From Trichoplax sp. H2 (lineage: Eukaryota), in the NCBI GenBank assembly GCA_003344405.1, contig NOWV01000011.1, positions 558,001-622,000 on the forward strand: a stretch of 64,000 nt of DNA. Reading direction: 5' to 3'. This document shows positions 1 to 64,000 of the stretch, piece after piece. The position numbers and the translations under genes are program-made. Within the stretch, counting starts at the first letter, position 1, and each line of letters starts with the position of its first letter. The notes under the pieces are model-generated. The model was given only the letters and a program-made list of their open reading frames with translations, had not been told where the DNA came from and did no database searches.

Positions 1-251
1 ACAGCCCGAATTAAGAGTACAATCTTCTGAATTTCGAGCTTAAGACGTCTATATAAGAGCCTATAAGTACAATGTTCACCATATCTAAGATTACAGTAAT
101 ATTCGTCTAGTGTTTATGCAGTTTATCAGATCTGTTCTAGTGAGAATTCAGGAAGAATACTTATCATCATACTTGAAATAACCAATACGGTACCTAAAGT
201 AAATCTTGGTTAGCTATCCTAACAATTTTCTACCCATTTCATTTGTTACAG

Positions 252-3200
252 AGATATTTTTACACTGGTTTTAAATATATTAACGCTAGCTATTAATATT
301 CTAATGATTGTGGATTGGAGAGCAGCTGAATTTGGCGTTGCTAATCCGTATGTAGAAATATTATTAATCTCTATTTTATCCAACTAATTATTTCAGAAAT
401 ACTTCAAACTAGTGTATCGAATCAATTAGCGAAATACTTTTATCATTCATTAAGCGCAATTTAAATCAACATCTCGTAATTAAATTTTATTCTATTCTGT
501 CTAAACTCTAGTAATGCAACTTTATTTGCAAATCCTATACCCGTGGTTACCTTACCTATCTATAATATATTACTGTTTACGATGGGACCGCTGCATAGTG
601 TGGCTTGTTTATTCATCATTATAAGCTATTTTCTATCAAATCAACCCAAATTACCTACAATTGATATTTGGGGATCAAGGTGACAAGATATTGCAGTCAA
701 ATTCTTCACATAACTCAAATATAAATGTTAAACCGTGCAGCTTATTTATTTTTGCTATCTTGGATCATAGGAAAAGAGAACAAGTTAATATTTTTGCCCC
801 AGCCAAGCGGCAACGAACATCCTATTTAGAGCATAAATTTCTGAGCTTTAAAACCTTTTATTTATTGGTAAATTCATTTATCTACAAATCTATATTTAAA
901 TAACTTGATATAAGTTAAAGCATTGTATCTAGCATCCTTCACCAGTTAATCAATTGATCTACACCACGTTATATCGATAGTAGAGTGATCCACTTTAAGA
1001 AATTATAGCGTTTACCAGTCCTTTATGAATTGCTAATAATTCACGAGCCAATTCTGATAGTACAGTTGCTAAGAAATACCTAAATTTTTTGCTATTTGAT
1101 CATTGTTTGTTTTAATTAGCTAACCTAAGGTTTCGTTTATGTCATGATGATTAGATATTGCTAGTCTTTTCTATCTTGGGCACTTGTTATCGTGGCTACT
1201 TTTTTGCCTTGCATCTCTTACACACGGTGGCCAACAATAATCTCTTTAGTCGAATTATTAAATCTGTGACATTAAATGGTAAGATTTGTTTATATTTATT
1301 GCATTGATCTTCATTAATTGCCTCCTTAATTCGAATTAAATCATAACTAATAGAGTTATTATTCTAATTATGGAATTGGGTTGTGTAATTGAGAGTTACA
1401 ATTATGATGTTGAAATTATGAAATTTGCCTTAGTAACTAGAATTGGATCATAACAGGGGTAGTGTTTAATAATCTGATTGCTAAATTGGGTCATATAGTT
1501 GAATTAAGAATTTAGTTATCTATAATTTTCCTAATTTAGATTAAATCGTTACGATAGAGCTATTGAAATCAATCTAGCTATTAAGTCGAAACAGGAGAAC
1601 TGGAATTAGCCAATTTTACCAGAAACAGCCTTCTTGATTGAAATTATTTTAACGGATGTACAAAATGATTCATCAGCTGTACTGAGTTCTTTAGTTTAAA
1701 AATGATCAGATTTACTTTTAGTTGTATCCTTAATTAGGATAAACATAGTATAGTATGTAGAATGGATGGTCTACAAGTCCCATTTAATCTTTTACATTAC
1801 GCTCTATTTTATCTTTTAAATCTTAAAATATATTTATCCATATTTTAACTTGACATTTGGCGGTCTACTCATTATTAATACATTTAGCAGTCTACTCTTT
1901 GGTAATCCAGTTAATAGCCCTCAATTAAAATTATTTCATCCTTTCGTTTTAGGGAGATCACTGATCGTTGTCGGCATTTTGGGAGTGATTATGATTTATA
2001 TCTATTCAGTAATTGCTTTCGCTAGCTTTAGAGAATGGTTTGATAGCAAGGGTGGTCTATTTTGTGGAACCCTTGGACAATGTTTTGTAACTGGTATAAG
2101 AGTTGGATTTCTTAGTGGTTTCCATGAGGTAAGTTGCCATTCACTTTTAAACTAGGATTATTGATAAGCTTATTACATCGAATTTCTTAACCCGTAATTA
2201 ATTTTTATCTAGAGTCGTTATAGTTGCATGTAATATTATATTAGATCACTAAGAAAAGATCTTTAACTTACAGTATCAATGAGTAATTATTGGTCATAGA
2301 ATCACAACCTTAAATATTTATTAGCCATCTACAAATAGTTTTCAGAACGAGATAGGGCTGTATATGTACATCTAGTAACACATTTCGATTCAATATTCTT
2401 TGTATATACGTGTATACTTAATATCAATTCTCGCTATGTTATGGCTGTTAGGCGCTTGGTCCGACGAATCAAAAATTTGAATTCTATGCCTGGAAATTAG
2501 TATTTGATTTATCGTTTTACATCTTAGTCACGACTATTGGTTTAAACATCATCTTTGGTATCATCGTTGATACATTCTCAGAATTGCGGCAAGAAAAGGT
2601 AAAACCAGTCGAACGAGCTATTTAAAAGAGGATAACAGCTGTTTCATGAACTTCATTATTCTAAAATTAAACTCTAACTGCTACTACTTTGAGATATTAA
2701 ACAAAATTGAGTTTGGCTTAACTTATAGCATTAGCATGTAAATCTTTTTCTCAGATAAATTAACATTTATCCCATTATCTTACCGTAGTATCAAACAGAA
2801 CATGATATGGAGACCTACTGTTTTATTTGTAGCAAGACAAACTACGAATTTGAACATTATGGAAAGGTAGTAATAGCATAAATTGCAAAATTAATAATAC
2901 CTGTAGATGAATTTATAGAAAGATATATGCGCTATTATTTCAGTTGTATGGCAAGCTAAATAAAGACCTACGTGTGTTTTCGAAATAGTCTCTTTTGCTA
3001 ATTAACGTATGTCTTTCCCACAGGGATTTTATCATCATGTTAAACATGAGCATAATATGTGGGATTACCTCTACTTTTTCATCCATTTGGATGATGTTCG
3101 AAAGAATGACTATACCTATATTGAATTATATGTTCATGAATTGGTAAGTTGCCCATAAACTTGTCTAAATTGAAAAAAGCTGAAAAGATTTCAAATCTAA

Positions 3201-3848
3201 ACCTTAGTTAATTTTCCGTCTCGATCTTTTTTGAACTTCTCTCTTCGAGAGCTAAGTAACGTAATTAATACTTGTTAGATTATACAGTTGATGTTGTATG
3301 CTCTATACTGCATACTCGCACATCGACTTCTTCTAATAGCAGCAATAACGACGATATTTTAATAACCAATTATATCATAATGCAGATGGAGAAAGATCAA
3401 TTAGAATTCTTTCCCTTGAATCAAGCCTTGACGCTACAAGATTTTAATACATCTCAAGAGCAGAAATTAGAAGATTTAGCTCTTAAAGTAGAAACTTTAA
3501 TTAAGCGACAAGAAGAAAATGTACGTATACTAATAGAATGCCGCGTATTAAAATAAAATTACAAGATTTGTAGTTTTAATGGACACTTTCAATTAGACAT
3601 GTAAAACTAGATACTGAGTACTGTATCGGCATTAGTGGAGACTCTTAGAAACTTATAAAGTGTGTTTCAATAATAATCTTTGCTCATGTTATACCCTAAA
3701 TTAGGACTTGGTTAAGAAAATGGAGAACAAGCGGCGGAAAGAACAAGATTGGGAGCAGATGCATCGAGATATTGCTATTAATAACGGACGTCAACGATCC
3801 AATACAGTTACCGGATTTAACGAATATGCTGCTGACGCTGAGGTTTAA
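252..3848 (+). CDS. IP3 receptor / ryanodine receptor superfamily Ca2+-release channel, C-terminal transmembrane/pore/zinc-finger region (5'-partial; N-terminus lies upstream of the window)
   Basis: In-frame GT-AG exons: 252-347, 512-679, 771-867, 1155-1278, 1953-2128, 2452-2598, 2789-2866, 3024-3143, 3386-3520, 3705-3848 (TAA). The translation contains YFFALHLL...IIKSVTLNGRSL (S4-S5 linker), LVFDLSFYILVTTIGLNIIFGIIVDTFSELRQEK (S6 and gate), DMETYCFIC...HHVKHEHNMWDYLYF (C2H2 zinc finger) and EFFPLNQALTL, all hallmark IP3R/RyR motifs. Confidence 0.93.
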
Positions 3849-5532
3849 TAACAAGTAGTCAACATCCATTTAAGTAAATGTGTATCATGCCTATGTATCT
3901 GTTATATGTGCTAAATGTGGAAGTAGCCAGGTTATTAAATTTTCCGTGTATCTCTCTTAGCCTATATGAAGAATGCTTTTATTAGTATACTCGACCAGAA
4001 CCATGTTATGCCTTGATAGTTTATAGCTATTATACGATTTATTTATTAATTTAAAATTTAATAGTATAATTTCATTCTACATTCTAAGAATTTTTAGTCG
4101 ATTTTTCAGTATTTTTAAATGAAGATAAGGATTCAATGTCATTATTTTGAGTAGTAGCTATATTTCATCATAACACTTGCATATATATTCTGAAAGAATT
4201 TAGTCTACTTCAAATTATTGACGTGTCTATTTTTTTTAGCAAGCATTTCATAATTTGTATTACACTTAAAAACAGCTCTTGTGATCCAAGCATAATGGAT
4301 TCATTTTGAAAATGATCATTGACGACCTAAGCCTAATAATGGCTTAGTAAATCCAAAAGCCGTATGGAAATCGTTAATAATTGTTCTTGCATGTTGCATC
4401 TTCTGGTGCTACGCAATTTTTATCATAACCAAGATACTTTTGCTAGCTCTATCAAGGTTATTTTAAGGCTTAAGGCCCTATTGCAAAATGACTTAACCTT
4501 ATTCATTTCTCGAATAATTAGTACTTGTTTATGTGTTTTAAGAAGTTTCGTATTGCTTAACGGAGATTGTAAGAATAGGCAATTAGGATTTATTGCTAGC
4601 TCTGCCAACTTTCCTACCTATTGTAGATTTCGAATTCTAAATCAGAGTTTAAATCAAGGTTGATATATTGGTATTTCAATCATGGATATCAATTGGTTTA
4701 GAAGCGTGATAATTTAATTAGCATTAATCTTGCACTCCTTCATTACTTTTCCTATAATTCTTATTTTTAAACATGAATTTTATTGAATCAGATGGCACTT
4801 GAATTGTCCGCAATGAACTATTTGTGGATATTAGCGTAGTCGTCATTAATGCACTAACTTTAATTAAGTAATCTAATTTATTAAGAAATTGATATTATTT
4901 ATATATCGATCCAAAGCGTCAATTAATAAAAAGAATTTTACCAGCAAAAAACAATTTTTTACTTATATATAACTCTGATTACATTGGTAAATGTAGTCCA
5001 ATTTCATCAATATTAGGATAATGCATTACTTATTTTGGGGGACATTATTGGCAAAAGGCATTATATAAATCATTGACGAGGTGGAAATGTTAAGTATGAA
5101 AATAGGTAATTTGCTTAGATTGAATTAAAATCAGAAAGAAAGCAAGAAAAAAAGTCAATATCAATATTACACTAGTATATCATATAGGCGTCTATAAACG
5201 ATATCGAACATTGTCTATCTAGAAATCATAGAACAAATTCAAATAAAAGAGTTTTTCCATATAGTCAAGACCATTTGTTTATCTTATAGAACATTTATGA
5301 CCATTAATATAATTTATAAATTTGGATATATAACAATTATCTGCATTAAAAAGGAAAAAAAATTTCTCTATTCAAGCATTGATCGCTAGGCGAGCATTTC
5401 AGAACAACATATCCTCAGCAATTTTAACTCTAGCATAAACTTGCGGTGTTATAAATTACTGTTGGGCCTATAATACAAGCAATTTGGAAATATCTTTTAG
5501 TGGAATGGATGGAGTATATATGAGTTAACAAA

Positions 5533-8500
5533 TTATTTCCGCTGATACGGGTTCGGTTTTGTAGTTTGCTGGATAGATGAAGCTCCAGAGAGGCTAGGGC
5601 GATCAACATAGGTCTTTTTTGGATCGAAAGTAGATATGGGAGCATCGGCTCTTGTACGAGAATTAGCTATTAAATTCTTGTATGGATTGGGCTTGTGCGA
5701 TACCTATAATTTTATATCAAGAATATTCTATATATTACTTTTCTGATCATTAGCGGTGGGGATAAGCATTAATCCTCATGGAAGTTAAAAAGAATGAAGA
5801 TTTTTTCAAGCCTAAATAACTGTCGTCTTAAATGAAATTTTGAGATTTTATGCTGTGCTCTAAAGGTACAAGCTAAAGATTTAGTTCTATGAGTAATTAG
5901 ATTAAAGTTTAAGATTTTATTGTAAACTCTATTGTAAACGTACAAGTTAAAGATTTAGTTCTATGCAGGTACTGCAATAAACTTAGTTTAAGAAATGTAT
6001 ACTGCAATTATCTCACTGGTATAGGTAGCAAATGAGAGTTTTGGAAACAGCAGACGTACATTCAATAGAGAGTAAATGCTTTCGTTACTTGGACTCCTTA
6101 TCATATCACTCATTGACGGAGATATCTGGCTCGAAGGTAGTGAAGTCTTTTTATAACCGTATGTTGGACCGCTAGAATCTGAGGATGTTGACGCATTTTC
6201 CATCGATTTTTGTAGAGCAAGTACAAATGCGTCAGCGCTTTGTTCATCGAGTTGTTCATCCGCTTTTTGCGAATTAGATGGTTCGCTTGTTTTACTACTT
6301 TCGATATTGATGTTGGCCATTTCTTGTTGTAATTTATCATCCAATGATCGGAGCCTGAAATATTTTATAGAAAAAATTAATATGCACCTATTTTGTCGGT
6401 AGTGGATATATGATTTCTTGTTGTGGAACTTTAATGCACTAATAAAGTCCGTGCAGATATTATGGATTAACTGTAATATATAATATGTAACAGAGAATAT
6501 ATAATGTAATGCAAATATTGCATCTAATATAATATATTTTACCGGTAGTGGACACATGATTTCTTGTCATGAAACTTTATTACACTAGTACAGTTCTAGC
6601 AGATATTATGAAATAAATGTATTTAATATGGCTATCCTGACACTAGACAATGGTGGAAGTTATCGCTTTATTTTGCTGAAATACTTACTGTTCCATAGCT
6701 ATATTTTGATCCGTACTAGAACTTGCATCGCCCTTTGATCGATTAGGTAGATCAATCTTATTCTTTCCTTTATATTTTATATCATTGCTATCTTGATCCT
6801 AAACATTATTTTTGATCGTGATAGTGTTAGTATTAGCCAATCATCTACGGTACATTTCTCAGTTTGCAAGTTAATAGGAATTGAACTTACGGAAACGGCA
6901 ACATAGGGATTATCGTGAGCACCACCAATATCAGTGCTATTGCTTTGGTCGCGGTCGCCTTCCTCATAGATTCCTTTCCTACGATAAGAACGGGATGAGT
7001 CAAGTCCCTGAGCGATGGCATCATGTAGTGGGCTATTGCCAAGTAAACCAGCGATGATAATCAAACCAGCTCCTGTTGAAAATAATAGGACATAAATTAG
7101 CTGAGGTATTAGCAAGTCCATTTTAATAGCTAAATTCTCTAATAGTATAAGATGCTGGAAATGAAATATTTTTAATGAAATAGTTTATAAGGAATAAATC
7201 AATTGCTAAAATGATTTAAAAGAAATAAATCGATTATTTCTGTCCTATAATATAGGATCAAAAGCTAGGAAATACGAGTGTGTATAGAATGACTTTAGGA
7301 TACTGTATTTGGATGATAAGATGACGATACTTACCGACAAGTGTAACTATGAATGACCAGGTTGCCCATTTTCTTTCTCGTAGAATGAAATATTCTTCCA
7401 CTGCTGTTACTGCAGGGATTAAAACGAGTAAACCATCGGTATTAATTGGACCTAAAGATTATCATACGAATATATTTAGTAAAGAGCCCAATCAGCAATT
7501 CCCTGCATTTTACATCCTTTATTCCATGACATTCAATTTCTGTTGTGACTGAAAACTGACCTATTTGGCGATATAAGGCATATCTAGCCAATGCTGCTAG
7601 GAATGCTAATAGTACTCCGGCATAAATAAATCCAATAAGTCCCAGGATATCGTTAGTGGTCGTGCTAATTTCCTGTAATATTAGATAATATTACAATATT
7701 ATCGTATGTAATAAATGCAAGTAACGTATCAGTTTAGTTTACATTATTGCAATCTATTTTATAATTTTTTTTTCCATTGCATTCCTTAAATGCTAAGCTA
7801 TCCAATTTTCAAATTGGACATTAGTACGACATAATTTTGAGATATCTGCATTATGGTATATCATACTGGTGAACTCTAAATTGCTAATTGCCATGTAAAT
7901 AATTGTGCGCAATTCCATGCCGCACAAAATTCTTGATTAGCTAAATTAATTTTGAGAACTATATAAAGTAAATCATCATCATTAAAAAGATAGATTTACG
8001 CTGTATAATTTTCAAATCGGGTATAGTAAGGCATATTTTCATGGGCATCTACATTATATTATACCGTATCGTAATGGAATCTAAATTACTAAGTATCATG
8101 TAAAATCATTTTATAATAATTCCATGCCACACAAAATTTACGTTAAATTAAATTCTCATTATTGAAAAATCCAATATAGGTTTAGGGTATTTTTAATAGA
8201 CAGCACGGCATAGTAGTGGGTTTCTGATATATCCTAGCCTTTGTTCATTGTAGCCATGATCAAACTTACAAGTGGAAATCCGGACAGTCCATTCAGCCCT
8301 GCCCAAAGGGAAATACCAGTAATGGTTCCTATAACTTGCATTAATGCACCACCGACCGTGTAATGAATCATTTTACCATATCGTTTCCAGAGTACTAAAA
8401 GAAAGGAATGAAGTGATATAGTGTGCTTTTGAGTACTAATGCACTGTTAAAGTTGAGTCTATAATTTAGCTAGAAAAAAGTTAGTCTGACGATAGTAGTA

Positions 8501-11500
8501 GAAGACAGATTTACGAGAATTGAAATTAAACAGTTAGCTGTGAATATTTTAACGTTGAATTGCGTCTATAATTTAGCCGGAAAGTGAGTAAATTTGAGCA
8601 CGACAATAGGTGATGGATTAAAAGTGATCGAAATAAAATAATTAACTTTGAATACTATTAAAATGATGACATGGTGTCCATAACTTACTGGGGGATAAGT
8701 TAGTTTAATGATAGTATTCAACGCTATTATTTGATCGAAATGAAATTGTTAACTTTAAATAGCGCTACACTGTTGAATTTGTGGCCCTTAATTAGTGGAG
8801 AAAACGTTTGTTTGAGGGCAGTAGTAGAAGATGAATTTAATAAGATTGAAATGAAATTATTAACTATTAAATAGTGTTACACTGTTGAAGTCCACAACTT
8901 AACTAGGGAAAAAGTTCGTTTAAGGGAGGTGATAGAAGATAGATTAATAGGATTAAATCATTCTAAATATCAATAACTAGTCTAAATAGATTTCTTACGG
9001 GGAAGGTAGTTTTAGCCTATTTCTAAGTCTAGTATGTTAACCTACCTGCGCTAACTGACCACGAGAGAGAGCCAAGGAAGCAGAATCCTAACGCCATAAA
9101 ATAAAATAACGAGTCTTTGCCGCATGCTTCCGTATAGCTGCTTTTAATACATGTTAATATCGCTGGAGGTAAGACTGACGAATCGCAAGTGCAATTATAG
9201 GTAATCATTTCGTAAATTGTTGGCGTAACAGTCGCACCAACGCCAATAAATCCTATTAGTATTACTAAACTTCGTAGGACTGTCGTTATTGCTGATGTTT
9301 TCTATTTAAATGAATAAGAAAATGAAATGAATTCTTTTAGTAAAGTTTCTTTCAGGTATGAATTAGTTAATATTGTTTTACTGTGGAGTACAGTAAATGT
9401 AGTAATGATGCTTTTCTACACATTGCTGAGAAGCAGAAGTAGAGTTTTGAACACAAGTTTTAACATAAATATATATGTAGGTGTAGTTTGGAATAGACCA
9501 TTTCTTCCGAAACTTTCTACAAGTAATGATAAAATAGAGAGCTTTCTAGCAAGATTGAATGATAGATTGTTTTCTTACTATTACAGAGAAATAAGATGTA
9601 GAATTCTCAAAGATTCTTACGCAGCTTGCTAAATGAGTTAAATTTTAGTAGATTGAATTCAATGTAAATTGGACCGAAATTGTACTAAATCAGGTCTAAA
9701 TAGAGCATTCCGCAAGCTCTTGAAAGTAATACGAGTGCAAGTATCATTTCCTAATTAGATCTCGACTTTATTAGCTGCAAAGCGAGTGCAAGTCACAAGT
9801 TAATGTTAAAACTGCGTTACAAAAAGTAAAAAAAATTTAAAATTTAAAATTTAGTGCTACGAAAAGATTAAAGGCGGCAATATTCTACCTAATCCACCCC
9901 ACATTAGAAATAGGCCAAAACGTAGACAGGGTCTTATGAAGATATTCGGTAACCTTCGAAATAAGACTTTGAATTTGTTGTGTAAATTAGTGTTACGGAT
10001 CTAATACGTCACTAATGGCAGTTGGATATCAAATTGAAGGGGAACTTTGGGAACTCTAATAAAATGGTTGTCTTTTATGTAATCATACAATAAATTATAC
10101 CAGCCTTGCTAAAGATATTTGAATTGTATATCATGACAGTTTTTAAGAGTCTTCTAAATCAGTTTCTTAGAAGTAGTTTTACTATTATTATTAAACCTTA
10201 AGAAATGTCACAAACTGAAAGCTACCGAAAGTATTTGATAGAAGTGGATGTTTCCGGCCTTTATGACCATTTTTAATCTTTTATATGTACGTGATTGATC
10301 CATAAAGACAATTTACAGTGACGTTGTAGACATTTTCCACTTTCTTCGTGAAAGTTTATCAAGTATGACAATTACTCTTACAACTTTCACTCCTTCGAGA
10401 CAGTCTTTAAGGAGCGCATTTAATATTGGATAATTAATACAGTATAGAATAAGGTTGATAGATAGGCCATATTCAATATGGACTACTGTCCGTGTTGAAA
10501 AATCTCCGTCTAACTCCATGTTTACAGTAGATTGCACATAGAGTTAGTCAGAGGCAACGATCCTGCTTTCAAAGCCTTGATTTAAAAAATGAAACTACTT
10601 AGAAGATACAAAGAACTCTAATAAAGTGATAAAAATGTCTGTAATCCATTCTGCCATCACAACCGAAAGAAAATAGGACAAAGGGTGATGTTCTTGTTAT
10701 TACCGATGGATGAGAAATGTAAATGTTACTTAGTGAATTAGTATAGGAAGCCATAACACATGTGCTAGAATGATTAAACAGAAACACTTTCTTTTATCGA
10801 ATGAATACTGTTTCAGTACTTGACTATTATTAAGGGATAAAGACAAAATTTTTCCAGCCTTATTCGTCTATTTGATCTACGCTATCCGCGTCATGATAAA
10901 CTGGGATAAAAATTAGCCTTATCCATTAATTATTGCAGTTGATTCTAATCCATAAAAAAATCATAACTTATTTTTTTATCAGTTATTTCCATATTCTTCA
11001 GATCTAGCTTGAACAATCAATTCTTCTCGAATAATATTAGAAAGCACTATATATGTGTTAGTAATCATCAATGGAGCCACTTTCTTCTGTCTAAAGAATA
11101 TTACTTCAATACTTGACTGTTCTTGGATATCACAAACTGGGATAAAAATTAGTAAACTAGTTTACTAATTTTTATCCAGTATTTGGCTATCAGTAAGTAA
11201 TCGCGGATAAAAAACCAATTAAATTTTACTGTAAACCTTACTAGCGCAATACGGAAATACATGGGAGTGCTTTTCAATAACTATGTGCTGTAATAAATTA
11301 GGTATATTGAATCTATTTTTTCACCGTAGGGTCAAAAATAAGGAAAGTTTGTACCCCATGGATAGAGATTTATTGAGTGGAATCAATTGAGTATATTCTT
11401 CAATCCTAACTTGATCCCTATTATGCCTTAAAGCAATCTTTTTCCAAGGATGAATTAATGCAAATTGTGACTGTATTAAGTATTGCGAGCAAAGTCTTTA

Positions 11501-12936
11501 GTAGACTTGTGGGCATTATTGAAGAACGCTTAGCGACCGTATCGATCATCGGCCAATGATACGTTATAAGAACACTCTATCTTGCTTTTTAACTCTGACC
11601 GTGGGACAAGTTGATTTTTGAGTCAAACTGGGCTAATTGACAACTTCGTTTACTTCCGGGAGACAATTTTTGTACATGGAACAACTAGGGCACTATTCTA
11701 TAATTACCAATAGATTTAATGACAGGACGTTGCCCATTCAACAACACACCTATCTTGCATAACTTTCATGTCCAAAACGTAAACTAACCGTTATTGTAAC
11801 CATCCTAATTAATTTACAGTATGTTGCAAAGTGGAATCAAATCTAAAATTATGGTTGGCCAAAGGCAATTCTAAACATATCGATCCTATTCCTATTGACA
11901 TAAGCTCTTATTGATTGAATAGAAAGTAGGCAAGAAATCAACCCTGTTGATTACAGACGACATCCTAATGCATGAATTTTCCATACTAAAGGAGCAAATT
12001 AAGCACTATATAGCTTGATAATGGATAAAATGAAACGTAGTTCAGCTTGAAACTAGACCAATTTTAAATTGTATCAGTAAAATTAATTAGGCGTAAAAAA
12101 TAAAGAGAAAAATTGCAAAATTGGTGTTTCAACCCCAATGCTATTTGAGACTAGTCAAATAAATGTCAAGAATAATGCCTTATGATAGTCAGTTGAAAAT
12201 TATCAAGTGAAAAATGATGGAGAAGTAGATGAATAATGGATTTAAATTCTTATATCCTTCGCGTCTGATGAAAGGATCGCTTAAGCAATTATTGCACTAA
12301 ATTTGGATGTAAATTTCCATGTATCGATAACTATAATTAGCTCAGTTATACATTAATAGAAAAGATAGAATTGAAAAAATCAAATAGAACATTAATGAAT
12401 ACATACAGCTTCTATCTGAAAGCGGCATAAGAGCGTATACTTGGGTCAGTTGTTTATCAAATTTTGATCGCTTCGTTCAGAATATAAGCTATCATTTTAT
12501 GTTTTAGTGGACCATTTAAACTATATATAAAACTAGATAGGTTATAATTTATTACCTGCACACATGGAAATCGATCGAATAGAGCCGTCCAAAATGGAAC
12601 TAAAGCCATAAAAGCGCCAGGAACAATAGGTGGTACCCATTTCATTGCGTAAAGAAACAGAAATGATGGTGCGGCAACATGGAATAGACCCAATCCAATC
12701 ATTTTGAGATAATTATAAGGATTTAATAATGTTCGTCTTATAATTATGCTATTTTTTGCTCGGAAAGTTATAAAAAATAAAGCGACAAGAATAAATGCAA
12801 TAGAGCTGAAAGAAGACGAAAAAGTAACCAAAATGGCTGGATGAGGAAATTTTCTTAGAGCGTATTGTAACAAAAGTGGCGCTGTGCTATAGGTCAAGGC
12901 TACACTAATAGCCATAATAATCCACTCAATCTTCAT
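5533..12936 (-). CDS. EamA/DMT (drug-metabolite transporter superfamily)-like multi-pass membrane protein with a long Ser-rich C-terminal tail
   Basis: In-frame exons: 12936-12556, [12415-12407 candidate microexon], 9301-9046, 8394-8270, 7672-7561, 7451-7335, 7072-6891, 6798-6689, 6354-6060, 5703-5533 (TAA). About 10 hydrophobic segments in two repeats with EamA-like patterns (GLGLFHVAAPSFLFLYAMKWVPPIVPGAFMALVPFWTALF; LVILIGFIGV; YALYRQIGPINTDGLLVLIPAVTAVEEYFILRER). Confidence 0.78.
6395..6610. repeat. Intronic diverged direct repeat (2 copies, ~70 bp)
   Basis: cggtagtggatatatgatttcttgttgtggaactttaatgcacta...gcagatattatg (~6397) versus cggtagtggacacatgatttcttgtcatgaaactttattacacta...gcagatattatg (~6543). 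Confidence 0.75.
8443..8960. repeat. Intronic degenerate tandem repeat, ~110-115 bp unit, about 5 copies
   Basis: Recurrent ctgttgaa...tctataatttagc...gaaaa...gtagtagaaga...attgaaatgaaatt..taac blocks starting near 8443, 8555, 8670, 8769 and 8881. Confidence 0.7.
11140..11177. repeat. Perfect 38-bp palindrome in the long intron of the EamA-like gene
   Basis: GGATAAAAATTAGTAAACTAGTTTACTAATTTTTATCC is its own reverse complement. The left arm (aaactgggataaaaattag) recurs at 10898-10916. Confidence 0.9.
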
Positions 12937-15900
12937 AATGATGATGAATTAATGTCTTTCCTACTACGGATAGAGATTAAGCATTAAAATGAAGAAATGG
13001 TTTAAATTGTAATATCCGACAACCATCAACCGTCAATTCTAGACCTACTGGAAATGAATCATGCCACTTACCTATAATAAAATGGCTCTTCAACTTCAAG
13101 TAGATATTACTAATTTATAAGCTAAAATAAGATGGAAATTAATATAGATAGTTTATGATTCTTAACAGTGGATTTGCCTACCTACTAACTTTCTGACTAC
13201 AAATGAGAACTAGTTGTAGTTGTAGTCGAAAAGTCGGTTTGGGGTTAGGATGTATAGTTACTAGGTCTTGTCTATCGATAAACTAATTTTCTACTATATC
13301 AAAGTAACATCGGATGACAGTATTATTTGTACTGTCGATTTGGGAGTTAATTGATCTTTCAAACTAAATAATGCTAAACCATAGACGTGAAAGTTGATAC
13401 AACAATGGAAGAGCAGCAGTTTGCTTATGCCTTTCTATAGTGTGTAATAATTCCAAAACTAGAATACGACTGAAACCTTACTTTATTAACTATATTATCC
13501 TAGGGTGACATTGGAACAACTTGGTTTTATTGCAATATTTTCAGTATATTCGCTATTCATTAGCTATTGTTCACCTGCTGTTGTTTCAATTTTATTTACC
13601 ATCAAATACAATAATTGTAGGGCTATAGCTAAACAATTCTCCTTACATACGTGATCTAATGATTGATAGTTGGAATAATTTCGTCATAGATTAATGTTGT
13701 TATAAAATGGGCGTCTATTCTCCACGCCCGTTACTGTCGTTGACATTGTTGTTATCTAGAGCTGGATACAGGGCGTAACAGCTATATTTTATTGACCAAC
13801 ATGATTGAACTTTTAGATACTCTTCTTCCTTTAAGGTGTTAACTACAAAGAGTTACACTATCTTAATGCTATGATTCCTTTACTGTAGTGTGAAATAGGA
13901 CTGTTTTCAACGCTATACTTGATTTACTATCGTCACGTATTAAGATCTCACCATAATTGGATTCTTTCCATATCCCTCCCCTTCTTTTCTTTCTCAATTT
14001 CTTTCGGGAGTTAGATACCGTCATCATTCAATTTACATCGCATGTTGCATGATATTAGAAGACAAATGTCAACAAATGCTCTTAAATTGAGATGACTTAG
14101 TATCTAAGAACAAAAAAGCAACTGTTGTAATCAACATCTTTTTTCTTCGTCCTTTCAAACAGATCTATTACTTGAAATCAATCAATGGAGTAGGGGGTAA
14201 TATCGTTTTTACGCGTGTTCTTTTCTATTTTTAGTTCCCATATAAATAGGTAAGGTAGAATATCAAATTGAATTAAGATGAAAGGGATGGAATGAAATAA
14301 GTGGCAGTTCAAGAATATCATTACCGGTATAGAAATTAGCTATCTAAAGATAAAAAGTAGACGGTCCTTATAAAAGGATGAAATCATAAACTAAAGTTAT
14401 ACGTATAACACATGATTCATCTGACCTAGTTAAAGCCTTCTGCTGTAATTTATTCATTTAAAGTTTAATCATGGGCGCTGTACAGATGTATGAGTCATTA
14501 ATTCACCAAATTAAATAGACTATGCAGTAGACTATATATTGGTCAAGGTTATTATTCTATGTTAACCAACATAGGAATAAATTTTTAACAGATTGAATGA
14601 AAATTATCCAGGCTAGGACTATGATGGTCTATTGTTACCGTTGTCTATCAAATCATTTCCATAACTCTTTGATGATAACTATTACTACATTGTAAAGTCT
14701 GCTACTTGATATGTCAAATTACAGAATCGGTAATCAATAGAATGTGGACCAATCTACTATTGCAACCTCAGATTTTATTCATACCTTAAATTAAATTATC
14801 CAAACTATTTAAATTGCCTATTGAAAGTTTCTCCAACTGCAAACTGCTTTGATAACTAAAAAATACTACATCCCATAGATTGTAGTCTACAGACTCCTAT
14901 TTCGGTACAAGTGGTTAGAATAAATCACATATGTAACATTGTTGTCTTTTCATATTATTAATGCAAATGGTATATTATGTCATATCCAGTCGTTAGCTTC
15001 TCAATTAACCCTTTGTCATATATGCGACTGTTTTCCATATCAAGTAATACTAAAGCAAATGAATATTTACATTACGATCTTGTCATCGAATAAATGAATT
15101 TTATTAAAATCCAATTACAGTTGCACGGTAGTAAAACGAGGCATACTTGTATGACGCTTAAAAAGTATCTATAGACCTTTTCGATTCCAATGAATTTTGC
15201 CAAAATTCAATCTTACTATTTATTCGGTATACCGTAATAATTACGGAAGCTTACGTAAATGTAACATAAATACTCTCTAGCAGTACAATATCTATCTGCA
15301 TACTGTATTAAATCTGTCAAAGATTCGATAATTGTTTCTTTTTAATTCGAGTAGTTAACTGGGAGGCTTAAAAGTTTATTCATTTTAACTATTTTCAATG
15401 GTCACTCTATGCGCATTTCCTTCTTGTTATTTGCTACCAAAGTATAGTATTTCTGATAGTTTTTAACGTATTTATGACCTACATTACATTAACGCATAAC
15501 TACTGTATTGTAATTATAGCTATTAATACTCTCATATTAACTAAATATGATTATTAAAGTGTTCGTAATTTCTGTTTATGCACGAAATAATACGTTTACG
15601 GTTTATCTCGTCGCACTGGATCATGATTGCACTGTAGCGTGTTTCCAGTTACAAGTATTTACACTTCTGCACGTAAATGCCAATATTGCGGTCAAATTTG
15701 GTAAACGTAATGATATTGTAACAATCAACTTTAGTACAATTAAGTGACAACAGATGTATGTACATAATTTTGATTTTATTTTCAGAAAATAAAAAAGCTG
15801 TTCTCAAATGTTATTGACCAAATTTTGCTAATATTACATACGATAAACTGTGATTATAGAAGATAAACTTCATATTATTTTTCCTTAAGAACTACGTGAA

Positions 15901-16328
15901 AAAAAGTAACGTTACCAAATCATATAGTCAGATACTTAAAATTTTTACTTATAGTGCAAGGCGGATCAATTCGAGAACAGTAACTTTACGGAAGCGCTAA
16001 AATTTTTTCGCAATAACAAATGTTAATTTTTTTAATACTCAGAAACTGCTACGATTGTGGGATAGCCATTTTGTATCATCTAATAAAGAAATTTTTACAT
16101 TCGGTTAATTATCGAGCTATTTCGTTTGCTTTGAACCTTTAGCAGTCAAAAGTCTTCGCTATCATGCACTAAAGAAAATTTGACAACTCGATAACCTGGT
16201 TACGAAATATTCTATAGTCTAATAAGATTAATGCTAGGTAATTTGAAAAATGAATTGTTAGGGTTTTGTTGCTAAAACGGTCATGATATCGAGGTATATT
16301 GTGGTAAGATTGGGTGAATCACATCCAT

Positions 16329-24359
<8,031 letters not shown>

Positions 24360-24539
24360 TTCTAATGAAAACGACAGTACGTATCTATTTTATACGTAGG
24401 ACCTAACCTTCGTCGACGGGAGGAGAGGTAGAAAAAAGTGAGAAGATAATATAATAAAAAAAAAATTATTATTTTGTGCTGTAGTTCCAAATGTTACGCG
24501 TGCGGACCGGTATGGTACGGTACGAGCAGCAGCATACTG

Positions 24540-26056
24540 TACAATCAGTACAGTAGAAGCAATCTTGACTGATAGTATCAACTGGATGAGCGACAGGGAC
24601 TGGTCCGAGACTGTGCACTATGCGCAGTAGAGTGGCGTATGCTGTAAACACTTCGCCAGTCTGTAGTCCGTACCGAACAGTGAAGTGAAGTTCTGTAGTT
24701 GTTGAATCATGAGCTCAGAACGGTGTACAGTACAGTACGCCTACACGTACAGTACACTGTACTGTACACTGTACATTGTACATAGTGAAGTGTAAATAGA
24801 CCTGAGAAAGGTTCGGTTCGGTTCAATACCTTTGTGATCTATGTCTGTGTTAAAGTACAGTATTAGTAACTTTCACACGCTTTATGTAAATCTAAATTAC
24901 ATATCTACATAAGGTGTTTATTCCCCATCGACTGATACCAAATTTGTCTAATTTGGTCTTAAAATTGTGTTTTCATATCATTTCAATCGCCGGGAATTCT
25001 TTTTGAGACACCCTCTAATAGTCCCTAGATATTTTACTGTATAAAGAACGCTTGTTACAGCGAACATCAAGAAATGAAGGTGAAAAGACTGTATGATTTG
25101 AGCCGTTTCAGACACGAATCAGAGACATCTACGATTCTACTGTACAATGTACTGTACATTCATAGAGTCGTGCAGTACAAAATCTTGACTCGCTGTACAG
25201 TACAGTGTACAGTACAGTAGTACGTTACAGTAAAACAGAAATTTAACTACGGATTGGAAATCTTCAACTACAGTAATACTGTACACTATCGTTTGAACTA
25301 CTTTTACATGATTTGATCAATATTAAAGCATTTTCAGTACTTATTTAATAATAATAATCTGGAACGAAACAGATCACGCTGTACAGTGTACAGTGCACAG
25401 TGCACAGTATATACTGTACTGTACAGTACCGTGCAGTGTCACTAGAGCACAGTAGACAGTAAAATGTAGGATGAATGATCACTGAACAAGTAGTAAATAG
25501 TGCAAGACTCGGCTTGAAAAAGCTCTCTATGCCCGTGAAATGAGAGGCTATACAGTTAAATCGATACGCGTAACGTCACGAATCAAGGTGGCTATTATAA
25601 TATAATATATAATATATATAATATAGGGAAAATCCCTATAATATACAGTATATAATCAGTGAGGCACTAACATGAACACTTGGACTGTGGACACGAATTC
25701 GGTCCTGTTCTCAACTGGCTGCATAATTGTGTTTTGCAACTTCTTATCCACTCCAAAGGAGTGATTTTATAGGGTTGAGCTTGAGGCACTCCAACAACCG
25801 GCAGCTGCGATTTCTTTTTAATAGGTGAACAGTCGCCAACTCACAGAATTTTTCTTCCTTTCTCATTATTTGTTGCCAAATCGATTTTGTGTGGAAGAGC
25901 GAGCTGTACAAACAGATTCGTTTTAGCCACACGATAGGATATCCTGCAGTAGCGCTTAACGTAGTGACATTAACACTAGTCATTGTTGTGACAGGTTCGC
26001 TTATTTTCATCGTTTATCTTGCATGGTGATATAATGATCGCAAGCTGTGATTGATT
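24540..26056. repeat. Copy A of a ~1.5 kb TACAG/GTAC-rich segment, ending exactly at the assembly gap
   Basis: Near-identical to 26077-27524. Differs by SNPs, by TACAG/CTGTA unit-number indels and by a 118-bp segment (24901-25018) absent from copy B. Confidence 0.95.
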
Positions 26057-26076
26057 NNNNNNNNNNNNNNNNNNNN
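26057..26076. other. Assembly gap (20 N)
   Basis: Run of n characters. Confidence 1.
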
Positions 26077-27524
26077 TACAATCAGTACAGTAGAAGCAAT
26101 CTTGACTGATAGTATCAACTGGATGAGCGACAGGGACTGGTCCGAGACTGTGCACTATGCGCAGTAGAGTGGCGTATGCTGTAAACACTTCGCCAGTCTG
26201 TAGTCCGTACCGAACAGTGAAGTGAAGTTCTGTAGTTGTTGAATCATGAGCTCAGAACGGTGTACAGTACAACTGTACAGTACAGTACGCCTACACGTAC
26301 AGTACACTGTACTGTACACTGTACATTGTACATAGTGAAGTGTAAATAGACCTGAGAAAGGTTCGGTTCGGTTCAATACCTTTATGATCTATGTCTGTGT
26401 AAAGTACAGTACAGTATTGGTAACTTTCACACGCTTTATGTAAATCTAAATTACTGAATACAGTAGTCCCTAGATATTTTACTGTATAAAGAACGCTTGT
26501 TACAGCGAACATCAAGAAATGAAGTTGAAAAGACTGTATGATTTGAGCCGTTTCAGACAGGAATCAGAGACATCTACGATTCTACTGTACAATGTACTGT
26601 ACAATGTACATTCATAGAGTCGTGCAGTACAAAATCTTGACTCGCTGTACAGTGTACTGTACAGTAGTACGGTACAGTAAAACAGAAATTTAACTACGGA
26701 TTAGAAATCTTCAACTACAGTAATACGCTATCGTTTGAACTACTTTTACATGATTTGATCAATATTAAGCATTTTCAGTACTTATTTAATAATAATAATC
26801 TGGAAGGAAACAGATCACGCTGTACAGTGTACAGTGCACAGTGCACAGTATATACAGTACTGTACTGTACTGTACAGTACAGTACAGTACAGTGTACAGT
26901 ACCGTGCAGTGTCACTAGAGCACAGTACACAGTAAAATGTACGCTGAGAACGTAGGATGAATGATCACTGAACAAGTAGTAAATAGTGCAAGACTCGCCT
27001 TGAAAAAGCTCTCTATACCCGTGAAATGAGAGGCTATACAGTACAGTTAAATCGATACGCGTAACGTCATGAATCAAGGTGGCTATTATAATATAATATA
27101 ATATAAATCCCTATAATATATAATCAGTGAGGCACTAACATGGACACTTGGACTGTGGACACGAATTCGGTCCTGTCCTCAACTGGCTGCAGAATTGTGT
27201 TTTGCAACTTCTTATCCACTCCAAAGGAGTGATTTTATAGGGTTGAGTTTGAGGCACTCCGACAACCGGCAGCTGCGATTTCTTTTTAATGGGTGAACAG
27301 TCGCCAACTCTCAGAATTTTTCTTCCTTTCTTATTATTTGTTGCCAAATCGATTTTGTGTGGAAGAACGAGCTGTACAAACAGATTCGTTTTAGCCACAC
27401 GATAGGATATCCTGCAGTAGCGCTTAACGTAGTGACATTAACACTAGTCATTGTTGTGACAGGTTCGCTTATTTTCATCGTTTATCTTGCATGGTGATAT
27501 AATGATCGCAAGCTGTGATTGATT
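26077..27524. repeat. Copy B of the ~1.5 kb TACAG/GTAC-rich segment, starting exactly at the assembly gap
   Basis: Begins tacaatcagtacagtagaagc and ends caagctgtgattgatt, matching both ends of copy A. Confidence 0.95.
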
Positions 27525-30188
27525 GATAAACTTTGTACTGTATTGTATCTACGCAAATTATTGAGAGTACAGTATTTTGTTCTGAAGTAGAAATTGATTC
27601 CAATAGGACAGGTAAAGGAGTCTTTCTTAACTGCAGCTGAGTGAAGAGCTAAAAGTAACTATCAGAAATGATTGAAATCTTGACGGAATGAAACGTGCAA
27701 TATACTAATTACAAAGGATGGGTCAGCTGCAGAATATTGTAGACAAGTTGTTCCTTGCTGATATCTTTTTATACGGCTAACAAGAAAGATGATTATAGTA
27801 GATCAATATTAATTGAAGCCAATAATTATAATTAGCAATATACTGCTGTTCTAATCAAAACCTGGTAAGGTGAATTAGCAGAGGGGGTGATGAAATGATT
27901 CTTTGCGTTACGTTGGCGCAATATGGATGCACCTAAGCAAAACCAGATCATTATTTGATTTATTTTTATCAAACGGTTATCGAATTAGTCTCTAGGGGTT
28001 ATCGACTGGCATACAGGCGTAATTTTTTTTTAACAGACTACGTTCTAAATAGGAATACTGGTTCTAAAGCTGCAAAGGACCAGGGTTACCATATCAAAAC
28101 CACGTTGCTCTATCAACATTTTATAAATACAATATACTAACAGGATACGACAGTATATAATAAACTTGATCTATATGGGAACTGAAAACAGAACTATGCC
28201 GATACGAAAGTAAATGAATCAGAAATTAGCAACATTAAGTAACAATAACTATAATTCATTGATATAAACCATCAATAGGACTACATATCGAGAGTACACA
28301 TTTCATGGCATGTAAAATTTATAAATGACGTAGAGTACATATTTAATGGAAGTATTCCTATCACGGACACTGTTAAAATGAAAATGACTGAATAATACAG
28401 TTAGGATCAGTTTATTATTGAATTACAGTTATCATTATATTGCAAGTTTTCTCAGGTTTTAGAAGAGTAAACTATAATTCAAAATTTAGTGAGAGATTCC
28501 ATATTATGTCTACTGTAAGAATACTACGGTAGATATTACATTTAATGAGCCCAAAAGCAAGAAAAAAACATTCCTAAAGATCTGTTCATAGGTTCTAGGT
28601 AATATTGATATTATAATTTATTGATGTACGAATTAATATTGCATACATTACAGCTATTTGATTCTAATCGATATTATGTCATGCAAGTCTTTCTCTAATT
28701 AGTATGCACAAGCTGAATATAATTGTGCGTATGTTTTAGACCATGGTTTTTATATCATATTACAATTGATGCGATACAAGGTATTTCCATCGCTAGCAAA
28801 TCCGTTATTAGAATCACACTCTCTATTTAAAATGTCGTATATTATTAATGATTTATTACATTAGCTTAGAGTTGGAGGGCAGTAAAAAAAATAACTCTTT
28901 CAAGTTGTATTGATCCTATTTTCTCCATTATCTAAAATAGCTCACCTTTAGCAATTTTACTCACAGTAATCATAGAAAACTGAATTTAGAATTTAAAATA
29001 ACGAAAAGTTATTTTACAGAAACATGTAGTTTTCTATTCTTCTGGTCAATTAGTCTGCCCGTAATGCTATTGTTAATTTCTAACTCTAATGAAGGTAAAT
29101 TGTTAAGTTAAAGAGCAGCACATTTACTCTAGAGGACTAACGTAAGTTTTACACGGCGAGTGTAGTGCTTTTTAAGAACTAAAATACCACTTCAGTACAC
29201 CATTTAATAAAAACTCGATCTTGTTCATGCCATATTGCCACTGCAACAATACGATGGTGGATCTGTGCTTATTTTGACTATCAAAATATCCATTCCACAC
29301 CAATAACTTTGTCTCACTATTCAAACACCATTTTAAATTTTTAAGTTGGCGTGTAAAGGTAAACCAGGATGAAAGATATTAATTATTTAGATCAGTTTGA
29401 TCAACACAGCAGATATTTCTAGACAACCTTTGGATTGGCATAACTGTCAGCAATAAATTACTTTGCATCAAAAATCAGAGATGTAAAATATTAAAAAATA
29501 TATAGTATAGCAGATAAAAAATCATGCCGTAAAAGTAATGTTGATCGATGACTCTAATTAAAGCAGAAGGTCTTTAGAAAATTTCTTTAACGCATGCACC
29601 TACATAGGGTACCTAGATGTGTAATCATGCTTTTTCTCGTTATTTATTTTCGAGAAGTTATATTTAGCGCTGAAAGTAATATTTATACGGACATGTTGTC
29701 TTATTGGTATATTTTATTATAAGTATATACTCAATAGTACTATGCTATTTTTATTGCATCTAGAGTTTTAATAAATTGCTAGCAGTTTGTAAAGTAAGAA
29801 AGTTAAATGCTTAAAACAACATTATTGTCTTCTTAAGTGGTCTCTTGCACTGAAATAAATGATAATGTAAGAGCAATTGTCTCAAAATGAATAATATTAA
29901 ACAATATATAGTCTAGACGCCCGATGTAGCAATTGCTAATATATTGTTGCTGCTTTTGTTTATGATATAAGTCTATTTAGATTATTTTAATCTCTTACTT
30001 TAATAATTTATAAAGCAAGTACTATAATAACTTCTATTTCAATAGAATTGATGAAAAACTGATGTCAAATAAAGTTGTTACAACCTAGCGTGCTATGCCA
30101 TATCACCACATTCCCAGTGTGAAACGATTAATAACCACAACAAGCGCCAAACAATCTTTTGACTCTATGAAGATCTATTTGAAGGCGA

Positions 30189-32883
30189 ATGTCTAATCCA
30201 TCGATTATTCGTAAGTATATCATTTAGCCAAGCATATGATTAAGAAATAGTTATTTTTCCTACAAGCAACTAAATTTATATCATGACAGAATAACTAGTA
30301 TTGACAGTGAATAATTAATAGTATATCCAATAGGAACGATTACTAGATTCAAGAGAAGGTGTTTGTAGTTTAACTGCCTAGCAGTGGCTTGACATATTGT
30401 ATAACATTATTTTTGATATTCTGTCTCATTCACATTGATTTCGCTCCACAAGATTAGATTATATCCTACTATTGTAGTTAAATCTAACATAGCTTTACTC
30501 TGGTAATGTCTACGATTACTATTACATTGATTAATGCTGATCGCAAACGAGTTTAAAACTGATATTTAAAAACCTTTTTAGGTCCTAAAGCTATATAAAA
30601 TTAAGTCAGCAATTATTAAGAATTTTTAAAGGCACTTCTGTTATTAATTTCTCAAAATGTGGTCGTATACAGTAACTTTCCTCCCATGTTAATATAATAT
30701 CTAAGATTCACTGGTAGAATTTATGTGTTGTATTTAATCAGTATCAAGATACGTCAATTGATAGGATAGCGCCTAAGCAGGCCTAAAATTCCTGATACAA
30801 TGTATATTAAATTTAAATCTAGACTGTACTGCTATAATAATAAATTATAGTATAGATAATAATTGTAGCATAAAGTAGCCTTTACTACGGATTAATTGGA
30901 CACATTTTATTTTCTTAAACCATTATCGTTTCCAGTATTCTGTAGTACTAACTGAAATATAGTCAAAAGCTTTATGTATGTTGGCGATACTCACATTCAG
31001 CCTTAGTTCTAACAGAAAGCCCAAATAGAAACAACTTTCTCATTCTCGTAGCTTAATTTCTTTAATCTTTTATAACCTTAGCAGTCATGAGAATTGTAGC
31101 GATAATTTTTTGTTATTCTGGTCGATATGAAAGTTTCTTAAGAATCCTTTAATTTTGCAATTTAGGATAAATATTTAGAAGTCTTTATTACGATGCTAAA
31201 TTGTGTTTAGAAGGTTTATAGACTGGATTTTGAGGGTGTTGCAGGCTCTCCTGTAGAATAAGATCCTTTTACTTGAATCTGTTTCATCCGGAATCAGAAT
31301 TGAATAGCATTTAACTGAAATAGATAATTAATCTTGCTGGTTAGACAATTATTGTGCCACCTGCAACGAAATAATATTTTTTCTTTGCTATTTTGCATAA
31401 TTATTATCCGAATCATTGATGGTGATGATTAGATATCTTCCTGTGTTCTCTTGTAGCAACAACAAACAACTGGAAATTTAGTCAATAGCTTTATTTGTGA
31501 GGGCAAAGAACTTAGAGTAGAAAATTTTAATTTCTCACCCTCCTTCCCTGTCATCTACATTTTTACTACAACTAGCAGTGCCTTTAAATAAATTATCCCA
31601 ATAGTTTCACTGTCATTAAAGTAATTGAATTTTATTTTTCCTCAATCGAAATGGGTGAAATATTGCGCTCTTTATGTGTTGAGGAGTTCTATAACGAATT
31701 TATTTCGATAGATCTTAAAAATATTTTCTTTTCTGATCAAATATATTTAAGATTACGTAAATAGTTTAATTTTTTACCTTTGATTTCGAAAGTGCTTTGA
31801 CTAAAATTTTGACCTTAAAATTCCTACAGTAAAGGCTTGCAGTTATGATTATAGTATACAGTAGATATCTTACCAACGAAAACTCTTCGTTTTTATGATT
31901 TTAGGTTCTGTGAGTTGTCGCAAATCAAGGCATAAGGCTGTTCCTTGTATCATTCATTGCGAATTTGAGAATGGATTAAAAAAGAAGATGGAACGTTTAT
32001 ATCGGCCTATGTTGGATTATATCAATTCTACTCGTCAATGCATATCTATAGAGGACGATTCGAAGCGAAGCTTTAATCGAAGCAGAAACAGTTCTTCTTC
32101 AAGTAAGTAACGCTTAGATAATAATGAATAAGATCTGAATTGAGAAGAAAGTATTTGCTCATTATATAATTGGGAAATTTATGGTAGAGCCATAAAAATG
32201 ACCGCAAGTAATTTTCTCAACTAGGAAATTGCTTAATGTTAAAATCCCAGTTCTTATTTGCTTGAATAGGTGAGGATATCAACCAATTTGATGTCGGTAA
32301 ACCCAAAATTTTATCATTAGGTATTCAACTCTTTCTTCATGAATGTAACTACGGAAATTACCATGATAACATCAGAAATTATCTACAGCAATCAATATGG
32401 AATATTAAACTTAATGTTGCATTGTCATCAACGTACATAAAATCCTGTCCTCCAAATGATAATTTAGAATCTTATGTTGCCAATGGGCCTATGATGCCTT
32501 GGTGGGCAATCAGGACAATCCATTCTGGCAAAGAAGTTATTCGCATTAATCTATTTGTTAATGATTTGGATAATATGTTGCAATTCTATGAAGTTATACT
32601 GCGGCAGCAACCTCAAATTAAGCGAAAAGATTTTTGCTGTTTTACCTTAGTTCGATATCCGGAATTTGATTTTCAATTTTCATTGAAAGCATTAAATAAG
32701 TTAAGTCCTAAGCCCACCCCAACTGATGATTTCTTACTAGAATTTTTTCACACTGGCTATTCATCGCTAGTTAATTTATTACCAGATTGCGTTACCCTAG
32801 TTAGCAAGAAATGCTGGAAAATAAAGGATCCGGAAGGTAACACTCTCCTATTACACGAAAAATCAGTTGTTATTAAAAATTAA
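30189..32883 (+). CDS. FAM124: FAM124-family protein
   Basis: Exons 30189-30210 (MSNPSII; start exon inferred from phase match), 31905-32102 and 32270-32883 (TAA). Motifs PWWAIRTIHSGKEVIRI, FYEVILRQQP..KRKDFCCF, FQFSLKAL, PTPTD..LLEF, LVNLLP, W...DPEGNTLLL parallel the recalled FAM124A/B core domain. Confidence 0.85.
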
Positions 32884-34695
32884 TCCGTCAGATATACTTC
32901 AAGCCATAATTTATTTTCAACTTTTATTTACTATAACCGTAAGAAATAAAGCAATATGAAGTACCTTGTAATATTATTAACAGGCTTAAACGATTAAAAC
33001 TTAATACTAGCACCTTATTTTATGGATTAACGGAATTATTCAAAGTTTCTAATTTGTTCTTTATTTTTTGCTGTCTGCACTAATCCTAAAACATATATAT
33101 GACTTGATATTATTGCATAAAAAGTAGCATTAATTTCATTTTTAACTGCCATATTTTTGCTATGATTTGATTCATTAAATGTTGTGTCAGATTAAACTTA
33201 TATATATGTAGTAATCTGGTAAGTCATAAATAAAATATTTGCTATTTAAGAAGCTTAGATTTTGAATTGCAAACTCGTGTAGCGCTAGTATGGCTAATAG
33301 ATAGACCAGTTTATGCTATTTAAAGCAAGACTTTAATGATATCTTTAGAAAATTAATTTTACGGTATCTCATGTGCAATTAATATTAAGCATCTATCCAT
33401 TGATAGATTAAAGAAATGGATCAAAACTGAAATTAGTTTTGAGCCTGCCATAAACAAATTCTCTAAATGTAATAATACGCGATTTATGTACTGTAGAATA
33501 GATAGTAACTAGTATACAGCTATTCATACTATGGCTGATTACATGCAGTATTGTGGATTTCAATCACTCCGATTATAGCTCATCGGATAATCATCCCTGA
33601 TAACGGTTTATTCCGATATTGTCATAAATAGAATTGACTGTTTTTTGGAATATATGGATACTGTAGTAGACCATTTCTTAAAATGATATCAGCGTACCCC
33701 TAGTTAACTCTCCAGCAATTTTCGTATCTATGGTAAAATCTTCATGGGCTCGTCAATGATTTGTTAAAGCAAATAAAAAAATGGAACTTTAATCTCATTT
33801 ATGCTAGCGAATTTAATAATCTACTATTCATATTGCCAGCAACTATAGACTTTTCGTCATATTTCTTAAAGTCTGGATTTAGGTATATATGAGCACTGAC
33901 AACTTACGATAAATAGTACATAAAGTTGTAAAAGTAATTTCATAGGAAATTAACTCTTGCTCATTTCTGGCAGTTGTACACCTTCTTTACTTTTAATATA
34001 TGCGTATATATAAGATAGGTATGTTGGTAGTTATTTAAAATAAAAATCAGAATATTTTTCGACTTGGTCATAATCAGCTTGTGATTTGCTATTCTTACAT
34101 CATAATTTTTCGTACTATGGTTTGATCAGTAAAGTTTTGACATAGAGTGGCTGTGATACATTAGTTATTATATATATGTTACGTATATATAAAAACGGAA
34201 GTAATGTTTGATGATACCTACGACATTACAATTTTCTTGACGCTATAAGACAATGTACACATCGTTACTTTTAGTTCAAGAAGATTTCAGTAGCAATTAA
34301 ATATAATTCTTTGATTTTTGAAATAATTAATATACTAATTCAAGATTATATTATTATATAATTGTTTTTGATGTATATCATATATATAGCATGTACATTA
34401 TATTAGTGATACATAATCTTAATCATTCTTACTTCATTAGTGATCATTGCTCAAAATTAAAGATAATTTGGGATCGGATTCTTAAAGATAATACCGACAT
34501 AAATTTACCAGACAAGAATAATTTCTTGCACATTCTTGTTATACTTTTATATATTTATATATATCACAAATTGCTAGTAACTGATATATTTCATTTGCGA
34601 TTTATGTACATTTAATATATAGAGTAATATCGTATTGGATGACCGACTATAATATATCATAATCAAATGATTTCTATTTAGAATTGTCTTAAGTA

Positions 34696-37600
34696 TCATT
34701 GTTGAGCAATTTGCTTGCTTAACTTTTCCATATTACTTTTGAGAACTCCATTCATTGGGTTCAATATGTATGCCTTTTCGTAGAATTCTTGAGCTGTTTT
34801 TAAATCGTTCTGTAATTTAAAATAGTTAAAATATAGAATTTAGAATAAGTTACAATATTCTGATTTTCGAATTAAAAAGTGATCGATGTTGATGTTATCT
34901 ACCTGTATATGTCTAATTACACCAATGTGCATTAGGGCACTAGCATGTCGAGGATTATGTCTGACACATTTCAGATAACTCTATGAGAAGGAAGAGAAAT
35001 TTAAAATTGTAAGTCATTTTTAATTAATGGTAGCCTGTTTAAGCTCAAAAATGTCGTAGCTCTATTATTCTCATGCAATATGACCCGATAGAAAATATAT
35101 GGCATAGATGCTGTACCTCTTCTGCTTCATGATATCGTTGAAGATCTTTTAACGCTTCCCCTCGCAAGAAGTGTAAATCAGAATCATTTGTGAATGTTTT
35201 TAGAGCTTCTGCTGTAATTTTCAATGACTTAAAAGAATAAAAATGGCTATGTAAGTTAATAGTGATGTAATCGAAAACTTTAATTCCAACAAATATAAGC
35301 ACAAGATGTGGTTTTAATGCAAATTATTCCACTATTACCTCTTGTGGATGCTTGTTTACAGTTAAAACGCTGGCTAATAGTTTACTTGGCTCCAGTTCAT
35401 AGTTGGTGTTTTTGAAAACAGTTATCATATTTCTTAATTTGGATATGGCTTCCTTCGTCTTTCCTAAGTTGGCTAGACATTGGCTCTAGGGACGTTTACA
35501 AGTGAATAGTTAATCAAAAGTTGAGATCCATCAATTAATTAATTGTAAGAGCAATACAGCGCTATATACTCTAAAAACTTACGTAGGCTAGGTTAAAATC
35601 ATATCTTTTGGGACGTTGATGTATGGCATCCTCTAGTACAACTGCGGCTTCTTTATAGCGTTTATGATCCAAAAGTAAGGTAGCTAGATAGTATAATGTC
35701 TCTGGACTACGTTCAATACCTAAGGCTCTATTAAAATATGTGAGTAAACCAATATTAATACACACTTAACTAGCAAATCTATTAAATTAAGTTTACTAAG
35801 TAAAATTTAATCGAATATTTTCAGTAACGAAGATTAAGTTTTATACACACTTAATTATCATACCTTCGGTAGTGTTTCTCTGCCTGATCATTTTGGCCAA
35901 ATTTTCGTAATAGCCTCCCTTTGTTTACTATTGCAACATGATGGACTGCATTAAGGCTTATAGCCATATCATAAGATTTTATCGCATCATGCTGACGCCC
36001 TATAAGGAATTTTATAGTTAGCAAAAAGCGTGAAATATTTCGTTGATATACATTTATAATAATACTAATTGAAAAGACATCATTTGTGATACTGTCTGAA
36101 ATGGTACGACAAGAATTATTACGCTTGCAAGTGATAATAACATTAAATAAAGAATAGAGTTAGCTGTTGCCTTTTGCTAATACTAAAGTAGCTATTTTAA
36201 AAATGATAGCAGATACTGATTTCTTTAGAAGTTCATTTAGAATTTTAAGGTATCGTGTAGGAAATTAACTATAGAATCGCAAAATTTACTGATATGATCA
36301 ATCGCTACAATTGAATTACAAGTAATTGTTCGAAACCTAACCTAGTTTTGTTAAGTGGACTCCATAATTATTATAAACATCTGCGGAACGAGGAAATTTA
36401 CGAAGCATTTTCTCAAATAGTTTTGATGCTTCATCCATCCTATCCATTTCGCCAGTTGATGCTGTCAGAGATATCCAAGGACCCTCAAAAGAATCTTCAA
36501 TACTATCCAGCATGATCATAATGTAACAAAATAATTTTTTGATGTTACAACTAATTTCCGACAGATGTACATGAACAACCTTGTTTTTTTTAATTTGAAA
36601 GTACCTAATGGCTTTCTTAAACATCTCTACAGCTTTGATTAATTTTCCCTTCCGTCTTTGAAATCAGATCGCGATCAATAAAATTGATTAGTTCGATAGT
36701 AATTAAAGAATTCTGACTTACATAGTTATTCGATGGTAAATCTTCTTGGACTTAAGAAAATTTAAATTAATTTAGTCTACCTTAGTAAATTCCCGTAATT
36801 AAAGTAAGCTCTGGCGTGGTATGGATTATGGAGGATGGCTTTTTGATATAATTCTTCTGATTCCTAAAATATCCATAATTAAATATTGTATATAATGAAA
36901 ATGATAGGGAACAGATCAAACAGAAAATCTTTACTTCTAAAGACTATAAATGTTTTAAACATCTATAAAATTAAATTGCAATAACTATAACTCTATTTTA
37001 CCTTTTCATCAAGAGTTATTGTTGCTAAATTATTGCTTGAACTGGCATGATCGGGTGCAATCCTTAACAGAAAATAAGTATTAAAATAAGAAAGAAAATA
37101 GTTATCAATCTATAATGTAGATTCATAAATAGCTGAACGTACCTTAAAGCAGTTTTATAAGCAGTTGCTGCTTCTTGTAAACGATGATGATCTTTTAAGT
37201 AGTTAGCGTAATTATAATAAACTTTAGCATTATTGGGTACGACTTCAATTGCAGACCTTAGAAAAGAAAAGAAATAGAAATTAATTAAAATATAGCTATA
37301 GCTACTAAATAATCAGGAGGTGAGATTGCTTTATTTAGTAAATGCATAGTCTCAATACCGTAAAACTATACATGTAAACCGATACGTTATTGATCTTATG
37401 ATGCATGTATTGAGAAGATTAAGCTATACTAAATTGATAAACAGCATAGAATTGAGGACGAACAATTTACATTTATGAATATACATATACATATACTATT
37501 CTTACCGGAATAGTGACTCTCTCGTTTTCCAAACGTTATTGCGACTAACAGTTCTGCAAGAAAAGATGATTAGCCAAGCATAGACGAGGATGCCCAGAGT

Positions 37601-40600
37601 CAGCTTTAACTTGTAAGATAGTCTGGTTGCCCAATTGGATAGTTGATTTAATCCTAGTACCACTATTATGCAAAACCCCATACTAAAAAATTGAAGAATT
37701 AATAGTTGGAATGGATTGCTTAAGTAACGCAGAAGCTAAACTGAGAGTTATAAATTTATTGTACCTAGGAAGATAGAGAACTCTTTCGGCCACAACAAAG
37801 CCAACAGGAAAGAAGAGATTTAATGCTGGGATGAAAGGGATAACTAATAAAGCGAATCCAATAGTAAGGGCTTGACTTTCATTATCTTTCTGAATAAAAG
37901 AATGAGAAAAGTTAAAATTAATCCAGTACTCTAGTTAAACGATTACTCTTAAAAGATTAATTAAGGATCTACGCAGACTTATAAGAATAATAGAGGCATA
38001 AACTTACCTGTTGAAATTTTAAGAATGATGAGGCTAGGCCAGATAAATTGTGCATTAACCATAAATAAAAGCATAATGAGTAAAAATTACGTATGTCTGT
38101 TGGCTTTTCAATTAATGGAATTGAACCCATCTGCCAGTCGTAACAAAGATCGCGAGGATATAGTAACAACCAAAAATTAAACGCAGGTAAGTAACTCAAT
38201 GTCATAACTCGAGTTAGACGCTGTTTTGCAAAGATAGCTGGGTTATCATGTTGGCTAAAATTTGGCAGTTGGCCGTTCATAATCCATACGCGAAAGGACA
38301 TTAAGGCAATCAGCTGTAATTAAAGAAATGGTATTTAAGCATTACTAATTGAGCTACTATAAGTGTGGTAAGCGTTGTCAGTATAAAAAGTATCTATTGA
38401 ATTAATATATATGTATTCTATCTTGTATTAGAAGTCATTACATAGACTGCTACCAAACCAAATCGCCACATTAGAGAAGATCCATGAAGTTTTAAATAAT
38501 AGCTATCGAAATGATATAAGCATCTAATAGAAATTAAAAATCATCATTGGATGGGAACCTTATCTGTGATTTTTGTAATAGAAGTTATTTTAAATTTTTG
38601 ATTGAGGATATAACGTCTTTTCTACATATTTTTATTATAGAAAGTTACGACAGTGCTATAAAAAGTACAAGAATAAAATTTAAAATAGACGTTTATAAAA
38701 CTATCTATCTAATACATTATTGTTAAGAGTAGTACTGATGCGTAGATATGAATTAATTAATATACATGTATAAGGTTCACATTTAAGCTTTATTGACGCG
38801 ATAATGACGGAAGCATCTATCTAATTATATTTAGTTATTTATGATATCATTGGTATTTTACGTTAACAATATCCTTCGTAATAGAATACGATAGTAAATA
38901 TGATGGTACATTATGAATATTAGTCCTGTAACTAGACAAAATATTGTTTAACATACCTTCGAAAACCTTTTCTAGAAGCTACAGCAACATCGTAAGCCAT
39001 ACAAACCGCAATAACTGTAATACCTTGTTCTTTACTTAGCATCGCCACAAATGTAAAAATAAAACAATATAATAATTCTTTGATTGAGGTAGTCTTTGCA
39101 AACTCATCCTGTCAATAAAAATTAGTCAGAATGAATAGAAATTAACCCTCTATTTACTATATAATTCATGTGTTCAGTTTATCGATACATTGCCATTAAT
39201 ACCTTCATAAATAGATAATAGTAAAAATTAGATAATCACTACTGTTACTAGCATAAAAGGCTTAAGTTATGGATAAATTATTTACCAACATGTAAAGATT
39301 TATATTTAAGATGAGTGCAAGAAAGCAATTTTATTATAAAATTTAAGAATATAAATGGCCGCTTCTGTTTATTGAATAAGAGTTTTATACCCACGGTATA
39401 CTGTAGTTTATAACTAAAATTCAATATTTATTTTTCGAAAATGCCAAGATGGCTTATTATTGCAAGAAAAGGATAAAGGTGGGCTAACGAATCAATTTAG
39501 TCTTTAATTTAAAATAATTATTAATAGTACGATCTAAGTTTTACTGAATAGAAGAGATCAAATATGCTAATGTAGATTAATTTCGATTTATACATCAATT
39601 TCAAATTGTATATTCTGTATAACGTGTAAAACTACACATAGTCTAATACTATAATCTAATGCATCCAATGAGTAGAAACTATATTTATTCTGCCTAATCG
39701 ATAATAAAATAATACTTATTGATAATATAAATTACAACAGTATGTATATTTGTAAAATAAAGCTAGCTAGATGAAATAGATTTTGTTATTATATGCAGCA
39801 AACTATTATTCCAAATTAGGGCCCTACAAATAATTACAACGTGTACTGTACTGTAGACAAATATATAAGAACGATATTTATCCGCGTCTAAAAATTAAGT
39901 AAATGATACACTTTTCCCAATCGTCCTAATTGATTGTACTACTCATTCATTGTAATTCTGACATAAATGGTAAGTTCAAAAGACTAAGGAACACTTAATA
40001 CCAACGGTTTGCCTCTCATTTTGTAAACATCCTCTCCTTTTCATTGAAAAGAAGTTGGTATTGTATCATGTCTATGATCAGCGACCTAAATACTTTATAA
40101 ATATGGAATACACTTCTACAACTAGAATATTAGTGCTTTAACTACTTTGTAGTGGTTACTACTCTGAGCTTATTCCTTTCTCTTCTAGGATAAGTCTTTG
40201 CCGTTACAGATAGTATCTCTATAACTATATATGCAGACGATTTTAAATAAATTTCCATCTAGCTGTATAGCTTAAAATATAGCCAAACTTATCATCATAT
40301 TATAATAGCAATCATTCATTATCGGTCAAATGTAGTATTGCACAATCATAATTCAATAGAAATGAGCCAAATTAGATATGATGAGGCGATTAAGTCAATA
40401 AGAGTGTGTATCCATTTTTCAGGGGGCGATATTAATCAATTATAAAGAAATATTTAGCAACTAAATGAAACTGTTATTATTGGAAAAATAAATATCTAAC
40501 GCTGTTAATGGATCAAAATTATCTTAATGTCAAATTAAATAACATACTGATATTAAGAAGAACAATAATTAATCGTCCTCACTATACGTATACTTTAGCC

Positions 40601-43600
40601 TACCTTAGAGATCTTGTCGTTTTTCAAGCCAACACATCTGTGCAAATAAATGAGATAAAATAATAATATTCAAGGCAAATACGATTAAAAGCCTTACTAT
40701 TGTTTGCATTAAATTATCAAGAAGCTATCAGCGTCTTGTGACTAGAGCAATAAATAAGGTTAAGATATTGATTTAGATCGCTTGCATAAAATGATTCTTC
40801 TTATTACTATCGATTTTTAACTACTAGCTAAAGTGAGATTTAATTCAACTGGGGGCATTTATAGTAATCAGTAGAATTAATCTATTCTCAGTTTCTTAAC
40901 TACTGACTATTGGCATACTATCGATAGTATAGAAATTTTGTCATATACTTTTTTAACAATGTTATAATTTTCCTAGCGATTAATGGATTTCGTAGAAGGT
41001 AATCTAGTATCTATAATTACATCATCGACAATTGGAAGCTATTCTATCAATCATGACAAATAGACATCTTTATATTGACAAGGCATTCATATGTGTTTAA
41101 CTATTGGTCAATGCTTCAGGGGAAAGCATTTATGTTCGGTCCCAGTAGGAAGTCTATTGCCTTCGGCACCCTGTCGGGAATTGGCTTTAAGTCTAAATCG
41201 TGGATAACCTTATTATAGATACTATTCCTTTACTATCGGAAGATCTGTAAAAATCTACTGATGTTATTCTATCGTAGATTTAACAGAATCTATGGGATAA
41301 AACGCTGGATGTACTATAAGCTTTCCTCAAAGTAATCGTAGAGCGGATAAGACTATCTGGCTAGTTAGGATTAATCTATTCTAATGATCACCAAGAAAGA
41401 TTAACGTTAGGACAGTATTGGATAGGAAATTAAAAAATTTTTGGGCTTAACATAATCTTAAGCAGATTTATAGTTGGCATTAATAAGTCTAAAGGTTAAT
41501 AACATGATATAACATACTGTAGGCTATTACTTACTTGGCATACGTATAGAATGCTAATAGAAAGAATAAACACGATAAGATTTCTGCCCTTCCGACGATT
41601 CCGGCCACCTGGTTAGTCGTCAATAATCAAAAGGATGATATTTGAATAATATTGCTCACGGAATCATTTAAACATTAGCCAATAAAGTGCAAATATCATG
41701 TCGAGTTTAATTTAAATTTTTTGCATGATAATACATTATATTCAATTAAGATAGAGTAGTTATTGTCATTTCAACAGACGGTAAAAAGTTTTTCTAATTA
41801 CATTATTCGACTGATTAGCTGGAGAGTAACTCTATCGCATTATCCAAGCAGTTATATCGTTTTCAATATAATCTTGTACGTAAAATTAGCAACAAATAAA
41901 AATGAATGGATCAAGATAAGAGCGATCATTTCTATATCGTATTGTTATTGCAATTAAGAACTGGCGCCATCGCTAATTTAGTTTGACAATAATATTATTA
42001 TAATCAACATGGTCGCCTTGATCTATTCTGATTCTACGTGACTGATTCATTGATTACGTTATCCACGCTGAATTGTTGGTTTGTATTAAAACAGTTTTTG
42101 ATCAATTTATACAGACATGATTGTCTAGTTAATGGATGGTTTGCTAACAATAAAGACTTCCAAAACTCATTCTTTTAATAGCTTAGTCTAAATTTCTACT
42201 TTAGTTGATATCCCTTTAGAATAAAAAATTTAAAATATTTTTATAAGTTAGCCGGGATTTTTTTTCGGAGATTGTATCAAAATTTCGACAGGATTTTACC
42301 GTTAAGTACCCTACTAAACGCATGACCTTAACGATACTAGCTAGAGTTACGTACGAATATATGATTGATTACGGACAATCCTGACAGTTAATCTTTTTCT
42401 TTTTAAGGTTTGTGTTAAGGGAGTCTTCGACGTACTGCTGAACTGTTTTAGTAGATTTCAAGGCATCAGAAATTCAGTTGATTTACTGTATAGTAATACG
42501 GCAGCTGTAGCTGTATCAACAGGAATGAGCCAGCATGATTAACTTTAGTGGCTAGTTTTTTGCTGATCACGTTATTCTGTTATACCTTTGTCAGGGAAAT
42601 AAGCAGCTATTTTAATGAATATCTCAAGGAAGCTGTATGTTATTTGGCAGGTTTCCAAGCATAACATTGTTATTGTAAAATCTTCATTGAAAATTACATC
42701 AAAGTAAAGCAATAATAATATCGCGAATGCTATCCTCCCTCATGGAGTAGTGTTGTTTCCATGCCCAACTAAGCTGCTAAATTCTGTAATGATATTATAG
42801 CAACTAATTTATATGCAATATTGACTGCATTTAAGGGAAAAGTGGGATCTATTTTATATTGGATCTGTCTTATCTTTATGGTTATCTTGGTGTGTGGTTA
42901 TATATGAGAACAAGTTATTTCTAGGTACTCTTTGCTAATAAGATTTCCATGAACTAGAAATACTTGCAGCCATCTTGATAATCCTATTATTGTGCTTGTT
43001 TAAGGTTTAGTAAGGAAATGAAGCATCGAAAATATTTCTAAAACATTACAAAATGACTTCTTAAGCACAATCGTATAAGTGTGCAAGGACATTGATCACG
43101 ATAATTTCCTAATTAGAGCTAAAACTTTAACTTTTGTACTGAGGAAATTTAATTTCATTGATTCTATTAAAGATTGAACGCCGAGACAAACGGAGAGCAT
43201 ATTCTCAGCACAGTCATGATTTATAGTATTCAACGATAGATCAAGTTGCTATTAAACTGATTAATCATTCTGTAATAAATTGATACTATCACGGTTATGT
43301 TATGCCTAATTTTTGCACTAATTTCAAAAAACTTGATGCAAATAGATAAAAATATATGATGGCTAGATCGAAACTTGGCACACTCATACATTGGCTATCC
43401 AACGTTGCTATCGAAGTATTATTTACGGATCCAATTTAGCATTCATTCAGTAAAAGGATCACTAGATAGAGAGTAGCTGTTTTTCAATATAGACAATTTT
43501 TCTATTATCGATGTGATTACTTTTGGGAATGAGAATATTCTGTATTCTACCTACTAAAGGCAGTGTATGCTTTTAATGATAATCATGCAAGGAGATTGGT

Positions 43601-45580
43601 GCATGTAATAAAGTATCGATTCAACATTTCAATAATTAATCTGACAGCTGTAATAAGAGTGCTTTCCTTGTCCTTTAAACTATAGTAATTTTTGTGTGCC
43701 ATCGCTAATTGCTTAAAGGGAGATCTTACTGAAACATTGGATAGATTATGAAACAGCTTTTCCAGATGTCTATCGATGCACACAAATGATAAACGACAAT
43801 ATCCTATTTCGGATATTATGATAACCTTGGAGATTGGACAGGTTGAAATTAAAAAAGTCTAGGAATCAGTTTACTGGACTTTTTTGTGCTATTTGATTTA
43901 GGAATTAAGGTATTACCCTTCTAGATTAGGCTGGTTTGAGGTTATTAGACATAGTGTGTGCGGCAAGATGAGAAGATGAAGCAAAATAATAATTATTTTA
44001 TGTTGGTATCTTAAGCAAACAATAACAGCATGGGCAAATAAAGGAATAAAGCATAGGATGGATAACTGGATTACTAATATAGCATTTGAACAATGGCTAA
44101 AGCGTAGAATACAATATTTTTGAAATGAATTTTTTTCCCATCAAAAAAATCACTATGCAACGTAGCCATTAAACGAGCGACTACAGTATTGAATACGCTA
44201 TTTCTTTCAACGGGAATGATACTGTATAAGAAATGGGTTTAATTGAGTTATGATAAGGAAAAATGAAGGAAAAGGCTTCATGTTTCGATAGTTGAATTGA
44301 AGCCTAAGGAACCCATTTTGATTCTGCACTTGGTGATGTTCCTATTTGACTAACGATAATGAGAACTTTTAATATGGACTAGGGTGTGATATGAAAGGAT
44401 TGAGTACAAGACGAATGGAATTTGTTATGTCTGTATAGAATTGATGTCCCAATTTTTTTATCTTTCAAATCAAAAAATTGCAAATGATTAAATTGAGCAG
44501 GAAAATAAAAGCAAAACGATTGTAAACGGTAGAAAATCAAAAAAAAGACAGCACGTATCGTTCGATGAGTAAAATATCTGACGATAGTTGCCCTTATGCT
44601 ACATAATATGTAAAAATTAAATGCAAGATGGAAATGATTTCTATTTTCAAATCGGGTTTTCAATCTCTATCATCTCGATGATTATCGAGCTCTCTATCAA
44701 ATTTAGGTTATTTTGTGTATATGTAATGCATCGATATTAATAGGTCTTTTATGTCGTTGAATAACAATTCTATCCACCTTAGTTCACTAGTAAAACATTG
44801 CTCAAAGTGATTATTACTTCGTTAAACAATAACAGTAATCCTTTAGAATAACAATAACTTAACTGCTTCGGTATGGATAGGATGGACAGCGAAGAGGATA
44901 GCAGTTAGAAAAGCTAATTGGATGGACATTCGTAGCAAACGATGGCAGATAAAAAGGAATATCGAGCAAACCATTGCATGAAGAGCGATATTGACGATAT
45001 GATAGCCATTAGGATGTAATCCATGCAGGTAGAAATTCCATCGAAATGTTGCAATGGTGAAAGGGCGATAAGATTTATGACTATTAGGGTTAGACATGGA
45101 TGTCCCCCAAAAATCATGATGAAAAATTTGCCACCAACTGGCATTACCAACAACATCTTGATTCTCGACAATGGCGTAGATATCATCATGAACCAATTGA
45201 CCATCTAAACTATTGATATAGCATAAACAACTAATGATAAAAGTGAATCCAAGGCTAAGATAGAAGGATAATTGTGGTAGATAGGGTAGATAACATGGAA
45301 TCAAGGGTGATAATCTATTGCTTTCATTAGTCTTTTGGCCATGGATAAAGGCTGAACATGATGAGCGATTTTTATGAGTTAATGTCGTTGTTGCTGTCGA
45401 TGATGTCGTGTTTGTTGTTGCCGTTGTGTTGGCCATCATGGTATGATTAATTTTACTTGGTGTACTCGATGTTGGCTTGCCTTGAAGAATAGTCACTTGA
45501 TGATGATGATGATTATGCGATAGCCATGATTCAATGGGCTGTTCACGTTTTTTAGGGCGAAAACGGGATGAAAACACCAT
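34696..45580 (-). CDS. TMTC1: Protein O-mannosyltransferase of the TMTC family (GT-C membrane domain plus TPR repeats), TMTC1-like
   Basis: Exons include 45580-44864, 41608-41535, 40637-40604, 39108-38957, 38502-38442, 38313-38008, 37889-37765, then TPR exons down to 34809-34696 (TGA). Motifs: [16 protein letters not shown]...[69 protein letters not shown] and LCYDWQ favour the TMTC1 paralog group. Confidence 0.92.
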
Positions 45581-47108
45581 GATGGTGGCGATGTCAATGG
45601 ATTAAGAATATTTGCTAATGCGATTATTCCTGCGGATTTATATTGTAATAATTGATTATGTTCTGTTCTGGCTTAACTCTTTTTTTTATCCTGGCGCTAT
45701 ACACGTGGTACATTGATGTTGATATAATGTAGAGGTGGATTCTATACATGTTTATTTTTCGGGTTAAATGATACAAAAGTTATCTAAATAAAACAAGTTG
45801 ATTCTCTCTCCGAACAATATGACATTCCTTTCTTTTCAACTCTTCCCCGCAACGACGTCATATTATGTCCATATTTATTACGCATGATCTACGGATAAAC
45901 CAATCAATCGCTTATTTGATGAATGGAAAATAGGAAAATTGAGTAATAATGAGTTGGGCAGGGAAGTAGAGATATAAAATGATCAGTTTTATGTACTTAC
46001 CATCAAAAGCTTGGATAAATACAAGATACAAATATTCATCGCTACCGTAGCGAATAGGAAAAGTTAACGAGAGATTTCTATTACAGACTGGATAGATTAA
46101 GCGAGGGCATTTATCGTTTCGGTCATGATTTTATTAGCAATTAGATAATACTGCTATTTTTATGAAAGGATCAATCATTTTTATCATCTATTTTCACTTC
46201 CATCTGCCTGTAAATGATATGTATCAAGTTGAGTTTGCTCTAGAGTTGCAAGTTATTGCAAGCTTTTGATTCCCATATGCTTCCTATCACGTTACCTTAC
46301 GTATTTCTTGTTATCGTTGAATAACTTTCTATTCAGTTGGATCATGTCTTTATTAATGGGAATAATAACGATAACAGCTATAACTTATAAGATGAATAAA
46401 ATGATAATCAGCAGATGTAGTATAGCAATTTCAACTGCAATAGATCAATACACCGTCATCATTTGTGGTAAGAACAATTTACCGTGGTTGAATCACGACA
46501 ACGCGTTTGCTAGAAATGCTATCTATCAAAGTGATGTAATTAAGTAATCATTATAATGAGTAAGGTAAATGAATTTTGGCATCTTTTATTGCCATATCAA
46601 TGCTAAGATAGAGTCTCAGGTTGCATTGTATGCTAGCTAGAACAATATATTATTTTAAATCTGAGTAAATGACCAACTTGATGTCATGAGATTGATATGG
46701 CCAGTCATGGAAACATAGCTAGTAAATTGCTCTGCAAGACATGGAAATTACAAAATTGAAGCTATCGATATCAAAAGTTAATGTCAATGTTATTTAACTT
46801 AAAAAGTTGCAATAGTTGGAGAAAGAACGGTCAAAGTAAATTAGATTATCGTCATCATAGATGTTCTAGGACACAATTCGGTATTTCATAAACAGGAACA
46901 AAGAAAAATATTTTAAATTCACCTTCAATCTGGCAGCTCAATTATTGATGAAAATTTGATTGTATCATAATACTTTAAGAATAGTAGTCATTTTCTATAT
47001 TAAGATATCGAGTAAACGTACGAACTAAATCAATTTAGATTACTGTCCATAATAAAACGATGCTGTTAGATTGAGTCGCTACGTAAGTGTTTAATGCTAG
47101 GGGTAATA

Positions 47109-47660
47109 TTGAATTTCCATCAGGCGGTTTCGGATGAATGGGCCCACTACAATATGTTAAATAAATGGTAGCAAAATAGAACTACCTTATTACAGTAGGA
47201 TAAGCTTAGGGTTAAACAAATGTTTTTGCTCTTTATATTCAAACAGTGTAAGCACAGCATAATGTAGTCATGGCTGAATACTTAATATCTTGTGCAAATG
47301 TAAGGATTACTATCTTAAAAAGAAAAGGCTGTACATGTTGTGCTAGAAACATCTAAGTATGAATCATAACAACATAGAGCACACAAATTTTGAATTTCCA
47401 TCAGGCTAATTCAGATGAATAGGCCTAGTACAATATGTTAAATAGATGATAGTAAAATAGAACTATCTCATTTCAATAGGATAAGTTTAGGTAGGAACAA
47501 ATATCTTTGCCCATTATATTCAAATAGTGCGAGCAAAGCACAATGTCGTCATGGTTGAAAGTTTGTCTTTTGCTAATGTAAAGATTACCAACTTAAAGAA
47601 AAGGCAATAGATTTTATCTTTAAAAAAATCCAAGTATGGATCGTAACACCATAGCACACG
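47109..47660. repeat. Intergenic tandem duplication, ~281 bp unit, 2 diverged copies
   Basis: ttgaatttccatcaggc...gatgaat.ggcc..tacaatatgttaaata...aaaatagaacta...taggataag at 47109 and 47390. Confidence 0.85.
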
Positions 47661-47665
47661 CCAAA

Positions 47666-48021
47666 AAATCACTTACATTATTGATAATTATTTGATCCTA
47701 GGCGCTATTAGCACTAATCGTGACATTAAAATTTTTGTACAAAAATTGTATGATGATGAGCTATAAGGTTAATGGTGTGTCGCTACATACACATTTTTAG
47801 CTCAACTGTTGTAATTTTAATATTTACTGACGGGGTTGGTACTTAAGTAAGCAAACCTTGACATACGTGTATATGAATTGATACCCGAAAATCGCTTACA
47901 TTATTGCTAACGATTTGATCTTTGGCACTGTCAGTGCTAATACTAACATTAAATTGTTGTAAAATAAATTGTGATGAGCTTATAGGTTATTGGTGTGTCA
48001 CTACGTTCGCATTTTTAGCTC
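47666..48021. repeat. Intergenic direct repeat, ~135 bp, 2 diverged copies
   Basis: aaaatc.cttacattattg.taa..atttgatc...tgatgagct...ggtgtgtc.ctac...catttttagctc at ~47666 and ~47888. Confidence 0.85.
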
Positions 48022-49764
48022 TGCTAGGTACCAACAACAAGTACACGTCTTAAATCGGCATATCAATCTTGATTTTGCTTTAGCCTTGGGGAAAAATGTC
48101 ATTTATTTTTTAGATTAATGGTTATAGTAACTAGCTTTTACTATAGTTATGGTAATCCACAGAATCACAATCTAGCAACTATCCTAAAGCTATTAATAAG
48201 TCAACTAAGGACCAATGTTGTTATGAAATACAATCTTAATTTTAATCTTAAGCTAAATATGAGTTACAAGCATAAATGACTTTAAAATTTATAAAGTAAA
48301 ACAATTAGATAGATTTATGTCTTAATTAGCAAATTCTATACTCATATGTTTTGATCTCGCAATGAAGTAACTAAATTAAACAGCTATTTCCTCTGATAGC
48401 AAAACCAATTGCGTGATAGGCTAACTTAGCTTTATAATATAGATAGCCTAAAGTATTTTTAACGTCTTCTTATTTCAGAAATTTCACTCAACAAAGCGGT
48501 AGTTAGTTAATAAATATATCAGAATAAATTGATCAGCCTTACTTACGCTATCTATAATTACTAAACAAGAAAATATCTCCTGGTTTTAGGAAGGTGATAG
48601 TACTGATTAAAAATAAAATTGATAGAGTGATATGAATAGGAAACGTATCATTTCAGTTCTTCTAATGGTAAATGATGCAGAGCAATTTGCTATTATTATT
48701 ACTACAAGATACATTCAGTAATAGATATAGAAGCGATTAGATATCTTATAACGACAGCGAAAGTTCATTTTAAACTTCAAAATGAGGCTAAGATAAGTTA
48801 TGTTTCGAAGAAGATTTTAATCGATTATGACTTCCAGAATTAGAGTGCAAGATCAAGAAGTGTAAATAACTTTAATAAGAAAAGTTTACAAATAGGGCTA
48901 ATTAATATTCTTTAAATGTCAAAAACTTTAAGATTCAGATTCAAAGGTGATAGAAAATAATGATTCTTGTAAATAATCCCAGATAAAATCATACATAATG
49001 GAAAAAGGATAAATCTAGCAACCACAATGCTGCTCGCTTTTTTAATATTTGGAGTTGTTTAATAGTGCATATAAGCCATTCAAAACTACATATAAGTATT
49101 AATACCCGTGATTTAGATTTAAAAATCTATCTACTGAAAACGAATCAATCATAAATCTTGGTGATGCGATTAAAAAATATTGTCCGGATTGACAAATGTC
49201 CTAATTTTAACTAATTGTCATACAATTCAACTGTCTACTGACAGCCACGATAGAATATCCCATGTATTTTACTAATCTGGAGTAGTAATGAATATATGAG
49301 TGCCCAAAATAGAGTTCATTCAGGGCAATACAACATAATAAATTAGAAATATGAAAAATTATTCTTGATTAGACCATTGAATTTGTACCGTACCTTTCAA
49401 TCTCCGAGTTTTATAGGCAAAAATGAATCGAAAATTAATTCTAACGTAGAATGATTGATATTTAAATTGAAAATAGTTCAAATCTGTCCAATAAATTAAA
49501 TTATACTTGTATTTGATCTCAAACACAAGTATGAATCTCAAGTTAAGGCTAAGCTTTACATACTATCATCCACAACCGATCAAATAAAAATTAGTGTAAG
49601 GTCAAGCTGTGGAAAAGATTGGCCACTTATATTACATTATTGTCTTTGGATTAAGGATATCGCGAATTACTCTTCGGTTCTAATGTAAACGGATAGGAAT
49701 AAATTATGCAGTGTCAATAGAGACCTTTAATCTATACTATAGTTCTTAGGGGATCGAGAAAAAA

Positions 49765-52700
49765 TCACACATTATACACATAGTAAGCTACATTATTTTC
49801 CGCAGTTGAGGCTTTTCTGGTCTCTTCTGAGTTATTTTCTGTTATTGATATTTTCGAAGTATCTTTTACGCCATTCTCCTCTGTTAAAGCTATCTGCGCC
49901 TCTTCTACCGTATTCTCCCCTGATGATGTTACTTCCACGTCATTCTCAGCTATTGAAACATTCCTAGCCTCTTCTATGTTGTTCTCTGTTAATGAGATAT
50001 CGGAAGTCTCTTCTGCGATGGTTTCAGGTGTTATTGCTTTTCTTATCCCATCTACATTACTTCCTACGCTATTATCCTCTTCTTTAGCTGCATCATCAAT
50101 AAAGGTAACCACTGATTTTCTTTTGGTCGATTTTTTAGGTTTATCATGATTTACTAACTTTCGCATAGAACTTCTTGCTGGAATTGGTGGAGATGATGGT
50201 GCAGAGCCATTTGGAGTATGGATACCAGCATCGGAGATACATCCTGCTGGAGCTCCACGAATTGGAGCTGTACTTGCTTTACGAAATGTATACTGTGATA
50301 TACTTCTCATGCAATGCTCCTTGGTGTTTAATTCAGGCTTGAAAAGAATAGTATAGACTTTGGGTAAGAAGAGGAATACCAAAACGCATAACGCAAAGCA
50401 GGCTATACCCAATGAGGAGAATACTGCTCGTAAAACGCCATCAGTACCATAATAACCAGGAATAGTCAATATACATATCATCCACATACAGATAGAACAG
50501 AAGCAAATGTATTTAGCTTCATTGAAATTATTTGGTAGATTCCTTGTTCTCCATGCTAGAAATGAACAAATTGTGCCTAACAAGCAAAAATAGACTGCAG
50601 AAAAGGTAATGCCTAAATGTGTGTCACTTTCACAACGTGAGAACGCTTCTTTACCCTTGCAAATTTTATCTCGAAGCCTTGGTATATCAAGGATACTACC
50701 AACAATAACAATAATGACTGAAACTGATGTAATTCCAAAGATGAATAATAATTGCATATAACTTTCACGATTTTTCGATTTACCAAAAGGTGTACGACTC
50801 CTTAAGCGGACTTGAAATATTTTAGACACCGAATTGGTTTTAGTCAACAGAATTGCCATACAAAAGGTAATTGATGTCGCAAAAATCACAAATTGAACCT
50901 CACAGACCACATCGTTTGGATCATAGACAAATGCTGGAGCAACTGCTAATATATAGTAGACACTGATTATATGGAGAGTGGATAATAATCGATTTGAAGC
51001 TTTGACAATCGGTGTATCGCGATATCTCAAGAAAATGCAAGCGACAAAGGTGGTCAAAAGGGCGATTAAAAATACGCCAACAAGAATGGCGATACTAACT
51101 GGATGATCCCACGATACTCGAGTTATGGGTATAGCCACACAATAAGATCGATTTGCTACTGGTTGTTCGCAAAGTCCGCAAGCTTGGCAATAGACAGTGG
51201 TGCCATTCGATACTTCTCCATCGCCGCATTTTGCACATTGCCAACAGCAAGACTGACTATCCGGTCTAACTCGGCGATAGCCTAATTGACATTCAAAGCT
51301 ACATCGAGATGAAGGAATATTTGTTGCTGTACCGTTTTGAAAGCGCACAGCTTGGTAATGGAGGTTTAATTTGTTATTGTACCAATCTCCAACCGAAACA
51401 AAGTAGCCGCAATTGGGGTTATTTTCATCAAATTGAAGATTAATGATAGAATAGTTCCTAGTGATCTCGCCATTATCGTTAAACGATAACATATTTCCTT
51501 GAGAATTTTTAATCTTGATATGACGTAAAGTATTGAGATACGCTTTACGATTCAAATGAATTAAAGGTGGACAATAACTTGAGGTACAATTTAATGATTG
51601 ATGTAAAGCTTCAGCGATAGCATTGACTCCATCAATAATGAAATCAACTTTATTTCCTTCCGAGTTAACAAAGTAGACTGATTTGCCACAATTTTGAGGC
51701 CGATTGTCGTAATTACTTCGTACTAACGTGCATGTTTGCTGTGCGAAGCGACAACCAAGTTTTGCTTCTACCAATTGTGTTAAGGATGGATGATCACCTT
51801 GAGCTAAATGATTTTGAAAATAGCGATAAAATTCATCGGATGGCTGACTGCGAGGGACTACACCAAGCAACCCTCCTACAATATCTCGTGATAACTTTAA
51901 TAATTCTGCGCTATCACTCCAACTTTCTGTACCAATCCATATTTTACCAGTTAGACCTTGATTATTTGCTTCTTTTAATACAGATAGAGCTTCTTTTTCT
52001 TGAGCAATTAAAATGATTGCCGAGACATTAGATAGATCGGCAAGTTGGCTAATGATAGATTGTATACGCTGTGTATTATTGGTCTGAGGAAAGTACAAGT
52101 CTTTAGCAACACAAATACTCTTCAGGCGTAATCGTCTTTGTATTAAATCCATAAATAAACGACTATAGATATCATCGACTGTAACTGTTGCAATATAGGT
52201 CCAACCGAATCCGTAAATTAAATCGGCAATCGCTCTAGCTTGTTGATGATCTGATGGTAAAGTACGAAATAAATTATCATACTGTATTCTGTCGATAAAG
52301 ATGCCCGAAGTAGCACCGTAAGTAACGGCTGGAATACTGAAGACACCTAAGAATAAAAATTCGATATTTCGTTAAGAAAAGATCAGAGTAAAATTCTTAT
52401 ATCTTTCAGTTTTTAGTGAATAGCCTCTCTCTATGCAATATTAATGTATCATCAGATCTCGTTTTTAATTAATTTCCGACCACAAAATACTAATGTGTTT
52501 TAGCCGTTTGCTACCCGTGATTGTAACAAGAATATTTAAGGTATAACGTATCTACATTCGAATACGTAATTTAAAGAATTAAGGAATCGTAGTAGGAAAC
52601 GAAAATTTAATAACTATAATTAGTTAAAGGGAGTTTACTGTTTGAAATTTACGCATACTATTTCAAAGAATTTTTATGATAGCGAATATTTCTATACTGT

Positions 52701-54459
52701 ACTAATATCTGTCGTAAATTGGTGATAAGACTTGGAATTAAATATCTTTAACAAATATTTACTAGTGCAAAATTACGTGTCGTAAAAGTTATGCAGAAAT
52801 CTAATACTCCTCATCTTTCTATCGCTATGAAACCAATTCTTTCACCTCAAAACTCAGAGAAGGATTTTAATATAACAGAGAGCGATTGTTGAAAATTACA
52901 CTAACTACAGTATAGCTTGATTATATCGATAAATTAGAGATATAATAGCTACAATTTATCTAAAGAGGTTTCAATGTGTTCTTTGTATTAGGAGCTTACG
53001 CTAATAACGAAATTTTTCCAATTAGCTTTTAATCGACAATTTGTAGAAGATATTCATTTTTATTTGCATCTTTGCTGAATTGTATTTAAACGATTCATGC
53101 TCCGATTTTAACGTTCATAATGCCAAATTATGTAGTATAACGGAAATAACCAACAAATTTAACTCATTTTCCAACGAAAAAATTAAAACGATCGATGTTT
53201 TACTTAACGCGTTATTTTATGTTTACAGGTGGTAATCTTTAATAAATAGCCATTTAATTAATAAGCTAGAGTTAATTAGATACTTTCTGCACCTACGCTA
53301 CACGACACAAATAGTCTAAAGTTACATGATGCAGGTTGTTAAATCACTTACAGGTCATCTCTGTTACCTAATAATGTGGCTACGTGAGATAGAGAAGGTC
53401 TTCTCTATCTTACGTAATAATGCAGAAAATTTCGCAGTGTTTGTATAGTACACATACTTCAAAATTTTCTAGACATTGTCAATCTAAATTGATCTACTGC
53501 CTTAAGAAGGTGTAAAAATTTCTTAACTGTGTAACGCTTAATAGCGATGATATCGATTTCTTTCATGCCAATATTTTGGGGACTTTGTTGAACAAAATCA
53601 AATAAGAGCGATGTTTCTGTGACAGAGTACTAAACTTAACGTAAGAGTGTAGCCTGTCTCACTTATAAAATCATTCTATTGGATTAATTTTTAAAATGGT
53701 CACGTTTTAAATCATCTGATATAGAGTCAAGATTACCAATTGTTTATTAAGACAGATTGTAGATTGGACTGCATGTAAACGGCTAAACCGCAGGAGTCAC
53801 GCACGATCAACAGATAATAAGATCATAATATCATATAGGAATATTATTACACACTACTATCGGATGTTATGATGATCAAGCAATGGCTAATTGCTTTTTT
53901 AAATCATTTTTTACTTACCTAGGACGTTAGTGGATGGTAAAGTTGTTGAGCTAGATGATGGGCCTACAACTGCAGCAACGCCTAAGGTGTTGTTCTGGTC
54001 CAGTCGAATACTACTCATATTACAGCCATATTTATTCAGCAAGTTGTAACCGATACTACCAGTGACTAGATCTTGTGTATATGGAACAAAGTTTAGAATA
54101 TCTTTCAAGGTATGTCTTACATTGGAGCAAGTATCACGAATATGATAACCTAATGTAATGTTGGGCAATAACTGAGTAGCATTATTGACTTTTTCAATAG
54201 CATAGATCATGGCAAGAGCTTGCTCAATCCCTCTAATACTGGTTATTTGACATGATTGTTTGCTTTGATCGTAATCTAAATGAGCTGGAAATAAGCCTCC
54301 TAAAAAAATTTGGCCTTGATAAACCTCGTAAACGCCACCGGAAGATGTTAAACTACTGGAAATTTGTCCATAACCTCCGTGTCCATAGCATAAGATAATA
54401 ACCATCCAAGTTGTTATAAATTTGGTTGAAAAAAACAGACCATAACTGTTAGTCAGCAT
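49765..54459 (-). CDS. Class C GPCR (mGluR/CaSR-like): signal peptide, Venus flytrap, cysteine-rich domain, 7TM; complete, 2 coding exons, 1040 aa
   Basis: Exon 1 54459-53919 (LGGLFPAH, AMIYAIEKVNN..LLPNITLGYHIRDTC, VVGPSSSS) splices in phase 1 to exon 2 52346-49765 (VTYGATS, LFRTLPSD, FGWTYI, SRCS..C..G...CCWQC, TPIVKASNR, TRNLPNNFNEAKYI, FLPKVYTILFKPELN). Confidence 0.95.
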
Positions 54460-55702
54460 GATCGACGAACGGGGGAATTTTTAAGGATGCTTCCCTGATT
54501 ATTGCTTTGCGAAAATGCTATATTTCCTATGAGGAAAACTATTTAACTAATTGAATATTAATTAGTTTTACGATGCTCGTTAAGTTGCTCTTATCAAAAC
54601 AGCCTATCATACGATGCCTATAACTAACTAGTGATTAGTATAGCGGAAGTTTTGGCTTGCTTAATTATCGATAACGATAGACAAATAGATTATTCCTTGA
54701 CGATAGATAGAATAGATTTATTATTGTATTACAGAAACAATGCTTATAAGTAATAAATTAAGAGCTGATTTGATAAAATTGTCCACATACACGTAGAACT
54801 TCAAAGAATTCGATTGGCGTTGATCATAATTATAGTAAACAATCGAATGACTTCATGGGTTCCCCATCAATGGTTAAGGTGGGGCTGAGTAATTGTAATT
54901 TAAATGTGGTATGTCACTATTTATGGCCAAGGACTAATTCCGTTCTGTCAAGAGCAAAACGACTAATAGATACGAATCCTTTGAATCATTGTTCTTCTCT
55001 ATCATTGACGTGGATAGGTAATTGCCATATGTCATTCATACAGGTAGTAAGGTTGTCTATACTACCTATCAGTAGTTTTGACGTCGTTGAACTGATCTGT
55101 GGGTATATTAGTCGATGCAGGAGTAGCGGTAGCAATACTATGCCAATGATCCTGCTATATTCGACGTAAAATTCAAGGGTGGTCCATTGACTCAAACTAG
55201 AGCCTGCCAATTCTAATATATTGACCTTAAGATAAGACTAAAATCAAGTTGGAATGAAAACAGGGGTCAATACTTATCCAAATTTTAATACGTGAATTTA
55301 ACACTGGCTATACTCAGCTTCGATCAACAGTAGCTGGTACATTTTGCAGGAGTAGTGGGAAAGAAAAATGAGTTTTACCACGTGATAGTGTTACTTTTGA
55401 GGCAGGTACCAGGCTGTTCCTTATTATTTCTATCCAACTTAGACAAACAAATTGCTGTTGATGAATAATTATAATTACTCTCTATACTCTCAACCCATGC
55501 GCAGTCAATTTGATCCATACTAATTTTTATTTGTGCTTTACTTTCATCATACACACTAGTAGTATATTTCACAAATGATACAGACTATTGTACATATTGG
55601 TAAACTATTCCACAAATGATGCTTGTATATTCATTACGGTAGCGTCTAGACTCCTAAATACGCTTATATTTATTATTATACCTGAAAAGGTTTTCTAAAG
55701 CA

Positions 55703-56405
55703 TACGCTGCGCGTATGTAACGATACTGTATGTCAGACAGAAATGAAGCTATTTGAAATGCAGCAGCTTTAGCCTATTGATATATTCAATTTATTCATTA
55801 TTAATTAGCACTAATTTTACTCTACTATGCGTTTCAAAAATTCTTTTACATAGGTTATTCTATATACTGTTAGATTATCGTATATGCTAATATAACGCTT
55901 GGTTTATGTCAGTGCAGTACTGTCTCGATTCCTAAATACCTTTATAATTATTATTATACTTAAAAAGATTTCTAATTATAAGCTATATGTATACGACGAT
56001 ATGTCAAATAGGAATCAAACTAAGCGAAATGTATCGGTTTGCCCTAATGATATTTTCAATTATCCATTAATTTACACAAATTTTACTCTACAATACTTTT
56101 TTAAAATTCTCTTACATGGATTATTGCGCATACTAGTATACTATTTCGCGCATGATACTTCCTTTACATATCTATACAGTACTATCTAGATCCCCAAATA
56201 CCCTTATAATTATAAATTATACCGTACTTGAAAGAGTTTTTCAAACTCAAGCTACGCGTATGCGGTGATATATCGGATGGAAATGAAACTATGCAGAATA
56301 TATCAGTTTTATCCTAACGATGTTATCAATTTATCCATTAGCTTATACTTACTTTACTCACTATGCCTTTTAAAATTCTCTTTCATGGATTATTATACAT
56401 ACTAG
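55703..56405. repeat. Intergenic tandem repeat between the two GPCR genes, ~270-280 bp period, 3 diverged copies
   Basis: gct...gtat..gata..aaat.aa.cta...cctaa.gat.tt.tcaat.tatccatta...tttactc....aaaattct....catggattatt at ~55703, ~55980 and ~56249. Confidence 0.8.
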
Positions 56406-57534
56406 AGTATCCTCCACTCTTTGTACTTCGCGTACCATACTTGTATTTTTTGATGTACTGGATAATTTATCTGGCTTAAGTCATAATTGGAAGGATGTAG
56501 TAGAATATTCTACACATCATACTTCGCGTATATTGGTGTAGAAAAGTAATGGATTTAGCCTAATAATATTAGTAACTCGCCAGAATTAGGATTACTGTAA
56601 TCGAAATTCATATTAAGGCCATAAACTATATCTGACTTACTATATAGATCGTTAATAAAGCTCGTGGCAGACTACAATAGATGATTTAGCCTTTTGAAGC
56701 GTACTTACTACGAATTCATGCACTAAAAATGTAATAATTGTAAATGATGAAGCGACATAATCTCAGATGTGGTATAACTAGACTAATCTATCGACCATAA
56801 TGAAGAAAAAGCATAAAATTAAGTAATATAAAAATCTTAATTGAGAATATTTGCTCTAGCCCACTATTCTAGTAACTTTATATCTACGGAATTAAGTAAC
56901 TACACTGAATGATATTTTATTGGTTTTAATGCACATAGCAATATTGAAAATATTGAGCAAATATTCACTCTATTAATTTGAGCACATTTATATTAACGGC
57001 GTAAAATCATTCAAGTGAACCAAGTGAAAGCAAATAGGCCTAAAAGTTGCACAATAATTGTACAATAGCGAGTTGTGTTATTTCACCAGAACATCATCTT
57101 TATGTACACAGGCTCAAACTTTCTACTATTGTTACGAGAAGGGGTATGTTTTAGTCTATAGTCATAATGTAACCTTTAGCTAGATTACAGTTAGCTATGA
57201 AGCTATTGCAGCCCTTAATTTTATTTGCTTTAAGCTATTAGGCGAATTTTTCATCCATAGGAATGATAAATAGAACTGTTTTGCTATCATTGTTGCTAAC
57301 ATTATTAAATATTACAGTAGCCAGGCTTCAGTCGACGTTGTCTGGCGAAAGTTTCTAACCTCTTGTTATCAAGGTAACACAATTTTTAATATGTAAATAG
57401 CAATTAGAAATAGTTATATTGGTCTATTACATAAAATATTTAATGGAGAACACACGCCAAGCGTTATGCTATTATCTCTATAATTTATACATAGAAATTT
57501 TTTCATTGGTAAATTATTTCTAAATTTTGTAATA

Positions 57535-60299
57535 CTAATTATTATTGCTCTTAGTGTTTTTACCACTAGTATTACTGCTATTATCGTTATTACTATCACT
57601 GTCATTATCCTTGTTAGGATTATTACCATTAGAATATTCACCTTGATTAATAGAGCCAGTTTTATTGATGGTATTATTACTAGAATTATTACCATGATTA
57701 ATAGATCCAGTTTTATTTATGGTTATATTACCAGTATTGTCACCTTGATTAATAGAATTATTACTAGAATTACTGCCACTACGATTAATAGATCCAGTTT
57801 CATTAATAGCATTATTACCAACATTATTGTCTTGATTAATGGAGCCAGTTTCATTGGTAATATTAGTACTAGTGTTGCTACCATGATTTATAGATCCAGA
57901 TTTATCGATAGCATCATTACTAGGATTATTACCTTGATTAATAGAACCAGCTTTATTGATAATATTAGTACTAGTATTATTACCATGATGATTGATTGAG
58001 CCAGTTTTGTTGCTGCAATTAATAGAACCATTTGTATAGACGGTACTATGGCCAGCATTATTAATCGTTTTCTTATTATGGCTGCTATTGCTTCTACTTA
58101 TGATTGTAGATTCAAGACCATTATGAGTGCTGTTACCAAAAGGAGAATTACTAAAGGAAAATGTTTGGATGCTTTGCAAGCAACGGCGTTTGGTGTTTAA
58201 ATGAGGCGTTATTGTCATTGTATAAACTTTAGGCAAGAATAGAAAGACTAAAACTGCTAATGAATAACATTGTAATGAAATCGATGCGATAATAGTGCGC
58301 AAAATTCCATAAGTTCTTATATATGTTGGAAGTGCTAAAGCGAGGATAATCAATACCGTTATTGAACAAAAACAAATGTGCTTAGCTTCATTAAAATTAC
58401 CGGGTAAATTTCTAGTTTTCCATGCAAATACATTGCACAATAAGCATAAAAAGATAAAGTAACCAGCTGGTAAAGCTAGATTAATTGCATTGCTAGAGTC
58501 GCATATCACATAAACGCTATTAGTTACTCGATAATCACGTATAGGTCCGATAGGAGTAATAATATTGACAACAATAATCATAATAACACCGACTAGGGTT
58601 AACAATGTAATAAAGGCTACTTGTCTAACAACTCTCTTTGCTCTGGCTATAGGTGTTGTTGTATCTAGCAAATAGGCGAAATTGAGGTGAAAGATAGATG
58701 CAATATGATGTGTACGAGTTATTAAGACAGCAATGCATAAAATTAACGAGATAGGGAGTAATGATAGACTTAGCGTGCATATCATCGTCGTTGGTTTAGC
58801 TAATAATAATATGGAGATACCAAGCATGAAATAAATACTAGTCAGATGAAAAAAGGACAAAAAAGAATTTGATGCTTTAACGATAGGTGTATGCTGATAT
58901 TTAATATAGATTCCGACGACCAGGGAATTTATTGCTGCAACCAAAAGAGATGTTATCGTTAAAGCGATACTAGCTGGATGAGACATCGAAATAGTAATAA
59001 TTGTAAGGTTAATACAGAATGTGTGATCCGGAGCCGCTTTTTGGCCAAGTTCACATTCATTACAAGTTGATGATTGACCATCCGATATTAATCCAGGTCC
59101 ACATTCTAGACAGATCCAACAACAGCTATTTTTATCTGGTTTAATTTTTTTATAACCTGGAAGACAACTAATACTACATCGAGATGTAGGGATTGATAGA
59201 GATGTTCCGTTAACCCATCGCAATAAGTTATTATGAATCACTAATGTGCCATTAAACCAATTACCAACATTTTTATAATGACCACATGAACCATTTGTAG
59301 ATGAAAAGTGGACATTATCAATGATATAAACCCTGTTTATTTCTCTTTGAGCATTAAATTTTAGGGTGTGATTATGATAGCCACGAATGTTCAGATTACT
59401 TAATATCGATAATAACACCTTTCTATCGATAACATCTTCCTTTTGACAGCTTTGGCTTGTGCAGTTTAATAATTTATGCAATGCTGTTGCTAAAATATAG
59501 ACAGAATCAATAATAAATGCCACTTTATTTCCTTTATCGCTTGCATATTGTTTGATGTTGTTGCATTGAGTGGGATTATCAGGTGTATTACTAATTTCAA
59601 TGTTAGATGCAGCTGATGAAGGAACTTTTAGAAATGGTGTTGATGATAGTGATGACGATGATGGTTCACGCGATAGGTAGCAATCTTGGTATCCGTGGCT
59701 GCAATTTAATAATTCATCAATCATAGTAGTAATCTGATCCTTATCAATAGCCTGGAGAATATTCTGGAATGACGGTGGTAGCTGGCCGGCAAGTTGTGAT
59801 GATTCTGGAGCAATCCCTAATACACCACCAATCACTTCTGGCTGGAGGCCCAGAACGACAGGACTAGTACCCCATGCATCGGTGCCAATCCATGTTTTAT
59901 AGTAAAGCTTTTGCCTCTGAGCTTCGTGTAACACACTAAATGCTGCCGATTCTGACGCAATTAAGATTATAACAGAAACATTATCTAATTCTAACATTTT
60001 TTGTACAACAAGACTGATTTTAGCTGGACTAGGAGTTGCTGGTATCGTCTCTTCTAATGCAATACAAATAGAATTTGCATCAAATCGTCGTTTCATCAAA
60101 TCAATTGCTAATCGTCCATAAAAGTCGTCTACTGAAATAGTAGCGACATAAGTCCAGTTAAAATAGCTTAAGATATCAGCAATAACGGTAGCTTGTTGAT
60201 AGTCTGATGGAAGGGTACGAAATAAGTTTGGATATTCTTCCTTATTCACTAGTAAGCGAGACGTTGCTGCATAACTTATTTCCGCCACGTCAAAGATAT
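57535..60299 (-). CDS. Second class C GPCR (mGluR/CaSR-like), large second coding exon; first exon not found in the window (5'-partial)
   Basis: The acceptor AG at 60301-60300 opens a phase-1 exon (IFDVAEISYAATS...LFRTLPSD...FNWTYV...CCWIC...TPIVKASN...KTRNLPGNFNEAKHI...FLPKVY) at the same position and phase as the intron of the neighbouring paralog. No matching exon 1 was seen in 60302-64000. Confidence 0.93.
57640..58030 (-). repeat. Coding minisatellite, ~51 bp (17 aa) unit, about 7 copies, in the GPCR C-terminal tail
   Basis: NKTGSINHHGNNTSTNII / NKAGSINQGNNPSNDAI / DKSGSINHGSNTSTNIT / NETGSINQDNNVGNNAI / NETGSINRSG... / NKTGSINHGNNSSNNTI / NKTGSINQG. Confidence 0.9.
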
Positions 60300-61204
60300 C
60301 TAATCATAATGGATACAATAAGACATATGATATTGATGGAAGTAGAAGCAATTCGTTCAGAAATTAGCTCATTGTTATTAGTTAAATTATTAAATAATTA
60401 AACACTAGAATGATAGTTACACATTGGCTAAAATGAAACAAAACGCTGTCTTAATGTACTGTATGTTATCAATAGAATCCGTTAAATACTTTAATAATAC
60501 CATACTGCTGGTAATATACTCGTAAATAATAAGGCTAACATGTAGGAATATTTTACTCTTACTGTAGGAATCAATCGAATTTATAATAAAATTTTCTACG
60601 TACGAATATGTTTCTATCTTTAGCTTTTGAATTAAGTTTAAGTTTAATAAGTGTAATAATGCGTTAATAATGTTGGTGTAAGGTATACATACATACATTC
60701 AGTTGTATCATACATTTTTTAATATGTAATTCTATATGCAATTCTGAAAAGCTAATGATGATAAATGTAGGTATAAATGTAAAGTTACTTTTCCATAAAA
60801 CGCTTGATCTGAAGGATTAACGATTGAAACTCAATACTTTATGGTTTGATAATGATAAGATCAAATCTAAATTGTCTTTTTTGATCTGAAAGGAATAATG
60901 AGATAATCGTGCTCAATTCTCTTAGAAACAGCACTATAACTTTATTCTTATTACTCTCTTTCATACCTCAGCAATCATTTAATAGCATGTATGTATTATA
61001 GGCGACTGGTAAATTCTTTAAAGGGCCAAGAAAATAATCAATAGATGCAAAAAAATGCACTGACATTTCACTTTTCAATGTAGGTGATATATTATATTGT
61101 TTGCAACAACAAATATTTTGAAACCTGTGTTACAAATAATTTGAGCAATCTTCAATTCTAACATGATCGATCTTGATTATAAAAGTATTCATTTTCAAAG
61201 TTTA

Positions 61205-61510
61205 TTCTTAAGCTGAATATCTTAATAATTGTGAGTCTAATAGAGTATTGCAATTGACATTTACAATCATCTCTATAATCAATTTGTTTATTTTTATAGT
61301 CTGTTCTTAAGCTGAATATCCCAATAATCATAAATCGAGTAGAATGTTAAAAATGAATAAGGCATTTCAAGTGGACATTCTAATCGTTTTCATAAGTAAT
61401 TTGCTTATTTTTAAACTCTGCTCTTAAGCTAAATATCCCAGTAATCATAAGTCAAATAGAGTGATAAAAATGAGTAGGTACTTTCAAATAGATATTTATA
61501 ATCATTTCTT
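61205..61510. repeat. Tandem repeat, ~100-118 bp period, 3 copies, in the presumed first intron of the second GPCR
   Basis: tcttaagct.aatatc..a.taat.....gtc.aatagagt at ~61205, ~61304 and ~61422. Confidence 0.8.
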
Positions 61511-64000
61511 ATTGAAGGTAATAGTCAAACTTTTCGTGTTAATATAAAATTTTTATGTCATTCTCTATTTCAAATAAAGTAATGAGTATAAATTGATTAC
61601 AAGATTCCATCACTGAATTTTTGGATTTACTGTGCGAGAATGATCAAGGAGAACTGAACTCAATAAATTGATTTCAAGTTAAGCTTTGAGATTTTAATTA
61701 TTAAATTGATGAAACAATAGGACATGAAAATCCATTATTCAACGTGATGCATTCAGTATTATTTTTCAAACAGGATATAAAAAATTTAATTATTAGTAGA
61801 AAAAAGGAGAGAGAGGAAACGCGAAGGAATTTCCGGCATAGATAGTAAAATAGAATTAGCTAGGTATTTATCAAAGCATGCTGAGATATTTTGGTTTGGT
61901 CTTTTCATTGAAAATGAGGCAAGCAAGCAGCGCAATGTATTATTATGGGGCCTTGTTCATTAACATTTACGAGCCGCCATGACCATGAATATAGGTTACC
62001 TTAGAATCAATCCATATCAGTATTTCGGAAATAAATAGGCGTTCTACTCGAAATTGGTGATACTTCATAGTTTTATTCAGCCATTTTTACAGTTTGTATT
62101 TAAATTAAATTAATTTTTAACTGCATACGTCATCAAGAATCGATATGGCTTTGTTGTTTATTTCGACTGCGAATGTTATAAATCGTTAGAATCTGCTTAA
62201 AAATGATAATCTATGGTGCAAGATTTATACTTTAGAAAAAAACTTGGAATTTCATATCTCGTTAGTATCAATATCAAATTTATAGTTGCTAAGACTTGTT
62301 TAAGCGTCTAAGATACTAGAGTTATTGGACGATATTCATAATATTGTTAGCCAAAAATAGCAAAGTAAAGGTCAAAGGTTGAAATTTATAGCTTGAATAG
62401 CATGACATAAAGATTACCTGTACTTTATAGGAAATTTATATCGATATTTGGCCTATAGAATACTATACAAAAATGTCAATACCTACATGAGAGGCTGTTA
62501 TTCAGTTTATGCGCAAGCTAGTAGAATAGTCAATGAGTATAATGAAGATGGAATTAAACGGGTTATTACTTTCTTTAGTAATTCCATCTTAAGATGTTAT
62601 ATCATATTTTTGGTGTAAATATTATTATAGACTACAAATAAATTGATAGGGAACCGTCTTGTAGGCTGTTACAGGTTAAATGGAAAATCATATGGACTAT
62701 TTACAAAATGAAATGCTTAGTTTTCGGTCTAAATATCGCGTTACTAGCAATCGATGCTTTATATAACTACCGATATGTAATATGAAAATTTTTGGTCTAA
62801 ATCGGCAGGCATTGATATACTTAATCGGAATACCGGTATAGGATCGCACATTTGGTCTTGATGGCACAATACGTAATTACTTACATTACTTTATGCTATA
62901 ACCATTTTAGCCTGAATAGAATAAAATTCAGAGATTGCTTTCGCTGATCGGTTTCGCTTAAATTGAGATGTTTTACTGTATCTGTTGTATTAATCCACCT
63001 CACACGCTTGGTATGTGATAACAATAATAGATTAAATTATACTTTACAATTTCTTAAATACCTTTTTGACTAAAATTATTATGGCATACCGTATGTACGA
63101 GTATTAAGGGATGATTATCAATTATAACTTCTGGCCTCATGTATCGTGTACTGCCTCGAAAACCTAAATAGTGACGTACAACGCTACGGTAAATTGTTAA
63201 CTTTGTAATTATAGAATAAACACGAAACCGATTTATACGTTACAATTGAAAGCATACCTTGGAATTGAGCAAATATTGAATTGATATTGCTACAATACGA
63301 TATTATATTAAAAATTTTTTCCCTTTCCGTTGTAGATACGACTAATTGAATACCATAAGAAGTGCAGAAGTTAAAACGACCACTAAGATACAGTAACCAA
63401 GTTGCTAATGACAATATTTAATTATGGTCCTAAATTTACTGTTGGCATTTATGTTCACGATTAAAGTAGAGATCTTATTAGGATTTACGTAGATGAGATT
63501 GGGTGCGAAAGTTCGAGCAATTCAAGGTCATCGTGATAATACCGATCATTTCTCATATTAAGTTTTTATCTCTTTACTGGCGTAAAAATGAGCAAAGCCT
63601 CATCATATCCATAGAACTAAAGAGAAATCTAAATTTTATGCTTCCTATTACTTCTGATTTTAAAATTTGTACTATCGACTTTCTATAATAGTGGGCTAAT
63701 TGCTGTAGTAATTTAATGGTATCTTTTGAAACATAGCAGATGTAAAGGTAGAAGAAATGGCGAGGCGCAAATTTATATTGTTATTTGGAACAAGAGTTCA
63801 TAATATAATCATTCAACTGTGCCTGTACCTGTACGTTAGACGGTAAATCTAGACAACACCATAAAAATGATGAGCAATAATTTAAACTCGTCATCGATAA
63901 GTTAATAAGTCGATATTGTATGATAGAGGTGGAATGGAGCATGAGCTTCGTAAGATAATTGTTAACTATATCTGTACAGTAAATCTAGACAATACCATGA

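Follow-up and report, generated by a model that had tools for sequence, protein, structure and literature searches.

A transcribed Trichoplax IP3R/RyR-superfamily channel with a shortened, glycine-poor selectivity filter common to placozoan and bilaterian relatives

To our knowledge, a glycine run defines the selectivity filter and sets conductance in every IP3R and RyR that has been studied. In canonical channels the GGGxGD(x) stretch is a major determinant of conductance (PMC2995152). A third bilaterian subfamily, IP3RB, is missing from vertebrates, Drosophila and C. elegans according to a leech study, which states that IP3RB physiology "remains to be determined" and includes ip3rb2, a member of the subfamily that marks touch neurons (PMC7992859, Heath-Heckman et al. 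2021). In that text, the terms "pore" and "selectivity filter" have no occurrences, and the subfamily is defined by phylogeny and expression only. A literature search of main texts found no work on the pore or filter of IP3R-B; it likewise found no mention of the Trichoplax gene model TRIADDRAFT_55241 and no usable inventory of Trichoplax IP3Rs and RyRs.

We analyzed a 64,000-nucleotide stretch of Trichoplax DNA (the window) in which the forward strand from 252 to 3849 holds the last ten exons of an intact, transcribed gene for a channel of the IP3R/RyR superfamily. The gene extends 5′ beyond the window, with RNA contigs whose loose end runs upstream at 252. Its first exon here (252–347) encodes membrane region upstream of the pore and is joined in an open frame, across a GT..AG intron (347>512), to a 56-codon exon for a hydrophobic transmembrane segment (512–679). 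The joints on both sides of this second exon, 347>512 and 679>771, are present in RNA-seq runs X6, X9 and X15. The exon is absent from the public model TRIADDRAFT_55241 (P0268), homologues have the corresponding segment, and adding it corrects the model. A cytosolic or transmembrane linker region follows (771–867; GT..AG joints 679>771 and 867>1155), and then S4 and the S4–S5 linker (1155–1278; joints 867>1155 and 1278>1953), which end in SVTLNG and align to ITPR2 residues 2382–2400.

The pore exon (1953–2128) was divided using its translation, HMMER alignment to ITPR2 and an AlphaFold2 model. It comprises S5 (approximately 1955–2038), a luminal loop (2039–2071), the pore helix (2072–2113) and the filter, SGFHE (2114–2128). 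Directly 3′ of the filter's Glu codon lies a phase 0 intron of 323 bases (2129–2451), and the exon beyond it (2452–2598) supplies the loop that follows the filter as well as S6 with its gate region, LNIIFGIIVDTF (Pfam Ion_trans, E 6.6e-06; ITPR2, E 6.1e-08; RyR, E 2.5e-04). Read in frame from 1955, the pore exon leads into GIRVGFLSGFHE, and translation then continues with ALGPTNQKFEF from exon 2452–2598. The joints and the ITPR2 alignment place the cytosolic extension of S6 and the CxxC half of a zinc finger (2819–2830) on exon 2789–2866, and the H-x4-H half (His codons 3036–3038 and 3051–3053; HIKSEHNMW in ITPR2) together with the linker domain on exon 3024–3143. A helical, coiled-coil-like C-terminal tail begins on exon 3386–3520 (joints 3143>3386 and 3520>3705), for which AlphaFold2 predicts a long helix at residues 214–269. 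The last coding exon (3705–3849) ends in AADAEV; the coding sequence stops at 3846, the TAA at 3847–3849 is immediately followed by a second TAA, and the 3′ UTR reaches at least position 4400 in unbroken RNA contigs (3705–4400).

The reading frame is open through all ten exons, and variation across the locus is skewed away from the coding sequence, with 2.3 variants per kb in coding and 11.2 per kb in non-coding positions between 1 and 4400. Of 38 variants listed there, the three in coding sequence are all synonymous: 2020 C>T and 2050 G>A in the pore exon and 2806 T>C in exon 2789–2866. The tail product equals TRIADDRAFT_55241 of Trichoplax adhaerens at 370/371 residues. A 56-residue fragment from a placozoan-like relative (P0001) matches at 43/46 residues; the three differences all fall within the luminal loop, leaving the pore helix and GFLSGFHE unchanged. 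Together with the aligned domains, the open frame and silent variants bear out the view of the first-pass annotation that the S6 gate, zinc finger and splice sites are intact and the gene is not decayed.

Because the filter ends exactly where an exon ends, the junction at this point deserves particular attention. Spliced RNA contigs from all three of the runs X6, X9 and X15, which come from one study, carry the joint recorded as 2126>2450 (cut +2, equivalent to 2128|2452), with 147 letters of support on the shorter side. In the RNA contig the two exons abut at record positions 689|690 with zero letters between them, and in the genome exons 1953–2128 and 2452–2598 are each preceded by AG and followed by GT. 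All nine joints of the tail, this one included, are of the GT..AG type and are seen in spliced contigs of the same three runs; a fourth run, X1, is unspliced, reads across the introns and contains none of them. We found no coding stretch of the form GGG, GG.G. or G.?G.G[DE] in the six frames of introns 1279–1952, 2129–2451 and 2599–2788. The gene is therefore expressed as well as spliced in frame across the filter, as had been proposed from the genomic letters, and the RNA of these runs contains no hidden exon that would restore GGGxGD. In 86 of 98 short fragments without GGG, taken from other organisms, Val (GTN) comes just past the same position, which suggests a conserved donor site.

HMMER alignment to ITPR2 pairs the filter columns as S/N, G/G, gap/GG, F/V, H/G, E/D, A/V and L/L. 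The canonical GGG(V/I)GD is thus not present: SGFHE stands against GGGVGD with a two-residue gap inside the glycine run, at the position at which an alignment by eye had put it. MAFFT opens the same gap in every GGG-less row. Next to the filter, S6 and the CxxC...H-x4-H zinc finger match ITPR2 residue for residue. From S5 to the pore helix, the aligned blocks are separated by 5 residues, compared with 55 in ITPR2, so the luminal loop is indeed very short, although this is general in the relatives of the protein and no special trait. Compared with the sponge and choanoflagellate sequence S-G-G-G-L-G-E, the Trichoplax S-G-F-H-E has two glycines deleted and L-G replaced by F-H. Its flanks are identical to the sponge sequence, and the difference is confined to the central residues.

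By itself, the pore exon gave only chance-level scores against PDB sequences (RyR, E 0.07; the photosystem protein PsbZ, E 0.17) and recovered 0/20 candidates for longer homologues in a search covering only proteins of 103–2000 residues. The 286-residue tail matches ITPR2 at E 1.7e-38 and the RyRs at E 1.4e-30 to 1.7e-30 (RyR2, 1.7e-30) in HMMER; for the full-length P0268, the corresponding values against PDB sequences are 4.9e-97 and 7.8e-56. Foldseek returned IP3R3, IP3R1 and RyR as best matches, each with probability 1.00, for an AlphaFold2 model with a mean pLDDT of 79.3 and helices at residues 21–49 and 61–74 (pLDDT 80–90 in these blocks). HMMER and Foldseek agree that S5, the pore helix and S6 are homologous to the solved IP3R and RyR pores and that a C2H2 zinc-finger linker follows them. 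The window holds only the channel part, and the domain set comes from the precomputed Pfam entries of the 2,486-residue public model P0268: RIH_assoc (PF08454), RYDR_ITPR (PF01365), MIR (PF02815), Ins145_P3_rec (PF08709) and Ion_trans (PF00520). The protein thus has the superfamily's combination of MIR, RYDR_ITPR (RIH), RIH_assoc and a C-terminal Ion_trans. In a region beyond the window, P0268 keeps the equivalents of the ITPR2 IP3 contacts R265, R269, R568 and K569 and has Pro, Val and Ser in place of T266, T267 and Y567, a comparison in which the segment with the other basic contacts lies outside the HMMER alignment.

To place the protein among its relatives, we built a tree from 56 rows and 424 columns with the filter columns removed; supports are given as UFBoot/SH-aLRT. 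The Trichoplax row falls within a 38-row clade of placozoan and bilaterian sequences (100/99), and all 38 rows are GGG-less and two residues shorter at the filter. Its bilaterians are acoel, amphioxus, hemichordate, mollusc, annelid, nemertean, brachiopod and flatworm. Sponges (GGGLGE) are the sister of this clade (94/95); outside them lie Capsaspora CAOG_04510 with two further GGG-less rows, and then the choanoflagellates (GGGLGE). Fungal IP3R-like rows separate from the holozoan branch at 100/100. CAOG_04510 (XP_004347257.1) has a filter without GGG and without the acidic residue; the accession that a published paper gives for Capsaspora IP3R-A is a different one, XP_004347577.1. The trees exclude three sequences with very long branches or fragmentary coverage (ENA_P0099, JGI_P0301 and unk_P0049). 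One of these, JGI_P0301, reads GGGLV at the pore. The terminal branch leading to Trichoplax is long (1.27), and an AU test marginally rejected a group of Trichoplax with sponges that was named post hoc (delta lnL 21.7, p-AU 0.043).

Wider searches gave a similar picture. Among 150 representatives listed for the pore exon, 104 lack GGG at the filter and 26 retain it, and the remaining 20 do not extend over this site. Of the relatives listed for the octopus orthologue (120 of 176), 117/120 have no GGG there, a count taken from the pore strings themselves; a pattern count over the last 700 residues flagged 8/120, five of which (P0156, P0164, P0172, P0185 and P0189) have no GGG at the pore. A filter peculiar to this gene, as first suspected, does not agree with these counts or with the 38 GGG-less rows of the clade. 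What stands is an intact, expressed gene with a non-canonical filter. Since the same short, glycine-poor loop occurs in every sampled bilaterian relative, the simplest history would be a single filter deletion before the placozoan/bilaterian split, retained since.

Within the clade, conservation is uneven along the pore. S6 is the most conserved stretch, with columns identical in 35–38 of the 38 rows, and conservation also holds for the pore helix with its two Cys. The filter columns vary far more than S6, with an entropy of about 2 bits across subgroups. The consensus of the short loop is G-[LF]-[IVL]-x-x-[LMIF]-[FYH]-[ED], and lophotrochozoans form a large subgroup in which GLIGD[LMI]F[ED] is nearly invariant at the filter. 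The column equivalent to the canonical Asp is acidic in 30/38 rows. The residue before it is aromatic or His in 32/38, where Phe accounts for 19 rows, Tyr for 8 and His for 5.

The distribution of the clade fits the named IP3R-B subfamily. This label rests on taxon distribution and elimination, as the tree contains no labelled IP3R-B, metazoan IP3R-A or RyR rows. No vertebrate, insect or nematode proteins appear among the matches listed (120 of 176 and 120 of 169, from a word index that misses distant relatives), and no cnidarian, ctenophore or echinoderm names appear among the same listed matches. The phylogeny proposed by the first-pass annotation does yield a GGG-less clade that appears to match IP3R-B, so the Trichoplax filter is not a one-off; the subfamily it points to is functionally uncharacterised. 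The shortened filter is real and interesting, and it is not unique: it is a trait common to a little-studied invertebrate subfamily, IP3R-B by the reasoning above.

We consider it reasonably probable that the Trichoplax protein is a channel subunit of about 2,500 residues on the IP3R-B branch, likely tetrameric and conducting cations through an altered filter. The conserved S5, pore helix, S6 gate, zinc-finger linker and acidic residue make a cation-conducting tetramer the most likely arrangement, and the best reading of these features would place it in the ER. Its filter would be shorter, wider or differently lined, ringed by aromatic or His side chains and by Glu. With such a lining, conductance and the selectivity between Ca2+ and monovalent ions would be expected to differ from those of IP3R-A and RyR, and the altered selectivity or conductance proposed at the outset is plausible.

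A bolder extension to the whole branch is more tentative, and we hold it to be possible and somewhat doubtful. Placozoan and bilaterian IP3R-B would go back to a single ancestor in which two filter glycines were lost after the split from sponges, and would since have kept a triad of hydrophobic, aromatic-or-His and acidic residues in place of GGGxGD. They would make up a third functional class among the ER channels of animals, set apart from IP3R-A and RyR by a different kind of permeation. Such channels might be poorly Ca2+-selective, provide a monovalent or counter-ion pathway, or have much lower conductance. Trichoplax, with flanks identical to those of sponges, would then carry the least-changed version.

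The protein could instead be a naturally pore-dead subunit that retains the scaffold of an IP3R (ligand-binding and regulatory domains and the tetramer interface) without conducting, and acts as a sensor, scaffold or modulator, either alone or mixed with conducting subunits. The run of glycines that defines the filter is gone, 8/38 rows of the clade have neither Glu nor Asp at the position of the canonical Asp, and CAOG_04510 has neither GGG nor the acidic residue. Capsaspora IP3R-B reportedly neither bound IP3 nor released Ca2+ in the assays applied to it, and the lack of release would suit a pore-dead subunit. Loss of two glycines could abolish conduction, given that, in canonical channels, point changes in the same stretch alter conductance (PMC2995152). 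However, the near-identity of the S6 gate columns (35–38 of 38) and the retention of the pore helix with its two Cys are hard to explain without permeation. A Glu or Asp at the luminal mouth in 30/38 rows and the almost fixed GLIGD[LMI]F[ED] of lophotrochozoans also argue against a dead pore, and we regard that reading as unlikely.

Having weighed this alternative, we continue to favor a conducting subunit with an altered filter, and turn to the suggestion that its His confers sensitivity to pH or metals. A lineage-specific adaptation of this kind would present, in a tetramer, four His-Glu pairs at the luminal mouth, as the His lies directly before the conserved Glu, and the identical motif recurs in the second placozoan-like fragment, P0001. 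The idea is weakened by the remaining rows of the clade, in which His is neither Trichoplax-specific nor common: it is found in Trichoplax, one acoel, two amphioxus rows and one Saccoglossus paralogue (SFHE), 5/38 in all, and the preponderance of Phe and Tyr makes the column look aromatic rather than titratable. A ring of His that senses protons or transition metals therefore seems quite improbable as the meaning of this filter.

An artefact (a wrong splice site, hidden micro-exon or pseudogene) might be suspected where a false junction at the exact exon end could mimic a deletion and where the public model errs elsewhere by skipping exon 512–679, but it is refuted, barring another dominant isoform in other tissues, by the direct RNA junction in X6, X9 and X15, and runs against introns free of GGG-type coding, an open ten-exon frame with only synonymous coding variants, and full-length spliced proteins from many phyla that share the short filter.

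IP3R-B channels occur across animals, with losses in vertebrates, flies and nematodes, and are functionally uncharacterised. If the entire placozoan and bilaterian branch lacks a glycine filter, it would be premature to regard its members as ordinary Ca2+ release channels, and the glycine-less filter offers a testable handle on their function. The Trichoplax protein is well suited to such tests, since only the central residues of its filter depart from those of sponges and choanoflagellates.

Among known systems, vertebrate ITPR1–3 (PDB 3JAV, 6DQJ and 9YMZ) resemble the Trichoplax protein in overall architecture, S5, pore helix, S6 and zinc-finger linker. They differ in a filter, GGGVGD, that is two residues longer than SGFHE and in a long luminal loop (55 versus 5 residues), and identity across the channel domain is just 29–36% by Foldseek. 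RyR1–3 share S6 and the zinc finger and, like the Trichoplax protein, have a short S5-to-pore loop. However, RyRs run to about 5,000 residues, carry SPRY and RyR-repeat domains and have the filter GGGIGDE, whereas the Trichoplax protein is half that size, its Pfam list (P0268) has no SPRY or RyR-repeat entries, and its similarity to RyRs in HMMER is weaker than that to IP3Rs. The protein also appears to resemble IP3R-B, the third holozoan branch beside IP3R-A and RyR, which occurs in Capsaspora, sponges and many invertebrates and combines a size of about 2,500–3,000 residues with IP3R-type domains and no SPRY or RyR repeats.

The first-pass annotation had placed the pore of an IP3R/RyR-superfamily channel in two exons on the + strand, 1953-2128 and 2452-2598, and re-reading the sequence returned these coordinates and their translation exactly. 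Both exons have AG/GT borders, and the frame from 1955 encodes the S5 helix, a short loop and the pore helix to ...GIRVGFLSGFHE, followed by ALGPTNQKFEF... and the S6 helix. The window is eukaryotic and AT-rich (~30-38% G+C). Of 23 sequencing runs listed, 20 contain part of the stretch and three, from one study, are recorded as RNA (X6, X9 and X15); splicing was judged on these and on X1, the run with the best coverage of the stretch. All three RNA runs contain contigs of 2.7-3.2 kb from which nine introns have been removed, with GT..AG at every joint after the stated cut shift. The exons (+) are 252-347, 512-679, 771-867, 1155-1278, 1953-2128, 2452-2598, 2789-2866, 3024-3143, 3386-3520 and 3705 onward, and the joined reading frame is uninterrupted from 252 to a double TAA at 3847. 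At the filter joint, 2128|2452, 323 bases are skipped (shorter side, 147 letters). RNA-seq across this junction had been proposed as a check for a hidden exon; the exon pieces abut in the contigs (record positions 689|690) with no intervening letters. Because X1 reads continuously through the introns and has none of the joints, the spliced form is RNA rather than a processed DNA copy. The three neighbouring introns, read in every frame, contain no coding stretch for GGG or GG.G[DE]. Only three of the 38 variants listed over 1-4400 are coding, all synonymous; variant density is 2.3 per kb in coding and 11.2 per kb in non-coding sequence, a rough contrast because the introns are covered mostly by one run.

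A public database entry for the gene exists, but its model is flawed. TRIADDRAFT_55241 of Trichoplax adhaerens (P0268, 2,486 residues), recovered by a follow-up homologue search, lacks the 56-codon exon 512-679 (+), a transmembrane segment that is present in all three RNA runs and has a matching segment in homologues. That exon apart, 370 of 371 residues of the window product are identical to the end of P0268, the one change being Lys/Gln. At full length P0268 matches ITPR2 with E 4.9e-97 and RyR with E 7.8e-56, and its domains are the IP3R set, without SPRY or RyR repeats. The S6 exon by itself gives E 6.1e-08 to ITPR2 and 2.5e-04 to RyR. Among IP3-contact equivalents aligned to ITPR2, R265, R269, R568 and K569 are kept and T266, T267 and Y567 are changed.

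Elsewhere in the window, two class-C GPCR genes lie in tandem on the - strand. One comprises 49765-52371, an 868-codon frame with ANF_receptor, NCD3G and 7tm_3 domains (7tm_3 E 1.3e-51), and 53911-54480, an upstream frame containing the start of the ligand-binding domain. The second (57535-60303; 922 codons, same three domains) has a long, low-complexity C-terminal tail rich in Asn, Ser and Thr; a + strand frame at 57484-57999 was rejected as its antisense echo. There are also open frames for a FAM124 domain (32266-32883, +; E 1.5e-60) and an EamA-like transporter domain (12457-12948, -; E 1e-07). Exons of a TMTC-type O-mannosyltransferase lie at 37969-38319 (-; DUF1736, E 8.1e-33) and 44843-45601 (-); the latter has no Pfam match and looks like the multi-pass N-terminal part. 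An assembly gap of 20 N (26057-26076) falls within the most G+C-rich part, 22-28 kb (0.37-0.39 G+C).

The filter alignment drawn by eye was reproduced by HMMER, which pairs g-f-l-s-g-(gap, gap)-f-h-e-a-l with g-l-r-n-g-g-g-v-g-d-v-l of ITPR2. The same alignments bear out a short loop between S5 and the pore helix (five residues between aligned blocks versus 55 in ITPR2) and an intact S6 gate and zinc finger, whose CxxC and H-x4-H ligands align gap-free. The last 286 residues were modelled with AlphaFold2 (mean pLDDT 79.3), which places S5 at residues 21-49, the pore helix at 61-74 and S6 from residue 88; after the pore helix it predicts a two-residue break and then one helical turn across F-H-E-A. 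Foldseek matched the model to IP3R3, IP3R1 and RyR chains with probability 1.00 (TM ~0.48 on the query).

As judged from homologous sequences, the GGG-less filter is a family trait and not a Trichoplax peculiarity. With the pore exon as query, HMMER scanned 1.84 billion representatives and returned 291 proteins at E <= 0.001, among which the named members are from amphioxus, octopus and gastropods; of the best 150, 104 lack GGG at the filter, the motif is present in 26, and 20 do not extend across this place. When the octopus orthologue served as query, 176 matches came back. Judged by pore strings, GGG is absent from 117 of the 120 listed, the other three being two sponge proteins and one JGI protein; taxa among the matches listed are molluscs, annelids, nemerteans, brachiopods, flatworms, an acoel, hemichordates, amphioxus, sponges and Trichoplax. 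When 59 channel domains were aligned with MAFFT, every GGG-less row showed the identical two-residue gap. Val directly follows the filter in 86 of 98 short GGG-less fragments, as read-through of a GT donor would produce, which suggests that the intron behind the last filter codon is old. One 196-residue ENA fragment, P0150, combines sponge/choanoflagellate-like pore surroundings with a filter two residues shorter (GLMD-SLGP), and could be an intermediate belonging to a lineage not yet sampled.

The channel-domain tree (IQ-TREE, 56 rows by 424 columns) was built without alignment columns 295-353, which span the filter and its following loop, and without three long or fragmentary rows. A clade of 38 rows, all GGG-less, unites Trichoplax, acoel, amphioxus, hemichordates and lophotrochozoans (UFBoot 100/SH-aLRT 99). 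Sponges are its sister (94/95); the next branch holds Capsaspora CAOG_04510 and two more rows, which lack both GGG and an acidic residue; choanoflagellates come after it, with fungal IP3R-like rows as outgroup (100/100). At least three changes of GGG state are required. The Trichoplax branch is long (1.27), and forcing it with sponges costs 21.7 log-likelihood units (p-AU 0.043), a marginal rejection for a group chosen after the tree was seen. Among unicellular holozoan relatives, P0271/P0283 (CAOG_04510), P0275, P0279 and P0281 also have GGG-less filters shorter by two residues, most without the acidic residue; since the tree groups these rows separately from the animals, the deletion has either arisen more than once or is the mark of an ancient paralogue.

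What such a pore does is best explained by a cation channel that probably still conducts, with altered conductance or selectivity. Conduction is favoured because the pore is so well preserved: within the 38-row clade, S6 columns are identical in 35-38 of 38 rows, the Gly at the pore-helix end is invariant, and the acidic column is Glu in 23 and Asp in seven. Loss of the glycines would give a different filter geometry and, since the accessible text of PMC2995152 has this stretch setting conductance in canonical channels, would be expected to change conductance or selectivity. The lost glycines would also suit a pore-dead scaffold, a reading made less likely by how well S6 and the pore helix are preserved across the clade. 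A Trichoplax-specific pH or metal sensor acting through the His is more doubtful still, because the column before the acidic residue accepts several aromatics (Phe 19, Tyr 8, His 5) and His recurs there in an acoel, amphioxus and one Saccoglossus paralogue.

The gene probably belongs to an already named subfamily. The accessible text of a leech neuron study (PMC7992859) puts IP3RA, IP3RB and RyR in the bilaterian ancestor, reports that vertebrates, Drosophila and C. elegans lack IP3RB and that its physiology is undetermined, and never mentions the pore. We infer that the Trichoplax gene belongs to IP3R-B from the taxon spread of its clade and from a second Capsaspora IP3R-like gene, CAOG_04510, whose accession differs from that of Capsaspora IP3R-A in PMC9522344. 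Loss of the glycine filter across the whole placozoan and bilaterian IP3R-B branch was not found in the literature searched, which did not include the subfamily-defining paper. The GGG-less filter itself is a solid observation, family-wide and not unique. It contrasts with the filter of sponges (Oscarella, Corticium) and choanoflagellates (Salpingoeca, Microstomoeca, Didymoeca), which read SGGGLGEAL where Trichoplax, with identical flanks, reads SG--FHEAL.
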